Shown here piece after piece: positions 1-64,000 of a stretch of DNA of 64,000 nucleotides (the stretch's first letter is position 1; each line of letters starts with the position of its first letter). The translations under genes and the position numbers were made by a program. The DNA is from an uncultured Saprospiraceae bacterium (lineage in GTDB: Bacteria > Bacteroidota > Bacteroidia > Chitinophagales > Saprospiraceae). Location: positions 8,111 through 72,110 of the forward strand of contig CAZKBH010000020.1 of assembly GCA_964550795.1 (NCBI GenBank), written 5' to 3'. The notes below the pieces were generated by a model that had not been told where the DNA came from, searched no databases, and saw nothing but the letters and a program-made list of their open reading frames with translations.

Positions 1-1530
1 TTGGGTTGGGACAATGCCGAACAAATCCGCCAACTCGATGAAGAACTTCGCCAACTGCAAGGCGAGATCCAACGCTTGCAGGAACGTACACAAACCATTG
101 AAAATGAAATCAGCCAATTGAATGGAAAATTAGCCAATACGCAGCGTTTGGCCGATTTTCCAGACTTTAAAACCATTGATTTTGACAATATTCAACTCCA
201 AATTGAAGAGCTGACCAAGTATATTGAAAAATTGAGCCAGGCATCCTCGCAGATAAAAGTGCTGGAGCAACAGTTGCGACAGGTGGAAGGCAAGATCAAA
301 ACCGCCGAGTCGCGCAAAAGTGAATGGCTGCGTTCTGAAGGCCAGATGAATACCCAACTCGGCCAACTCCGTACCAAACTGGATTTCAAAAAAACAGATG
401 CCGCCGAATACGAGGCGCATCCAATCCAAACTCCGCATTTTGAGGCATTTCTGAACAGCGTACCCGATTTGGACCTTCCAACGATAGACAAAACGGAGCA
501 GATTCAAAAAAGTCAATTGGCCGAAAAAATCAGGGCCGCACAAAAAGTCGAATTCGACCTCCGCATGGAATCCGAGCGCCTGATGAAGGATTTTAAGCAG
601 CCCACCAAGGCACTGCTCGACCAATTTCCTTCCTGGCCCAACGATACCGACGAATTGGGCAACCCAACCATCGAAAACATCGGCGATTACCTCAGCCTGC
701 TCGAACGCATCCAATCCAACCAATTACCCGAACTCCGCGAGCGCTACCAGGCACGCGCCAGCAAAGACATCGGCAATGCCATGCAAGCCTTTCAGCGGCG
801 TCTGGAGGACCAACTCATCGACCACCGCGACAATATCCGCAACATCAACCAGTCACTGCGCGCCCTGTCGTACTCGCACGACACGTATTTGCAAGTGGTG
901 ACCGAGGAAAACCAACGCAGAAGCCGAATTGGTGAATTTTTTCAATTGCTCCAATCTTGGGACTACGACCGCGCTGCTTTTTTGGCCGCTTCAGGGCCTG
1001 AAAAATTGGAGATTTGGAAAGAAACCGTACGAAAAATTGGAGATATTATCCGGCGTTTGGAAGACAATGACCTATGGCGCAAGGAAGTTACCGATGTGCG
1101 CAATTGGCTCAATTTCAAAACCCAGCAGTATTACAGCACTAATAACGAGGTAGTGCGTGGTACTTTACTAGACAGCACAGGCGGCAAATCGGGTGGGGAA
1201 CAAGCCAAAATCACCTATACCATACTTGCGGCAGCCCTTACTTACCAGTTCAACATCAGTGCCGACGAGCGCAATGCCCGCTCCTTCCGCTTTATCGTGG
1301 TGGACGAAGCATTTAGCAAATTGGATCCTGAAAACAGCGCTTATTTGCTCGATTTATTGACCGCCCTCAAATTTCAAATGCTCATTATCACGCCAAATAC
1401 TGGCATCGCGACAGGCGAAAAATACATGAGCCATTTGATTTTTGTAAAAAAGGAATCGGAATCGCCGCCCCGATCCGTAGCCTACTGTTATTCGATCAAA
1501 GAGGTGAAAAAATTCATGGTAGCTCAATGA
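1..1530 (+). CDS. jetC: SMC/ABC-type ATPase, C-terminal part (JetC-like, Wadjet); 5' end lies outside the window
   Basis: Long coiled-coil-like region is followed by the ABC signature-like 'GGKSGGEQ' and Walker B/D-loop 'FRFIVVDEAFSKLD'. The stop overlaps (ATGA, 1527-1530) the start of a JetD-like gene. Confidence 0.6.
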   Translation: MGWDNAEQIRQLDEELRQLQGEIQRLQERTQTIENEISQLNGKLANTQRLADFPDFKTIDFDNIQLQIEELTKYIEKLSQASSQIKVLEQQLRQVEGKIKTAESRKSEWLRSEGQMNTQLGQLRTKLDFKKTDAAEYEAHPIQTPHFEAFLNSVPDLDLPTIDKTEQIQKSQLAEKIRAAQKVEFDLRMESERLMKDFKQPTKALLDQFPSWPNDTDELGNPTIENIGDYLSLLERIQSNQLPELRERYQARASKDIGNAMQAFQRRLEDQLIDHRDNIRNINQSLRALSYSHDTYLQVVTEENQRRSRIGEFFQLLQSWDYDRAAFLAASGPEKLEIWKETVRKIGDIIRRLEDNDLWRKEVTDVRNWLNFKTQQYYSTNNEVVRGTLLDSTGGKSGGEQAKITYTILAAALTYQFNISADERNARSFRFIVVDEAFSKLDPENSAYLLDLLTALKFQMLIITPNTGIATGEKYMSHLIFVKKESESPPRSVAYCYSIKEVKKFMVAQ

Positions 1531-2654
1531 TTACGACAGCAGATATTCGCAAAAGGGCAGAGGCTCATTATCGCCAATGGTTGACGGCTATTGCCCAAGG
1601 GAATCCTGCGTATGAACCGCTTACGATCAAGCGCACTGGCGACCAAAAAAAGGCAGAGGAACGTTGGGAGGCCTTGAGTGAACTCGTCAATCAAAGCAAG
1701 GAAAAAACGGGATTGGGCTATCGAATTGAGCTGGAAGCGCCCCCGCCCAACAGCAAAAACAAACAAAGCCGCCTTCGGGCTATTGTATTTGACACCGCAG
1801 GCGATTTGCTTCAGTTTATCGAAAAAACGCCCGAATTAGACAATTTTAAACGCAATTTCGCCCTGATTAACGGAACACCCGAACTTGCATCCTGGTGCGC
1901 TGCACATGTCCGCGAGGTTGTGCAATACGATGCGGTTTGGCCCCAATTGCTCGCCGTGGTACGTTTCTTTCAGGAAGATCCAGCACCTGCGCTGCCCATT
2001 CGTTTATTGCCCATCGAAGGGGTTGACACCAAGTTTATTGAGCAATACAATGGCGTTTTGTGTCAATTGTTAGATAATATCCTGCCTAAAGCGGCCATTT
2101 ATACCGCACATAAAAATTTTTCAAAGCGATACGGGTTGCCGGAACAAGCACCGCTCGTGGAGTGCGCCTGGAACGACCCGACCCTAGTAGCGCAGTACGG
2201 TGGATTCAATCGCCTTGCGTTTCCGGCAGACCAGTTGGGGCAAATTCCGCTTGCTGCTTCGCGTATTTTAGTGGTCGAAAACAAAAATAGTATGCTTCAG
2301 GCACTACAAGAGCCTTTTTCTGATGGCATGGTCATTTTCGGCGGCGGTTATGGAATATCGCTGCTCAAAGACTGCCAATGGCTGCATCAAAAAGTCCTTT
2401 ACTATTGGGGCGATCTGGACGCCCATGGATTGGCCATCTTGAGCCGCTTTCGCGACTTTTTTCCGAATATTCGAGCCCTGATGATGGATGAAACGACTTT
2501 TGAAGCCTACCCGCATGCGTGGGTGGAGGGCAAGCCTTACTATGGCGCAGTTCCAGAAAATTTGAGTGCCGAAGAACGGCAATTATTCGAGCGACTCAAC
2601 AGCAAATTGCTCCGATTGGAGCAAGAAAGAGTGCAATATCGGATGCGTCACTAG
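1527..2654 (+). CDS. jetD: JetD-like protein (DUF3322 + DUF2220/Toprim-like domain) of a Wadjet/MksBEFG-type system
   Basis: The C-terminal motifs 'VVENKNS' and 'YWGDLDAHGLAILSRFR' are typical of the Toprim-like DUF2220 domain. The gene is translationally coupled to the upstream SMC-like ATPase. Confidence 0.6.
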   Translation: MITTADIRKRAEAHYRQWLTAIAQGNPAYEPLTIKRTGDQKKAEERWEALSELVNQSKEKTGLGYRIELEAPPPNSKNKQSRLRAIVFDTAGDLLQFIEKTPELDNFKRNFALINGTPELASWCAAHVREVVQYDAVWPQLLAVVRFFQEDPAPALPIRLLPIEGVDTKFIEQYNGVLCQLLDNILPKAAIYTAHKNFSKRYGLPEQAPLVECAWNDPTLVAQYGGFNRLAFPADQLGQIPLAASRILVVENKNSMLQALQEPFSDGMVIFGGGYGISLLKDCQWLHQKVLYYWGDLDAHGLAILSRFRDFFPNIRALMMDETTFEAYPHAWVEGKPYYGAVPENLSAEERQLFERLNSKLLRLEQERVQYRMRH

Positions 2655-2715
2655 AATTTTCTCGCTTTTGATTCCAACTAAATTCCTGAACACGCTCTTA
2701 ATTACATATTTTGCA

Positions 2716-2742
2716 TCAAGCTAACCGAGATGGTTAGCTTGA
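2716..2742. promoter_or_regulatory. Perfect 11-bp stem / 5-nt loop hairpin between jetD and kaiC
   Basis: tcaagctaacc-gagat-ggttagcttga, with no following T-run. It could be a jetD transcript end or an operator upstream of kaiC. Confidence 0.3.
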
Positions 2743-2866
2743 CACAACTAGTAAATGTAGAACAAATATGTTTTCACCCAATAAGGGCTATTTAGAGGAA
2801 GGTGACGGCCCGGGTTAGACACCAAAAAGAAATCCGTTTGGTGAAACTTAACAGTATCTTTATGGA

Positions 2867-4318
2867 ATGAAACCAAGCATACAAACCAATTTAACCAAAA
2901 CCCCTACTGGCATTGCTGGATTAGACGAAGTGACAGGAGGTGGTTTTCCGAAAGGCAGACCAACATTGCTGTGTGGCAGCGCAGGTTGCGGTAAAACCTT
3001 GTTCGGCATTCAGTTTCTTACCAGTGGCATTACAGCCTACAACGAGCCGGGAGTGTTCATGAGTTTTGAAGAAACCAAAGGCGATTTGGTAGCGAATGTA
3101 AAATCACTTGGCATTGATTTAGAAGAAATGATTGCCAACAACAAACTCCGCATTGACCATGTGAGAGTGGAACGATCCGAAATTGAAGAAACAGGCGAGT
3201 ATGATTTGGAGGGATTATTCATCCGCCTCAACTATGCCATAGAGAGTATTGGTGCCAAGCGAGTGGTGCTCGATACCATTGAATCCCTTTTTAGCGGCAT
3301 TACCAACACCGCTGTGTTGCGCTCAGAAATTCGCAGATTATTTAGCTGGCTGAAAGAAAAAGGCATTACAGCAGTTATTACAGGGGAACGTGGCGATAAA
3401 ACTTTTACCCGCCAGGGTTTGGAGGAATATGTTTCAGATTGTGTAATCCTGCTTGATTTCCGCGTGATTGACCAGATAGCCACCCGGAGGTTACGCATTG
3501 TAAAATACCGCGGCAGTACACACGGCACCAATGAATATCCTTTTCTGATTGACGAAAAAGGGATTTCTGTTTTACCCATTACTTCGCTTAAACTGAATCA
3601 TCAGATTTCTGATGAAATCATCTCAACCGGTCTGCCTTCCCTGGACAAACTGTTTGTGAAAGGTGGCATTTACCGGGGTAGCAGTACGCTCCTAACCGGC
3701 TCGGCAGGCACAGCCAAAACAATTTTGGCTTCTTACTTTGCAGCGGAAAGTTGTAAGCGAAAGGAGAATACCATTTATTTTTCTTTTGAAGAATCGCCTG
3801 AACAATTAATACGCAATATGGCCTCGGTTGGCATTGACCTAAAGGCCTATATCAACTCAAAAAAGCTAATCATCCATTCTTCCCGCCCTTCTTTGTTAGG
3901 TTTGGAAATGCACCTGCTTGTATTACACCGGCTCATTGAAGAACATAAACCACAAACTATCATTGTTGACCCTATCAGCAGTTTAGTCACTGTTGGTAAT
4001 ACTGGCGAAGTACAGGAGATGCTCATTCGCCTGATGGATGTGCTTAAAAAAAATCTCATCAACGCATACTTTACCTCGCTTACCCATCAGAGCAGCGCCG
4101 CGCATGATATTACGATTGATTCCATTTCTTCTCTGGCAGACATTTGGATACAGGTAAACAACGAAGTGGAAAACGACAATCACGTGCGCGCTCTTCGCAT
4201 TGTAAAGGCCCGAGGTATGGGGCATCAAACAACCGTACAGCATTTTATCATCACCCATCAAGGCATCCAAATGCTCCATGTTGAAAATAAAAAACCTTCA
4301 AAGGACACCGCAGGATAA
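2867..4318 (+). CDS. kaiC: KaiC-family double-domain ATPase/autokinase
   Basis: N-terminus '[21 protein letters not shown]'. There are two RecA-like halves with Walker A 'GSAGCGKT' (CI) and 'GSAGTAKT' (CII). '[13 protein letters not shown]' aligns with the cyanobacterial phosphosite segment 'HISTITDTIILL'. Confidence 0.9.
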
Positions 4319-4362
4319 TAGTCATCAAAATAATAAGCATCACCGTACAACCTAAATTTTTT

Positions 4363-4665
4363 ATGGCACAGCAGGAAAAAATTGAATTGAGATTATACGT
4401 AGCAGGGCAAACATTGAAGTCGGTAACCGCCCTGGAAAATATTACCAGGTACTGCAATGAAAACTTAGATGGAAAATATTCCATTGAAGTAATTGACCTC
4501 TTAAAAAATCCGCAGCTTGCTGAAGGAGATCAAATATTTGCAATCCCGACCTTAGTGAGAAAAGTGCCCGAGCCTATCCGCAAAATAATTGGCGACCTTA
4601 GTAACGAAGAAAAGGTTTTAGTGGGATTGAACATCGTAAAGGTAAAAGTAGAAGAACAGTCATGA
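4363..4665 (+). CDS. kaiB: KaiB (thioredoxin-like clock protein)
   Basis: '[12 protein letters not shown]', '[46 protein letters not shown]' closely matches canonical KaiB. Confidence 0.9.
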
Positions 4666-4967
4666 AAATAAATAAAATACAACATATTCCCGAAGGGAAA
4701 CTACTCCTCCAACTCTATGTGGCAGGAATGTCGGCAAAATCAATGGAAGCCATTGAAAATATAAAACAACTGTGCGATGAATACCTGCAAGGCGCATTTG
4801 AACTGGAAATCATTGATTTGTACAAAAATCCGGAGGCAGCAAGCGAGCAACAAATACTTTTTAGTCCATCTTTAATCAAAACGTTTCCCTTGCCGAGAAA
4901 AATGCTCATCGGCACTTTTTCGGCCACTGAAAAAGTTGTCAAAGCATTAGGCATAACCATAAAATAA
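4662..4967 (+). CDS. Second, divergent KaiB-like protein
   Basis: '[19 protein letters not shown]', '[43 protein letters not shown]'. There is a 4-bp ATGA overlap with kaiB. Confidence 0.75.
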
Positions 4968-4968
4968 T

Positions 4969-7900
4969 ATGGAAACCCAAACACCTGCAATGCTTTTGTC
5001 TCAGATAGAAGCATTGCAAAATCGCCTCGCTGAATCGGAACAACTCATAGAGGCCATAAAGGCGGGTGAAGTGGATGCTTTTGCGATCACGACCAACAAC
5101 AAAGCCGAAGTATTCACCTTACAAAGTGGGGACTATGCGTATCGGGTGCTAATAGAAAATCTCAGTGAAGGTGCCCTGAATCTATCTGAAAATGGATTAA
5201 TTGTTTATACGAATATCGCTTTCTATGAAACCCTTAAACTCCCCTATGAAAAAGTTATCGGACAAAATATTATTCAATTTATACATCCTGACTCAGTAGA
5301 AACGTTCCAAAAACTTTTCAAAAAAGGATTAGCTGGACAAAGCAAAGGCGAAATAAATTTAATTGTCGAGAAAAAGTCCTGTCCGGTATATATTTCACTC
5401 ACCTCGCTTTCTCCTGCATTGCCCACCGTGGGCGTGATTGTAAGCAACCTTACCGAGAAAAAACAAGCCTTGAAAGAGCTTGAAGTGAAAAAGAGCTTAC
5501 AAAATATTTTTCAGAATGTTCCTGCGGCCACTGCTGTTTTTACAGGACCTAAACACAAACTTATTTTAGCAAACAAGGCTTACGAAAAATTATTCAATCG
5601 CAAAGCGAAAGATTTACTCGGCAAAAACATTCGTGAAGTTTTCCCTGAACTAATAGAGACAGGCGCTTTTGACCTGGTTGACTATGTTTTTAGAACGGGA
5701 GAATCATTTTATGCCCCTGAATATGCCTCAACCGTAAATCTCAACAATGGAGATGAGCGGCAGGGTTATTTTAATTTTTCTATGGAGCCATTGAAAAATG
5801 ATTCAGGAGAAATTTATGCAGTGATTGCGATGATTTATCCAATTACAGAGCAGGTGTATGGAAGAAAAAAGGTGGAAGAAAACGAGAAGCAGAAGGTGTT
5901 CCTGTTGAAGCTCAGCGATGTACTTCGTCCGCTCAGCGACCCGGTGGAGATTGAAGGAGCTGCTACCAAAATATCCTTGGATTTTATGGGCGCGGACAGG
6001 TGTTACTACAGTACCTTAGAAGAAGGGAATGCTATTGTGTTGCGTGATACTTTTCGGGAGGGTTTGACTTCCCTTTCCGGGGTTTATCCCATCAGCAATT
6101 TCCCCCTTTTTAAAGCCGTAATAGATGCAGGGCGTCCTTTTATAGTGGATGATGTGTACACCTCTGATATCATAGAAGAAGGGTTAAGACAGATTTGCGT
6201 GGAGGTGCAAGTAATTTCAATGATCAATGTACCAGTCATTAAAAACGGCAAATCGGTTGGCGTACTATCCCTTGTGCAAAGTAAGCCCAGGACATGGACA
6301 GGGGCAGAGGTGCAATTAACCATAGAAACAGCTGAGCGCACCTGGGCTGCAATAGAAAGAGCTAAAGTCGGAGAAGCCCTGCGCAAATCAGAAGAAAAGT
6401 ATCGCACTCTTTTCACGTCCATGGATCAGGGCTTTACCCTCTGCGAGCTGATTCGCGACAAAGAAGGTAAAGGAATTGACTTTTATATACTGGAGGTGAA
6501 TCCAACCTATGAAATACAGACAGGCGTAAGCAAAGAAATGGTAGTTGGAAAACCCCTCTTGGAGGTTTTTCCTTCACTCGACAAATTGATAGAAACCTAT
6601 GCTGCCGTGGTGGATAATCAGCACCCGGTCGAATTTGAGCAATACTTTGAAGACACGGACCGCTGGTTTGCAATCAAAGCTTATCCTGTTGAGAAGGAAC
6701 GGTTTGCCGTTTTGTTCAGCAATATCACCGAACGCAAACAAGCGGAAGAAATAATAAAAGAGAGCGAAAGTCGCTTTCGGGGTATGGCGGATGCCTCACC
6801 GGTGCTAATCTGGACCCTTGATGCGCTCGGGGGGGCGTCCTATTATAACAAAACGTTTCTTGATTTTATTGGGGCTTCCAAGGATGAGGATATCTCTGAC
6901 TGGGAAAAAATTGTTCATCCCGATGATTTCCAAGCTATGTTTGAGGCAATAAATAGGTCCATTGCAAAAAAAAGTGCTTACGCATCAGAACTCCGCCTGT
7001 TAAGAGCCGATGGGCAGTGGCGCTGGGTGATGGCGCAAGGTAGTCCACGCTTGGATACTAACAATGAGTTTCTGGGTTTTGTTGGTTCCTCTGTTGACAT
7101 TACCGAACGCAAACAGTTTGAATCTGAATTGATGGAAGCAAAGACAGCTGCAGAAAATGCCGCCAAGTCCCGGCAACAGTTTTTATCTAACATGAGCCAT
7201 GAAATCCGAACACCTTTGAATTCTATCTTAGGATTTACCAATGTGTTATTTAAAACTGAACTAGGCAAAGAACAAAAAGAATATGTACAAGCCATAAAAA
7301 CAAGTGGCAAGTCTTTAAACCTGCTCATCAACGACATACTTGATTTAGCAAAAGTGGATGCAGGTAAAATGACATTTGAAAAGCAGCCTTTTGAAATGCA
7401 AAAATCAGTATCTTCAATATTACATTCTTTCGATTTAAAATTAAAAGAAAAGAATTTAGTACTTGTAGAAGAATACGACAGCAAAATTCCATCTATGTTG
7501 TTGGGAGATTCGGTTAGATTAAATCAGATTCTTTTTAATCTTGTTGGAAACGCCATAAAATTTACCCACAAAGGAGAAATTATCTTAAAGGTGAAAGTAC
7601 TGTTCGAAGACGAAGAGGATGTGATCATTGAACTTACCGTTACCGATTCAGGAATTGGAATCCCCGCTGACAAATTAAACTCAATTTTTAATCTTTTTGA
7701 ACAGGCTGAACTTAGCACATCCACTTCTTATGGCGGAACAGGATTAGGGCTTGCTATTGTTAAAAAATTAGTGGAAGAACAAGGTGGGACTATCAGCGTA
7801 CAAAGTAAACCCGGGGAAGGTTCAACATTTAGTTTGGTCCTGCCGTTTGGAAAAACAGATATAACATCAGCACAAGAAATAGAGATGCCCACGCTGAAAG

Positions 7901-8280
7901 CAGAAAGTCAAAACCTGCGCGTATTGGTAGCCGAAGATGTTGCGCTAAATCAATTATTAATCAAAATTATTTTAAGCGATTTTGGGTTTGAATATGAATT
8001 AGTAGGCAATGGAAAACTAGCCATAGAAAAAATGAAAACCCATACCTTCGACATTATTTTGATGGATTTGCAAATGCCTGAAATGAATGGATATGAGGCA
8101 ACAGAATATATACGCAAAACATTGAAATCTCAAATTCCAATCGTTGCTTTAACGGCAGATGTAACTACAGCAGATGTTTCGAAATGCAAAGAATTTGGAA
8201 TGGACGATTATATTTCAAAGCCCATTTCCGAAAACTTATTGTACAGTAAAATAATGGAGTTGGTACAAAAGAAACGATAG
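4969..8280 (+). CDS. Hybrid sensor histidine kinase / response regulator with multiple PAS and GAF modules
   Basis: H-box 'SHEIRTPLNSILGF'; N/G boxes 'LVGNAIKFT', 'DSGIGI', 'GGTGLGLAIVKKLVE'; C-terminal receiver 'VLVAEDVALNQ...DIILMDLQMPEMNGYE...ALTAD...ISKP'. The gene starts 2 nt after the second kaiB. Confidence 0.9.
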   Translation: METQTPAMLLSQIEALQNRLAESEQLIEAIKAGEVDAFAITTNNKAEVFTLQSGDYAYRVLIENLSEGALNLSENGLIVYTNIAFYETLKLPYEKVIGQNIIQFIHPDSVETFQKLFKKGLAGQSKGEINLIVEKKSCPVYISLTSLSPALPTVGVIVSNLTEKKQALKELEVKKSLQNIFQNVPAATAVFTGPKHKLILANKAYEKLFNRKAKDLLGKNIREVFPELIETGAFDLVDYVFRTGESFYAPEYASTVNLNNGDERQGYFNFSMEPLKNDSGEIYAVIAMIYPITEQVYGRKKVEENEKQKVFLLKLSDVLRPLSDPVEIEGAATKISLDFMGADRCYYSTLEEGNAIVLRDTFREGLTSLSGVYPISNFPLFKAVIDAGRPFIVDDVYTSDIIEEGLRQICVEVQVISMINVPVIKNGKSVGVLSLVQSKPRTWTGAEVQLTIETAERTWAAIERAKVGEALRKSEEKYRTLFTSMDQGFTLCELIRDKEGKGIDFYILEVNPTYEIQTGVSKEMVVGKPLLEVFPSLDKLIETYAAVVDNQHPVEFEQYFEDTDRWFAIKAYPVEKERFAVLFSNITERKQAEEIIKESESRFRGMADASPVLIWTLDALGGASYYNKTFLDFIGASKDEDISDWEKIVHPDDFQAMFEAINRSIAKKSAYASELRLLRADGQWRWVMAQGSPRLDTNNEFLGFVGSSVDITERKQFESELMEAKTAAENAAKSRQQFLSNMSHEIRTPLNSILGFTNVLFKTELGKEQKEYVQAIKTSGKSLNLLINDILDLAKVDAGKMTFEKQPFEMQKSVSSILHSFDLKLKEKNLVLVEEYDSKIPSMLLGDSVRLNQILFNLVGNAIKFTHKGEIILKVKVLFEDEEDVIIELTVTDSGIGIPADKLNSIFNLFEQAELSTSTSYGGTGLGLAIVKKLVEEQGGTISVQSKPGEGSTFSLVLPFGKTDITSAQEIEMPTLKAESQNLRVLVAEDVALNQLLIKIILSDFGFEYELVGNGKLAIEKMKTHTFDIILMDLQMPEMNGYEATEYIRKTLKSQIPIVALTADVTTADVSKCKEFGMDDYISKPISENLLYSKIMELVQKKR

Positions 8281-8337
8281 CGCAGGCGGTTCGGCGCTCT
8301 CGGAGAAACATATCCTCGATATTCATTTATTTACCCA

Positions 8338-8446
8338 TCGCTATCTCATAACTCTTCTGGCTGGTATAACGCCTGCCAACACATCCGTGGCCTCCACTTC
8401 TATGAGATGTTTCCCTGCTGGAAGTTTGCTGGGGACTTTCGCATGA
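8338..8446 (-). pseudogene. Decayed, frameshifted copy of a gene 3' end (paralogous to 11257-11375)
   Basis: About 80% nucleotide identity by eye over about 110 nt to the 3' end of the 11257-11496 ORF, with a 1-nt deletion relative to it. No intact ORF is present. Confidence 0.5.
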
Positions 8447-8823
8447 AACCGAAGCCTCCTACCCGGAAACAACGCTTTTTTGGGTGCAATTCAGACTGTT
8501 CACATTCATTTCAAAGGCAAGTTCAAAATCGACTTCGCGCCTAAATCCAAGTTGGACGTGTTCGTGCGCGGCGACTGGATGACGGATTTCAAGGAGAGGT
8601 TTGGGAAGTATATAACGCCACTCATCCCTTTTTTCCTGGCACTCAGCACCAAACTTTTGTACGCAGTTATACAGCCCGTGCACTTTTGTTTTGTAAAAAA
8701 ACTGACATCAACAAAAGTTATGAGAACGAGATTTTTCTTCGCCCTGCGCGAGCACTACTAGCTGCTCGCAGGACACAAAAGATGGATTACTACATTTTTT
8801 CACACAATAACATTTTTAAGACT

Positions 8824-9516
8824 ATGAAAAACATTCTTTTGATGGCCCTCTGCGGCCTCAGCATCCTTTTGGCCACCTCCTGTGAAAAGGAAGCGGTAAC
8901 AGAAACCTTTTCGTTCAATTTTTCAGAACAGCAGCACGGCTGGGCGGTCGGGTTCGCCGATTACAGCGACGCCTACGAGCAATTGGAATTGGAAGGGAAA
9001 CTTGCTCCGCTGCCCCAACCGCTCAATCCATCGGGCAAAACGATGGGCTTGAAAGTGCAGGGAGACAACCGTCCGGACGACCTTTTCATGTTTGTCAAGC
9101 GCAAGGTGACGGGCTTGCAGCCCCTTCAAAATTATACACTGCGCATGGACATCCGGTTGGCCAGCGACGCACCCAAAGGTCAGATTGGTATCGGCGGCGC
9201 ACCAGGCGAGGCGGTCTTTCTCAAAGCAGGCGCGGTCACCGAAGAGCCTACAGTCAGAAAAAACGCTGCAGGCTACTACACCATCAACATAGACAAAGGC
9301 AACCAAGCACAGGGCGGCAAAGACATGAAAGTGGTTGGCGACGTCGCCAAACCCGATGACAAACCCGGTTACGCCAGTTTGATCCGCCAAATTGATAACC
9401 TCTCTGTAAAAACCAATGCCCAAGGTGAGTGCTGGCTCATTGTCGGCACCGATTCCGGCTACGAAGGCATGACCCGTCTGTATTACCAGACCATTATAGC
9501 GACCTTAAAAGAGTAG
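8824..9516 (+). CDS. Hypothetical lipoprotein
   Basis: An internal ATG gives 'MKNILLMALCGLSILLATSC', a lipobox-type signal. The longer upstream extension of the ORF is unlikely to be translated. Confidence 0.6.
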   Translation: MKNILLMALCGLSILLATSCEKEAVTETFSFNFSEQQHGWAVGFADYSDAYEQLELEGKLAPLPQPLNPSGKTMGLKVQGDNRPDDLFMFVKRKVTGLQPLQNYTLRMDIRLASDAPKGQIGIGGAPGEAVFLKAGAVTEEPTVRKNAAGYYTINIDKGNQAQGGKDMKVVGDVAKPDDKPGYASLIRQIDNLSVKTNAQGECWLIVGTDSGYEGMTRLYYQTIIATLKE

Positions 9517-9688
9517 CCATAACCCGCTCGTGTTTTCATGTGACCGCCGGGCGTTCAGCTCGGCGGTTTTCCCCTGTACGCCCCGGGATTACCCAACTTA
9601 TACGAGGTCAACCCCACCAAAGTAGATTTGGCTGCATTTCGCTCCAATTGAATGTTTTTTTGTACTTTTGTTACAAATTGTTTCGCAA

Positions 9689-10570
9689 ATGGCAAAGAAA
9701 TTAGTTCGGTTCGACTGGGCCATGAAGCGGCTGCTTCGCAATAAAGCCAATTTTGACATCTTGGAAGGCTTCCTTTCCGAGTTGCTCCACGAAGATTTCA
9801 AAATCAAGCAAATCCTTGAAAGTGAAGGGAATAAGGAGACCGAGGACGACAAGTTCAACCGGGTAGATATTCTTGTGCAGAATAAAACAGGCGAGTTAGT
9901 CATCGTTGAAATTCAAAATACCCGTGAAGCTGACTACTTTCAGCGGATGCTTTACGGAACCGCCAAGGTCATCGTCGAACATATCTCTGAGGGGCAGCCG
10001 TATTCCCAAGTCAAAAAAGTGTACTCTGTGAACATCGTTTATTTTGACCTCGGTCAAGGGGATGACTATGTGTATCACGGTACAACTACGTTTTTTGGCA
10101 TCCACAGCAACCATGAACTCGAACTGTCCGAAAAGCAAAAAGAACTTTTCAAAAAAACCTCCGTATCGAACTTGTACCCAGAGTATTATGTGATAAAAAC
10201 AAATCGGTTCAACGATGTCGCTATGGATACATTAGACGAGTGGATATATTTCCTGAAAAAGGCGGAAATTAAAGACGAATTCACCGCAAAAGGGCTGAAA
10301 TCAGCGAGCCAGAAACTTGATATCCTGAAATTAGATCCTGCTGAGCGCAAGGAATATGATAGATACATGGAAGCGCAACGGAGTGACGCCAGTTTTGTGG
10401 AGACAGTAAAACTAGAAATAGCGTCGGCGATAAAAAGCAGAGAGGAAGAAATTGCTGAGAGTGCCCTCATAGAAGGTGCATCCGCCGATTTTATTGTCAA
10501 AATCACCGGGCTGCCTATTGAGCAAGTCCGAGATATAGCTGAAAGGCTCAAATTGATAAAATTGAAGTGA
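9689..10570 (+). CDS. Rpn/YhgA-like PD-(D/E)XK nuclease family protein (recombination-promoting nuclease / putative transposase)
   Basis: 'FDWAMKRLLRNKAN', 'RVDILVQNKTGELVIVEIQN', 'YSVNIVYFDLG' fit the characteristic D...E.Q core and family layout. Confidence 0.7.
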   Translation: MAKKLVRFDWAMKRLLRNKANFDILEGFLSELLHEDFKIKQILESEGNKETEDDKFNRVDILVQNKTGELVIVEIQNTREADYFQRMLYGTAKVIVEHISEGQPYSQVKKVYSVNIVYFDLGQGDDYVYHGTTTFFGIHSNHELELSEKQKELFKKTSVSNLYPEYYVIKTNRFNDVAMDTLDEWIYFLKKAEIKDEFTAKGLKSASQKLDILKLDPAERKEYDRYMEAQRSDASFVETVKLEIASAIKSREEEIAESALIEGASADFIVKITGLPIEQVRDIAERLKLIKLK

Positions 10571-10572
10571 GA

Positions 10573-11031
10573 ATGAAGTGGTTAGCTTTGTTCTCATTTT
10601 GCATATTTTCGTTTGCACTGCCTTGTCAAAAGCAGGCATTGCCTCAACAAAGTCAAAATAGTTATACTTTGTGTGAGGACTACTTTAAGTTTATCAAAGA
10701 TAATTTTCGCCCTAATTCGCTTGGAATCTATGGCCATAACGATTTGTTTCCGCTCAAAAAAGAGGAACAAACAGCTAAATATCGAAACGAGATAATAAAT
10801 CAATGTCTGATCGGAAAAACAAAAGAAGAAATAATATCTATTTTTGGAAAGCCTTCTTTTTCATCGTTAAATCGACTTGATTATTACTTCAACGGCAACT
10901 GTTCAAAAAAAGGAGCTAACCCAAAGAGCCCAAGTATCCTTAGATGTGTTCGATTGAAAATTTATTTGAGCAATGAAGGAATAGTTACAGGAGTTCCTGC
11001 AATAATCAACGAGTCTGGACAAAAGCAATAA
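10573..11031 (+). CDS. Hypothetical secreted protein
   Basis: N-terminal signal-like 'MKWLALFSFCIFSFALPCQ'. No motif was recognised. Confidence 0.5.
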   Translation: MKWLALFSFCIFSFALPCQKQALPQQSQNSYTLCEDYFKFIKDNFRPNSLGIYGHNDLFPLKKEEQTAKYRNEIINQCLIGKTKEEIISIFGKPSFSSLNRLDYYFNGNCSKKGANPKSPSILRCVRLKIYLSNEGIVTGVPAIINESGQKQ

Positions 11032-11256
11032 ATAGTCTTATTTACACGGGGCTTGACCACGTACCAACTAAGGAATATCCAAATAGACTTGATTACTACA
11101 TGACAGCTAAATGCCAGGGAAAAGCCCGTGGGGATACGCCTAACATACCGGGATGTATTCGACTCCAAGTTTACTTTGATGAAAACAAAAAAGTAGTTGG
11201 CGTTGGGGGCATGACAAGAGAGTAGATATTTGGTGCTAACAATGCGTGGTCGATGC

Positions 11257-11496
11257 CTACTTCCCCACCACAATCTCATAACTCGTCTGGCTAGTATAAA
11301 TCCTGCCAAACATATCCGTGGCCTCCACTTCTATGGTATATTTCCCTGCTGGAAGCTTGTTAGGTATATTCGCTCTCCATAAGTGCTTGCATTTCTGCGG
11401 ATTAGAAGGGCGTTTCCCCTCCAAGAGTTCCGTCGTGGTATCCCACTCAAACATTTCCAGCAGATAGATAGGGTCATAATCCTCCATAAAGCGCAT
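11257..11496 (-). pseudogene. Orphan 3' fragment (79 codons) of a larger gene encoding an Ig-like C-terminal domain
   Basis: 'LPAGKYTIEVEATDMFGRIYTSQTSYEIVV' looks like the terminal beta-sandwich of a larger enzyme, with no room upstream for the rest of that gene. It is paralogous to the remnant at 8338-8446. Confidence 0.45.
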
Positions 11497-11726
11497 GTCC
11501 TGCCATTCTCCACCATCTATGCGGCAGCGCAGGGTGGATTTTTCATTGCTTATAAGTATGGATGCTGATTTGAATCGGCAAAGTAGGGCTGATCCCGGTC
11601 AGGCGGGTTAAGGCATACTTTAAATTTAAGAGAAGCTTTGGGGGGCGAGGGTTTTTATACAACTTCCGGCTGAAATGCCGTATTTTGTGTCTTGCTTCGT
11701 ACCGTGAATTATATAAACAATCATTT

Positions 11727-14700
11727 ATGAATTCAAACCTAGTTTCCAGTCGTATTTACCTATTTTTTCTGTTGACCCTGATTTGTGGTGGAAGCAATAT
11801 TTGGGGACAAGTTATTTCCGCCGAAGAATCCTTTTACAAGGAAGCCCTGAATTTGCGTGGGAAGGGAGATTTCCAATCGGCGTATGAAATGACCATTAGG
11901 TCTGACAGCTTGCTTCAATCCAATCCCCACGCGCCCAATCTCTTGAGGGCACAGGTAAAACACTTACAGGGCCTTATGTTGTACAACCTGAATTTGTTCC
12001 CTCAAGCCATTGGGGCACTCCAATCGGCGGACTCCATTTACGCTGTTTTGCAAGACTTCGGAGGAAGGGCGGATTGTTACCTTTTTATAGGGAATAGCAT
12101 TTGGTATCTGGAAGGGGCAGAAGCGGCTTTGAAGCAATTTGACCTGGCCATTCAATTCGCTCAACGGGACGATTTTAATACCCGGCAATACCGGGGTAAA
12201 TACTATCTTGACAAGGCCTATGCTTATGGAGAGTTGGGCAAGTTTAAAGAAAGTTTTTTGTGGTTGAATAAGGGCTTGGAAATGGATCGGGCGCACTTTG
12301 GCGAAACATCCAAGCAATATGCGGAGGCTCTCATGGTACAATCTGTGATGTTCAATTACCAAGGCGATTATTACAAATCGGCACAGGGCCTGGAATCCGC
12401 GTTGCAAATTCAACAAAATCTGAATTCGGGTGAGAATATACAGCATTTAGCACCTATTTATGGCAATCTGGCCGTTACTTATTTCTATTTAGGTGATCTG
12501 GATGAGGCAGAACGCTATAGTTTGAAAACTTTAGCTGCTTACCGTAGCATTTTGGAAGGCGAGCACAATCAATTTGGCATGATTTATCTACACTTAGGCG
12601 ATATCAATGTGAATCGGAACCAACCGGAGGAAGCCATGGAATGGTACCGAAAAGCAGATCTGGTTGCTGATACCAATGATATCAATCTCCAAATTGGGCT
12701 TCGATATGGATGGGGGTTGAGTTTGCATAATTTGGGTAGGTACGCTGAAGCGGACAGTATCTACAAAGTGTTACGGAAGTCATCGGAGGAGTTTTATGGA
12801 GCCGAGCATTCCAATGTGGCTGTTTACTATGAAAACTTTGCAAACAATTTGCTTGCGCTCGATAGTGTAGAAGCCAGTCTTCGCGCGTTGGATAAAGTTG
12901 CAGCAATTAACCGAGCGTTGTTCCCGCCCGGTCACATAACTGAGGCTCGGATATTGGCATTGAAAGCAAATGTATATTGGACGGCACGTTTTTATGAAAA
13001 AGCCATCGAAACCAGTGAAGCAGGTCTGCAAATATTTGAAGGGAAGCCCGATGCGCTGTTGATGGAACACCACAATATATACTACACTTTGCACCATTCT
13101 CGGGCCAGATCGTTTTTGCAAAAAAGCGGCCAGGATCCCTTGAAAGCCGTTCAAGCGTCGCTGGTGAGTTATCGAGCATTGGAAGCTATCTCGGATCGTA
13201 TCCTACGGGAAGAACGGAGTATGGATGCACGGCAACGCACCCTGTCCAACCGGGGAAATTTATATGAGGAAATGCTCCAAGCGCTGCATCAATTGTCCCG
13301 ATGGACCGTTCCCCAGAATGAAGAAATGTGGCGAATTGTAGAAAAAAGCAAGGCTATGATCCTTTTGGACGGCATCCGAAAGGTCCAAATGCCCATGGTG
13401 GAGTTGGTGCTGGATTCTATTCAAAGAACAACCGCCGCCTATAATTTTTATCAGAAAAAAATATTTGATGCGATGCAGCAACCCGGGACTGCGGATGAAG
13501 ATGCGGTGATACAGTGGCAATCGGCGGCTTTTGACTTAGAAACGCGTCGGCGCTTAATTTGGAAGGTCTTTAGGGAAGAGAACCCTGTGCTTAGCGATAA
13601 TTTTGAACCCGGGAAAAATATACGCTCGCTTCAATATGTACAAGACACCTTACTTCAATCCGATCAAGCCTTGCTCGAATATTTCGTCGGCGACAGCAGT
13701 ATTTTCCTCTTTGTTGTAAAGCCCGATACTTTCCTCGTTGAGGAGATACCATATAATTTCCCGCTTGAAGACTGCATTGAAGGACTTCGAAAAGGTCTAT
13801 ATGGCTATTACGCTGCTGGTAAAGAGGAGCGTTCCGATCCAGACCTCCAGAAAAATTCACGCAAGTTATACCTGGAAAACGCCCAATTCCTTTATGAAAA
13901 ACTCTTCGCCCCTGTGGCACAATTCCTCCCGGAAAAAGTCATCATTGTCCCGGATGGCCCTTTGGGGTACATTCCCTTTGATGCCTTGTTGGATCGAATG
14001 CCGGAGAACGAAATTGATTTTAAATCATATCCATATTTGCTAAAAAAATACCAGTTTAGCTACGTTTATTCGGCTACACTGCTGCGCGAGATGCGAGAAA
14101 AAAAACATCGCCAGGAGCCTAGGAATTCTTTATTGGGCTTTGCGCCATTCCTCTCCAGCGACACGACTAACCTTAAAAAAGAACGCCAAACAGTGTTGCA
14201 AAAAGGGTTTGATCCCTTGCCTTATAGTAAAATCGAACTTGAGCTGGCGCGCCAAAAAATGGGAGGCGACATCGTGACGGGCAGTAATGCCCTGTTATCT
14301 AGATTTTTGGCTGTTGCTGGCCAATACCGCATCCTTCACCTTGCCACCCACGGCGTAGCGGACAACCGCGTGGGCGACTACGCTTATCTGGTTTTTAACA
14401 AACACCCGGATAGCGCAGGGTACTCCTTATTATATGTCAAAGATCTCTACAACCTCTCCCTCAACGCGGATCTTGTGGTGCTTTCTGCTTGCGAAACCGG
14501 GATAGGTAAACTTCAGCGTGGAGAAGGGATCATTTCTCTGGCAAGGGCGTTTGCTTATGCGGGCGCCAAAAGCATACTCACCTCACTTTGGAGCGTGAGC
14601 AACAAAAGCACTTCGGAATTGATGGCTTTGTTTTACGAAGAGTTGAGTGCAGGCCGAGACAAAGATGCCGCCCTTAGAAAGGCAAGGCAACGCTATATCG

Positions 14701-14780
14701 AAAATGCTACGGTGCGCAATGCGCACCCGTTTTTTTGGGCAGCTTTTGTACCTGTTGGGGACATGCGGAGGGTGAAATAA
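11727..14780 (+). CDS. TPR-repeat CHAT-domain (caspase-like) protein, paralogue 1, with N-terminal signal/anchor
   Basis: N-terminus 'MNSNLVSSRIYLFFLLTLICGGSNIWGQ'; TPR-like repeats; CHAT dyad context 'ILHLATHGVADN' and 'LVVLSACETGIGK'; 'HPFFWAAFVPVGD' at the C-terminus. Confidence 0.85.
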   Translation: MNSNLVSSRIYLFFLLTLICGGSNIWGQVISAEESFYKEALNLRGKGDFQSAYEMTIRSDSLLQSNPHAPNLLRAQVKHLQGLMLYNLNLFPQAIGALQSADSIYAVLQDFGGRADCYLFIGNSIWYLEGAEAALKQFDLAIQFAQRDDFNTRQYRGKYYLDKAYAYGELGKFKESFLWLNKGLEMDRAHFGETSKQYAEALMVQSVMFNYQGDYYKSAQGLESALQIQQNLNSGENIQHLAPIYGNLAVTYFYLGDLDEAERYSLKTLAAYRSILEGEHNQFGMIYLHLGDINVNRNQPEEAMEWYRKADLVADTNDINLQIGLRYGWGLSLHNLGRYAEADSIYKVLRKSSEEFYGAEHSNVAVYYENFANNLLALDSVEASLRALDKVAAINRALFPPGHITEARILALKANVYWTARFYEKAIETSEAGLQIFEGKPDALLMEHHNIYYTLHHSRARSFLQKSGQDPLKAVQASLVSYRALEAISDRILREERSMDARQRTLSNRGNLYEEMLQALHQLSRWTVPQNEEMWRIVEKSKAMILLDGIRKVQMPMVELVLDSIQRTTAAYNFYQKKIFDAMQQPGTADEDAVIQWQSAAFDLETRRRLIWKVFREENPVLSDNFEPGKNIRSLQYVQDTLLQSDQALLEYFVGDSSIFLFVVKPDTFLVEEIPYNFPLEDCIEGLRKGLYGYYAAGKEERSDPDLQKNSRKLYLENAQFLYEKLFAPVAQFLPEKVIIVPDGPLGYIPFDALLDRMPENEIDFKSYPYLLKKYQFSYVYSATLLREMREKKHRQEPRNSLLGFAPFLSSDTTNLKKERQTVLQKGFDPLPYSKIELELARQKMGGDIVTGSNALLSRFLAVAGQYRILHLATHGVADNRVGDYAYLVFNKHPDSAGYSLLYVKDLYNLSLNADLVVLSACETGIGKLQRGEGIISLARAFAYAGAKSILTSLWSVSNKSTSELMALFYEELSAGRDKDAALRKARQRYIENATVRNAHPFFWAAFVPVGDMRRVK

Positions 14781-14868
14781 GTTTTTTGTCTTGCTAATCC
14801 GCTGGCCTCGCCACTCTTTGAGCGAAAGCGGTTTAGTTAAAATCATGCCCTAATCGGCATTGACTATA

Positions 14869-14915
14869 TGAAATGGCCCACGACGTTTACCGTGTCGTGG
14901 GCCATTTCATTTTAC
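14869..14915 (+). terminator. Rho-independent terminator after CHAT-1
   Basis: Perfect 16-bp stem (tgaaatggcccacgac / gtcgtgggccatttca), 9-nt loop, then a TTTT run. Confidence 0.75.
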
Positions 14916-15027
14916 GATGGAATCGGGATGTTTTATAAAACTTCAAATGAAACCTTACCCAGGAGCCCTTGGCGGCAAAAAGAAGTTGAATATAGACTGA
15001 ATCTTCAACATTTTAAATATAAAACAA

Positions 15028-18000
15028 ATGATCCAACGGTATTTCAATCTTCACAGACTCCTATCTGTGCTTGCGCTATTCGCAGCTACACAGCTACAAG
15101 CGCAAACAGTCGAACCCATGTTTTTCGATTCAGAAAAACAAATGGTTCAAGAAACTAAAACAGCTTTATTGCTGCAAAAAGCCCGGCGTGATAGTATAAA
15201 TTACCATGCTGAGCGCGAATCCGCGATTCAAATCGCAATCCGAAACAACTTGCCCATTGAAGGACTGCGCGAGAGTGGGAGTTTTTCACTGCAAGGATTC
15301 GACGGGTCAGGACTACTCAGCTACTATGCTTCCGACAACGCCGTATCAGCAGAAGTCCTGCGAACCTCGGAACTTCATCCTGGCGGAGACGCAGCCCTTT
15401 CCTTAACCGGCGCCGGGGGAACACTCGGTGTCTGGGAGATTGGTCGGCCGCGCCTGACGCATGTTGAATTCGGCGGACGTGTCATTCAAGGGGATAATTC
15501 AGGGGCTTCCATTGATAATCATGCCAACCATGTTTGCGGCACCATGGTAGCTTCTGGCATTAACGTTAATGCCAGAGGTATGGCTTATGAAGCCAATTTA
15601 CGTGCATACGATGCTAACAATGATGTGTCGGAAATGGCTGCGGCAGCAGCTGGTCCACTTTACCTTCGGGTATCCAACCACTCCTATGGCATGATCTGTG
15701 GTTGGGATTACGACGATTACCAAGGACAGCCCACCTGGTATTGGTGGGGGACACCAAGTATCAACTCAAACACAGAATATCGCTTTGGGCTTTATGACAG
15801 CAAGGCGCGTAACTTCGATGATGTGGTTTATGACGCACCTTTTTATTTACCCGTATTTGCAGCCGGTAACGATCGCGACGATTTTGGTCCTTCGCCTGGC
15901 GCTCAACATGTGGTAAGAAACGCCTCCAATCAGTGGGTGTCCAGCACTGCCATTCGCCAGCCGGATGGCGGCAATTTCGGGTATGATTGTATCCCCCCAG
16001 GTCAATGCGCAAAAAATGTGCTGTCGGTCGGTGCGGTCGAAGCAGAAGCATCCGGAGGTCTGGTCTTTTCAACAATGTCTGAATTCAGCAGTTGGGGCCC
16101 TACAGACGATGGGCGGATCAAACCGGATATCGTTGCTAGAGGCGTGGACGTATATTCCAGTGGCAGTAATAATAATTCGCACTATTACACCTCACGGGGC
16201 ACTTCCATGGCTGCCCCATCGGTGGCCGGTTCGCTTCAACTATTACTAGAGCATTATTCCACCCTGAATCCGGGATTTACGATTCGTGCTTCAGCGTTGA
16301 AAGGACTTGTGATTCATACTGCATCCGATGATTCCGGGCCTAATTATCAGGAAGGTTGGGGATTGATGAATACCCGTGCTGCGGCGGATTTAATGAGTAA
16401 TTCATTCAATGCCAGCAGTAAAGACCGGCTCGTATCCCGGGATTCATTGTCCAATGGCGGACAAAGGGAATATACATTTTACCATGATGGCACCGGGCCA
16501 TTGGTTGCAACAGTTGTGTGGACAGATCCGGCAGGACCCATTTCCACCAATACCTTGAACCCAACCCAACTCCGACTGGTCAATGATCTGGACATCCGGC
16601 TCGTCAGTGAAAATGACAATTCAGTCTATAGGCCATGGGTGCTCAATCCCGGCAACCCTTCCGCCAATGCTACCAAGGGTGATAATTTTCGCGACAATTT
16701 GGAGCAGATCTATGAAGAAAATCTGCCGCGGGGACGTTATTTTTTGCGCGTCACGCACAAAGGCTCTCTGAATGGTGGGGTACAGTTCTATTCCCTGATC
16801 CTATCCGGAAGATCCAATTTGTTGACAGCCTGTAGCGGCTCCATCTCCAATGGTAGTGGTGGAAACAATTACCTGAACAATACCAGCCATTCCTGGACCA
16901 TCAGTCCGCCCAATGCGGCATCGGTCACCCTGAATTTCACGTCGTTCAATACAGAATTAAATTATGATTTTGTAAAAGTATATAATGGGACCAGCGCCTT
17001 CGATCCGCTCCTCGGTGAATTCAGTGGTGCTTCTCTGCCACCCTCACTCACCGCCAGCAGCGGAAAAATGTTTATCGTGTTTGAGACGGATGGATCAGTG
17101 ACACGCCCGGGTTGGAGTGCCAATTACACTTGTTCCACGCCACAAATATCTGTAAGCGTAAACCAACTTTTTTCAGGATCTGGAGCCAACACGAACTCGT
17201 TTGATCTTGTGGCGAATTGTAATTGGACCATCTCAGGCATTCCTTCCTGGTTAACCGTGACTCCCTTATCAGGGAATTCCAATGCGCAGATCCAGGTGAA
17301 TTTTAGTGTCAACTCCTCCACTGCAACGCGTACTGCCAACCTGATAGTCACAGGTTGTGACGGCACGGTACTGACGATTGAGGTTACCCAGTTTGGGTGT
17401 TCCGCCCCATCAACGCCCAATATAGCGGCCAATGGCCCGACAAATCTTTGTCCAGGCGAAAATGTCACCTTGACAGCTTCTAATGTATGCTCCGGCTGTA
17501 CGGTCAGTTGGTCAAACGGACAAAGCGGAACCAGCATAAGCGTTTCGACCCCAGGAACTTATACGGCTTCGGTGCAAAATACCTGCGGCCCCAGTTCTGC
17601 ATCCAATGCTATTGCAGTCACAATGGGCAGCATGCCCAACGCGCCTACCATCGCTGCTGATGGCCCGACAAATCTTTGTCCAGGCGAAAGTGTGACTTTG
17701 ACGGCCAGCAATGTGTGTTCTGGCTGCACGGTCAGTTGGTCGAACGGACAAAGCGGAACCAGCATAAGCGTTTCAAATGCAGGCACTTATACGGCTTCTG
17801 TGATAAACAGCTGCGGTCCCAGTTCGGCGTCGAATGCCATTTCAATCACCATCGGAAACACGCCTCAAGCGCCTACGATTGCTGCAAGCGGATCCACCAG
17901 TTTGTGTCCCGGCGAAAGTGTCACCTTGACGGCTTCTAATGTATGTTCCGGCTGCACGGTCAGTTGGTCCAATGGACAAACTGGCGCCAGCATAAATGTG

Positions 18001-19266
18001 TCAAATGCAGACACTTACACGGCTTCCGTAATAAACACCTGTGGTCCCAGTTCGGCATCGAATGCCATTTCAATCACCACAGGAAACACATCTCAAGCAC
18101 CTACGATTGCTGCAAGCGGACCCACCAGTTTGTGTCCCGGCGAAAGCGTGACTTTGACGGCCAGCAATGTGTGTTCGGGCTGCACGGTCAGTTGGTCGAA
18201 CGGACAAAGCGGAGCCAGCATAAATGTTTCCAATGCAGGTATTTACACGGCTTCCGTAATAAACACCTGTGGTCCCAGTTCGGCATCGAATGCCATTTCA
18301 ATCACCACCGGAAACACACCTCAAGCACCTACGATTGCTGCAAGTGGACCCACCAGTCTGTGTCCCGGCGAAAGCGTCACCTTGACGGCAAGTAATGTAT
18401 GTTCTGGCTGCACGGTCAGTTGGTCGAACGGACAAAGTGGAGCCAGCATAAGCGTTTCAAATGCAGGCACTTATACGGCTTCTGTGATAAATATCTGCGG
18501 TCCGAGTTCTGCGTCCAATGCCATTTCAATCACAACAGGTAGCGTACCCATTGCGCCCACCATCACTGCCGAAGGCCCGACCAGTCTTTGTCCGGGGGAA
18601 AGTGTGACCTTGAGCGCTTCCAATGTATGTTCTGGTTGTACGGTCAGTTGGTCGAACGGACAAAGTGGCGCCAGCATCAATGTGTCCAATGCAGGCACTT
18701 ACACGGCTTCTGTGATAAATATCTGCGGTCCGAGTTCTGCGTCCAATGCCATTTCAATCACCGCCGCACCGCCATTTTTACCCACCATTCAGGTGAACAA
18801 TTCATGCCAGCTCGCTGCGCCAACCGGCAATAATTACCAGTGGTTTCTGAATGGCATGGCTATCAGTGGTGCGAACGGACAGTTCTGGTCTGCTCAGGCG
18901 ACCGGATACTATGGGGTCAGCATGACCAATTTGGCAGGTTGTGCGGGCACTTCCGACCCGGTGTTTGCAGAAGCTTGCATGAGCAACTTGGTGAATGTAT
19001 CCGAAAACCTTTCATTGGTTTTATACCCAAATCCTGCCAAGGATAAGATCACGATAGAAATGCGGTCTTTGGAGGATTTGAGGGATATCAGACTTGAATT
19101 GTACACTTTTGACGGGCGATCCATAGGCTCTGTATTCCAAATAGAAAGGCTTGCGGGAAATTCGAGTACAGAAATTCAATTGCCGGAATTACCTGCCGGG
19201 ATGTACCGATATCGGCTTTCGAGCAGCCAGGGTGATGCGCTGGGCAGTTTGATGATTGTGCGATGA
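15028..19266 (+). CDS. Giant secreted S8 (subtilisin-like) peptidase with CUB-like and BACON-like modules, six Cys-containing Ig-like repeats and a T9SS C-terminal sorting domain
   Basis: Signal 'LLSVLALFAATQLQAQ'; 'NHANHVCGTMVASG' (His), 'AAGND', 'GTSMAAPSVAG' (Ser); 'NYDFVKVYNGTS...GKMFIVFETDGSV' (CUB-like); 'NCNWTISGIPSWLTVTP' (BACON-like); 'LVLYPNPAKDKITIE...' (T9SS CTD). Confidence 0.85.
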   Translation: MIQRYFNLHRLLSVLALFAATQLQAQTVEPMFFDSEKQMVQETKTALLLQKARRDSINYHAERESAIQIAIRNNLPIEGLRESGSFSLQGFDGSGLLSYYASDNAVSAEVLRTSELHPGGDAALSLTGAGGTLGVWEIGRPRLTHVEFGGRVIQGDNSGASIDNHANHVCGTMVASGINVNARGMAYEANLRAYDANNDVSEMAAAAAGPLYLRVSNHSYGMICGWDYDDYQGQPTWYWWGTPSINSNTEYRFGLYDSKARNFDDVVYDAPFYLPVFAAGNDRDDFGPSPGAQHVVRNASNQWVSSTAIRQPDGGNFGYDCIPPGQCAKNVLSVGAVEAEASGGLVFSTMSEFSSWGPTDDGRIKPDIVARGVDVYSSGSNNNSHYYTSRGTSMAAPSVAGSLQLLLEHYSTLNPGFTIRASALKGLVIHTASDDSGPNYQEGWGLMNTRAAADLMSNSFNASSKDRLVSRDSLSNGGQREYTFYHDGTGPLVATVVWTDPAGPISTNTLNPTQLRLVNDLDIRLVSENDNSVYRPWVLNPGNPSANATKGDNFRDNLEQIYEENLPRGRYFLRVTHKGSLNGGVQFYSLILSGRSNLLTACSGSISNGSGGNNYLNNTSHSWTISPPNAASVTLNFTSFNTELNYDFVKVYNGTSAFDPLLGEFSGASLPPSLTASSGKMFIVFETDGSVTRPGWSANYTCSTPQISVSVNQLFSGSGANTNSFDLVANCNWTISGIPSWLTVTPLSGNSNAQIQVNFSVNSSTATRTANLIVTGCDGTVLTIEVTQFGCSAPSTPNIAANGPTNLCPGENVTLTASNVCSGCTVSWSNGQSGTSISVSTPGTYTASVQNTCGPSSASNAIAVTMGSMPNAPTIAADGPTNLCPGESVTLTASNVCSGCTVSWSNGQSGTSISVSNAGTYTASVINSCGPSSASNAISITIGNTPQAPTIAASGSTSLCPGESVTLTASNVCSGCTVSWSNGQTGASINVSNADTYTASVINTCGPSSASNAISITTGNTSQAPTIAASGPTSLCPGESVTLTASNVCSGCTVSWSNGQSGASINVSNAGIYTASVINTCGPSSASNAISITTGNTPQAPTIAASGPTSLCPGESVTLTASNVCSGCTVSWSNGQSGASISVSNAGTYTASVINICGPSSASNAISITTGSVPIAPTITAEGPTSLCPGESVTLSASNVCSGCTVSWSNGQSGASINVSNAGTYTASVINICGPSSASNAISITAAPPFLPTIQVNNSCQLAAPTGNNYQWFLNGMAISGANGQFWSAQATGYYGVSMTNLAGCAGTSDPVFAEACMSNLVNVSENLSLVLYPNPAKDKITIEMRSLEDLRDIRLELYTFDGRSIGSVFQIERLAGNSSTEIQLPELPAGMYRYRLSSSQGDALGSLMIVR
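17404..18780 (+). repeat. Six tandem 228-bp (76-aa) near-identical coding repeats inside the S8 peptidase gene
   Basis: The unit 'APTIAASGPTSLCPGESVTLTASNVCSGCTVSWSNGQSGASI.VSNAGTYTASVIN.CGPSSASNAISIT' recurs with phase boundaries at 17641, 17869, 18097, 18325 and 18553. Confidence 0.9.
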
Positions 19267-19520
19267 GGTTCTAATTGAAGCATTGGATTTTTTTGCGCCG
19301 GGTGGCCTCTTTTGGGGTCATCCGGTTTTTTGTTTGTAATAGCAAAATATTGATTATCAGTGGTTTGTGAGAAAATTTTTTAAATTTTTTAAAATTTATC
19401 AGTACACACCTTACCAGCTCAGTGGCCGTGGCAATAAGAAGTAAATTTACACTCACCACCTGTTTTACATTCAAAATCACCTGGGAATGTAAATCGAATC
19501 ATCAAACTTATTCATAAACA

Positions 19521-20063
19521 ATGAAAAATCTATCCAACTCCACCACCCCACACAATCTCCTGCTCAAATTGCATCTGGTATTGACCATGGCCTTGCTCAG
19601 CTTTTCCATGAGTTCCTGCGATCCCGCCGCCTGGGAGGCCCTGGCCGTTGCCATCGAGGAAAGTCAGGCCGCGACCGCGAGTACATCAGCGTCCAGCAAT
19701 GCTACCACCAGTGCTTACCAGTATACCAATACAACGGGTTGCAAAGAGCTGCGTGTCCGGAAAACATACCAGTTCATTGCCCGAAAAACGGTAAGCGGGG
19801 TGACTACCGTGAAGCGCTATGAAGCGCGAACGGAAAACTACCTCATGTATTTGGTAGAATTTGATGCGAATGGCAACATTTTGAAACGTATTGATGCCGG
19901 AGGGGCGCCCATGCCGCAGGGACTTGATTTCCGGGCTGAACTGCGGCAGGAAATGGACTATGTATATGGCTCTGACAATCGGCTGAAATTGGAACAACAA
20001 CATAAAATGGTGCCGCTGTTCTTTTATTGTCAGCCTTGGACGGTGCAGTTGGTGAGTAATTGA
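19521..20063 (+). CDS. Hypothetical lipoprotein
   Basis: 'LVLTMALLSFSMSSC' is a lipobox-like signal. No domain was recognised. Confidence 0.55.
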   Translation: MKNLSNSTTPHNLLLKLHLVLTMALLSFSMSSCDPAAWEALAVAIEESQAATASTSASSNATTSAYQYTNTTGCKELRVRKTYQFIARKTVSGVTTVKRYEARTENYLMYLVEFDANGNILKRIDAGGAPMPQGLDFRAELRQEMDYVYGSDNRLKLEQQHKMVPLFFYCQPWTVQLVSN

Positions 20064-20135
20064 AAATGCAGGAAATCCTCCAAATTTCAAAAACGTCGAA
20101 ATCAAAAACTCTCTAAATACACAATTCTCTAATTC

Positions 20136-21470
20136 ATGAAATTCAACATCATCTCAATCGCACTGACACTAATCCTTTCCTGGAACGGATTGATCGCACA
20201 AACAGAACCAACTTCAACAGCGAAACCGACATTTAGCGCCAATGCATCAGCCAATGCACTCTATGCCGGAAATGTGCCTTTAACCCTAACACAAAAGGCC
20301 GCCAACCGCAATGAGAACGAATTTAGATTAATCGCACAGCGCAATGATTTTTGGGTGTCAGGCCAATCATACTGGAAGGGAACTGACTCTATTTCAAACA
20401 CATACGACAGCCACAGTAACCTGATACAAAGTGTTACGAGGGCCTTTGATGGCTGGATTTGGGATGTAAAAACACGCATTTTAAGGCAGTACAATGTAGA
20501 TAATCGAATCATAGGATCCATTACCCAACAATGGGACGGCGTGGCCTGGGTCAATACCTACCAGAGTATCCTGGAATATGACGCCATCGGAAATCATACC
20601 CTTACTACAAATCAAAACTGGAATAACGGCTCCTGGTTAAATACAAGCAGAACCTCCTTTCAATATGATGGGAGCAACAACCTGACAATACAAACTAACC
20701 AGGTGTGGGAAGCCTCCAATTGGAAGACAACCGGGCGCACAATTTACGAGTACAATTCAAGTAACCAACGAACGCTTTACCTATCACAAAAACCTGTTGG
20801 CAGCAGTTGGGAAAACGAGTTCCAATACACCTATCAATATACAAATGGCGATCTAACGCTTCAAATTTCAAAAAAATGGGAAGGAAATACTTGGGTCAAT
20901 CAAAATCGTTGGGACCGAGAATATGATTCAAATCATAACCATATTTCGACTATACATCAAGATTGGGAAAATTCAGCTTGGGAAAATTCTCTACGGTTTA
21001 CCCTAGAGTATAATGCAAACAATGATCCTGTTGTGCGATCAATACAGGGTTGGTGGGATGCCCAATGGGTTAATTGGTTCCTCACTATTTACGAATACGA
21101 CGAAAATTTCAACCTAAAAACGGAACTTGCGCAGGAGTGGCACAGTGGTGTATTTGTAAACACTAACCGCTACATTTATTACTACGACAGTTTGGTTAGC
21201 ACCAGCGAATCCGGTTTAGAATCTCTTGATATTCAGGTATCCCCCAATCCCTCAAATGGCACTTTTTCCCTCAACGTCCAGGAATTAGAACAACAACCCT
21301 GTCAAGTTTTTCTGTACGACCAACTCGGCCGACAATGCTTCCATCAATCCTGTTCCGGTCTGGCATTGGAAGCAATTGACGGCAGTCATTTGCCCAGTGG
21401 GGTTTATATCCTGCGGGTTGTTGCTTCGGATGGGAAACAAGTGGTGAAGCAGATTCAAATTTCGAGGTAA
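20136..21470 (+). CDS. T9SS-sorted repeat protein (Trp-rich repeats of about 45 aa)
   Basis: Signal 'IALTLILSWNGLIAQ'; repeated 'W.N..R..YEYD..N' units; C-terminal 'VSPNPSNGTFSLNV...GVYILRVV' T9SS sorting domain. Confidence 0.7.
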   Translation: MKFNIISIALTLILSWNGLIAQTEPTSTAKPTFSANASANALYAGNVPLTLTQKAANRNENEFRLIAQRNDFWVSGQSYWKGTDSISNTYDSHSNLIQSVTRAFDGWIWDVKTRILRQYNVDNRIIGSITQQWDGVAWVNTYQSILEYDAIGNHTLTTNQNWNNGSWLNTSRTSFQYDGSNNLTIQTNQVWEASNWKTTGRTIYEYNSSNQRTLYLSQKPVGSSWENEFQYTYQYTNGDLTLQISKKWEGNTWVNQNRWDREYDSNHNHISTIHQDWENSAWENSLRFTLEYNANNDPVVRSIQGWWDAQWVNWFLTIYEYDENFNLKTELAQEWHSGVFVNTNRYIYYYDSLVSTSESGLESLDIQVSPNPSNGTFSLNVQELEQQPCQVFLYDQLGRQCFHQSCSGLALEAIDGSHLPSGVYILRVVASDGKQVVKQIQISR

Positions 21471-21694
21471 AATTTTCAGCCGATAAAAATTCAGCGGAAA
21501 TCAAAAGCTTGCATAGGATTTAACCCCAAAAAAAACGGGATTCTCGAAACGAGAGCAATCGCCTGAATGGTGGTTGCTTTTATTTGTGCGGGTGGAGTGT
21601 AAATTCGGTTGGATTTTTGTGGGCGGCTTGGCTGTTTGGGGGAAGGGGTTTTATCTTGCTGGCTTGTTATTCATCTTTTAAATATTTTTGGATT

Positions 21695-24600
21695 ATGCGT
21701 ACTGTAGTTTTAATTTTGGTGGGGTTTTTTATAATTTTAGGGAGTACTCTTGTGATGGGGCAGGTGGAAGGGGATACGCTGGGGCTGACGGGGACGATGG
21801 CGGACACGGTGGTGGCGAATCAGTTTTTGAATGAAGCGATTGAACTAAACAAGCAAGGGGGATATGAAGAGGCTTTTGTTAAGGCGGATAGTGCAGAGCA
21901 ATTATTTGTTTCTATAATAGGAACGGAGAGTAAAGAGGTGGCAGATGCGCTACACCAAAAAGGGACCTCCCTGTTTTTGAGCAGAAGGTATGAGGATGCA
22001 ATAGCTTCTTATTCGAAGTCTCTTTTAATTCGAACAAAAGTGACTGGAATATTAAACCCTGACGCAGCCGCATCCTATAATAATATTGGTATTTGCTACA
22101 GAAAAATTGGAAACTACAAAAGAGCGATAGAATCTCATAATGAGGCGCTAATCATCAGAACAAACACCCCCAAAATAGAAGAAAAGGATTTGTCTGCAAC
22201 TTATAATAATTTAGGGTTAACATATGTTGATATTTCAGAGTATGATACTGCTGTTGGTCTATTAAAAAAAGCTCTTGAAATCAATTTAAAAGTGTTTGGT
22301 TCAGAATCTAATGAGGTGTCAAACATATTCAATAATTTAGGATTGGCTTATAGTGGAATCGAGCAATATGATAATGCACTGGATTGTTTTAGTAAAGGAC
22401 TTAAAATACGCATAAAAATTTTAGGGCCAGAACACCAGAGCGTCGCCATGTCCTATAATAATATCGGAACCATATTCGGCGATAAAGGCGATTATAAATC
22501 AGCACTGTATTACCAGCAGAAATCTCTGGATATTCGCCTAAAAGTTTTAGGCCCCACACATTTAGATGTAGCAATGTCTTTTGGAAACATAGGGAATATA
22601 TACTATTCTATAAGAGAACTTGAAAAATCTCTTGAATATCAAAATAAGTCCTTAATGATTCTTTTGCAAAACCTTAATCCGGAACATCCTGAAATATCGA
22701 AGGTTCTAAACAATCTTGGTAATACATATGAAGAAATGGGCGATTACGAAAAATCATTATTCTGCCTCGAAAAGGCACTAAAAATAAAGCAAAATATTTT
22801 CGGGCCAGAGAGTCCAGATGTTGCTATAACGTTAGATAATTTAGGCGTTTTATATAGAGTAAAAGGTGAATCTGAGAAAGCTCTCCAATGTTTCGAGAAT
22901 GCTTTGAATATTCAGACAAAGGCCTTTGGACCAGACCACCCGGATAACGCTATGTCGATACATAATATGGCAAGCATTTATGATGATAGAAGAGAATATA
23001 GTAAGGCAATTGATTTGCATCTGAAGGCTCTAAATATTAATACTAGAACCAGAGGGAAAGACAACTCAGACATAGCATCTTCTTATCGAGATATTGGACT
23101 CGCTCTAAAAAAACAGGGTAAATATCTAGAAGCTATTAAATTTTATGAAATGACTCTATCCATCTGTAGGCCCGATCCAATTAACAATGAAAAAATATAC
23201 CCATTTGAACAATTTCTGAAGAGCATAATTGAATTAAGCGAGATATACAAAATACAGTTTATAGAGATAAAGAGCCCAAATCTACTTAACAAGAGTCTAA
23301 ATTATTGTGTAGATGGACTAAATGCCATTGTAAATGGTCGATATTTATTTGCCAGTGAAACATCAAAATCCTTTCACCTCTCCAAAAACTACCCCATCTA
23401 CGAACAAGCCATCTCTGTCTCCCTCCTAAAAGCCGAAGTAGACCATAACGACACCCTCCGCCAAAACACCTTCAGCTACGCCGAAAAAAGCAAAGCCTCC
23501 CTGCTCCAAGCCCAGATCAAAGCCGCCGACGCCATCAACTTTTCCGGCATCCCAGATTCCCTGCTCCAAAAGGAATACAAGCTCCGCGTCGACATCACCT
23601 GGCACGAAAAACAACGCCAATCCCTACTCGACCAAGGCCTCTCCGAAACCGATACCAACACCCTCCGCATCTCCAGCATCATTTTTGACCTAAAACGAAA
23701 CTACGAAACCCTCAAACAACGCTTCGAAACCGAGTATCCCGAATATTACCGCCTAAAATACGACCTCTCCACTGTCTCGCTCCAATACGTGCAAGACACC
23801 CTGCTCGAATCCCCAAACCAGGCCCTGCTCGAATACTTCGTCGGCGACAGCAGCATCTTCCTCTTTGTCGTCCGGCCGGATACCATGATCGTCGAGGAGG
23901 TCAAGCGCGATTTCCCGCTCGAAGACTGGATCCAAGGGCTGCGCCACGGGTTATACGGTTACTATACCGCTGAAAAATTGATTCAAACAGATTCCCTCAA
24001 GGCCGATGCACGAAGCAAATACCTGGAATTCGCCCCCAAACTCTACGAAAAACTCGTCGCCCCGGTAGCACAATACCTGCCCGAAAAAGTCATCCTGGTA
24101 CCCGATGGCCCGCTGGGATATGTGCCCTTCGATGCCTTGCTCACAGGCGCACCCGAGGACCTGAACAATTTCAAATCCTACCCCTATCTCCTTCAAAAAC
24201 ACCAGTTTAGCTATACTTATTCCGCCACGCTGCTGCGCGAAATGCGGGACAAAAAACACCGCCAGGAACCGGAAAAAGACTTCATTGCCTTTGCCCCTTT
24301 CTACAACGGCGATACCACACTGCTGGCCAGTATGTATGCCTACGACGAGCTGATGCGCAAGGACCTCCAGCCGCTCGCTTATTCCGGACCAGAAGTAGCA
24401 GCCGCGTCTAAACTCATGCGCGGTGAAACCATAGCTGGCGCTGCCGCCACGGAGGAAAGATTCATCAGCATGGCCAGTGATTACCGCATCATTCACCTCG
24501 CCACCCACGGCCGTGCCGACAATCGTGTGGGCGATTACGCTTTCCTCGCTTTCACCGAAATAAAGGACAGTATCGAAAACGAGCTGCTCTATGTCAAAGA

Positions 24601-24937
24601 CTTATACAACCTCTCCCTCAACGCCGACCTCGTGGTGCTCTCCGCCTGCGAAACCGGCATCGGCAAATTGCAGCGTGGAGAGGGCATTATCTCCCTCGCC
24701 CGGGCATTCGCCTACGCGGGCGCCAAGAGCATCGTGACCAGTTTGTGGAGCGTGAATGATAAAAGCACCTCTGAGTTGATGCGCTTTTTCTACCGGGAAT
24801 TGAAACGTGGAAAAGACAAAGACGAAGCCCTGCGTTTGGCGCGACTGCGCTTCTTGAAGGAGTCGTCGGTGCGGAATAGTCACCCGTTTTTCTGGGCGGC
24901 TTTTGTGCCGATAGGGGATATGCGGCCTGTAAAATAA
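21695..24937 (+). CDS. TPR-repeat CHAT-domain protein, paralogue 2
   Basis: Preferred start is ATG 21695 ('MRTVVLILVGFFIILGSTLVMGQ'). KLC-type TPR units 'YNNLG..Y...G.Y..A'. CHAT motifs 'IIHLATHGRADN' and 'LVVLSACETGIGK'. Confidence 0.85.
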   Translation: MRTVVLILVGFFIILGSTLVMGQVEGDTLGLTGTMADTVVANQFLNEAIELNKQGGYEEAFVKADSAEQLFVSIIGTESKEVADALHQKGTSLFLSRRYEDAIASYSKSLLIRTKVTGILNPDAAASYNNIGICYRKIGNYKRAIESHNEALIIRTNTPKIEEKDLSATYNNLGLTYVDISEYDTAVGLLKKALEINLKVFGSESNEVSNIFNNLGLAYSGIEQYDNALDCFSKGLKIRIKILGPEHQSVAMSYNNIGTIFGDKGDYKSALYYQQKSLDIRLKVLGPTHLDVAMSFGNIGNIYYSIRELEKSLEYQNKSLMILLQNLNPEHPEISKVLNNLGNTYEEMGDYEKSLFCLEKALKIKQNIFGPESPDVAITLDNLGVLYRVKGESEKALQCFENALNIQTKAFGPDHPDNAMSIHNMASIYDDRREYSKAIDLHLKALNINTRTRGKDNSDIASSYRDIGLALKKQGKYLEAIKFYEMTLSICRPDPINNEKIYPFEQFLKSIIELSEIYKIQFIEIKSPNLLNKSLNYCVDGLNAIVNGRYLFASETSKSFHLSKNYPIYEQAISVSLLKAEVDHNDTLRQNTFSYAEKSKASLLQAQIKAADAINFSGIPDSLLQKEYKLRVDITWHEKQRQSLLDQGLSETDTNTLRISSIIFDLKRNYETLKQRFETEYPEYYRLKYDLSTVSLQYVQDTLLESPNQALLEYFVGDSSIFLFVVRPDTMIVEEVKRDFPLEDWIQGLRHGLYGYYTAEKLIQTDSLKADARSKYLEFAPKLYEKLVAPVAQYLPEKVILVPDGPLGYVPFDALLTGAPEDLNNFKSYPYLLQKHQFSYTYSATLLREMRDKKHRQEPEKDFIAFAPFYNGDTTLLASMYAYDELMRKDLQPLAYSGPEVAAASKLMRGETIAGAAATEERFISMASDYRIIHLATHGRADNRVGDYAFLAFTEIKDSIENELLYVKDLYNLSLNADLVVLSACETGIGKLQRGEGIISLARAFAYAGAKSIVTSLWSVNDKSTSELMRFFYRELKRGKDKDEALRLARLRFLKESSVRNSHPFFWAAFVPIGDMRPVK

Positions 24938-25067
24938 AGGTTGATGGCACGCGGATAACGCGGATAACGCGGATAAATTTCAATTTCCCACAGAACAACC
25001 TTACCCCTCCATTCCGCCCGGCAATAACGGTTATCAATGCAATCTTTCACATCAAAAAAGAAACATC

Positions 25068-26702
25068 ATGACAACCGTATCGTCCAACACTCCTTTTATC
25101 AAAAAAGCTCGCCTTCTTTCCATTTTGGGGGCAGTATGTTTGGTTTTGAGTCTGCTTTCCTGTAAAAAAGACCCTATTTCTGAAGAAAATAACCCTTCCG
25201 GGCCTGGCACCGAAAACACGATGACAACCGGCTGGCTGGGCAATGAAAACAATGCTACCATTCCAAATGATCCCTTGTTTTTCAGTGGTGGCACAGCGTC
25301 GTACATTGACCTTTCGCCTTTTATGCCATTGGTTAGGGATCAGGGCCAAACCGGCACCTGTGTAGCCTGGGCTTGTGGTTATTATCAACGAACCGCGCTG
25401 CGCGCCATTGACAAAAATTACTCGCCCAGCCAGATCAATAGCACCAGCAGACAGTATAGTCCCAAAGATCTTTTTTGGGCGCTCCCTACCAAGGGCGATA
25501 ATTGCGATGGCGCCTTATTTGAGCATGCGCTGAACACCCTGCAACAAAGGGGCGTGGCCACAATGCAAACGGTCCCTTATCAAAATCTGGGTGATTGCAG
25601 CCAACAACCATTGGTATCCTGGACGGATGAGGCCGCTGCTGCTAAAATCAGTTATTTCCGTGATTTGCCCGTGACGGTGAGCGCCATGAAAGCTAAATTG
25701 TCTGAAAAACGTCCGCTTGTTTTTGGTGCCATGGTCACAACGGGTTTTCAGGCATGGAGAGGCAGCGGTATCATGCAGAAAAATGATTTGTACGGCGCCG
25801 GACTTGGGGGACACGCGATGACCATTGTGGGGTATGACGATGCCAAAGGGGCCTTCCGAATTGTCAATTCCTGGGGCGCTGACTGGGGGGATGAAGGGTA
25901 TGCCTGGATTGATTATGATCTTATGACCGATCCTCAGTTTAACAAATGTGTGTTCTCGGCTTATCTGGATCAGGACAACGAACCAGTTAATCCGCCTCCT
26001 TCCGGCAATACAGTAGATGTGGCGGTAAATAAACTGAGCGATGTAGATGACCCCGATTATACCAACCCGCTTAGGCGCATCATCCGTTACAATGTAAAAA
26101 ATAACGGCAGTAAAATCATTAAGTCCACCAAAGACTGGGATATTGCCTATTTGTACGTAAATGCCTACGATGTAACGGATTATCAGGTTATTGTACACCG
26201 CTATATCACAGATGATTATAGCGGCTTGGAAGGTGAACAAGGCCCCAATCCCAATGGAATTGGTCTCTCTTCCAACCGCTGGTACAATGCGTCTCTGGAA
26301 TCTGGTGAGACCTTGGCTGAGGCTATGTTTGATGCCAGCAGTACCAGCGTAATTAAAGCCTCCTTTACAATGCCAAACATCACAGGATACTACTATATGG
26401 TAATGATCGCGGATCCATTTGAAAAACTCGAGGATGCCAATTTGGCCAACAATACCTGGTTTCTGGTGGGTGCTGATGGCGGACCGATCTATTTCTCCAA
26501 TGGCGTGGGACAAGGATTTACTTCTGGCGAAGCAGAGGAGCGCAGTGCTGATTCCAACCCACATACCCCTGTAAATAAGCAACATCCGAACGCCTATCGT
26601 CCGAAGGAGATCCGTAAGTTTTTACAGCAGGAGTACCGCGCTGGTAAAATTCAAAAAGGACCCAATCAAGATACCGCTGCTGACCAGGTGAGTGGACAGT
26701 AA
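25068..26702 (+). CDS. C1 (papain-like) cysteine peptidase lipoprotein with C-terminal extension
   Basis: Lipobox 'LVLSLLSC'; catalytic contexts 'DQGQTGTCVAWACGYY' (Cys), 'GGHAMTIVGYDD' (His), 'RIVNSWGADWGDEGYAWI' (Asn/Trp). Confidence 0.8.
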   Translation: MTTVSSNTPFIKKARLLSILGAVCLVLSLLSCKKDPISEENNPSGPGTENTMTTGWLGNENNATIPNDPLFFSGGTASYIDLSPFMPLVRDQGQTGTCVAWACGYYQRTALRAIDKNYSPSQINSTSRQYSPKDLFWALPTKGDNCDGALFEHALNTLQQRGVATMQTVPYQNLGDCSQQPLVSWTDEAAAAKISYFRDLPVTVSAMKAKLSEKRPLVFGAMVTTGFQAWRGSGIMQKNDLYGAGLGGHAMTIVGYDDAKGAFRIVNSWGADWGDEGYAWIDYDLMTDPQFNKCVFSAYLDQDNEPVNPPPSGNTVDVAVNKLSDVDDPDYTNPLRRIIRYNVKNNGSKIIKSTKDWDIAYLYVNAYDVTDYQVIVHRYITDDYSGLEGEQGPNPNGIGLSSNRWYNASLESGETLAEAMFDASSTSVIKASFTMPNITGYYYMVMIADPFEKLEDANLANNTWFLVGADGGPIYFSNGVGQGFTSGEAEERSADSNPHTPVNKQHPNAYRPKEIRKFLQQEYRAGKIQKGPNQDTAADQVSGQ

Positions 26703-26763
26703 TTTTTTTCTAAAAATAATGCCCGCCTGCTTGGTTACGCCATGGGGCGGGTGTTATTTTTGA
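26703..26763 (+). terminator. Terminator-like hairpin element, copy 1 (repeated at 32398-32457)
   Basis: tttttttctaaaaataatGCCCGCCtgcttggttacgccatggGGCGGGtgttattttt: a GC stem followed by a T-run. It is nearly identical to the second copy. Confidence 0.6.
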
Positions 26764-26808
26764 GGATTCTAACTTTCCACTATTTCTTAAAGCTATCATT
26801 TTTCTTAA

Positions 26809-29800
26809 ATGCGAAACTTCCTTACTGCCGTTTTAATTAGTATTCTGACACTGCTACAGAATTATTCTGTCGGTCAAAATTCCGTCAACATGTCTCTGGC
26901 CGATTCAAGCTCGGTACAATTGGCCTTGCGATTTACGGACACACTGCTTCTTGGGGGCGATCATTCCAATGCCATAACATTGGCTCAACGTATCCTGGAT
27001 CATTGTCAAACCAACGCGGATACCACCGGACGAAACTATAAGGCAGGATTGGAAAAGATGGGGCTTGGTCACTATTATTTGGGGAATTACCCCTTAGCAG
27101 TCCAATTGTACCGGCATGCTTTAAGCTTATACAGCATAACAGAAAGGGAGGCGAATGCTGCTGCTTATGCTGCCACTCAATATCGGGTAGGCTTGGCGTA
27201 CCACTATCTTGGCCAAAATGATTCCGCTTTAGTCTGGCATATGGCGGCTTTGCACGGGCGCGAAGCAATTCAACCCATTGATTCTAATAGCCTTGCAAGT
27301 AGCTACAATGGTATTGGAATGGCGTTCGACGCAACGGACCAACCTGATCAAGCATTAGAGTGGTATGGAAAAGCCACGAAAACCTGGAAGTCGGTCAAGG
27401 GTTACTGGAATAGAAATACCGCTAATGGATACAATAATATTGGCATTACATACCATACCATAGGCCGCTACGAAGAGGCTTTGAAATACAAGTTAGAAGC
27501 ATTACGCATCCGCCAGAAGATCTTGGGGCCTGACGAATATGATACTGGCGCTTCGTGGTTAAATCTTGGGGCAACTTATCATGCAATCGGTCAGCTTGAT
27601 AAAAGTGCAAATGCTTTAGCCGAAGCGTATCGAATCTGGTCTCGGATTTTGCCTCCCGAGCATCCAAATCTCGCTTTATTAATGGATAATACAGGTATCA
27701 CATTGATGGATATGGGGGACTTTACAAACGCGGAAAAATGGTTAAAAGACGCCTTGAAATCGAGGCTGGATAATTATGGATATGATTCACCGGAAACCTG
27801 CAAACCCCTCACAAATTTAGGAGTGCTTGCCGGTAAAACGGCCGACTATTCTGCTGCCATTGACTATCAATTGAAAGCGACCTATCTATTCCAAAAATCA
27901 GCGGGAAATGAGTACGAGTTGATGGTGGCTTATAGCAACATCGGAGTCTTTTATTCTGATTTAGAGGAACATCAAAATGCTTTACTTTGGTTAGAAAAGG
28001 CCTTGGAATTGAGCAATAAAATCGAATCCGTCCGCAAAGATATGATTACAGACATTTACTACAACATGGGAATAGCTTTTCAAGGTTTACAACTTTTTGA
28101 CAAAGCGCTCGAATATAAACAAAGAGCTCATAATGAAGCATTAATCGCACTGGGGGATACCAATACACATTACATCAATTACACTGAAGGTCTTGGCCGT
28201 TACTATCGGGACACCAAAGATTACGATAAAGCATCAAACTATTTTGAAAAAGCACTCCAACTCCGTGCCAAACAGGCTGGATTAATGAGTATGAACTATG
28301 CAATGGTGATGCTTGAAATTGCTCAGGTTAAACTATTGGCGGACGAAATTGAACATATTTTACCGTTGTTACAACATGTAGAATATATTGTCCACTACCA
28401 TAATCCAAATGGAGCCTCCAGTGATTTGCGTACCTGGATGAGGATCAAGTATTTATACGCCCAATATTTTCAATCTCGATATGAGTTGGACAAGCGTCTG
28501 GAAGATTATGAACAGGCTGCTGTGCTATATAATGGCATGCGCGATACCTTTTTGCTCCACTTATCAGACATGAATGGTGTTGAGTCCTGGAGATACTGGA
28601 CAAACTTTATCTACCCAGCTTTTGGTGATGCTATCAAGCTTTATACAGAGCAATACCTGCACAACCACCAAAAAGAAAGTGTTGCTCAAGCATGGTTGTT
28701 TTCGGAATCTGCAAAATCTCTACTTCTCTTAAAAGCAATAAACGATGAAAAGGTCGTTAATTTTAACGGCATCCCTGATTCCATAATTACTCAAGAACGC
28801 CTGTATCGCGTACAAATCACTTTTTTAGAAAAATTAAGACAGGAGATGATTGCCTCTGGAAAAATTGAGCAGGACAGTCTGGTATTGTCCGTGTCAAGTC
28901 AAATTACAGATTATCGGCAAAAAGTAATCCAAGTGCGAGATCAACTCAACCAACATGCGTCGCAATATGTCAGCTTGCGTTACAACCTCAATCAAATCCC
29001 TCTGCTTCGGGTTAGCGAAACCTTGGTGGGGAAAAATCAGGCCCTCCTCGAATACTTCGTCGGCGACAGCAGCATTTTCCTATTCGTAGTCCGGCCAGAT
29101 ACCATGATCGTCCAAGAAGTCAAGCGTGACTTCCCACTCGAAGAATGGATTGAAGGGCTGCGTTACGGAATATACGGTCACTACGCTGCCGACAAAGCGA
29201 TCCAAACAGATTCGCTTAAAGCCGACGCCAAGCGCCATTACCTCGAATTTGCCCCTAAACTATACCAAAAACTCGTCGCCCCGGTGGCACAACACCTACC
29301 CGAAAAAGTCATTCTGGTACCCGATGGGCCACTGGGTTATGTACCCTTTGATGCCTTGCTTGAAAGTCTCCCTCAATACGAAGACGATTTTAAAAGCTAT
29401 CCCTATTTGCTCAAAAAATATCAGTTCAGTTATACCTATTCTGCCACCCTTCTGCGGGAAATGAACAACAAAAAGCACCGCCAAGCACCGCCAAAGCCTT
29501 TCCTTGGCTTCGCACCTTTCTTTACAGGCGATCAGCTCGCTTTTGAGCAAGAATATGGCGACGTATTGCGAAAAGGATTTGCCCCTTTGCCATACACCAG
29601 GGAAGAAGTTGGCCTAGCACGCAAAAAAATGGGCGGCGATGTTGTTGTTGGCCAAAGTGCCACCGAAGAACAATTCTTAGAAATTGCCAGCCAGTATAGC
29701 ATTATCCACTTGGCTACACATGGCGTAGCCGACAATCGCGTGGGTGATTACGCTTATCTCGTTTTTGGCGATCATCCAGACAGCTTTGGGTATGAGTTGC

Positions 29801-30150
29801 TTTATATTAAAGACTTGTACAACCTCTCCCTCAACGCTGACCTCGTGGTGCTTTCTGCTTGTGAGACCGGAATCGGCAAACTTCAGCGCGGTGAAGGGAT
29901 CATATCTCTAGCACGCGCATTCGCCTATGCGGGGGCTAAGAGCATGGTCACCTCGCTTTGGAGCGTCAGCAATAAAAGCACTTCGGAACTTATGGCCTTG
30001 TTTTATGATGAATTAGCCCTAGGCAAAGAAAAAGATGCCGCCCTGCGGGAGGCAAGGCTGCGCTATATTAAAAATGCCTCAGTTAAGAATAGTCACCCGT
30101 TTTTCTGGGCGGCCTTTGTGCCGATAGGAGATATGCGGCCGGTACGATAG
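26809..30150 (+). CDS. TPR-repeat CHAT-domain protein, paralogue 3
   Basis: N-terminus 'MRNFLTAVLISILTLLQNYSVGQ'; TPR units; 'IIHLATHGVADN', 'LVVLSACETGIGK', 'HPFFWAAFVPIGD'. Confidence 0.85.
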   Translation: MRNFLTAVLISILTLLQNYSVGQNSVNMSLADSSSVQLALRFTDTLLLGGDHSNAITLAQRILDHCQTNADTTGRNYKAGLEKMGLGHYYLGNYPLAVQLYRHALSLYSITEREANAAAYAATQYRVGLAYHYLGQNDSALVWHMAALHGREAIQPIDSNSLASSYNGIGMAFDATDQPDQALEWYGKATKTWKSVKGYWNRNTANGYNNIGITYHTIGRYEEALKYKLEALRIRQKILGPDEYDTGASWLNLGATYHAIGQLDKSANALAEAYRIWSRILPPEHPNLALLMDNTGITLMDMGDFTNAEKWLKDALKSRLDNYGYDSPETCKPLTNLGVLAGKTADYSAAIDYQLKATYLFQKSAGNEYELMVAYSNIGVFYSDLEEHQNALLWLEKALELSNKIESVRKDMITDIYYNMGIAFQGLQLFDKALEYKQRAHNEALIALGDTNTHYINYTEGLGRYYRDTKDYDKASNYFEKALQLRAKQAGLMSMNYAMVMLEIAQVKLLADEIEHILPLLQHVEYIVHYHNPNGASSDLRTWMRIKYLYAQYFQSRYELDKRLEDYEQAAVLYNGMRDTFLLHLSDMNGVESWRYWTNFIYPAFGDAIKLYTEQYLHNHQKESVAQAWLFSESAKSLLLLKAINDEKVVNFNGIPDSIITQERLYRVQITFLEKLRQEMIASGKIEQDSLVLSVSSQITDYRQKVIQVRDQLNQHASQYVSLRYNLNQIPLLRVSETLVGKNQALLEYFVGDSSIFLFVVRPDTMIVQEVKRDFPLEEWIEGLRYGIYGHYAADKAIQTDSLKADAKRHYLEFAPKLYQKLVAPVAQHLPEKVILVPDGPLGYVPFDALLESLPQYEDDFKSYPYLLKKYQFSYTYSATLLREMNNKKHRQAPPKPFLGFAPFFTGDQLAFEQEYGDVLRKGFAPLPYTREEVGLARKKMGGDVVVGQSATEEQFLEIASQYSIIHLATHGVADNRVGDYAYLVFGDHPDSFGYELLYIKDLYNLSLNADLVVLSACETGIGKLQRGEGIISLARAFAYAGAKSMVTSLWSVSNKSTSELMALFYDELALGKEKDAALREARLRYIKNASVKNSHPFFWAAFVPIGDMRPVR

Positions 30151-30333
30151 CCCGCATTGAACCGATGAATTATTGAAACGCCTGCTGTGCTTGATGCATG
30201 GTGGGCGTTTTAATTTGTTGGTTATCAATGGTTTTGAAAAATTTATTATTGGTTTTTTTGAAACAACCTTACTAGGTCAAAGATTGCGGCAATAAGTGGT
30301 AGAATCTTTTCACTCACACTTAAAATTGAAGAA

Positions 30334-30603
30334 ATGGAACCAATTACAATCACCATCGCTGGAATTAAATTTATCGGCATTGCTGCAGTAAAACTCAAAC
30401 TTTTGGTTTTTTACTGGAAAGTCAAAAGTCTAATTGCTGCTGCTGGAATTAGTGCGGAAACTTTATCTATCGCCGCAGTCGGCGCTATGTTAACTGCTGC
30501 GGTTGAGGGGAAATCTGCTGATAACATACTTAAAACCGGACTAAAAAACGGGTTGTCCGATAGCCTTTCAAGATTTATCACTTATGAAGTAATAAGAGTT
30601 TAA
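30334..30603 (+). CDS. Small hydrophobic/membrane protein (89 aa)
   Basis: Two Ala/Gly/Ile-rich hydrophobic stretches. No motif was recognised. Confidence 0.45.
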   Translation: MEPITITIAGIKFIGIAAVKLKLLVFYWKVKSLIAAAGISAETLSIAAVGAMLTAAVEGKSADNILKTGLKNGLSDSLSRFITYEVIRV

Positions 30604-30666
30604 ATGGGGCTGAAGCAATAATGTATGTAAATCAACCAAATTCATTCACCTAACAAAAACAATATC

Positions 30667-31026
30667 ATGCGAACTAAATCAGAAGCGCGGCTTAAAGCCG
30701 AGAACATCGTATCAAATTGGGTTGCAGGCGCTGCCCTTACGGGTTGGATTCCTGGAAGCACTATCTTTTTGGCAGGGGCCAACATGGTCATGATTCGGAA
30801 AGTAGCGGATACATTCGGAGTTGGCTTTTTCGATGAGGCTGCTGTTAAAGCCCATTTGGGCGGAGTGGCTGGAGCTGCCTTTGGAGGGAGTGTTGCTGGA
30901 GAAGCCTTGGTGTTAATTCCTCTTGTAGGTCCAGTACTGAAGGCAGGTGCTCTGGCAGGAACAGCCAAGTTAATTGGTACTGCCGTCATTGAATACTTCC
31001 ATGACGAAAGCCCACTCCCGGATTAG
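30667..31026 (+). CDS. Small Gly/Ala-rich membrane protein, DUF697/YcjF-like pattern
   Basis: 'GWIPGSTIFLAGANMVMIRKVADTFGV' resembles the DUF697 core, followed by the glycine-zipper-like 'GGVAGAAFGGSVAGEALVLIPLVGPVLKAGALAG'. Confidence 0.45.
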   Translation: MRTKSEARLKAENIVSNWVAGAALTGWIPGSTIFLAGANMVMIRKVADTFGVGFFDEAAVKAHLGGVAGAAFGGSVAGEALVLIPLVGPVLKAGALAGTAKLIGTAVIEYFHDESPLPD

Positions 31027-31117
31027 TCTAACAGAAGTTCATACCCGGTTGTCTATTCTTGAATAGGCAACCGGGTACATTCAACATCATTTTTTCACCC
31101 TATCATTTTTAGACATT

Positions 31118-31414
31118 ATGAGCAAGTTAGCAGATGATCTCGAACTCCACTACAATGAGGCGTACTATCGCCATGATCTTAAAGCTGGAATTAAATTAAT
31201 TGCTGAAATAGCTGGCGCTGTTTCATTAGGCAGCCTGTTATTATCCATTTTGTTTGTCTGGTTGCCTGGTATTGGTATTCCCATTACCGCAGCTGTGGCG
31301 GTAAAAGTTTTCAAAGCTGCCGCCGAAGGTTATACGAATCTGGATGCTGAAGATCGCAAAAAGGTTCGTGCTGTTGTGAGATGGACTCAAGGTGGTATCC
31401 GGTTATTGGATTAA
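31118..31414 (+). CDS. Small membrane protein (98 aa)
   Basis: Central hydrophobic hairpin 'AGAVSLGSLLLSILFVWLPGIGIPITAAVAV'. Confidence 0.45.
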   Translation: MSKLADDLELHYNEAYYRHDLKAGIKLIAEIAGAVSLGSLLLSILFVWLPGIGIPITAAVAVKVFKAAAEGYTNLDAEDRKKVRAVVRWTQGGIRLLD

Positions 31415-31438
31415 TTCATGTAAAAATTACGCAAATCA

Positions 31439-31737
31439 TGTTCACCATCACCATCCTCATTGACAATCAAAGTACTGCCGTCAATATTCACCCGAATCAT
31501 ACGGCTCGGCAAATCCTGGACTACTTGCAGCAAAACCGTCTGATTTCGCGGTTTCAAGCCAACGTTCATCTCTTTTTTAACGGAGGCTTATTGCCTCTCA
31601 ACCAGCCTGTATCGCACTTCGGCATAGGGCCGAATGCAGTACTGAATGTTGTTTCAAACAATGGTCCCGGCTTTGGCGGTGGCGGCAAAGAAACCCTTTT
31701 AGTTGCCTTGCTAAAGGCATTCGCTAAACTGAAATAG
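31439..31737 (+). CDS. Ubiquitin-like (beta-grasp) small protein with Gly-rich linker and short C-terminal amphipathic helix
   Basis: Starting at ATG 31439, 'FTITILIDNQSTAVNIHPNHTARQILDYL...VHLFFNGGLLPLNQPVSHFGIGPNAVLNVV' follows the ubiquitin beta1-beta2-alpha1...'[13 protein letters not shown].I...STLHLV' pattern. It is followed by 'GPGFGGGG' and 'KETLLVALLKAFAKLK'. Confidence 0.45.
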
Positions 31738-31739
31738 CC

Positions 31740-32348
31740 ATGAACGCATTAATTGAATTCTTTCAACCAGCTTGGAACGGCTGGGGACAATCGGTCGTTT
31801 TTCTAGGCGGTGCCGTGGTCGTCTGGCTGCTGGGAAGGGCACAATCCATTGGGGAAATCCGTAAGCTCCAGGCAGAATTGGTTTCGTTGCGCGTCAACCA
31901 GTTTGAGAAGATTATCACCTTGGACGAGAAGCTACGTAGCGTGACAGAACGGGTATACGAACAATTGTACGCACTGCTCCATGCCACTCAAAACGCGGAT
32001 GCAGAAGGAGCAAAAACTGCCCGGGAAGCGACCCAAAAAATCTTTTTGCTGGAGTATATCGGGGCTTATTTTCACTACACCAGTGTTGGTCGCTGGGTAT
32101 TCCCGGAAGTCCGGTACGAATTGGTGGATGATGAGATCATACCCTTTCTAAAAACTTCGGCAATGCTGCTCGAAGCGCTCAACCAAGCTACGGTACTTTC
32201 ATTGACCCAGCAGCAAGTCTTAGTAATGAGCGACATAGATTTCAACTTCGCGCTCCGTTTTGCCAGAAAACACACGCGGTTTTGGGAGTTTGAACGTCGG
32301 AAAAGTTTAGTCGAGCTTGAAAAAAGACTGCTGAAACAGGCAGCATGA
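31740..32348 (+). CDS. Hypothetical N-terminally anchored helical protein (202 aa)
   Basis: TM-like 'GQSVVFLGGAVVVWLLG'. The start is 3 nt after the Ubl stop. No motif was recognised. Confidence 0.5.
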   Translation: MNALIEFFQPAWNGWGQSVVFLGGAVVVWLLGRAQSIGEIRKLQAELVSLRVNQFEKIITLDEKLRSVTERVYEQLYALLHATQNADAEGAKTAREATQKIFLLEYIGAYFHYTSVGRWVFPEVRYELVDDEIIPFLKTSAMLLEALNQATVLSLTQQQVLVMSDIDFNFALRFARKHTRFWEFERRKSLVELEKRLLKQAA

Positions 32349-32397
32349 CTGGATGATGCCGGGAAAGGTGTGTTTGTGTTTTCAGATACCCGCCTCT

Positions 32398-32457
32398 TTT
32401 TTTCTAAAAATAATGCCCGCCTACTTGGTTACACCAAGGGGCGGGTGTTATTTTTGG
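32398..32457 (+). terminator. Terminator-like hairpin element, copy 2
   Basis: tttttttctaaaaataatGCCCGCCtacttggttacaccaaggGGCGGGtgttattttt differs from 26703-26763 only within the hairpin loop (about 4 of about 60 nt). Confidence 0.6.
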
Positions 32458-32486
32458 GCTTTATTCACTTGGTAAATTTTTATATT

Positions 32487-35400
32487 ATGCGTGGTTTTTT
32501 TGTTTTTGTTTTAGGGGTGTTTTTTGTATTTCTTGGTAAGCCTTCCTTTGGGCAGAGCATGGGAGATACTTTGGGGTTGACGGGGACGGTGGCGGATACG
32601 GTGGTGGCGAATCGGTTGTTTGAAGAGATGAAAGGGTTGATAAAGGAGCGGAAATGGGAAGAGGCGGAAGGGAAAGGAGAACAAGCAAAAGTTGTATATA
32701 CGAGGCTATTTGGGGAAGAAAGCAGGCAGGTGGCTGATGTTTGGCATCAGAGGGGATTCATTTGTTATGGCCAGGTAGACTACAATATGGCATCACATAG
32801 TTGGGAAAAATCCTTAAACATTCGATTGAAAATATTGGGAGAAGAACATTTTGACGTGGCTAAGTCATGCAACAACCTCGGCATTACCTACGAATCAAAG
32901 GGGGAGTATGATAAAGCAACTGAATATCATCAAAAATCCTTAAATATCGGATTGAAAATATTTGGAGAAGAACACCAGTATGTGGCCACTTCTTACAACA
33001 ACCTTGGCGCTGCCTACCAATCAAAGGGAGAGTATGATAAATCATTAGAATATCAACAAAAAGGATTAAATATAAAATTGAAAATGTTGGGAGAAGAACA
33101 CCCGGAGGTGGCCACGTCATATAACAATCTTGGCAATAGTTACGAATCAAAGGGGGAATATGATAAAGCATTAGAACATTATCAAAAGGCCTTAATTATC
33201 TTATTGAAAATATTTGGAGAAGAGGATGCTGACGTGGCTAAGATATATAACAACCTTGGCAGTGCCTACGATTTAAAGAGAGAGTATGATAAAGCATTAG
33301 AATATCATCAAAAATCCATAAATATCAAATTGAAAATATTTGGAGAAGAACACCCAGAGGTGGCCACGTCATACAACAATCTTGGCATTACTTACCAATT
33401 AAAGGGAGAGTACGATAAAGCATTAGAACATCATCAAAAGGCCTTAAATATTCTATTGAAAATATTTGGGGAAGAGCACCCAGATGTGGCTGATGCATAT
33501 CTCAATCTTGGCGGCACCTACCAATCAAAGGGAGATGATAGAGCATTTGAATACAAACATAAAGCCTTAAATATTTTATTGAAAATATTTGGAGAAGAGC
33601 ACAGTTCTGTAGCTCTGCTATATAATAATCTTGGCATTACCTACATATCAAAGAGGGAGTATGATAAAGCAATAGAATATTATCAAAAATCTTTAAATAT
33701 CCGGTTGAAAATATTTGGCGAAGAGCACCCGGATTTGGGTCAATCATATAATAATCTTGGCGCAGCCTACAAATCAAAAGGGGAATATGATAAAGCAGTT
33801 AGTTTTTATAAAAAATCTATCCATGCTTGCGGTTATATTGAATATGATTTTTCGAAAGTTAATTCAGTGGAAAATTTAGTTGAGGGACTATACAACATTG
33901 GGCGGATGCTACATAGTAATTATACACTAACCAATGTTCCACAATTTATGAATCAAACATTTGACTATTCAAGCCAAACTATCTCAGCAGTCAATTACCA
34001 ACAATCAACCTTCACAGAAGAGTCCTCCAAGTCCCTCCACCTCTCCAAAAACTACCCCATCTACGAACAAGCCATCTCCATCTCCCTCCTAAAAGCCGAA
34101 GTAGATAAAAACGACACCCTCCGACACAACACCTTCACCTACGCCGAAAAAAGCAAAGCCTCACTCCTCCAGGCTCAGATCAAAGCCTCCGACGCCATCA
34201 ATTTTTCCGGCATCCCCGATACCCTCCTTCAAAAAGAACACGATCTCCGAATAGACATCACCTGGCGCGAAAAACAACGCCAAGCCCTCCTTGACAAAGG
34301 TCTCTCCGAAACCGATACCAACACCCTCCGCATTTCCAGCATCATTTTCGACCTTAAACGCGACTACGAAACCCTCAAAAAACGCTTCGAAACCGATTAC
34401 CCAGAATATTACCGCCTAAAATACGATCTCAGCACCGTCTCCCTCCAATACGTCCAGAACACCCTGCTCCAACCCAAAAACCAGGCCCTGCTCGAATACT
34501 TCGTCGGCGACAGCAGCATCTTCCTGTTTGTGGTCCGGCCGGATACCATGATCGTCCAGGAAGTCAAGCGCGATTTCCCGCGCGAAGATTGGGTCGAAGG
34601 ACTGCGCCAAGGAATATACGGTTACTACGCCGCCGACAAAGCGTTGCAAACGGATTCACTAAAAGCCGATGCTAGAAGTAAATACCTCGAATGCGCCCCA
34701 AAACTTTACCAAAAACTCGTCGCCCCGGTAGCGCAATACCTGCCCGAAAAGATTATCCTGGTGCCTGATGGCCCGCTGGGATATGTTCCCTTCGATGCCT
34801 TGCTCACAAGTGCACCCGAGGACCTGAACAATTTTAAATCCTACCCCTATCTTCTTCACAAACATCAGTTTAGCTATACCTACTCCGCGACGCTGCTCCG
34901 CGAAATGCGAGACAAAAAACACCGACAAGAACCGAAAAATGACTTTCTAGCCTTCGCACCTTTTTACAATGGTGATACCACGTTACTGGCCAGTATGTAT
35001 GCCTACGACGAGTTAATGCGAAAGGACCTACAGCCGCTTACTTATTCTGGCCCGGAAGTAGCCGCTGCGGCCAAGCTTATGCGCGGTGAAGCCATAATAG
35101 GTACTGCCGCGACGGAAGAAAGATTCACCAGCATGGCCAGTGATTACCGAATCATTCACCTCGCCACCCACGGCCGCGCTGACAACCGCGTGGGCGATTA
35201 CGCCTTCCTCGCTTTTACCGAAATAAAGGACAGTATCGAAAATGAGCTGCTCTATGTCAAGGACTTATACAACCTCTCCCTCAATGCCGACCTCGTGGTA
35301 CTCTCCGCCTGCGAAACCGGCATCGGCAAATTGCAACGTGGAGAGGGCATCATCTCCCTCGCCCGGGCATTCGCATACGCGGGCGCAAAGAGCATCGTGA

Positions 35401-35600
35401 CCAGTCTGTGGAGCGTGACCGACAAAAGCACCTCGGAACTCATGCGTTTGTTTTACCGGGAATTGAAGCGTGGAAAAGACAAGGATGAAGCTTTGCGATT
35501 GGCTCGATTGCGCTTCTTGAAGGAGTCGTCGGTGCGAAATGGACACCCGTTTTTCTGGGCGGCCTTTGTGCCGATTGGGGATATGCGGCCTGTGAAGTAA
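32487..35600 (+). CDS. TPR-repeat CHAT-domain protein, paralogue 4
   Basis: Preferred start is ATG 32487 ('MRGFFVFVLGVFFVFLGKPSFGQ'). Eight very regular 42-aa TPR units. 'IIHLATHGRADN', 'LVVLSACETGIGK'. Confidence 0.85.
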   Translation: MRGFFVFVLGVFFVFLGKPSFGQSMGDTLGLTGTVADTVVANRLFEEMKGLIKERKWEEAEGKGEQAKVVYTRLFGEESRQVADVWHQRGFICYGQVDYNMASHSWEKSLNIRLKILGEEHFDVAKSCNNLGITYESKGEYDKATEYHQKSLNIGLKIFGEEHQYVATSYNNLGAAYQSKGEYDKSLEYQQKGLNIKLKMLGEEHPEVATSYNNLGNSYESKGEYDKALEHYQKALIILLKIFGEEDADVAKIYNNLGSAYDLKREYDKALEYHQKSINIKLKIFGEEHPEVATSYNNLGITYQLKGEYDKALEHHQKALNILLKIFGEEHPDVADAYLNLGGTYQSKGDDRAFEYKHKALNILLKIFGEEHSSVALLYNNLGITYISKREYDKAIEYYQKSLNIRLKIFGEEHPDLGQSYNNLGAAYKSKGEYDKAVSFYKKSIHACGYIEYDFSKVNSVENLVEGLYNIGRMLHSNYTLTNVPQFMNQTFDYSSQTISAVNYQQSTFTEESSKSLHLSKNYPIYEQAISISLLKAEVDKNDTLRHNTFTYAEKSKASLLQAQIKASDAINFSGIPDTLLQKEHDLRIDITWREKQRQALLDKGLSETDTNTLRISSIIFDLKRDYETLKKRFETDYPEYYRLKYDLSTVSLQYVQNTLLQPKNQALLEYFVGDSSIFLFVVRPDTMIVQEVKRDFPREDWVEGLRQGIYGYYAADKALQTDSLKADARSKYLECAPKLYQKLVAPVAQYLPEKIILVPDGPLGYVPFDALLTSAPEDLNNFKSYPYLLHKHQFSYTYSATLLREMRDKKHRQEPKNDFLAFAPFYNGDTTLLASMYAYDELMRKDLQPLTYSGPEVAAAAKLMRGEAIIGTAATEERFTSMASDYRIIHLATHGRADNRVGDYAFLAFTEIKDSIENELLYVKDLYNLSLNADLVVLSACETGIGKLQRGEGIISLARAFAYAGAKSIVTSLWSVTDKSTSELMRLFYRELKRGKDKDEALRLARLRFLKESSVRNGHPFFWAAFVPIGDMRPVK
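32806..33813 (+). repeat. Eight tandem 126-bp TPR-coding units in CHAT-4
   Basis: The unit 'K.LNI.LKIFGEEHP.VA.SYNNLG..Y.SKGEYDKALEY.Q' recurs every 42 aa. Confidence 0.8.
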
Positions 35601-35624
35601 GAGGCAAGCGGATAATGGTACGAA

Positions 35625-36584
35625 TTATTTCTTCTGCAGCGCCAATTCCAAAGTTTTGGCACGGTCAAAATAAGGGTGCTTTGGATTGGCCGTGATTTCT
35701 TTCAATAGGGCATCCAGGCGAGTACGAGAATCAGGGAGTTGTCTGGTCATGCAAAAAACCTCGCACCAAAGCGCATCTAGCTTTCGATCAGAATCAAAGT
35801 CCCGAAATTTGTGGAAGTCTGCTTCAGCTTTTGCGTACTGACCTAAGTGGTAGTAAGTATATCCGCGCAGATAAAGAGATTCTTGTTCCCGGTTTTTGTC
35901 CGGCTTTTCAAGCAATTTCAACGCATCCCGGTATTCTAGATCCACATAAAACCTGACGGCTTGATCATAAAGCAACTGCGACTCTTCTTTTTCTTCTCCC
36001 ATCAGCGTTTGGCTGAAATCTTCATCTATATAACTATTGTCCGCTATGGCAGCAAAGTCTTGGTCTATCTTTGGATTTTGAACCTTTTGATTTTGAACCT
36101 TTGGTTTTTCAACCTTCGGTGTCTGAACCGGAGGGGCTTTTTTTTCAGCTATAGGTGGGTTTTGACTAACTGGTGCCGTGGAAGTGGTATCTTTTTCTGC
36201 GGATGGAGATATGGGATTGGAATCCTTGACTTCTTCAGGTTTAAACCCGTTTAAGTTCTCGACTAGTACAAACAGACCCCCTGACAAAACAACCAAAATA
36301 GCAACAATTCGCCAATTACGATAGAGAAACGACCCCTTCCTGCCATTGGAGGGAGTATCTGTTTTTTTTTCAGCTTCCGCATCATTGCTCCAATCATCCA
36401 ATTGCGCCAACAGATGCTCGTTCCGCAGCATACGCAACACTTTAGATTCTGATCGAAGGGCTTCCACACGCCGTATCAAATCGGCATCCGATTGGAGTGC
36501 ATCCTCAAAGGCCACCCGGTCTGACACACTCATCCGATCATGGATGTAGTCGTCAATATCTTCAAATTCGTATAGCGGATTCAT
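35625..36584 (-). CDS. Anti-sigma-factor-like single-pass membrane protein with Pro/Lys-rich linker and TPR-like C-terminal domain
   Basis: 4-bp overlap with the upstream sigma gene. N-terminal helical region, TM 'WRIVAILVVLSGGLFVLV', 'PKVEKPKVQNQKVQNPK' linker, C-terminal 'YLRGYTYYHLGQYAKAEADF'. Confidence 0.6.
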   Translation of the reverse strand: MNPLYEFEDIDDYIHDRMSVSDRVAFEDALQSDADLIRRVEALRSESKVLRMLRNEHLLAQLDDWSNDAEAEKKTDTPSNGRKGSFLYRNWRIVAILVVLSGGLFVLVENLNGFKPEEVKDSNPISPSAEKDTTSTAPVSQNPPIAEKKAPPVQTPKVEKPKVQNQKVQNPKIDQDFAAIADNSYIDEDFSQTLMGEEKEESQLLYDQAVRFYVDLEYRDALKLLEKPDKNREQESLYLRGYTYYHLGQYAKAEADFHKFRDFDSDRKLDALWCEVFCMTRQLPDSRTRLDALLKEITANPKHPYFDRAKTLELALQKK

Positions 36585-37189
36585 ATTTCGCGTAGTTCTT
36601 CAAGCAATTCAGGGCGTTCAGACAAAATTGTGTTGAGCTTTTTTCTGCAATCACGAACAGCCATTTTGGCCGAATCATGGCTTTTATAGTCAAATTTTTC
36701 GGCAATCTCCCCCATGGAATAACCGTGACTATACCATTGGAGCAGTGTTCGACATTTCGCTCCGGTCGAAATCAGTAATTTGTCTAACAACTCCCTTTGA
36801 TGCTGTAGGTTAAATTCAAATTCGGGATTGGTCACAATGTCAACATTCCCATCATCCATTGCTCGATCATGCATTGCTACCCGCCGATGTTCCGAGCGCC
36901 GCTTTGTGTAATACATCTGCGTAGCTATTTTGACAATATAGGTGGAAATGGCGCTTCTTGTAGGGTCATACTTACCCTCCTCTACATGATTCAAAAAAGC
37001 CACCAATGCCTGGTTTAGCACATCCTTTGCATCGTTTTCGTCACCCCCCAAAATCCTTACCTGCTGCCTGACAGCCCCCTTAAGTTTGTCGTTAAGACAG
37101 AGGTGTCGCATAGCTGCATTGATTTGAAGGTTCACATTGCTTCGCAATGCCTCGAGAATAGATTGATCGTCTTTGAATGGATTGTTCAT
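36581..37189 (-). CDS. Sigma-70 family (ECF-like) RNA polymerase sigma factor
   Basis: About 200 aa. Region 2-like 'DVLNQALVAFLNHVEEGKYDP..SAISTYIVKIATQMYY' and region 4 HTH-like 'GYSMGEIAEKFDYKSHDSAKMAVRDCRKKL'. Confidence 0.7.
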   Translation of the reverse strand: MNNPFKDDQSILEALRSNVNLQINAAMRHLCLNDKLKGAVRQQVRILGGDENDAKDVLNQALVAFLNHVEEGKYDPTRSAISTYIVKIATQMYYTKRRSEHRRVAMHDRAMDDGNVDIVTNPEFEFNLQHQRELLDKLLISTGAKCRTLLQWYSHGYSMGEIAEKFDYKSHDSAKMAVRDCRKKLNTILSERPELLEELREI

Positions 37190-37327
37190 TCCTTATTGCC
37201 GGGAGTCAAACAAAGGTAAGGAGCATACTAGAAATTTTTACAGTTTGCCGTCATCGGCATTGTTTGGAGCAAAAAAGGCCAATATTGCTGGATGGTAACG
37301 ACACAGTTCCACTGTCAAGTCCACGAC

Positions 37328-37972
37328 TTACCTTCCTTTTTTTACCCAAATACCAGGTGGCTTGCGTGGTAATTTTTTGATAGCCTCCACTTTTTGGCGT
37401 AAATTTTGAATATTTTTATGCTTTGGATTACTGTGGCTTGCTTCTAAGAAATAGATAAATTGGTCTGCCAATTCAATTTTGCCGCTGTAGAGATAATATT
37501 CTGCTGCGGTCAGGTAGTACGATAGCACCTCGTGTTCTGCAAATTTGGCTCGGCCGGCGTAGGCGACAATGTTCCAGCCGCGCATCAAAACAGGCAGTTT
37601 TTCGCGGTCGGCATCCGATTTTATCCAAAGCATGGATTGCATGACGCCATTGTAAAAATAGTCGGGCTGCGCTTCAAGGCACTCGTTAATAACTTGTTGC
37701 GCCGCTTCCAGCCTGCTCGACTGATAATAAAACACGAACAAATGGTTTTTTAACATCGGCACCTGTGGATACTGCTGGATTAATTGCCGAATTTTCTGTT
37801 CCGACGAGTGCTCAAGAGTAAAGTCGTTCATCGCTTTTGCAGAAAGCTCTAATGCTTTCTCGATGTCAGGCGTAATAATAAGGCCCATCGGGTTCCAGTT
37901 GCGGTCTTCTCCAACTACTTCGAAGCTGATTGAATGGAGCACCGGAGGAATACGTTTCCAGTTTATAGTCAT
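37328..37972 (-). CDS. Hypothetical protein (helical, TPR-like)
   Basis: Intact 214-codon ORF. No motif was recognised. Confidence 0.45.
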   Translation of the reverse strand: MTINWKRIPPVLHSISFEVVGEDRNWNPMGLIITPDIEKALELSAKAMNDFTLEHSSEQKIRQLIQQYPQVPMLKNHLFVFYYQSSRLEAAQQVINECLEAQPDYFYNGVMQSMLWIKSDADREKLPVLMRGWNIVAYAGRAKFAEHEVLSYYLTAAEYYLYSGKIELADQFIYFLEASHSNPKHKNIQNLRQKVEAIKKLPRKPPGIWVKKGR

Positions 37973-38002
37973 GTGTGTTGATTTTGATTTGTGAGCCTCC
38001 CC

Positions 38003-38662
38003 TTACCCCTCCCAATACCTTGCCAAACCATGCTCCTTTGCCAACCTTGCCGTAGGCGGAAACTCCCAGATAAATTCAAGCAGTTCTTGCGCATCGCGGC
38101 GGAACTCTATGAAATAATCCTCGTGGAGCTTCTCGGCTTTTTTCAAAATAGTAGCGGTTCGTTTTACCACATAGGGAGCCAGCGTATCACTTCGGCGATC
38201 GGGAAATTTACGCAGGATATTCTGATGCGTCCGAAACCCTTCCGCGAGCATGAACAAGGTGAGAGACACCTCCCCGGATTTGTCTTTGGTTGCCTGCACG
38301 TGCTCCGTGATGCGAGCGTTCCAGTGGCGCAGGTCAATCAATAGATACCCGGGTGTGGCGTGGGTATAGGTAGCGGATTTGGCGAGGGCTTTTTCAATAT
38401 CCTCGCGGAGTGCTGCGGCGCGATCGTCGCGGGTTTCACCTCCTTCCAGAAGTTCAAAAACGAGGCGGCGCACCAGTTTTTCGTCTTTGGCTACCAGACG
38501 GAGCAGCAGTTTATCCTTTTCGGCCACCGGCATCCGGGCGATGGCGGCTTTGAGTTGTTCGTCAAGTTTGGGCATGGCTATAATTTCGAAGGGCGAAAGT
38601 TCGGAATTTTTACCTTTGCGCCGCTCTTCCCTAACCACAAGACTGTTTTTATTACTTTTCAA
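38003..38662 (-). CDS. Hypothetical protein
   Basis: Intact 219-codon ORF. No motif was recognised. Confidence 0.45.
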   Translation of the reverse strand: MKSNKNSLVVREERRKGKNSELSPFEIIAMPKLDEQLKAAIARMPVAEKDKLLLRLVAKDEKLVRRLVFELLEGGETRDDRAAALREDIEKALAKSATYTHATPGYLLIDLRHWNARITEHVQATKDKSGEVSLTLFMLAEGFRTHQNILRKFPDRRSDTLAPYVVKRTATILKKAEKLHEDYFIEFRRDAQELLEFIWEFPPTARLAKEHGLARYWEG

Positions 38663-38711
38663 TGGCCCGTAACGCCAATGAACAAACCTTTCTGTGTAAA
38701 AAACATTTTAC

Positions 38712-38780
38712 GTTACCCGCCGCAGCCTTGGCGAAGGAGGGTAAACCACTCACCCTCCTTCGCTAAAGCTACGGCGGGTA
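38712..38780. repeat. Nested palindrome in a divergent intergenic region
   Basis: The outer arms ttacccgccg/cggcgggtaa enclose the inner arms gcgaaggagggt/accctccttcgc. Confidence 0.7.
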
Positions 38781-38842
38781 AACCAATCCCCACTCCATCA
38801 ATCACCAATCCCCAATCCACCAATCCCCAATCCACCAATCAC
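38781..38842. repeat. CCAAT-type simple repeat tract just upstream of the HMG-CoA synthase start
   Basis: accaatccccactccatcaatcaccaatccccaatccaccaatccccaatccaccaatcacc. Confidence 0.8.
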
Positions 38843-38852
38843 CCCCCCCACC

Positions 38853-40229
38853 ATGCCCATCGGAATTGACGATATGGCGTTTTACGCCCCAAAACTTTAC
38901 CTCGACCTCCGCAGTTTGGCGGATAAACGCGAGATCCCTTACGAGAAACTTGCCCAAGGGCTTGGGTTGCAAAAAATGGCCGTTTGTGATGTTCACGAAG
39001 ATGCTGCCACGCTTGCAGCGGAAGCCATCGCTGAATTGATTGAGCGCAACCACCTCGATCCGCGCCAGATCGGACGGATTTACCTGGGAACTGAAAGTGC
39101 ACTTGATATGGCCAAACCCACCGGAACCTACGCGGTGGAAATGCTGGCGCAACGTTTCGGCGCAACTTTTGGGGCTGATTGTTTTCGCCATTGCGATGTG
39201 TTGGATATGACTTTTGCGTGCATCGGTGCCGTGGATGCTTTGCAAAACACGCTCGATTGGGTTGCGGCGGATCGAACGCGCATCGGCATCGTAGTGGCGA
39301 GTGATATTGCCAAATACGAACTCAAAAGCACAGGCGAGTACACCCAGGGCGCCGGAGCTGTGGCCATGTTGGTCAAACACGCACCGCGTTTGCTGGCGAT
39401 CCGACCGCTGTTTGGGGTAGCCATGGAGAGTGTGCACGATTTTTTCAAACCCCGCCGCGAGCGATTCTCAGAAACGCCGGTGTTCGACGGACAATTTTCC
39501 AACCTGTGCTATCAAAACCGTATGTCGGAAGCACTGCTTGATTTTCGTCGCCGGGCGGTGAGGGCCAGGTTGTTTCGCGAGGATCAGTTTTTGGCCTTGT
39601 CGGAACGTTGGTCGAGGATGATTTTTCACCTGCCCTATGCTTTCCACGCCAAACGGATGTTTGTGGAGGAGTTTGTGGAAGAACGCAAACGCAAGGGAGT
39701 CTGGGCCAATGATGTGGCTAAGTTTGACTTCACGGAGCCTTCCGCCGAGCAATTTCCCGATGCAAAATCCTTGGGCAAAGCGCAGGCTGTTTTTTTTAAA
39801 ACAGTTTCAGAATCAACCCCTTACCGACGTTTTGTGCAAGAAAAACTCGAACGCGCCCAACGAGCCAGCCAGGAAACCGGCAATCTGTACACGGCTTCGA
39901 TTTTCCTCGCCCTGATGAGTTCTTTGGAATCGGATGCGCAGGAACGATCCCGTTTGGCGGGCAAACGCATCGGGTTTGTGGCGTACGGCAGCGGCTCCAA
40001 GGCTAAGGTTTTTGAAGCAGTGGTGCAAAAAGGATGGCAGGAACAGGCAAGCCGATTTGGAGTGTTTGAAAAATTAAAAAACCGACAAGCCATTGATTAC
40101 GACCAATATGAATTGTTGCACACCGGCGCTCAGGTGGGCCCGATATTAAAAGAAGCCAAACGTTGGGGACTGGATCGGGTAGGGCAGGAGGGCGTGACGC
40201 TTGGGGCGCGGTATTATGCGCAGCATTGA
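38853..40229 (+). CDS. Hydroxymethylglutaryl-CoA synthase (mevalonate pathway)
   Basis: 'MPIGIDDMAFYAPKLYLDL' is an HMGS-type N-terminus. 'GTESALDMAKP', a Cys context 'DMTFACIGAVDAL', and 'NLYTASIFLAL' are also present. Confidence 0.75.
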   Translation: MPIGIDDMAFYAPKLYLDLRSLADKREIPYEKLAQGLGLQKMAVCDVHEDAATLAAEAIAELIERNHLDPRQIGRIYLGTESALDMAKPTGTYAVEMLAQRFGATFGADCFRHCDVLDMTFACIGAVDALQNTLDWVAADRTRIGIVVASDIAKYELKSTGEYTQGAGAVAMLVKHAPRLLAIRPLFGVAMESVHDFFKPRRERFSETPVFDGQFSNLCYQNRMSEALLDFRRRAVRARLFREDQFLALSERWSRMIFHLPYAFHAKRMFVEEFVEERKRKGVWANDVAKFDFTEPSAEQFPDAKSLGKAQAVFFKTVSESTPYRRFVQEKLERAQRASQETGNLYTASIFLALMSSLESDAQERSRLAGKRIGFVAYGSGSKAKVFEAVVQKGWQEQASRFGVFEKLKNRQAIDYDQYELLHTGAQVGPILKEAKRWGLDRVGQEGVTLGARYYAQH

Positions 40230-40239
40230 CGCGTAAAAA

Positions 40240-40383
40240 TTAGCGGGTGTCTTAAGCGGTGGTATGGCCTTCAGGCCGTCGGGAAGCGCGCCGTTTACGG
40301 CGCAGAAGAATACTTTAGGGGCGTAAACGCCCCTTGTCCCGACGGACTAAAGTCCATACCACCACTCAAAAGACACCCGCTCA
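40240..40383. repeat. Long compound palindrome (about 60-bp imperfect arms with internal mini-hairpins) between convergent genes
   Basis: agcgggtgtctt...ggtggtatgg...ccgtcggga pairs with tcccgacgg...ccataccacc...aagacacccgct. The inner hairpins are gcgccgtttacggcgc and ggggcgtaaacgcccc. Confidence 0.8.
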
Positions 40384-40412
40384 ACTATCTAATTACAAGA
40401 CAGATACCAGAT

Positions 40413-41063
40413 TTAGGCTTTCCCAGCATCCAGTTCGTCCTGCCATTTTTTAAGCTCGTCCCATTGACCTGCTGCGGCCATTTCGGCTTGTTTCGGCCAG
40501 GTGCCAGGATCATGAATCTGGAAACTTGGACCGGCAGCGCCCAGGATTTCTTTGAGCATGTCCACAGAGGTATTCGCCAAGTCATTCCAGGTTTTGATAC
40601 CTGCCTGGTGACAAAGCTCCTCGATTTTTGGCCCGATGCCTTCTACAATTTTCAGATCATCCCATTTCCATTTTTTGTCGGCAAACATGATAGTGGCCGG
40701 GTTTGCGGCTTTTTTACTGGCACCAGCGGCGATACCGATACCCGCACTGGCGGCGGCAGCTTGTTCCCGAAGCGCCATCCGTTCACCTTCGCACATCATC
40801 AGATCACTTTTTAGTTTGCGAATTTGTTCGGCTTTGGCTTCGCTGTCCGCTTCAGCTTGTGAAAGTTTTACCCGCAGATCCGTTCCTTCTTCGGTGAGGG
40901 CGCTGACGCGGCCAGTTAACTCGGCTATTTGATCGCGCAGCCAGCCTACCTTATAATAGGCACGAGCGGCGAGCCAGCCGAGGAGAAATGGGATGAGGCA
41001 AAGGGCAAGTGCAGTGGGCAGATTGTCCCAGATGCTGCAATTCAAGAGGATATGTGAAAGCAT
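40413..41063 (-). CDS. Membrane-anchored coiled-coil protein with C-terminal helix-hairpin-helix (DUF4332-like) domain
   Basis: N-terminal TM 'ALALCLIPFLLGWLAA', a coiled coil, and 'LKIVEGIGPKIEELCHQAGIKTWNDLA'. Confidence 0.55.
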   Translation of the reverse strand: MLSHILLNCSIWDNLPTALALCLIPFLLGWLAARAYYKVGWLRDQIAELTGRVSALTEEGTDLRVKLSQAEADSEAKAEQIRKLKSDLMMCEGERMALREQAAAASAGIGIAAGASKKAANPATIMFADKKWKWDDLKIVEGIGPKIEELCHQAGIKTWNDLANTSVDMLKEILGAAGPSFQIHDPGTWPKQAEMAAAGQWDELKKWQDELDAGKA

Positions 41064-41084
41064 GGCTAGTTTTGTTTTGAATGT

Positions 41085-41888
41085 TTAACGGTTGACGGTA
41101 ATGACGACCCGGCGATTTTGGTGGCGACCCGCTTCGGTATCGTTGGGGGCCACTGGTTCGCTTTCGCCCTTGGAGTTGGTAGTAATGCGTGCGGCTGCGA
41201 TGCCGTTGGCCATCAGGATTTTCGCCACCGATTTGGCCCGGGCGGCACCAAATGCCATATTGCTCTCGTCGGAACCCACCTCATCGGTATGGCCGACCAC
41301 GGAGAAGGTGGTATTGTTGGTTTTGTGTTTGTCGCAGAGTTCTTTCAGGTAGGCATCCACTTTCGGATCGCGTTCTTTCTCGGTGGAGTTGTAGGGGAAG
41401 AGCAGAATCACGTCCTTATCCGATTCGATGATGGCGCTGTCTTCGTTTTTGAGCACCATTTTGAGCCAGGAGAAATCGGTGCTCTCCTTGGGACTGCTGC
41501 CATCGGCCAGACCATCGTCCACGAGTTTTGTGGCGATTTTCACCCGGTTGGCGGGGAACTCAGGTGCCAGCATATCGCGGATGGAGGCGGCGCGCGCCAG
41601 GGCGAGTTTTTCGCCGTTGGCCTCATTGGCGCGGTAATAGCCTGTGATCATCAAGGTATCCCCTTGTCCACCACCTTTTAGAAGCGTTTTCTTCCAGTCA
41701 GGGAATTTTGGGTCGTCCACGGGTTTGTCGGCGTTCCAGTTGAAGAGCGGGACGCCGGAAGTTTCCGTGGCGGTCGTCGCAGCGGAGGTGCCTTCACAAC
41801 ATTGGCATACGTTGCAATGCCAGTAGTTGATGCACCAGGCTGTGTAGCCTGCAAAAAGCAGCCCGATGAGCCATAAAGGAATTTTCAT
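41085..41888 (-). CDS. OmpA-family protein
   Basis: C-terminal 'VVGHTDEVGSDESNMAFGAARAKSVAKILMANGI...RHQNRRVVITV' is an OmpA-like peptidoglycan-binding domain. ATG 41888 is preferred over the TTG-extended start. Confidence 0.8.
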   Translation of the reverse strand: MKIPLWLIGLLFAGYTAWCINYWHCNVCQCCEGTSAATTATETSGVPLFNWNADKPVDDPKFPDWKKTLLKGGGQGDTLMITGYYRANEANGEKLALARAASIRDMLAPEFPANRVKIATKLVDDGLADGSSPKESTDFSWLKMVLKNEDSAIIESDKDVILLFPYNSTEKERDPKVDAYLKELCDKHKTNNTTFSVVGHTDEVGSDESNMAFGAARAKSVAKILMANGIAAARITTNSKGESEPVAPNDTEAGRHQNRRVVITVNR

Positions 41889-42012
41889 GTGAATCAAATT
41901 TTACGTTTTGTACTGTTTTGTTTTGACAAAAGTCTGAAACAAAAAACAATACTTGTTCAATTTGCGAAAAAACTTTTCAATGAATTCACATCGGCGTAAA
42001 ATCACCTGATTC

Positions 42013-42178
42013 ATAAGACTTGTTGCGATGGGGGCGCTCGAGCGAAATGGGTGCAAATTTTATTTTAGACAAGGCAAATTTTGCAGTCGAATGCGGGCGA
42101 TTCGGCGAAAAATTTAACGTAGTATAAAATCAAATTTGCCCATTCCGCTCGAGCAGTACCCCATCGCAACAAGTCTAT
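42013..42178. repeat. Long inverted repeat (about 45-bp arms, about 70-nt structured loop) upstream of ompA
   Basis: ataagacttgttgcgatgggg..gctcgagcg.aatggg.gcaaattt pairs with aaatttgcccattccgctcgagc..ccccatcgcaacaagtctat. Confidence 0.8.
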
Positions 42179-42180
42179 AG

Positions 42181-42219
42181 TAAAAAAGCCCTCCCGAATC
42201 CAGCGATTCGGGAGGGCTT
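42181..42219 (-). terminator. Rho-independent terminator of the Lrp/AsnC gene
   Basis: gccctcccgaatc-cagc-gattcgggagggc, followed on the minus strand by TTTTTT. Confidence 0.8.
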
Positions 42220-42246
42220 AGGTAATTGGACGAAATACAGGGAGGC

Positions 42247-42726
42247 TTACTTCTCGTCGTAGTTGAAAGGCAGCAATTTGGCGTCTTTCACCGTAGAGAG
42301 CGTCATCAGGGTTTTTAGCCGTTCAATTTCTTCGATTTGGCTAATGGTCTTGAAGAGCAGTTGCTCGTAGGTTGGGATGTCTTTGCAGATGATTTTCATC
42401 AGAAAATCAGCTTCGCCGGTGATGATGTAGCATTCGGTGACTTCATCAATCTGACCAATTTTTTCCAGAAAGCTGTTCAGGGCGTTTTCACGCTTCCAGG
42501 CCAAGGATACCAAAACGAAGGTTTTGACATTCAGCCCCATTTGCGTGGGGTTCACGTGGGCGTGGTAGCTCTGGATAATATCGCTCTGCTCCAGCTTTTT
42601 TACGCGTTCCAGCGTTGGGGCAGGGGAGAGGCCAATTTTTTTGGAAAGGTCTAGGTTGGTGATCTTGCTGTTCTCTTGCAGGATTTTTAGGATCTTCAAA
42701 TCAATTTTATCCAATTTCTCAGACAT
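42247..42726 (-). CDS. Lrp/AsnC-family transcriptional regulator
   Basis: 'LDKIDLKILKILQENSKITNLDLSKKIGLSPAPTLERVKKLE' is an HTH followed by a RAM-type C-terminal domain. Confidence 0.85.
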   Translation of the reverse strand: MSEKLDKIDLKILKILQENSKITNLDLSKKIGLSPAPTLERVKKLEQSDIIQSYHAHVNPTQMGLNVKTFVLVSLAWKRENALNSFLEKIGQIDEVTECYIITGEADFLMKIICKDIPTYEQLLFKTISQIEEIERLKTLMTLSTVKDAKLLPFNYDEK

Positions 42727-43160
42727 AGCGCGTAGTTTGGTAGTGAAATTTTATTTCGGCTCAAAAAGTTGGGCAAAGGTACAGTGCGACAAAATCATTT
42801 GCAAGAGATTGATAGACAAACCTCCGTAAGTTTTGTTAATAAAGCGTTTTTGTCGTGTACTGGCTTGAAAACGAAAGGGTTCGGTGGTCGGAATCGGGTG
42901 TTTTGCCAATAATTATTTCCCCAAATGGGCGATTGCAGACAATTTGAAGGAAGAATAGCCAGTCGTTCGGCCCCTTGCTTAAATCTGCCAAATAAAAGGA
43001 AGGGTGTGGTCGGTTTGGGGTGGAGGATAGGTGGTCGGGCGGTTGAATCAAGGGCATGCAACAGATTTCCACGCTCTGCCACTCCACAATGTCGAATCAG
43101 CATAAATGCCCAAAACAGCTCCGGAGAGGCCCAACGATTGTAACAATATATGGTGTATGT

Positions 43161-43220
43161 ATCCCGACCTCGGAGAGGTCGAGCGCCACCAACGTTCGAC
43201 CTCTCCGAGGTCATCCCGAC
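43161..43220. repeat. Small palindromic element flanked by an 8-bp direct repeat
   Basis: ATCCCGAC-ctcggagaggtcga..tcgacctctccgag-gtc-ATCCCGAC. Confidence 0.6.
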
Positions 43221-43367
43221 AGGAATAACACGATGTATTTAAAAATGTGTACCCGCTTAAAGTCCCAAAACCATGCTTCTGAGCACCATTTCACGGTTTA
43301 GTTCCCCCCGTCAAAACTTTTTTCAGAAAATTTTCAAACCTATTTGGAAATTAGACTCAGGTGGTTC

Positions 43368-43375
43368 TACCTTTG
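43368..43375 (+). promoter_or_regulatory. Candidate Bacteroidota -7 promoter box (TAnnTTTG) for the S10 operon
   Basis: 'tacctttg' lies about 92 nt upstream of the rpsJ ATG. This is a motif match only. Confidence 0.25.
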
Positions 43376-43466
43376 CCGCCGCTTAAGGAAAGAGGGTATC
43401 AAAATTAAGTTTTGTTTACCCTTTCCAAAAAGGCTCAATTTGAAATTTTAAAGTACTTACGAGGTA

Positions 43467-43775
43467 ATGAATCAGAAAATTCGCATCAAACTCCGGTCAT
43501 ACGATTACAACTTAGTGGACAAGTCCACTGAGAAAATCGTGAAGACTGTGCGTGCGAGTGGAGCCGTTGTAACTGGCCCGATTCCGCTGCCCACCGAGAA
43601 AGAAGTATTCACTGTTTTGCGCTCGCCGCACGTGAATAAAAAAGCTCGGGAGCAGTTCCAGTTACGCACCCACAAGCGCTTGATTGAGATATATACACCG
43701 ACACAGAAGACGGTGGACGCACTCTCCAAGTTGGAACTCCCGAGTGGCGTTGATATCCAAGTCAAGCTCACGTAA
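43467..43775 (+). CDS. rpsJ: 30S ribosomal protein S10
   Basis: '[10 protein letters not shown]...LD', 'GPIPLPT', '[18 protein letters not shown]'-type motifs, and position at the head of the S10 operon. Confidence 0.95.
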
Positions 43776-44060
43776 TCGTTTTAACCGCCATAGCCCTTTA
43801 GGGCGAAGGAGGTCCATTCGCAACAGCTGATTTTAGAGAAGGGGATTTTTCTCCGCAACGTCTAGCTTAAGTTTAAGCGACCTTTTTGATTCAAATGTTT
43901 GTGGTTTCCGGTAAGTGGTCAAAGTGTTCCGGGTTATTCCGAATAACTGCCATTTCCGCAAGCGGTTCCGTTTAACGGAAAATCGCTTTCCGTGTATCTG
44001 CACGACTGGGAACCACGCCAACGAAACGCAACGTCGTTCAACCAATAAATTCTTCAGAAA

Positions 44061-44684
44061 GTGAACGGTCTGATTGGCAAAAAACTGGGAATGACCAGCA
44101 TCTACGACAACAACGGCAAAAACGTTGCAGTCACTATCATAGAAGCTGGTCCATGCACTGTAACCCAAGTGCGCACCGAAGACAATGATGGCTACAAAGC
44201 CCTCCAATTGGCTTACGGGGAACGTAAAATTAAAAACACTCCTAAACCCCTGATGGGTCACTTCAAAGCCGCTGGCTTGGAAGAACCACTGCACAAAGTG
44301 CTCGAATTCAGGGACATGAATGTTACTAAAAATCTCGGAGACGAGGTGACCGTAACCGATGTGTTCCAGGAAGGCGACAAAGTGAGCGTGGTTGGCACCT
44401 CTAAGGGTAAAGGCTTCCAAGGTGTTGTGAAACGGCACGGCTTCGGCGGTGTCATGCAGCAAACACACGGTCAGCACAACAGGCTCCGTGCACCAGGTTC
44501 TTTGGGTAACTCTTCAACGGGTGCCAAAGTAATGAAAGGAATGAGAATGGGTGGCCACATGGGGGTTGATCGCGTGAAAGTGCGTCGCCTTCAAGTCATC
44601 AAAATCTTCCCGGATCAAAACCTGATCTTGGTAAAGGGTGCCGTACCCGGCCATAAGGGCGCGTACGTGATCATTGAAAAATAA
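44061..44684 (+). CDS. rplC: 50S ribosomal protein L3
   Basis: GTG start; '[14 protein letters not shown]', '[13 protein letters not shown]'. Confidence 0.95.
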
Positions 44685-44711
44685 CTTTTGACCTTTTAAT
44701 TTCCAGAGGAA

Positions 44712-45338
44712 ATGAAAGTTTCAGTCTATAACACAAAAGGCGAAGATACTGGCCGTCAGGTTGAGTTACCCGCAGAGGTGTTCGGTGTAGAACCGCACCA
44801 ACATAGCGTTTGGCTCGATGTGAAGCGATACCTCGCTGCACAACGTCAGGGCACGCACAAATCAAAAGAGCGCAGCGAGATGAGCGGCTCCACCCGTAAA
44901 CTGCACAAGCAAAAAGGCACAGGCGGTTCACGTAAGGGCGACATCAACAACCCGCTTTACCGTGGTGGCGGTCGTGTATTCGGCCCACGCCCACGCAACT
45001 ACGATATAGATGTGAACGCAAAGGTTCGTCGTCTGGCTCGTCGCAGCGTACTCTCGGCAAAAGCAGCGGAAGGCAACATCTTTGTCATCGAAGATTTTTC
45101 TTTCGACGCGCCAAAAACGCAGGAATTTGTAAACATCCTGCGCAGTCTTAAGGTAGAAGGCAAAAAGCCCCTCACGGTGCTCGCAGCTTACGACCAAATT
45201 TTGTACAAATCCTGCCGCAATATTGATCGGGCATCCATTGCTCCGGCCAGCGATTTGAACACCTATCAGATACTCAATGCTGGCGCACTCGTCATTGCCG
45301 AAAGTGCCATCGTGAAAATCAAAGAAAATTGCGAATAA
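44712..45338 (+). CDS. rplD: 50S ribosomal protein L4
   Basis: 'KQKGTGGSRKGDINNPLYRGGGRVFGPRPR'. Confidence 0.95.
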   Translation: MKVSVYNTKGEDTGRQVELPAEVFGVEPHQHSVWLDVKRYLAAQRQGTHKSKERSEMSGSTRKLHKQKGTGGSRKGDINNPLYRGGGRVFGPRPRNYDIDVNAKVRRLARRSVLSAKAAEGNIFVIEDFSFDAPKTQEFVNILRSLKVEGKKPLTVLAAYDQILYKSCRNIDRASIAPASDLNTYQILNAGALVIAESAIVKIKENCE

Positions 45339-45416
45339 TGGGTTGTTTGGAGCTTGGATGACTGGATTTTAAATCACCAGTTCCCAATCACCATCAAACC
45401 AATCACCATCAAAGTC

Positions 45417-45719
45417 ATGGCTAAGCAAATTTTGATAAAGCCCGTTATCACGGAAAAGTCTACCAAACTCGCGGATACGCGGGATACTTACTCCTTCGTG
45501 GTAAACAGAGGTGCGAATAAGATTGAAATCGGTGCTGCCGTTGAAAAAATGTTCAACGTTAGCGTAAAGCGGGTAAACACCGCGGTAATTCCGGGCAAAC
45601 CTAAATCGCGCAGTAGTAAAACAGCCATCGTCCGTGGCACGAAGTCCTCTTACAAAAAGGCTTTCGTAACACTTGCTCCAGGAGAAACGATTGATTTCTT
45701 CGGCGGCGACGAAAACTAA
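45417..45719 (+). CDS. rplW: 50S ribosomal protein L23
   Basis: 'ILIKPVITEKST' starts at internal ATG 45417. The upstream ORF extension is encoded by a simple repeat. Confidence 0.9.
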   Translation: MAKQILIKPVITEKSTKLADTRDTYSFVVNRGANKIEIGAAVEKMFNVSVKRVNTAVIPGKPKSRSSKTAIVRGTKSSYKKAFVTLAPGETIDFFGGDEN

Positions 45720-45799
45720 GAATGAACGAGTTAATGAGGGTCTTGGCCTATGCCTTTTTCCTCTCTATCACTGACAATACGCTAACGCTGACATAAGAA

Positions 45800-46624
45800 A
45801 TGGCAGTCAAGAAATTTAACCCGCTAACGCCAGGCCAACGCTTTCGCGTAGCGGTATCAAGAGACGAACTAACGAAGGGTGCAAAACCTGAACGCTCGCT
45901 GATGGCTTCTGCCAGCAGCAACGGAGGTCGTAACTCGGACGGTCGTCGTACCATGCGCTACCGTGGCGGTGGGCACAAGCGTCGCTATCGTATCATTGAT
46001 TTCAAACGCGACAAGCAAGGTGCTGCAACGGTAGAGTCTATTCAGTACGACCCTTTCCGCACTGCGTACATTGCACTCGTGGCCTATGCTGACGGTGAAA
46101 AAGCCTATGTTCTTGCCCCAAAAGGCTTGGAAGTTGGCACCACCATCGAATCAGGTCGCGGAGTTGCTCCGGAAACGGGCAACTGCCTTTATCTCGCAGA
46201 AGTACCCCTGGGTGCCATGATGCACAACATCGAAATGCAACCCGGACAGGGCGGTAAATTGGTGCGAAGCGCTGGTGTAGGAGCTGTGATGATGGGTCGT
46301 GAAGATCGTTTCGCAGTAGTCCGTATGCCATCCGGGGAAGTTCGGCGGATTTTGCTCACATGCCGTGCCACTATTGGTACCGTGGGCAATCCTGACCACA
46401 ACCTCGAAATCATGGGTAAAGCGGGTCGTAATCGTTGGAAAGGCCGTCGCCCACGTGTTCGTCCAGTAGTGATGAACCCAGTGGATCACCCAATGGGTGG
46501 TGGTGAAGGTCGCGCATCCGGTGGTCACCCACGTACCCGTAAAGGCTTCAAATCCAAAGGTGCTAAGACTCGGAGCAAAACAAAAGCTTCCAACGCGCTT
46601 ATCATCAGCCGCAAAACGAAGTAA
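45800..46624 (+). CDS. rplB: 50S ribosomal protein L2
   Basis: '[14 protein letters not shown]', '[15 protein letters not shown]', '[13 protein letters not shown]'. Confidence 0.97.
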
Positions 46625-46726
46625 ATTTTTTCTTGATCTGAAAAAGTGTTGGCTCGAAATTAGTAATGGAGTGCTTTCACAGTCAAGTCAACAAATCAAC
46701 TATATCAACGCATCAACAATAATTGT

Positions 46727-46993
46727 ATGCCGCGTTCACTGAAAAAAGGCCCTTACATCCATCACTCGTTGTTGGAAAAGGTAGAAAAAGCAAAACAGAG
46801 CAACCGCAAACAGGTAATCAAAACCTGGAGCCGCTCTTCGATGATTATCCCTACCATGGTAGGTGAAACCATCGCGGTACACAATGGCAAAACTTTTGTA
46901 CCGGTTTTAGTAACCGAGAACATGGTAGGTCACAAACTTGGGGAATTTTCGCCAACGCGTAACTTCCGTGGTCACGGTGGAAACAGGAAATAA
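46727..46993 (+). CDS. rpsS: 30S ribosomal protein S19
   Basis: '[10 protein letters not shown]', '[23 protein letters not shown]'. Confidence 0.97.
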
Positions 46994-46997
46994 TTGT

Positions 46998-47203
46998 TAA
47001 TGTGGTCAATGGGATTAATGTGGTCAATGAGATGAATGTGGCCAATGTGATCAATAAGATGAATGAGACCAATGTGGTCAATAAGATGAATATGGTCAAT
47101 GTGACCAATGTCGAACATCCGGAGATCATAAGCACATTGACCACATTAAACACATTGACCACATTACCTTCATTACCCACATTAAATACATTTTTACACA
47201 TTT
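46998..47203 (+). repeat. Intergenic hairpin element, ATGTGGTCAAT family, copy 1 (rpsS-rplV spacer)
   Basis: About 8 degenerate 'aatgtggtcaat' units are followed by their reverse complement 'cacattgaccacatt' x2-3. Confidence 0.9.
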
Positions 47204-47209
47204 AGTAAA

Positions 47210-47578
47210 ATGGAAGCAGTAGCAAAATTGAGAAACGTCCCGATGTCACCGCGCAAAATGCGCTTGGTAGTGGATAATATTCGCGGCAAAAAAGTAGTGG
47301 ATGCCCTTGGCATTCTCCGCTATACCAACAAAGAAGCCGCTATGTGGCTTGAGAAATTGGTGCTTTCTGCCGTCAGCAACTGGGAACAGAAATACGACCA
47401 GGTGGGTGGTGCGGATGAATTCGACCTCGTTATCAAAACAGCGTTCGTTGATCCAGGCACAATCATCTATCGTTTTCTTCCTGCGCCGCAAGGCCGCGCT
47501 TATCGCGTCCGCAAACGTCGCAATCACATTACCATCGTCGTCGAGAATCGCGTGGCGTTGGATAATGAAAAAGCTTAA
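47210..47578 (+). CDS. rplV: 50S ribosomal protein L22
   Basis: '[24 protein letters not shown]' and operon order. Confidence 0.95.
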
Positions 47579-47628
47579 ACCGCTCTGAAAATCACACATT
47601 CGTACCATCTTTCATTCAGTTAAGAATA

Positions 47629-48534
47629 ATGGGTCAAAAAGCAAATCCGATTGGTAACCGTCTTGGCATCATCCGTGGTTGGGATTCCAACTGGTACGCC
47701 GACAAAGATTACGGTCTCAAAGTAGTTGAGGATGAAAAAATCCGTACCTACCTTCGCGCTCGTCGTCCAAAAACGGCCACGGCAGATCCGCGTGATCGGA
47801 ACAAACCAGTGCAGAACGGCATCAGCCGTATTGCTATCGAGCGTACCATGCGCCGAGTTACCGTCACCATCCACACCAGCCGCCCAGGTATCATCATTGG
47901 CAAAGGTGGCAAGGAAGTTGACCTGATCAAAGAAGAATTAAAAGTCCTCACTGGCAAAGAAGTTCAAATCAATATTTTTGAAATTCGCAAACCAGAGTTG
48001 GATGCAAATATTGTCGGCGAACAAATCGCTAAACAAATCGAAGCCCGGATCAACTACCGTCGTGCAATCAAAGGTGCCATTCAAGGTACCATGCGTGCCG
48101 GCGGCGAAGGAATCAAGGTCCGCATTAGCGGTCGTGTGGGCGGTGCCGAGATTGCGCGTTCTGAAGAATACAAGGAAGGGCGTACGCCACTCCATACTTT
48201 CCGCGCCGACATTGATTACGCATTGGTAGAAGCTCAAACGGTGTACGGTAAAATCGGCATCAAAGTGTGGCTCTTCAAAGGCGAAGTACTCCAAAAACGT
48301 GAACTTACGCCGTTCGCAGCAGCAGAAGGAACCGGTGGAGATCGCCGCGATGATCGTCGTGACGACCGTGGAGGCAGAGGAGGAGATGACCGCAGAGGTG
48401 GTGGTGGAGATCGCAGAGGTGGTGGCGGTGGTGACCGCAACAGAGGTGGCGGCGGTGGCGGCGGAGATCGCAGAGGCGGTGGCGGCGGTGGTGGTGACCG
48501 CAGAGGCGGCGGTGGTGGCGGAGGTCGCCGATAA
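47629..48534 (+). CDS. rpsC: 30S ribosomal protein S3 with a roughly 65-aa Gly/Arg/Asp-rich C-terminal tail
   Basis: '[23 protein letters not shown]', a KH domain, and 'GRIGGAEIAR'-type '[12 protein letters not shown]'. The tail is '[33 protein letters not shown]...'. Confidence 0.95.
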
Positions 48535-48621
48535 GTAAAAGACATTTGGCAGTAAGTATCTATAAGTTGCTGCCATCCATTCACAAACATTGATTGACAG
48601 GCTTTCTAAATCATTCAGACG

Positions 48622-49041
48622 ATGTTACAGCCCAAGCGTCAGAAATATCGCAAACAGCACAAAGGCCGCAACCGTGGCTTGGCTTTTAAAGGCAGTTCAA
48701 TTTCCTTCGGATCTTTCGCATTGAAATCCCTGGAATTCGGACGCTTAACGAGCCGCCAAATTGAGGCAGCACGTATCGCGCTCACTCGTAACATGAAACG
48801 TGAGGGTAAAGTGTGGATCCGTGTATTCCCAGACAAACCACTTACTTCTAAGCCCGCTGAGGTGCGTATGGGTAAAGGTAAAGGTGCCGTTGACCACTAT
48901 GTTGCAGAAGTGCAGCCAGGTCGTATCATCTTTGAAATTGAAGGGGTTAGCCCTGAAATTGCACTTGCTTCGCTTCGTTTGGGGGCTCAAAAACTCCCAA
49001 TGCTTTGCAAGACCGTGACACGCCACGATTACGAAGGATAA
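48622..49041 (+). CDS. rplP: 50S ribosomal protein L16
   Basis: '[16 protein letters not shown]', '[12 protein letters not shown]'. Confidence 0.97.
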
Positions 49042-49140
49042 ATGATCAATGTGGTCAATGTGGAAAATAAGACCAATATGGTCAATTTTTCCACAGCTTG
49101 AAAAGACCACTTTGACCAAATTGACAACATTAGCACATTA
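49042..49140 (+). repeat. Intergenic hairpin element, ATGTGGTCAAT family, copy 2 (rplP-rpmC spacer)
   Basis: atcaatgtggtcaatgtgg...ccactttgaccaaattgacaacatt. Confidence 0.8.
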
Positions 49141-49146
49141 AATACA

Positions 49147-49407
49147 ATGGCAAAGGAAAAATTGAACCTCGTTGATATGAATGATGACGAACTGCGCAGT
49201 CAACTTGCCAGTGCAGAACAAGAGTATCAGCAATTGAAGTTCGACCATGCGGCTAAAGGCATTGCCAATCCCATGGAAATTCGTGAGCTGCGACGCAATG
49301 TTGCCCGCATTCTTACGGAAGGTCGTCGTCGCGAAATCGCTGCAATGAGTCCTGATGAACTCGCAACGCGTACCAAACTTCGCGCCCGCCGCCGCAGAAC
49401 ACGTTAA
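49147..49407 (+). CDS. rpmC: 50S ribosomal protein L29 (with basic C-terminal extension)
   Basis: 'LRSQLASAEQEYQQLKFDHA', 'IRELRRNVARILT', and operon order. Confidence 0.9.
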   Translation: MAKEKLNLVDMNDDELRSQLASAEQEYQQLKFDHAAKGIANPMEIRELRRNVARILTEGRRREIAAMSPDELATRTKLRARRRRTR

Positions 49408-49484
49408 GTACCGAAAGCGACCCAATTGGATCGTTCAGACGACTTAACCTTATTAACAAAGTTGAACTAATTACATCTCGATAG

Positions 49485-49748
49485 ATGGAAGCAGTAGTAA
49501 GAAAACTTCGCAAAACAAAAACAGGGGTAGTGGTTTCCACCAAAATGGATAAAACCATCTCTGTAAAGGTCGAACGCCGACTGATGCACCCGCTTTACGG
49601 TAAATTCGTAAAACGCTCCAATAAATTCTTCGCACACGACGAAGAGAATACCTGTAATGCAGGTGATTTGGTGCGCATCATGGAAACCCGCCCGCTCAGT
49701 AAAATGAAACGCTGGCGCCTGGTAGAAGTCCTTGAAAGAGCGAAATGA
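49485..49748 (+). CDS. rpsQ: 30S ribosomal protein S17
   Basis: '[19 protein letters not shown]...HPLYGK', 'KFFAHDE.N....GD.V.I.E.RPLSK.K.W'. Confidence 0.95.
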
Positions 49749-49751
49749 TTT

Positions 49752-49803
49752 CTAGTTATGAGTTACAGTTAACTCATACTCATAACTCATAACTCATAAC
49801 TTA
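49752..49803 (+). repeat. Intergenic hairpin of ACTCATA/TATGAGT simple repeats (rpsQ-rplN spacer)
   Basis: agttatgagttacagttaactcatactcataactcataactcataact. Confidence 0.8.
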
Positions 49804-49811
49804 ATAAAGTC

Positions 49812-50180
49812 ATGATTCAGCAAGAGTCCCGTTTGAATGTGGCCGATAACTCCGGCGCGAAAGAAGTGCTTTGTATTCGTGTGCTGGGCCACACCCGCCA
49901 ACGCTACGCAGGTGTTGGTGACAAGATTGTGGTGACCGTGAAGGATGCTACCTCCAGTGGTGGTATCAAAAAAGGCACTGTTTCTAAAGCCGTCATCGTA
50001 CGTACCCGTAAAGAAATCCGCCGTAAAGACGGTTCCTATATTCGTTTCGACGATAACGCGGTAGTACTCCTCAATGCTTCCGACGAACCACGCGGAACCC
50101 GTATTTTCGGCCCAGTGGCACGTGAACTTCGCGATAAGGATTACATGCGTATCGTGTCACTTGCACCAGAAGTACTTTAA
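49812..50180 (+). CDS. rplN: 50S ribosomal protein L14
   Basis: '[24 protein letters not shown]'. Confidence 0.97.
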
Positions 50181-50368
50181 AATGTGTGAAAATGTGGTCA
50201 ATGAGATAAATGTGGTCAATGTGAAAAATGTGGTCAATGAGATAAATGTGGTCAAAGTGCCATCATCTCAGCAAAAATGACTCATTAACCACATTAGCAA
50301 ATCAACCACATTGACCACATTAACCACATTGACCACATTAGTAATTAGCAATTTAGCACATTCAATAA
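50181..50368 (+). repeat. Intergenic hairpin element, ATGTGGTCAAT family, copy 3 (rplN-rplX spacer)
   Basis: Four 'aaatgtggtcaa(t/a)g' units, a loop, then 'aaccacattgaccacatt' x2-3. Confidence 0.9.
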
Positions 50369-50369
50369 A

Positions 50370-50717
50370 ATGGCTACGAAGAAAAATACAGTTAAACGCT
50401 TTGCCCCAAAACTTCACGTCCGTAAGGGCGATAAAGTGGTTGTCATTTCTGGCGACGACAAAGGAAAGACGGGCGATGTGCTACAAGTTTTCCCGGATAA
50501 AAACCGCGCAATCGTGGAAGGTATCCGAATCGTGAAAAAGCACGTAAAAGCAACCCAAACGGAATCTGGTGGCATTCAGGAAATGGAAGCAAGTATTCAT
50601 CTTTCCAACCTTGCCCACCTAGATCCAAAAAGCGGCGAAGCAACGCGCATTGGCCGTCGTGAAGAAAACGGTGTGCGCGTACGCTATTCTAAAAAATCTG
50701 GTAACGTCATCAAGTAA
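50370..50717 (+). CDS. rplX: 50S ribosomal protein L24
   Basis: '[25 protein letters not shown]' is a KOW motif. Confidence 0.95.
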
Positions 50718-51268
50718 TGAACTACGTACCTCGTCTCAAGACAAAATATCAGAAGGAAGTGGCTCCTGTACTCATGCAGCAGTTCAACTACTCCTCTGTG
50801 ATGCAAGTACCACGCATCGAAAAAGTGTGTATCAACCAAGGCATCGGTGCTGCTACTGGTGATAAGAAATTAGTGGACAATGCTGCCACTGAGCTCTCTA
50901 TCATCGTAGGCCAGAAAGCGGTTTCCACAAAGGCAAAGAAGTCGGTTTCGAACTTCAAACTCCGCGAGGGGATGCCAATTGGAGTACGGGTAACGCTGCG
51001 CGGTGATCGGATGTATGAATTTCTGGATCGTTTCCTGAACATCTCCCTCCCACGCGTTCGCGACTTCCGCGGTGTGAACGATAAGTCTTTCGATGGACAT
51101 GGTAACTACACAATGGGTATCACGGAACAGATCATATTTCCAGAAATTGACATCGAAAAGGTGAGCAAAATCATGGGTATGGACATTACCATCGTAACGA
51201 CTGCCAAAACGGATGCGGAGGCTTATGCCTTGCTGAAGGAAATTGGAATGCCGTTCGTAAAAAAATAA
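50717..51268 (+). CDS. rplE: 50S ribosomal protein L5
   Basis: 'PRLK..Y..EV...L...F.Y.SVMQVPR..K...N.G', 'FRGV....FDG.GNY..G..EQ..FPEI'. Confidence 0.97.
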
Positions 51269-51301
51269 CTCAGAATCTCATTTTCAACGACATAAAGCAA
51301 T

Positions 51302-51571
51302 ATGGCAAAGAAATCCGTCATTGCCCGCGAAAATAAGCGCAAACGCATGGTAGCCAAGTACGCTGAGCTTCGCAAGAAACTCAAAGAGGCTGGAGACTAT
51401 GATGCGCTCGACAAACTCCCGCGCAACTCAAATCCTATCCGCTTGCACAACCGTTGCTTGCTGACAGGCCGTCCGAAAGGCTACATGCGTAAGTTCGGCA
51501 TCTGCCGTGTCAAATTCCGCGAAATGGCTTTGTTCGGCAAAATTCCAGGTGTAACTAAAGCCTCCTGGTAA
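51302..51571 (+). CDS. rpsN: 30S ribosomal protein S14
   Basis: 'MAKKS.IARE.KR......Y...R..LK', 'R..NRC..TGRP.GY.RKFG.CR..FRE.A..G..PGV.KASW'. Confidence 0.95.
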
Positions 51572-51676
51572 TAAATGTTGTTCGCCGGCAGTGTTTCATT
51601 CAAGGTCTGAATTACAAACAACGCCTTCAAAATCGAGCAACCAACAACCAACAACTATCAACTATTTTTTGATAAA

Positions 51677-52087
51677 ATGCACGTCACCGACCCGATAGCA
51701 GACTATCTCACCCGCATCCGCAATGCGCAAATGGCGGGGCATCGCATCGTCGAGATTCCGGCATCGCGCATCAAGAAATCCATGACGGAAATCTTGTACG
51801 ATCAGGGGTATATTCTCAAGTACACCTTTGAAGAAAAAACGCCGGAGAACAAGCAGGGTCTAATCAAAATCGCCCTGAAGTACGATACGGTAACCAAAAA
51901 ACCGGTCATCCGCGAACTTGTCCGTGTAAGCCGTCCAGGCCTGCGCAAGTTTTCCGGTGCCGGCGATATTCCACGCATCATCAATGGCTTGGGTATCATG
52001 ATTGTGTCCACGTCCAAAGGGGTGATGACCGACAAAAATGCCCGCGACCTCAATGTAGGTGGTGAGCTGCTTTGCTACATAAGTTGA
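51677..52087 (+). CDS. rpsH: 30S ribosomal protein S8
   Basis: 'TDPIADYLTRIRNA', 'GLGIMIVSTSKGVMTDK.AR...VGGE.LCY'. Confidence 0.97.
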   Translation: MHVTDPIADYLTRIRNAQMAGHRIVEIPASRIKKSMTEILYDQGYILKYTFEEKTPENKQGLIKIALKYDTVTKKPVIRELVRVSRPGLRKFSGAGDIPRIINGLGIMIVSTSKGVMTDKNARDLNVGGELLCYIS

Positions 52088-52175
52088 TGAAGGTTGATTA
52101 AAAGTTTATGAGCGTGAGATAATCTCCCATAAACCATCATCAACCCTCATGAACCTTTATCAACAATTAATAAAG
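52084..52175 (+). repeat. Imperfect hairpin of GATGA/TCATC-rich repeats (rpsH-rplF spacer)
   Basis: ttgatgaaggttgattaaaagtttatgag...cccataaaccatcatcaaccctcatgaacctttatcaac. Confidence 0.6.
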
Positions 52176-52188
52176 AACACACTGCGAT

Positions 52189-52749
52189 ATGTCACGCATT
52201 GGAAAATTGCCGATAAGCCTTCCTGCTAAAGTGGAAATCACGGTTGCAACCGATAACACGGTCACCGTGAAAGGCCCCAAAGGCTCGCTTAGCCAAAAGG
52301 TTGACCCTGATATCACGGTTAGCGTCGAAGATGGTACACTCACCGTGAATCGTCCAACCGATCAGAAGCGCCACCGCTCTATGCACGGCCTTTACCGCGC
52401 CCTCATCCACAACATGGTTGTTGGGGTAAGTGAAGGGTACACTCGGGAGATGGAAGTCATCGGGGTAGGTTTTCGTGTGGAAAACCAAGGCAACCTTGTT
52501 ACCTTTACCATTGGTTACTCTCACCCGGTAATCTTTTACGTTCCTTCCGAAATCAAAGTGACCACCGCCATGGAAAAAGGCCAGGCGCCACTCATTCGTT
52601 TGGAAGGGATTGATAAGGAATTGCTTGGACAAGTTTGCGCTAAAATGCGCGGCTTCCGTAAGCCAGAGCCTTACAAAGGAAAGGGTATCATGTTCAAAGG
52701 CGAACAGATTCGTCGCAAAGCGGGCAAAACCGCTGGTGGCAAGAAATAA
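52189..52749 (+). CDS. rplF: 50S ribosomal protein L6
   Basis: 'MSRIGK.PI..P..V......N.V.VKGPKG.L', 'EPYKGKGI'. Confidence 0.97.
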   Translation: MSRIGKLPISLPAKVEITVATDNTVTVKGPKGSLSQKVDPDITVSVEDGTLTVNRPTDQKRHRSMHGLYRALIHNMVVGVSEGYTREMEVIGVGFRVENQGNLVTFTIGYSHPVIFYVPSEIKVTTAMEKGQAPLIRLEGIDKELLGQVCAKMRGFRKPEPYKGKGIMFKGEQIRRKAGKTAGGKK

Positions 52750-52755
52750 ACTGGT

Positions 52756-52840
52756 CGATGGTGATTGGTATATTGGGGATTGGTGGAAACAAATTACCAC
52801 TCCACCGATTAACAAATCACCAATATACCAATCACCAACA
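52756..52840 (+). repeat. Intergenic hairpin of ATTGG/CCAAT-type repeats (rplF-rplR spacer)
   Basis: ggtgattggtatattggggattggtgg...ccaccgattaacaaatcaccaatataccaatcacc. Confidence 0.85.
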
Positions 52841-52895
52841 ACAAATCAATGCCTTCCCGGTCAGTAATCGGGATCGCCTTAATTGATATTAAAAT

Positions 52896-53237
52896 ATGAA
52901 ACGCACAAAAGAGCAAAGTCGTAAACGCATTCACATGCGTGTCCGCAAAAAAGTAAATGGTACGGCAGAGCGCCCACGTCTAAGTGTTTACCGCTCCAAC
53001 AAAGCAATTTACTGCCAGGTAATCAACGATTTGGCTGGACAGACCTTGGCTTCGGCTACTTCTTTGGGAATGACTGGTAACAATGTTACACAAGCTACTG
53101 AGGTTGGCAAATTGATTGCTGAACGCGCAAAAGCAGCAGGTATTCAAAGTGTGGTTTTTGACCGCGGTGGATATCTTTATCACGGCCGAGTAAAGGCCTT
53201 GGCTGATGGTGCTCGTGAAGGAGGTCTTCAATTCTAA
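52896..53237 (+). CDS. rplR: 50S ribosomal protein L18
   Basis: '[29 protein letters not shown]', '[26 protein letters not shown]'. Confidence 0.97.
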
Positions 53238-53324
53238 AATGGTTATTCGAGGGTTTGTTGATTCGGTTTTATGAATGACCTTATCCACAAATCACCAAAT
53301 CCACAAATAAACAAGCTTAGCAAA

Positions 53325-53852
53325 ATGGCAAGGCAAGAAAGAGAAAAAGAAGTTTCTCGCACCAGCGAGGAATCCGGTCTCAAAGAAAAACTCGTATCGC
53401 TCAACCGCGTAGCTAAGGTTACGAAAGGTGGTCGTACGTTCACCTTCGCTGCAGTTGTAGTGGTAGGGGATGGCAAAGGCACCATCGGTCAGGGGCTTGG
53501 CAAAGCTCGCGAGGTTTCCGAAGCTATTTCCAAAGCTGTGAAAGACGCGGAAAAAAATCTCGTGAAAGTGCCTATTCTGAACGGTACTATCCCGCACGAA
53601 GCGTACGGCAAGTTTGATGCCGGACGTGTACTCATCAAGCCTGCTGCACACGGAACAGGTGTGATCGCGGGTGGAGCTATGCGCGCGGTGTTGGAGTCAG
53701 TAGGTGTTCACGACTGTCTGGCCAAATCACAGGGTTCTGCCAATCCGCACAACGTTGTGAAAGCTACCATCGCAGCACTTGCAAGCCTTCGCAGCCCTTC
53801 TGAAGTGGCGCGTCAGCGTGGCATTTCGATGGAAAAACTCTTCAAAGGATAA
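53325..53852 (+). CDS. rpsE: 30S ribosomal protein S5
   Basis: Internal ATG 53325. '[35 protein letters not shown]'. Confidence 0.93.
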
Positions 53853-53924
53853 TACGTTGTTTGAACTTTGGCGCAACATTTGTTTGCGTCGAATACCAAA
53901 CGGCGCTCAACGAATACCTAAACA

Positions 53925-54104
53925 ATGAGCAAAGTAAACATCACGCTGCTGAGAAGCCCTATTGACAAGCCAAAGCGTCAAAAGCTTACCCTCACGGCAC
54001 TAGGCTTTCGCAAAATGAACCAAACTGTTCAACACGAAGCTACCCCCCAAATTGAAGGGATGCTCCGCGTGGTAGCACATTTGGTTAAAGTCGAAAATGC
54101 CTAA
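53925..54104 (+). CDS. rpmD: 50S ribosomal protein L30 (59 aa, below the ORF-track cutoff)
   Basis: Hand translation gives MSKVNITLLRSPIDKPKRQKLTLTALGFRKMNQTVQHEATPQIEGMLRVVAHLVKVENA*. The gene lies between rpsE and rplO. Confidence 0.9.
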   Translation: MSKVNITLLRSPIDKPKRQKLTLTALGFRKMNQTVQHEATPQIEGMLRVVAHLVKVENA

Positions 54105-54184
54105 GCATTTTCAACACAAGTAATTGAAATTCAATACAAATCTTGTGGCACTTCTTGGGTGCTGCATTGAAATAAAGATAAGCA

Positions 54185-54631
54185 ATGGATCTCTCTAATC
54201 TCCGTCCGGCAGAAGGTGCTACCAAAAATGGTAAACGCATCGGTCGTGGCACAGGTTCTGGCCGCGGCGGCACTTCTACCCGTGGTCACAAAGGCGACAA
54301 GGCCCGTAGCGGTGCAAAGCAAAAGCGTCACTTTGAAGGTGGCCAAACGCCTATGCAGCGTCGTTTGCCTAAGCGTGGCTTCAAGAACGTGAACCGCGTG
54401 GAGTTTGTGCCCCTTAATCTGGGTGCATTGGAAGCTCTGGTTCAAAAGACTGGCGTCAATACGTTTGATGTCGCTTCATTGGTTGCTGCTGGCGTTTCTC
54501 GTGCTTCTGACAAAATCAAAGTATTGGGAACTGGCAAGTTGGCCTCCAAAGTTACCATTAAAGTGCACGCAGCCTCGGCATCTGCCAAAGCAGCCATCGA
54601 AGCTCTCGGTGGTAGCATCGAACTCGTTTAA
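54185..54631 (+). CDS. rplO: 50S ribosomal protein L15
   Basis: 'L.NL.PAEGA.KN.KR.GRG.GSG.GGTS.RGHKG...RSG', 'FEGGQ.P...RLPKRGF'. Confidence 0.97.
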   Translation: MDLSNLRPAEGATKNGKRIGRGTGSGRGGTSTRGHKGDKARSGAKQKRHFEGGQTPMQRRLPKRGFKNVNRVEFVPLNLGALEALVQKTGVNTFDVASLVAAGVSRASDKIKVLGTGKLASKVTIKVHAASASAKAAIEALGGSIELV

Positions 54632-54645
54632 ATCTACTCCCGGTA

Positions 54646-56010
54646 ATGAAATTTTTTACCGTACTTAAAAATATCTGGAGCATCAAGGAGCTCCGCGAGC
54701 GCATTCTCTTCACGCTTGCTCTCTTGTTGATTTACCGCGTTGGTACGTTCATCGTATTGCCAGGGGTGGTGCCTGCTGCGCTCGACAAAGCAGCCCAAAA
54801 CCGCGGCGGTAATGACCTGCTCGGGTTGATCAACATCTTTACGGGTGGCGCTTTTGACAATGCCGCGATTTTTGCCTTGGGGGTAATGCCCTACATTACG
54901 GCATCCATCATTGTGCAGTTGTTGGGCTTCGCTGTGCCGTATTTCCAGCGCCTGCAAACTAAAGAAGGTGAAAGTGGTCGTAAACGTTTGAACCAAATCA
55001 CCCGACTGCTTACCGTAGCGATTTCTTTGGTTCAAGGCGGAGGTTACTTGCAACTTATGCGCAGTACTCCAGGGGCTGTTTCTCCGGATGTACCGGAAGG
55101 GTTGTTCTGGTTCGCTAATATCGTTATTCTGACTGCAGGTACAATCTTCTGTATGTGGCTTGGCGAACGGATTACAGATAAAGGGATCGGCAACGGGGTT
55201 TCTTTGATTATCATGTCTGGTATCATCGCACGACTGCCTTACGCATTCTCCTTTGAATTTGTAAAACTTTTCGGCGAGAACAAACTGTTGCTTTTCTTCG
55301 TAGAGTTGGCCTTCTTCTTTGTGATTGTCCTGGCTACTATTTTGGTCATACAGGGTGTCCGACGAATACCGATTCAGTTTGCCAAAAGAATGGTTGGCCG
55401 CACAGGTGGCACCATGCCACAGGCGAGTGCACGGGATTATCTTCCATTAAAAATCAACTCGGCTGGGGTTATGCCGATCATCTTTGCGCAAGCATTGATG
55501 TTCCTGCCTGCCACCGCCATGCAATATTTTTCAGACTCAGGTGCCACTGGTGGCGGTATTCCAATGTTTAGTGACATCTACTCTTTTGGGTACAATGCAC
55601 TGTTCTTTACCCTCATCGTAGTGTTCACGTATGTTTACACGGCCCTGATGATCAACCCTACCAACTACGCGGAGTACTTAAAGCGCAACAACGCCTTTAT
55701 ACCCGGTATAAAACCTGGGGAAGCTACTTCGGAGTACATTGACAACATCATGACACGCATCACACTCCCGGGCTCTATTTTCTTGGGTTTGTTGGGTATC
55801 CTGCCTTCGATTGCTGCAACCATGGGTGTCAACCAACAGTTCGCACTGTTCTTCGGCGGAACCACACTTCTTATCATGGTAGGGGTTGCACTCGATACAC
55901 TCCAGGTAATTGAAAGTTACCTTTTGACAAAAAAATACGATGGTCTGATCAAATCAGGCCGCATTCAAGGCCGCTCATCTTCGGGTATCCAAGTTGGTCA
56001 GCCTCAATAA
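54646..56010 (+). CDS. secY: Preprotein translocase subunit SecY
   Basis: 'LR.RILFTL.LL..YR.G..I.LPG', 'GV.PYI.ASII.QLL', 'GISLII..GI', and ten hydrophobic segments. Confidence 0.97.
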   Translation: MKFFTVLKNIWSIKELRERILFTLALLLIYRVGTFIVLPGVVPAALDKAAQNRGGNDLLGLINIFTGGAFDNAAIFALGVMPYITASIIVQLLGFAVPYFQRLQTKEGESGRKRLNQITRLLTVAISLVQGGGYLQLMRSTPGAVSPDVPEGLFWFANIVILTAGTIFCMWLGERITDKGIGNGVSLIIMSGIIARLPYAFSFEFVKLFGENKLLLFFVELAFFFVIVLATILVIQGVRRIPIQFAKRMVGRTGGTMPQASARDYLPLKINSAGVMPIIFAQALMFLPATAMQYFSDSGATGGGIPMFSDIYSFGYNALFFTLIVVFTYVYTALMINPTNYAEYLKRNNAFIPGIKPGEATSEYIDNIMTRITLPGSIFLGLLGILPSIAATMGVNQQFALFFGGTTLLIMVGVALDTLQVIESYLLTKKYDGLIKSGRIQGRSSSGIQVGQPQ

Positions 56011-56013
56011 ATT

Positions 56014-56868
56014 ATGGGCTTATTCGCTACAGCCAACGATGGCAAGCGGCTTTTTTATAAAACTGCCGTAGAGATTGAATTGATGCGGAATGCAAATTTG
56101 GTTGTTTCAAAAGCCTTGGCACACGTCGCCGGGATGTTGAAACCAGGGATTACCGGTGCAGAGATTGATAAAGCGGCAGAAGAATTCATCCGGGATCATG
56201 GTGGCCGACCAGCATTTAAAGGGTACGGCTCCCCTGAAAATCCATTTCCAGGATCTCTTTGTGTTTCTTACAATGATATCGTGGTGCATGGGATCCCAAG
56301 TAAAAGAGAATTTAAAGAAGATGATATTGTTTCGGTGGATTGTGGGGTAGAATTAGAAGGGTTTTATGGGGATGCAGCATTCACTTTTGCTTTTCAAAAA
56401 GTAGCCGAACCCACCATGGAATTGCTTCGAGTTACGTACGCTTCACTTTATCTGGGCATCGAACAAGCCATCCATGGAAAAAGAATCGGGGATATTTCTT
56501 CAGCGATTCAAGAGTACTGCGAACGGAAACATGGATACGGGGTGGTACGAGATTTAGTAGGGCATGGCGTAGGACGTTCCTTGCATGAAGACCCGGAAGT
56601 ACCCAACTATGGAAAGCGAGGCAAAGGCCCACTAATCATGGAAGGTTTGGCCCTGGCGATAGAACCAATGGTCAATTTAGGAAAAAAAGATGTGCTCCAA
56701 ACAGAAGACGGATGGACCATTCATACCCGCGACAGATCACCCAGTGCACACTATGAACATTCAGTTGTAGTGAAAAAAGGTAAGGCTGACATACTCTCTG
56801 ACCATACCTATTTACTGGAAGAAATAAAAAATAACCCTAACTTGCAGGAAATCCAACCTAAAAGTTAG
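56014..56868 (+). CDS. map: Type I methionine aminopeptidase
   Basis: 'P.FKGY......FP.SLC.S.N..VVHGIP', 'D.V..D.G......YGD.A.TF', 'VRD..GHG.G...HE.P.V.NY', 'LAIEPM'. Confidence 0.93.
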   Translation: MGLFATANDGKRLFYKTAVEIELMRNANLVVSKALAHVAGMLKPGITGAEIDKAAEEFIRDHGGRPAFKGYGSPENPFPGSLCVSYNDIVVHGIPSKREFKEDDIVSVDCGVELEGFYGDAAFTFAFQKVAEPTMELLRVTYASLYLGIEQAIHGKRIGDISSAIQEYCERKHGYGVVRDLVGHGVGRSLHEDPEVPNYGKRGKGPLIMEGLALAIEPMVNLGKKDVLQTEDGWTIHTRDRSPSAHYEHSVVVKKGKADILSDHTYLLEEIKNNPNLQEIQPKS

Positions 56869-56904
56869 ACATTTGCACCCCGAAATCCAAAGAGGCCGAT
56901 TTTT

Positions 56905-57123
56905 ATGGCAAAAGAAGATATTATCAAACAAGATGGCGTGGTTTCCGAAGCCCTTTCCAACGCGAACTTCAAAGTTCAACTGGAAAATGGCCACGTAATC
57001 TTAGCGACCATCTCAGGCAAAATGCGGATGCACTACATCCGGATTCTGCCAGGCGACAAAGTCTCTGTCGAGATGTCGCCATACGACCTGACAAGAGGGC
57101 GCATCATTTACCGCTACAAGTAA
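56905..57123 (+). CDS. infA: Translation initiation factor IF-1
   Basis: '[24 protein letters not shown]...[33 protein letters not shown]'. Confidence 0.97.
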
Positions 57124-57179
57124 CTTGTTGATTGACAAGTTCTTAAATTACTTTTTGCAAACCGACAACTCGTCACGAT

Positions 57180-57296
57180 ATGAAAGTCAGACCGTCCATC
57201 AAAAAGCGTTCTGTTGATTGCAAGATTGTTCGCCGGAAAGGCAAACTCTACGTCATCAACAAAAAGAACCCTAAATTCAAACAACGTCAAGGCTAA
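57180..57296 (+). CDS. rpmJ: 50S ribosomal protein L36 (38 aa, below the ORF-track cutoff)
   Basis: Hand translation gives [38 protein letters not shown]. Confidence 0.92.
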
Positions 57297-57372
57297 TTGG
57301 CTGCTGGTTTGATCATCGGTAGGTATAGCCCACCAAAATCGAATCATCTGTTCAACAAATCAACAAAGAAAT

Positions 57373-57750
57373 ATGGCACGTATTGCAGGTGTGGATTTGC
57401 CCCGCCACAAAAGAGGAATTATCAGCCTCACCTATATTTACGGCATTGGGCCGTCTTCCGCAAAAGCTATCCTTGAAAAGGCTGGCATTAGCGAAGATAC
57501 CAAGACCGAAGAATGGACGGATGACAACATCAAAGTCATTTCTCGGGTGCTTGCCGACGAATACAAGACGGAAGGCCAACTTCGTAGTGAGGTTCAATTG
57601 AACATCAAACGTTTGATGGACATCGGCTGCTATCGCGGACTCCGTCACCGTAAAGGATTACCACTTCGTGGCCAACGTACCCGTACCAACGCCCGTACTC
57701 GTAAGGGTAAGCGTAAGACGGTAGCCGGCAAGAAGAAAGTAACGAAGTAA
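57373..57750 (+). CDS. rpsM: 30S ribosomal protein S13
   Basis: '[22 protein letters not shown]', '[22 protein letters not shown]'. Confidence 0.97.
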
Positions 57751-57751
57751 T

Positions 57752-57915
57752 TTGTTTAATGTGGTCAATAAAGCAATGTGGTCAATGTGTTTAATCTGGT
57801 CAATGTGTTTGGCCTTATCACATTGACCACATTAAACACATTGACCACATTCAAAATTGCCCACATTGACCACATTCGAAAATTGACCACATTAATTCTG
57901 ACCACATTCTCATAC
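57752..57915 (+). repeat. Intergenic hairpin element, ATGTGGTCAAT family, copy 4 (rpsM-rpsK spacer)
   Basis: taatgtggtcaat / gcaatgtggtcaatgtg / taatctggtcaatgtg, then cacattgaccacatt x4-5. Confidence 0.9.
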
Positions 57916-57916
57916 A

Positions 57917-58309
57917 ATGGCAAAAGGAGCAGCAAAAAAGGTTGTTAAGCGGAAAGTGAAGATTACCCCTGAGGGAATCGTTTTTATCCAGGCCAGCTTT
58001 AACAACATCATTATTTCCATCACCAACAAGCAAGGTGAGGTAGTGTCTTGGGCATCTGCTGGTAAAGCAGGTTTCCGCGGCTCAAAGAAAAACACCCCTT
58101 ATGCAGCGCAAGTTGCCGCGAGTGATGCTGCTAAAACAGCACATGAAGCTGGCATTCGTTCCGCAGAGGTGTTTGTGAAAGGCCCAGGCTCCGGTCGTGA
58201 ATCTGCCATCCGTGCTATTGACCAATCTGGCATTAAAGTACTCGTTATCAACGACGTAACTCCAATGCCGCATAACGGGTGCCGCCCTCCAAAGCGCCGC
58301 CGCGTATAA
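57917..58309 (+). CDS. rpsK: 30S ribosomal protein S11
   Basis: 'G...I.ASFNN..ISIT...G.V..W.SAG..GF.GSKK.TP.AAQ.AA', 'D.TP.PHNGCRP.K.RRV'. Confidence 0.97.
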
Positions 58310-58458
58310 TTGAATGTGGTCAATGAGATCAATGTGGTCAATGTGCCACATTAACCACATTAACCACATTGGCCACATTAACCAAATTGGCCACATTGAC
58401 CACATTGGCCACATTAACCAAATTGGCCACATTCATTAAATTGACCACATTAGAATAA
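58310..58458 (+). repeat. Intergenic hairpin element, ATGTGGTCAAT family, copy 5 (rpsK-rpsD spacer)
   Basis: The short left arm (gaatgtggtcaatgagatcaatgtggtcaatgtg) is followed by a long array of about 10 units of 'ccacatt(a/g)(a/g)cc'. Confidence 0.9.
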
Positions 58459-58459
58459 G

Positions 58460-59074
58460 ATGGCTCGTTATACTGGACCAACCACAAAAAAAGCCCGCTC
58501 GTTCGGCGAACCAATTTTTGGTTTTGACAAAGCGTTCGAACGCCGCAAATACGGGCCAGGCCAGCACGGCCTGACGCGCAAAAAAAAGCAGCCTTCCAAC
58601 TATGCAGGGCAGCTTAAAGAAAAGCAAAAAGCAAAATACACTTACGGTGTTTTGGAGCGTCAGTTCCGTAAAACCTTTGTAAGCGCAACCCGTCGTCACG
58701 GGGTTACAGGCGAGGTTTTGCTTCAACTTTTGGAAGCTCGCTTGGACAACACGGTGTACCGTCTGGGGATTTCCCCAACCCGCCGTGGTGCCCGCCAATT
58801 GGTTGGTCACCGCCACGTAACCGTTAATGGCAAAGTGGTGAATATTCCTTCTTACTCATGCAAACCAGGGGATGTTATCTCTGTGCGCGGTAAATCGAAA
58901 GGTTTGGAAATCGTAACGACGCATGTTGGCGCTAAAACCAACAATGTACGTCAGTTCGGTTGGCTTGAGTGGAACGTTGATAAGATGCAAGGTGTGTTCC
59001 TTGCGTACCCACAACGCGATCAGATTCCAGAAAATATCAACGAACAGTTGATCGTCGAGTTGTACTCGAAATAA
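58460..59074 (+). CDS. rpsD: 30S ribosomal protein S4
   Basis: 'MARYTGP..K..R..G', 'QLLE.RLDN.VYR.G....R..ARQLV.H.H..VNG..VNIPSY'. Confidence 0.97.
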
Positions 59075-59199
59075 TACACAGCAAACTCGGAACGGTTGGC
59101 CTTCTTTTGGAGGGCCAACCATTTTCGCGTTTCCCCCCTTACCTCTGCCGTCGAAAACAAACTAGTTTTTCCCACCAACACTCTCGGAGCATTCCACAT

Positions 59200-60198
59200 A
59201 TGAGTATTCTCAATTTCCAGAAGCCTGACAAAATCCTGTTGCAAAAAGCAACTGAGTTTGAAGGCACTTTCGAGTTCAAACCATTGGAGCCGGGTTTCGG
59301 TCAAACGGTTGGCAACTCGCTTCGCCGCGTTCTCCTCTCCTCACTCGAAGGCTATGCCATCAACGCCGTGCGCATTGGTGGTGTTGACCATGAGTTTGCG
59401 ACGATTAAGGGTGTGGTTGAAGACGTGGTGGACATTGTGCTTAACCTCAAGCAAGTGCGTATCAAACCTGTGGTTCAAGACGAAAAGAACACACAGGAGA
59501 AAATCTACCTCACCATCAGTGGTAAGGAAGAGTTTCGCGCCAGCGACATCGAGGATTTTACCAACGTGTTCAAAATCATGAATCCCGATCTCCTGCTTTG
59601 CCGCATGGAGCCATCGGTTACGCTTGAACTTGAGCTTACGATCAGCAAAGGCCGTGGTTATCAGCCCGCTGAAGACGGCGCACCAAAGGATGCAGCAATC
59701 GGGGTAATTCCAATTGATGCCATCTACACGCCCATCAAAAACGTCGCCTACCGTGTAGAAAGCACCCGTGTAGGTCAACGTACGGACTACGAAAAACTCA
59801 CCATTGACATCAGAACGGACGGAACCATCCATCCAGAAGATGCGATCCGGGAGGCAAGCAGAATCCTGATCCAGCATTTGATGCTGATTACGGACGAAAA
59901 TATTACTTTCGATACCCCAACAAATCGGGAAGAAAGTGTAGTGGACGAGCATATCCTCCACATGCGCAAATTGCTCAAAACTTCTCTCGAAGACCTGGAT
60001 CTCAGCGTTCGTGCATACAACTGCCTCAAGGCCGCCAAAATCAACACTTTGGCCGAATTGGTGCGCTACGATACCCATGAACTCCTCAAATTCCGCAATT
60101 TCGGTAAGAAATCGTTGGTAGAAATCGAGGAGCTGCTGCAAGACAAAAATCTGACCTTCGGCATGGACCTGGCGAAGTATAAGTTGGACGAAGAATAG
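59200..60198 (+). CDS. rpoA: DNA-directed RNA polymerase alpha subunit
   Basis: Internal ATG 59200 gives 332 aa. 'GNSLRRVLLSSLEGYAI', and the C-terminal domain 'LDLSVRAYNCLKAAKINTL.ELV......L.K.RNFGKKSL.EI'. Confidence 0.95.
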   Translation: MSILNFQKPDKILLQKATEFEGTFEFKPLEPGFGQTVGNSLRRVLLSSLEGYAINAVRIGGVDHEFATIKGVVEDVVDIVLNLKQVRIKPVVQDEKNTQEKIYLTISGKEEFRASDIEDFTNVFKIMNPDLLLCRMEPSVTLELELTISKGRGYQPAEDGAPKDAAIGVIPIDAIYTPIKNVAYRVESTRVGQRTDYEKLTIDIRTDGTIHPEDAIREASRILIQHLMLITDENITFDTPTNREESVVDEHILHMRKLLKTSLEDLDLSVRAYNCLKAAKINTLAELVRYDTHELLKFRNFGKKSLVEIEELLQDKNLTFGMDLAKYKLDEE

Positions 60199-60202
60199 TT
60201 AT

Positions 60203-60382
<180 letters not shown>

Positions 60383-60433
60383 AATTCCCCCTCTTGCTCC
60401 GGTGCCGCCACCTAAACAAAAGGTACTCTTTCA

Positions 60434-61093
60434 ATGAGACACGGAGACAAAATTAACAACCTCGGGCGTACAGAATCACACCGCCGCGCCCTGCTCGCAA
60501 ACCTGGCAATCGCCCTTGTTGAGCACAAACGAATCACCACTACACTTGCAAAGGCCAAGGCACTGCGTCGTTACGCAGAACCTTTGATTACCAAAGCAAA
60601 AGACAATTCTACCCACTCTCGCCGGATCGTGTTCGGCTACTTGCAGAATAAAGAAGCGGTAAAAGAGCTTTTTGGCAGCGTAGCAGAGAAAATTGGGGAT
60701 CGCCCAGGTGGCTACCTCCGCATCATCAAACTTGGCTTCCGTCGTGGTGACGGTGCAGAAACTGCCATGATTGAGTTTGTGGATTTCAACGAAACCTACG
60801 CTCCAAATGCAGGCAAGGTTCGCCAAGCGAAGAAAACCCGTCGTGGTGGTCGCAAAGCAGCCGTAGCCCAGGAGACAGCAGCGCCAGAAGTGGCAGAAGA
60901 AGCTGTAGTGGCTGAACCAGTGGCTGAAGTGGCAGAAGAAGTAGCTGCGCCAGTGGAAGCAGCAGTTGAAGAAGTAGTTGCTCCAGTAGAAACACCTGCT
61001 GAAGTAGTCGCTGAAGTTAGTGAAGCAGCACCAGCTGCGGAAGAGGCTGCACCAGAAGCACCTGCTGCGGAGGACAAAAAAGAAGATGCATAA
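60434..61093 (+). CDS. rplQ: 50S ribosomal protein L17 with Ala/Glu/Val/Pro-rich acidic C-terminal tail
   Basis: 'MRHG.K...LGR...HR.A.L.N....L..H..I.TT..KAK.LR...E.LIT.AK', 'GGY.RI.K...R.GD.A.MA.IE.V'. The tail is '[25 protein letters not shown]...'. Confidence 0.95.
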
Positions 61094-61125
61094 GCACGCG
61101 CCCAACAGCGCGCTTGAAATACAAA

Positions 61126-61158
61126 GGCGACACCCCTAAACCGGGTGTCGCCTTTTTT
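61126..61158 (+). terminator. Rho-independent terminator at the end of the ribosomal super-operon
   Basis: ggcgacaccc-ctaaacc-gggtgtcgcc, followed by TTTTTT. Confidence 0.85.
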
Positions 61159-61330
61159 GCAATATGTAAAATAATAGCGTAATCCCATATTTAACATACC
61201 GGGTTAGAAAAATCAAAAACTTATCAATATTTTTGCTAATTATTTGTAGTCCAGGCCTGGACAATGAATAGAAAAACGTACTCAATTTTTCATCTCTAAA
61301 TCATTTTTATTATGAAACAATCCTTTCAAA

Positions 61331-63223
<1,893 letters not shown>

Positions 63224-63241
63224 TTGAGTCAATAAACCTTA

Positions 63242-63280
63242 CAGGGAACATGGGATGCCACCCATGTTCCCTGCTTTGTA
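63242..63280 (+). terminator. Rho-independent terminator
   Basis: Perfect 13-bp stem cagggaacatggg / cccatgttccctg, 6-nt loop, and a T-rich tail. Confidence 0.75.
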
Positions 63281-63303
63281 TTTCAAGTCAAACACCTCGC
63301 ATC

Positions 63304-64000
63304 ATGCAAAAGTACCTTCTCCCGCTGATTTTATATTTCGTCCTGGTGGGGACTTCCTTGAACGCGCAGTCCATTTATTATGTGCGACCCAATAGCTACC
63401 AAATAGACGACAACAAGTATTATTTTGGGGTCATAGATGTTTCTACTTGCCAAGACTCCACCATCTTTTTGATAAATAATACTAGCAACATCGCCGGAAT
63501 CTATGATGTAGCCGTATGTCCAGACGGTACTTTTTATTTTGTTTGTGGGAATGAAACTTTTCCGTATGAAATGGTTGGGCGGCTCAATTTTCAAGACAGC
63601 TCGATTGTTCCCATAGCCAATGTATTGCTTGGTAATTCTTTGACTTGCGATGGAAATGGTGTGCTTTGGGGAGGCGGAGTTGATTTATATTCTTATGACC
63701 CCTCTTTTGGTACATACATTAACTACGGTGATATTGGCTATGGATTAGCAGGCGACCTCACATTTCGAAATGGAAAACTATATGGGACTACCATAACCAA
63801 CGACTTCATTGAGATTGACCCATATAACCTTCCAGTTACTAATATTACTTACAACTACCCAGTAAATGAGTTTACATTTGGCGTAGTAAGCGTGGCGAAT
63901 TCCTGCGACTCTACAACTACCTATATTAGTGTTACGAATTCGCTTTCGCTTCCTCAACCCGATACAATCAATCGGATATATGCCATAGACCCAATATTAC
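63304..64000 (+). CDS. Hypothetical secreted protein; 3' end outside the window (not in the ORF track)
   Basis: Hand translation from ATG 63304 is open to the window end. 'MQKYLLPLILYFVLVGTSLNAQ' is a signal peptide, followed by beta-propeller-like 'DGTFYF', 'NGKLYGTT' segments. Confidence 0.6.
   Translation, partial: MQKYLLPLILYFVLVGTSLNAQSIYYVRPNSYQIDDNKYYFGVIDVSTCQDSTIFLINNTSNIAGIYDVAVCPDGTFYFVCGNETFPYEMVGRLNFQDSSIVPIANVLLGNSLTCDGNGVLWGGGVDLYSYDPSFGTYINYGDIGYGLAGDLTFRNGKLYGTTITNDFIEIDPYNLPVTNITYNYPVNEFTFGVVSVANSCDSTTTYISVTNSLSLPQPDTINRIYAIDPIL

Follow-up and report, generated by a model that had tools for sequence, protein, structure and literature searches.

The locus analysed here raises the question of why, in a Saprospiraceae bacterium, repeats fill the spacers between the genes of a ribosomal protein operon, and what these repeats are. 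The window (the whole stretch of DNA analysed, 64,000 nt) had been given a first-pass annotation, in which five spacers were described as completely occupied by a family of discrete hairpin elements of 100-210 nt, built from a unit of about 12 nt.

Tandem arrays in the operon

The five spacers lie at the positions reported (rpsS-rplV, 46998-47203; rplP-rpmC, 49042-49140; rplN-rplX, 50181-50368; rpsM-rpsK, 57752-57915; rpsK-rpsD, 58310-58458), and Pfam confirms that the genes flanking them encode S19/L22, L16/L29, L14/L24, S13/S11 and S11/S4. Tandem Repeats Finder (TRF), together with an inverted-repeat search, finds in each of the five a direct tandem array followed by an inverted array, as described. 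The true period, however, is 9 nt (AATGTGGTC), in places with an 18-nt super-period; the figure of about 12 nt arose because an 11-12-mer straddled a unit boundary. The unit consists of the core AATGTG plus three variable nucleotides, with CACAUU in the 3' arm. In order along the operon, the stop-proximal (G-form) and start-proximal (C-form) arrays are as follows.

46999-47111, + strand: rpsS-rplV, G-form array, about 12.6 units of AATGTGGTC/AATGAGATN, starting 5 nt after the rpsS stop (TRF and sequence)
47129-47192, + strand: rpsS-rplV, inverted C-form array, about 6.3 units of NNCCACATT (TRF and inverted-repeat search)
49042-49086, + strand: rplP-rpmC, degenerate G-form array, about 5 units, beginning right at the stop codon (TRF)
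49107-49139, + strand: rplP-rpmC, degenerate C-form arm, CCACTTTGACCAAATTGACAACATTAGCACATT (inverted-repeat search)
50185-50259, + strand: rplN-rplX, G-form array, 18-nt super-period AATGTGGTCAATGAGATA, 91% matches (TRF)
50283-50340, + strand: rplN-rplX, C-form array, AACCACATT and GACCACATT alternating, its variants not a mirror of the 5' arm (TRF and inverted-repeat search)
57758-57810, + strand: rpsM-rpsK, G-form array, about 5.7 units, starting 7 nt after the stop codon (TRF)
57819-57908, + strand: rpsM-rpsK, C-form array, about 8.7 units, followed by CTGACCACATT (TRF and inverted-repeat search)
58313-58345, + strand: rpsK-rpsD, G-form array, 3.7 units, starting 3 nt after the stop codon (TRF)
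58346-58452, + strand: rpsK-rpsD, C-form array, 11.8 units of GACCACATT/GGCCACATT/AACCAAATT (TRF and inverted-repeat search)

The spacers are thus not completely occupied: the arrays begin 0-7 nt past the stop codon and end 8-29 nt ahead of the start codon. The linker between array and start codon is A-rich, and there is an A at -3, in all five. Allowing at most one mismatch, GTGGTCAAT has 60 matches in the window, compared to 15.0 +/- 4.0 in shuffles (shuffle maximum 24), and almost all of this excess falls inside the five spacers. The GTGGTCAAT arm is indeed 5' in every one of them, although the real asymmetry is G-form first versus C-form first, an inverted pair reading alike on both strands.

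The two arms are not exact mirror images. Those of rpsS-rplV (53 nt) are 81% complementary, with a 17-nt linker before the rplV ATG at 47210, and the inner arms of rpsM-rpsK (33 nt) are 97% complementary. In rpsK-rpsD the C-form array, which ends 8 nt ahead of the rpsD ATG, is joined to the G-form arm without any loop, in the perfect inversion AATGTG-C-CACATT. Copy numbers of the two arms are unequal (3.7 v 11.8 in rpsK-rpsD, 12.6 v 6.3 in rpsS-rplV), variant units in one arm lack mirror counterparts in the other, and the loop sequence is different in each spacer. What had been taken for a family of discrete elements is a set of variable-copy 9-nt arrays without conserved ends, loop or target duplication.

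Nor are the five spacers the full set. At least six further spacers of the operon share the layout, built from other 7-10-nt units: rpsQ-rplN, rpsH-rplF, rplF-rplR, rpoA-rplQ and, more weakly, rplD-rplW and rpsN-rpsH. The arrays in the first four, and a single array outside the ribosomal operon, are given here.

38782-38840, + strand: single C-form array outside the ribosomal operon, about 8 CCAATCC/CCAATCA units, the last of them ending 12 nt upstream of the ORF 38853-40229 start (TRF)
49754-49801, + strand: rpsQ-rplN, AGTTATGAGTTA followed by (TAACTCA) x 4.7, which stops 10 nt short of the rplN start; z -4.4
52088-52164, + strand: rpsH-rplF, GTTGATGAAGGTTGAT..., then (CATCAACCAT) x 3.7; z -3.2
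52754-52848, + strand: rplF-rplR, (TGGTGAT) x 3.7, then an inverted CCAATCACC array; z -7.0
60205-60286, + strand: rpoA-rplQ, perfect (AATGATG) x 4.4, a loop, and perfect (ATTCATC) x 5.4; z -8.5
60349-60379, + strand: rpoA-rplQ third array, a further run of (ATTCATC) x 4.4 that lies 54 nt ahead of rplQ (TRF)

The second ATTCATC array of rpoA-rplQ could pair alternatively with the AATGATG array.

Composition and predicted folding

Arrays adjoining stop codons are G/T-rich, while those adjoining start codons are G-poor. The rule is common to different unit families, and two data sets, independent of each other, both bear it out (p about 1e-7 to 1e-9). Among the early arrays of ribosomal protein spacers, 19 of 24 are G+T-rich, and the median distance from stop codon to array is 4 nt; of the late arrays, 39 of 42 are A+C-rich, the median G content being 0.04 and the median distance from array end to start codon 10 nt (Fisher p = 3e-9). 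At independent non-ribosomal loci, G<C is found in 27/32 start-adjacent arrays and G>C in 24/29 stop-adjacent ones (p = 1.3e-7), and the rule persists there when the 9-mer family is left out. The keto-rich (G+T-rich) arm is 5' in 16 of 18 hairpins (p = 0.001). Single-arm arrays follow the same orientation rule, and in relatives C-form arrays, single arms included, lie 0-13 nt upstream of start codons. The recurrence of the rule in two data sets shows that orientation is under purifying selection at the least.

As had been proposed, the polycistronic mRNA is predicted to carry long imperfect stem-loops between cistrons. The z-scores for minimum free energy relative to dinucleotide shuffles are -4.8 (rpsS-rplV), -5.0 (rplP-rpmC), -8.1 (rplN-rplX), -9.6 (rpsM-rpsK) and -6.3 (rpsK-rpsD), and none of 200 shuffles reaches the native energy for any of the five. 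In several spacers, among them rplN-rplX, the predicted duplexes (-50 to -89 kcal/mol) have breaks at 9-nt intervals; the major stem ends 7-28 nt ahead of the start codon. The hairpins lie inside co-transcribed units and carry no terminator U-tracts. Tests for selection on pairing gave negative results: mismatches of G.U type and of A.C type are equally frequent (32 v 35), an arm pairs with its own partner no better than with arms taken from other spacers (27.4 v 28.7), and there is no co-variation between the two arms.

Distribution and turnover in relatives

Loci for comparison were chosen by the repeat itself or by RpsK, and are mostly MAG and metagenome contigs with crude ORF calls. Arrays of the 9-mer family were found in about 25 MAG loci from Saprospiraceae, Lewinellaceae or Saprospirales, inverted pairs being commoner than single arms. 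The short-tandem-repeat family seen in the five spacers is widespread in Saprospirales. In Saprospiraceae and Lewinellaceae MAGs and related metagenome contigs it occurs in the rpsM-rpsK, rpsK-rpsD, atpA-atpG, rpsB-tsf, rplK-rplA and parA-parB spacers, and also at secA flanks and beside non-housekeeping genes, so that the ribosomal operon is not its sole target; a few copies are on viral contigs. The family was said to match no described element, and Rfam indeed gives no hits at gathering thresholds; in the papers searched we found neither the repeat sequence nor Saprospirales repeats described.

The expectation that such spacers are usually short in bacteria is borne out by 56 other Bacteroidota loci, where the median ribosomal protein spacer is 11 nt, as against 78, 76 and 34 nt in relatives at increasing distance. 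Arrays are present in 35, 19 and 6% of spacers in successively more distant relatives and in 1% in other Bacteroidota, and their density is 32 per 100 kb in the lineage versus 4.5 per 100 kb in other loci, the sample being a biased one.

Comparison of the same spacers in relatives reveals both retention and replacement. In a near-identical strain (L001/L002, 99-100% protein identity) an indel of about 18 nt is confined to the array-bearing spacer, the four other spacers matching the window in length. Orthologous spacers of L121, L069 and L123 retain the 9-mer family, whereas those of L122 have other units (CCCATTAT, CCTTGTAACC), and the rpsM-rpsK spacer of L123 is just 25 nt. The other unit families also have counterparts, the rpsQ-rplN unit in the orthologous spacer of L121 and that of rpsH-rplF in L122. 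At individual sites the arrays are dispensable.

Related systems and possible explanations

In proteobacteria, REP/BIME elements and REPIN doublets are extragenic inverted repeats that form hairpins inside operons, in hundreds of copies per genome. REPs are imperfect palindromes of 20-40 nt and fixed length, associated with RAYT transposases, and they affect mRNA stability and, close to stop codons, translation. The Saprospirales arrays are likewise extragenic inverted repeats forming hairpins in operons, but each of their arms is an array of a non-palindromic 9-mer in variable copy number, they use many unrelated units, and no transposase link is known. Given that many unrelated units build the same architecture, the REP/MITE-like selfish repeat suggested in the first-pass annotation fits poorly.

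The closest published parallels, which the first-pass annotation did not recognise, are two repeat types, one from cyanobacteria and the other the TAACTGA repeats. The cyanobacterial type is that of the short tandemly repeated repetitive (STRR) sequences, such as the hupS-hupL intergenic hairpin of Nostoc/Anabaena, for which roles in transcript stability or translational coupling have been proposed (PMC2670836). In both cases the RNA between co-transcribed genes folds into a hairpin through its short tandem units, many copies occur genome-wide within one lineage, and roles are only proposed. STRR units, however, are 7 bp, have other sequences and belong to filamentous cyanobacteria, whereas the focal unit here is 9 nt (with 7-10-nt relatives) and belongs to Bacteroidota; the Saprospirales arrays fill many consecutive ribosomal-operon spacers, and for them the stop-proximal G-form, start-proximal C-form rule is demonstrated. 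The TAACTGA direct repeats reported by MacGregor (2015, PMC4679880) from Beggiatoaceae, cyanobacteria and five Bacteroidetes are similar in being heptamer arrays a few nucleotides upstream of starts, in forward orientation, in ribosomal protein operons among others, in the lack of canonical ribosome-binding sites, and in their sporadic, lineage-specific distribution. TAACTGA shows no tandem repetition in the window, and the rpsQ-rplN unit TAACTCA is one base off. The TAACTGA repeats are direct, with one indirect set reported, whereas the Saprospirales arrays are mostly inverted hairpin pairs with a 9-mer as main unit. The long simple sequence repeats (LSSR) of Mrazek et al. 2007, with units of 5-11 nt, are, in the summary given in PMC4679880, likewise lineage-abundant tandem arrays of 7-9-nt units, longer than chance and attributed to polymerase slippage. 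They form a statistical class, and the account given there does not include a paired inverted layout or a relation to stops and starts.

A discrete mobile element was rejected, there being no conserved ends, loop or target duplication and a variable copy number; a conserved structured RNA and a terminator were also rejected as the identity of the arrays. A selfish mobile hairpin of REPIN/MITE type, in which a transposase (such as a RAYT-type Y1 enzyme) would spread an inverted seed that then expands by slippage, with operon spacers as tolerated insertion places, would suit the presence of one family at many unlinked loci in several genera, the prevalence of inverted pairs over single arms, the loop-less rpsK-rpsD junction and the viral copies. 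We nevertheless regard it as quite unlikely, since termini, loops (five different ones) and target-site duplications are not conserved, the unit itself is non-palindromic, copy number varies freely, single arms obey the orientation rule, the layout is common to unrelated units, and no transposase gene was seen beside any array in the neighbourhoods covered. Sequence-specific binding arrays are unlikely, if a little less so. Here CACAUU/AAUGUG every 9 nt (CCACAUUGA)n would be a putative site for an S1-, Csp- or KH-type RNA/DNA-binding protein or a small RNA, which would control how numerous operons are translated or how stable their transcripts are. In 386 units taken from many genomes, positions 1-6 carry 1.1-1.6 bits and the last three 0.4-0.8 bits; several genera retain the same 9-mer even as single arrays turn over, C-form arrays, even as single arms, sit close upstream of starts, and such a role has been proposed for the TAACTGA repeats of Beggiatoaceae (PMC4679880). 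The uneven conservation could, however, mirror subfamily structure and not selection, orthologous spacers have unrelated units or no arrays, at least five other unit families have the same layout in the same operon, and no candidate binding factor was identified.

The hairpins themselves suggest two further roles, both of which we consider improbable. REP elements and intercistronic hairpins act in RNA processing and stability in other bacteria, and the long duplexes might be RNase III sites or 3'-exonuclease barriers that split the operon transcript into segments of differing half-life. Their energies, their location within co-transcribed units without terminator U-tracts, and the roles proposed for STRR hairpins agree with this, but several spacers have stems with an interruption every 9 nt, presence is not conserved site by site, and single-arm arrays and the composition rule are left unexplained. 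Alternatively, the hairpin could mask the downstream start until a terminating ribosome melts the base of the stem and switches on the next cistron, giving equal ribosomal protein output without Shine-Dalgarno sites. Such coupling by RNA unfolding is established, for example, for rpmI-rplT of E. coli (+52-nt spacing; reviewed in PMC12548453), where the 5' side of an intercistronic structure can similarly be reached by the ribosome terminating on the upstream cistron; here the G-form arm starts a median of 3-4 nt after the stop, within that ribosome's footprint. The known cases, though, are unique conserved structures masking a Shine-Dalgarno site, whereas the Saprospirales stems are non-conserved repeats, not maintained by covariation, and relatives lack arrays at the same sites. 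In the model the major stem stops short of the start, the -20 to -1 region is already about 40-63% unpaired in the folded spacer, and a ribosome placed on the upstream stop changes start-site accessibility by 0.05 or less in most spacers, the exceptions being rpsK-rpsD (0.41 to 0.58) and rpsQ-rplN (0.35 to 0.63); classical coupling by RNA unfolding is therefore weakly supported. An equally small probability attaches to a neutral by-product of slippage-prone replication or repair, with incidental hairpins and no effect on RNA: rapid turnover, strain polymorphism, arms that do not co-evolve and the high array density in the lineage (in a biased sample) agree with it, but the strong composition rule in two data sets, the number of inverted pairs, which exceeds expectation from independent seeding, and the conserved hexamer core do not.

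On balance we think it probable that the arrays are STRR/LSSR-like slippage arrays, shaped by Shine-Dalgarno-less translation, which would serve to fold extra spacer RNA away. Their origin is partly shown: arrays expand and contract by replication slippage in steps of 9 or 18 nt, the two arms changing independently, and between species units are lost or swapped for others. In Bacteroidetes, which do not use Shine-Dalgarno pairing, structure and upstream adenines tune initiation (PMC6847099). Initiation of this kind would need an unstructured, G-poor, A-rich leader, so that only the C-form would be tolerated beside the start codon. A G-form array at the preceding stop codon would then pair with it, and the extra 100-200 nt would collapse into a single long imperfect hairpin, leaving only about 15-35 unpaired nucleotides between stop and start.

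This explanation is silent on why the same 9-mer, with its conserved hexamer core, recurs at many loci in several genera, a recurrence that points towards some mechanism of copying or a factor specific for the sequence. For the organism, such folding would keep ribosome hand-over between cistrons workable, and would put a long untranslated tract, rich in C and poor in G, out of reach of RNases and Rho. For the clade, the layout is a lineage-wide habit, apparently undescribed, most of the long intercistronic spacers being pairs of a G-form and then a C-form array, made from many different 7-10-nt units.

Repeat arrays in the ribosomal-protein operon

Five spacers between ribosomal-protein genes carry tandem arrays followed by inverted copies of the same unit. 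They are real intergenic spacers, the flanking ORFs being assigned by Pfam to S19/L22, L16/L29, L14/L24, S13/S11 and S11/S4. The hairpins suggested for them in the first-pass annotation are supported by folding, in that all five are predicted to lie far below dinucleotide shuffles (4.8 to 9.6 SD, with none of 200 shuffles as low).

Repeat-bearing spacers, with window coordinates and predicted folding energy
rpsS-rplV spacer, 46994-47209, -68.3 kcal/mol
rplP-rpmC spacer, 49042-49146, -29.5 kcal/mol
rplN-rplX spacer, 50181-50369, -62.7 kcal/mol
rpsM-rpsK spacer, 57751-57916, -64.8 kcal/mol
rpsK-rpsD spacer, 58310-58459, -50.2 kcal/mol

Tandem Repeats Finder identifies the consensus AATGTGGTC in the first part of each spacer (the G/T-rich, stop-proximal G-form) and CCACATTGA/CACATTGAC in the second (the inverted, G-poor, start-proximal C-form). 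The period is 9 nt and not about 12 nt as originally proposed, with 3.7-12.6 copies per array and an 18-nt super-period in several. An inverted-repeat search gives arms of 18-60 nt with 72-97% complementarity. The window contains 60 occurrences of the motif GTGGTCAAT at up to one mismatch, compared with 15.0 +/- 4.0 (maximum 24) in dinucleotide shuffles, and the excess is located in these five spacers. The arrays do not occupy the spacers completely, as had been thought: they begin 0-7 nt past the stop codon and finish 8-29 nt ahead of the start; the intervening linker is A-rich and has A at -3 in each of the five. The statement that the GT arm always lies 5' holds as a type of arrangement, with the G-form first; it says nothing about strand, because an inverted pair reads identically on both strands.

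The rpsS-rplV spacer is open across its entire length as a 67-codon ORF (47002-47205, GTG start), whose stop codon precedes the rplV ATG by 4 nt. This probably just reflects the absence of stop codons from the 9-nt unit in this frame. A comparable open frame is not consistently present in the other spacers, the frames being closed elsewhere by 7-nt units and by TGA/TAA in C-form units, and a small-ORF relay as a general feature was rejected.

The count of five spacers was correct for this unit and too small for the architecture, which recurs in the same operon with other units. Weaker versions are found in rplD-rplW and rpsN-rpsH, and the stretch from rplC to rpsD contains about 2.0 kb of spacer over 24 gaps. 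One lone (CCAATCC) x 8 array was found outside the operon, its end 12 nt ahead of the start of ORF 38853.

Spacers with the same architecture and other units (stop side; start side; predicted fold z)
rpsQ-rplN spacer: AGTTATGAGTTA; (TAACTCA) x 4.7; -4.4
rpsH-rplF spacer: GTTGATGAAGGTTGAT; (CATCAACCAT) x 3.7; -3.2
rplF-rplR spacer: (TGGTGAT) x 3.7; inverted CCAATCACC array; -7.0
rpoA-rplQ spacer: perfect (AATGATG) x 4.4; perfect (ATTCATC) x 5.4 and a second ATTCATC array; -8.5

In the rpoA-rplQ spacer (60205-60379), two identical ATTCATC arrays (60249-60286 and 60349-60379) are predicted as alternative partners of the AATGATG array, and these alternative pairings resemble an attenuator-type switch. 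Several other structures in the window were noted. A near-identical long terminator-like hairpin (TTTTTTTCTAAAAATAATGCCCGCC...GGCGGGTGTTATTTTTG) occurs twice, at 26703-26770 and 32395-32460, downstream of two different genes; the two copies form another intergenic repeat family, which is REP-like and has no relation to the 9-mer arrays. Two further intergenic regions, 40247-40374 and 41889-42246, contain long inverted repeats of very high stability; one lies between convergent genes and has arms of 62 nt, its spacer being predicted to fold at -90.9 kcal/mol, and the other is a structure of about 230 nt between two minus-strand genes, with a predicted energy of -142 kcal/mol. Within the operon, rpsC (47629-48534) encodes an S3 protein of 301 aa with a low-complexity C-terminal tail enriched in Gly/Arg/Asp (GGDR/RGG-like). 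Such an extension is unusual among bacterial S3 proteins, and its coding region (48300-48531) consists of degenerate 21-57-nt tandem repeats.

An Rfam scan of the whole window at gathering score, ribosomal-protein leaders included, returned no matches, in keeping with the first-pass remark that no described element was recognised. The literature searched contained no paper with the repeat sequence and none on Saprospirales repeats. Intrinsic terminators were rejected, there being no T-run behind any large hairpin. Predicted terminators and promoters in the spacers are as numerous as expected from shuffles, with 26 terminator-like sites in 43000-61500 compared with 23.5 +/- 4.6.

The units of the cyanobacterial STRRs are 7 bp, an example being those of the hupS-hupL spacer, and roles in stability or translational coupling have been proposed for them (PMC2670836). 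Like them, the arrays described here are intergenic and hairpin-capable between co-transcribed genes. However, their unit is 9 nt, and their nearest counterparts are in Saprospiraceae/Saprospirales MAGs rather than (filamentous) cyanobacteria; gene order and Shine-Dalgarno-less leaders in the window are typical of Bacteroidota. STRR-like 7-nt units do occur in other window spacers (TAACTCA, ATTCATC, TGGTGAT). The arrays, with 3.7-12.6 copies, also fall within the statistical definition of LSSRs (unit of 1-11 nt, longer than chance), as summarised in PMC4679880. Direct TAACTGA repeats lie just upstream of starts, including those of ribosomal operons, in Beggiatoaceae, cyanobacteria and five Bacteroidetes (MacGregor 2015, PMC4679880). 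Tandem TAACTGA is absent from the window, the nearest unit being the one-mismatch TAACTCA x 4.7 at 49770-49801, but the placement agrees: forward arrays stand close upstream of starts lacking a ribosome-binding site, the C-form ending a median of 8-10 nt before them.

Lineage distribution, strain polymorphism and species turnover

An exact 15-mer scan of species-representative genomes (596 Gb) found at least 118 stretches, most singletons being noise since about 1,000 chance matches are expected in a search of this size; the scan shows presence and is not a census. Among the matches listed, about 27 are titled Saprospiraceae, Saprospirales or Lewinellaceae, and arrays of at least three near-exact units are almost confined to these taxa and unclassified Bacteroidota MAGs, with the exception of one 'Paenibacillus alvei' and one 'Thermoanaerobaculia' MAG. 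Perfect AATGTGGTC arrays occur on contigs so binned (loci L015, 7830-7865; L042, 2235-2345; L077, 7021-7112). These are probably mis-binned Saprospiraceae; if the binning is right, they would be evidence for horizontal spread. The comparison loci were selected via the repeat or via RpsK, and are mostly MAG or metagenome contigs with simple ORF calls and with taxonomic labels taken from record titles.

The 9-mer arrays lie between co-directional genes in about 20 of 24 contexts. These include atpA-atpG (L102, probably L064), rpsB-tsf (L067), rplK-rplA (L013), parA-parB (L111), both flanks of secA (L101), an ABC ATPase/alkaline phosphatase pair, a gene upstream of ribH, and FG-GAP/T9SS and TonB-receptor genes. 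Arms also occur singly, as C-form arrays 0-13 nt upstream of starts (L035, L039, L045, L074, L082, L098, L101) and as G-form arrays right behind stop codons (L077, L101, L109, L116). The density of short-period arrays, most commonly of period 7 or 9, is 32 per 100 kb in Saprospiraceae-type loci and 4.5 per 100 kb in other loci, in a biased sample. Phage-borne spread was rejected, since the 18-mer is found on just 8 viral contigs, with at most 4.5 copies. In two IMG/VR viral contigs (L205, about 7830-7860; L208, 5198-5240), 3 to 4.5 tandem AATGTGGTC units adjoin a tRNA-like sequence (GGTTCGAxTCCC), and both contigs may derive from Saprospiraceae phages or prophages that have the array close to their attachment site.

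The arrays are polymorphic between near-identical strains. The exact L22 protein of the window is also encoded in the MAG GCA_030652485.1 (L001, a 2.9-kb contig) and in run SRR26965757 (L002). The coding DNA of L001 is nearly identical to that of the window, but its rpsS-rplV spacer is 197 nt compared with 216, owing to an indel of about 18 nt and a few substitutions within the arrays; the other four spacers on this contig are equal in length to those of the window. An indel confined to the array between such close strains matches the prediction of slippage.

For more distant relatives, 80 loci were taken from a metagenome scan with RpsK, and the ribosomal proteins of the window were mapped onto them by tblastn.

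Spacers by mean ribosomal-protein identity to the window (median spacer length; spacers with a Tandem Repeats Finder array)
Identity at least 84%: 78 nt; 35%
Identity 66-84%: 76 nt; 19%
Identity 62.5-66%: 34 nt; 6%
Identity below 62.5% (56 loci, 669 spacers): 11 nt; 1%

The AATGTGGTC family is retained, with differing copy numbers, in L121 (93% identity), L069 (90%) and L123 (85%), at rplP-rpmC, rplN-rplX, rpsM-rpsK or rpsK-rpsD. L122 (85%) has the same layout with other units: GGGATAATG/CATTATCCC, GGTTACAAGG/CCTTGTAACC (predicted at -88.6 kcal/mol), GAATTATAA/TTCATAA and GTTGATAAAA/TTATCAAC. The rpsM-rpsK spacer of L123 is just 25 nt and resembles the 3' end of the array in the window. Comparison of orthologous spacers thus indicates that the architecture is conserved in the lineage, while sequences turn over between species and an array may even be missing from an individual site. 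In the metagenome contig Ga0209185_1000382 (L182, 67%), the apparent spacers between ribosomal-protein genes reach 288, 305, 351, 539 and 894 nt and contain several different 6-9-nt arrays. A unique hairpin in the rpsD-rpoA spacer (GGAACGGTTGGCC...GGCCAACCATTTTCGC, 59088-59128) is conserved in all close relatives (L121, L122, L069), its pairing being kept despite differing upper stem and loop sequences, with TTTTCGC after the stem; it may act as an attenuator/terminator, or else as a regulatory site between these two genes.

Stop/start composition and arm pairing

Composition follows position. In ribosomal-protein spacers of the clade, 19 of 24 arrays in the first third are G+T-rich (median G 0.25) and begin a median of 4 nt past the stop, whereas 39 of 42 in the second half are A+C-rich (median G 0.04) and finish at a median distance of 10 nt from the start (Fisher p = 3e-9). 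The keto-rich (G+T-rich) arm is 5' in 16 of 18 well-scoring inverted pairs (p = 0.001). An independent set of non-ribosomal loci from Saprospiraceae MAGs obeys the same rule, with G<C in 27 of 32 start-adjacent and G>C in 24 of 29 stop-adjacent arrays (p = 1.3e-7), and it persists when the AATGTGGTC family is removed (16/19 and 17/22). The last 30 nt ahead of start codons are G-poor in Bacteroidota generally (0.10-0.12), which fits the published account of initiation without Shine-Dalgarno use, tuned by structure and upstream adenines (PMC6847099). A probable start at 61398 (MLLFLQCLVGNAQD..., signal-peptide-like) is preceded, 12 nt upstream, by a perfect (CA)18.5 run (61349-61385). The run is a G-free leader in line with the C-form rule, and possibly a slippage-prone switch; alternatively, translation from the ATG at 61331 would make it code for (HT)n.

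No evidence for selection on pairing was found in mismatch classes, cross-spacer arms, copy numbers or unit mirroring. Mismatches were counted with a scoring scheme blind to wobble pairs. Those that are G.U in sense RNA number 32, compared with 35 that are G.U only in the antisense (A.C-type), giving no strand-specific RNA signal, and transversions (89) are the dominant class. Arms do not co-vary: complementarity is no higher within a spacer than between arms of different spacers (mean score 27.4 and 28.7). Copy numbers of the 5' and 3' arms are unbalanced (12.6 and 6.3, 5.7 and 8.7, 3.7 and 11.8), and variant units in rplN-rplX are not mirrored, the 5' arm alternating with AATGAGATA and the 3' arm with AACCACATT. 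A new family of conserved structured RNA was therefore rejected, as no compensatory or wobble upkeep of pairs was found.

Possible mechanism and significance

Our proposal is that the start-proximal side must be G-poor and unstructured by itself, so that only the C-form would be tolerated beside the start. A complementary G-form on the stop side would then fold the spacer into one long hairpin, leaving about 15-35 unpaired nucleotides between stop and start. Folding of this kind would keep ribosome hand-over feasible, and would also conceal a long untranslated C-rich, G-poor tract. C-rich, G-poor untranslated RNA is the type preferred by Rho and single-strand RNases. Inverted copies plausibly arise by template switching at arrays, which fits the loop-less junction AATGTG-C-CACATT in rpsK-rpsD.

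The alternatives differ in what they take the repeat to be. Pure neutrality may account for arrays that slip between strains and whose arms do not co-vary. Our own proposal of slippage with tolerance leaves unexplained the conservation of the hexamer core and the persistence of the 9-mer across genera: in 386 units pooled over all loci, the information content is 1.1-1.6 bits at positions 1-6 (AATGTG) and 0.4-0.8 bits at positions 7-9, both arms tending towards G to A loss on the sense strand. These two features keep a binding-site or a copying mechanism in play. The arrays may be sequence-specific binding arrays. CATT, considered as a motif common to all unit families, is not enriched; in non-9-mer units of Saprospir-like loci there is a modest enrichment of TCAT (13 compared with 4.2 +/- 1.9 in letter-shuffled units) and ATCA (17 compared with 7.3 +/- 2.3). 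As to copying, the seed may be a REPIN-like mobile one, but REP/BIME/REPIN units are imperfect palindromes of about 20-40 nt, conserved in both sequence and length, whereas the unit here is a non-palindromic 9-mer in arms of 33 to 113 nt. Nor do the elements resemble MITEs, which have terminal inverted repeats, a conserved core, a target-site duplication and fairly steady length: the five copies all have different loops and ends, show no visible duplication and range from 105 to 216 nt.

The hairpins themselves may serve as RNA processing or stability sites, or couple translation through true RNA unfolding. The start region is not strongly masked in the folding models, where the unpaired probability of positions -20 to -1 is 0.41-0.63 over the five spacers. 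Placing a ribosome on the preceding stop codon leaves the predicted value at 0.43-0.67, and a clear gain is predicted only for rpsK-rpsD and rpsQ-rplN. The unfolding model was rejected in this form, as a ribosome on the stop codon would hardly alter accessibility in most spacers.

The proposal can be extended to a general repeat-based organisation of Shine-Dalgarno-less polycistronic mRNAs, evolved in Saprospirales. The G-poor array would be a tunable landing pad for ribosomes, and the complementary array after the stop would zip up the spacer, handing terminating ribosomes across the hairpin base in shunt-like re-initiation. The paired state would shield the C-rich tract against Rho and RNases, a dedicated trans-acting factor would read the CACAUU core, and copy-number slippage would allow the output of adjacent cistrons, relative to each other, to be adjusted rapidly in evolution. 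Taken jointly, we consider this unlikely.

Ribosomal-protein operons rank among the most compact and conserved bacterial gene arrays, and here one contains about 2 kb of repeat-rich spacer, as do its counterparts across the whole lineage. The rule of G-rich after stops and G-poor before starts provides a sequence-level handle on the leaders that Bacteroidota ribosomes tolerate, and on whether hairpins aid ribosome hand-over or shield untranslated RNA. The arrays also break short-read assemblies, the closest MAG having the locus on a 2.9-kb contig. Saprospiraceae are abundant in wastewater plants and lakes, and as the arrays vary between near-identical strains, they could serve as strain markers for this family. 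Even if they have little function, the STRR/LSSR phenomenon would be extended to a new phylum, with a new nonamer and an inverted form.
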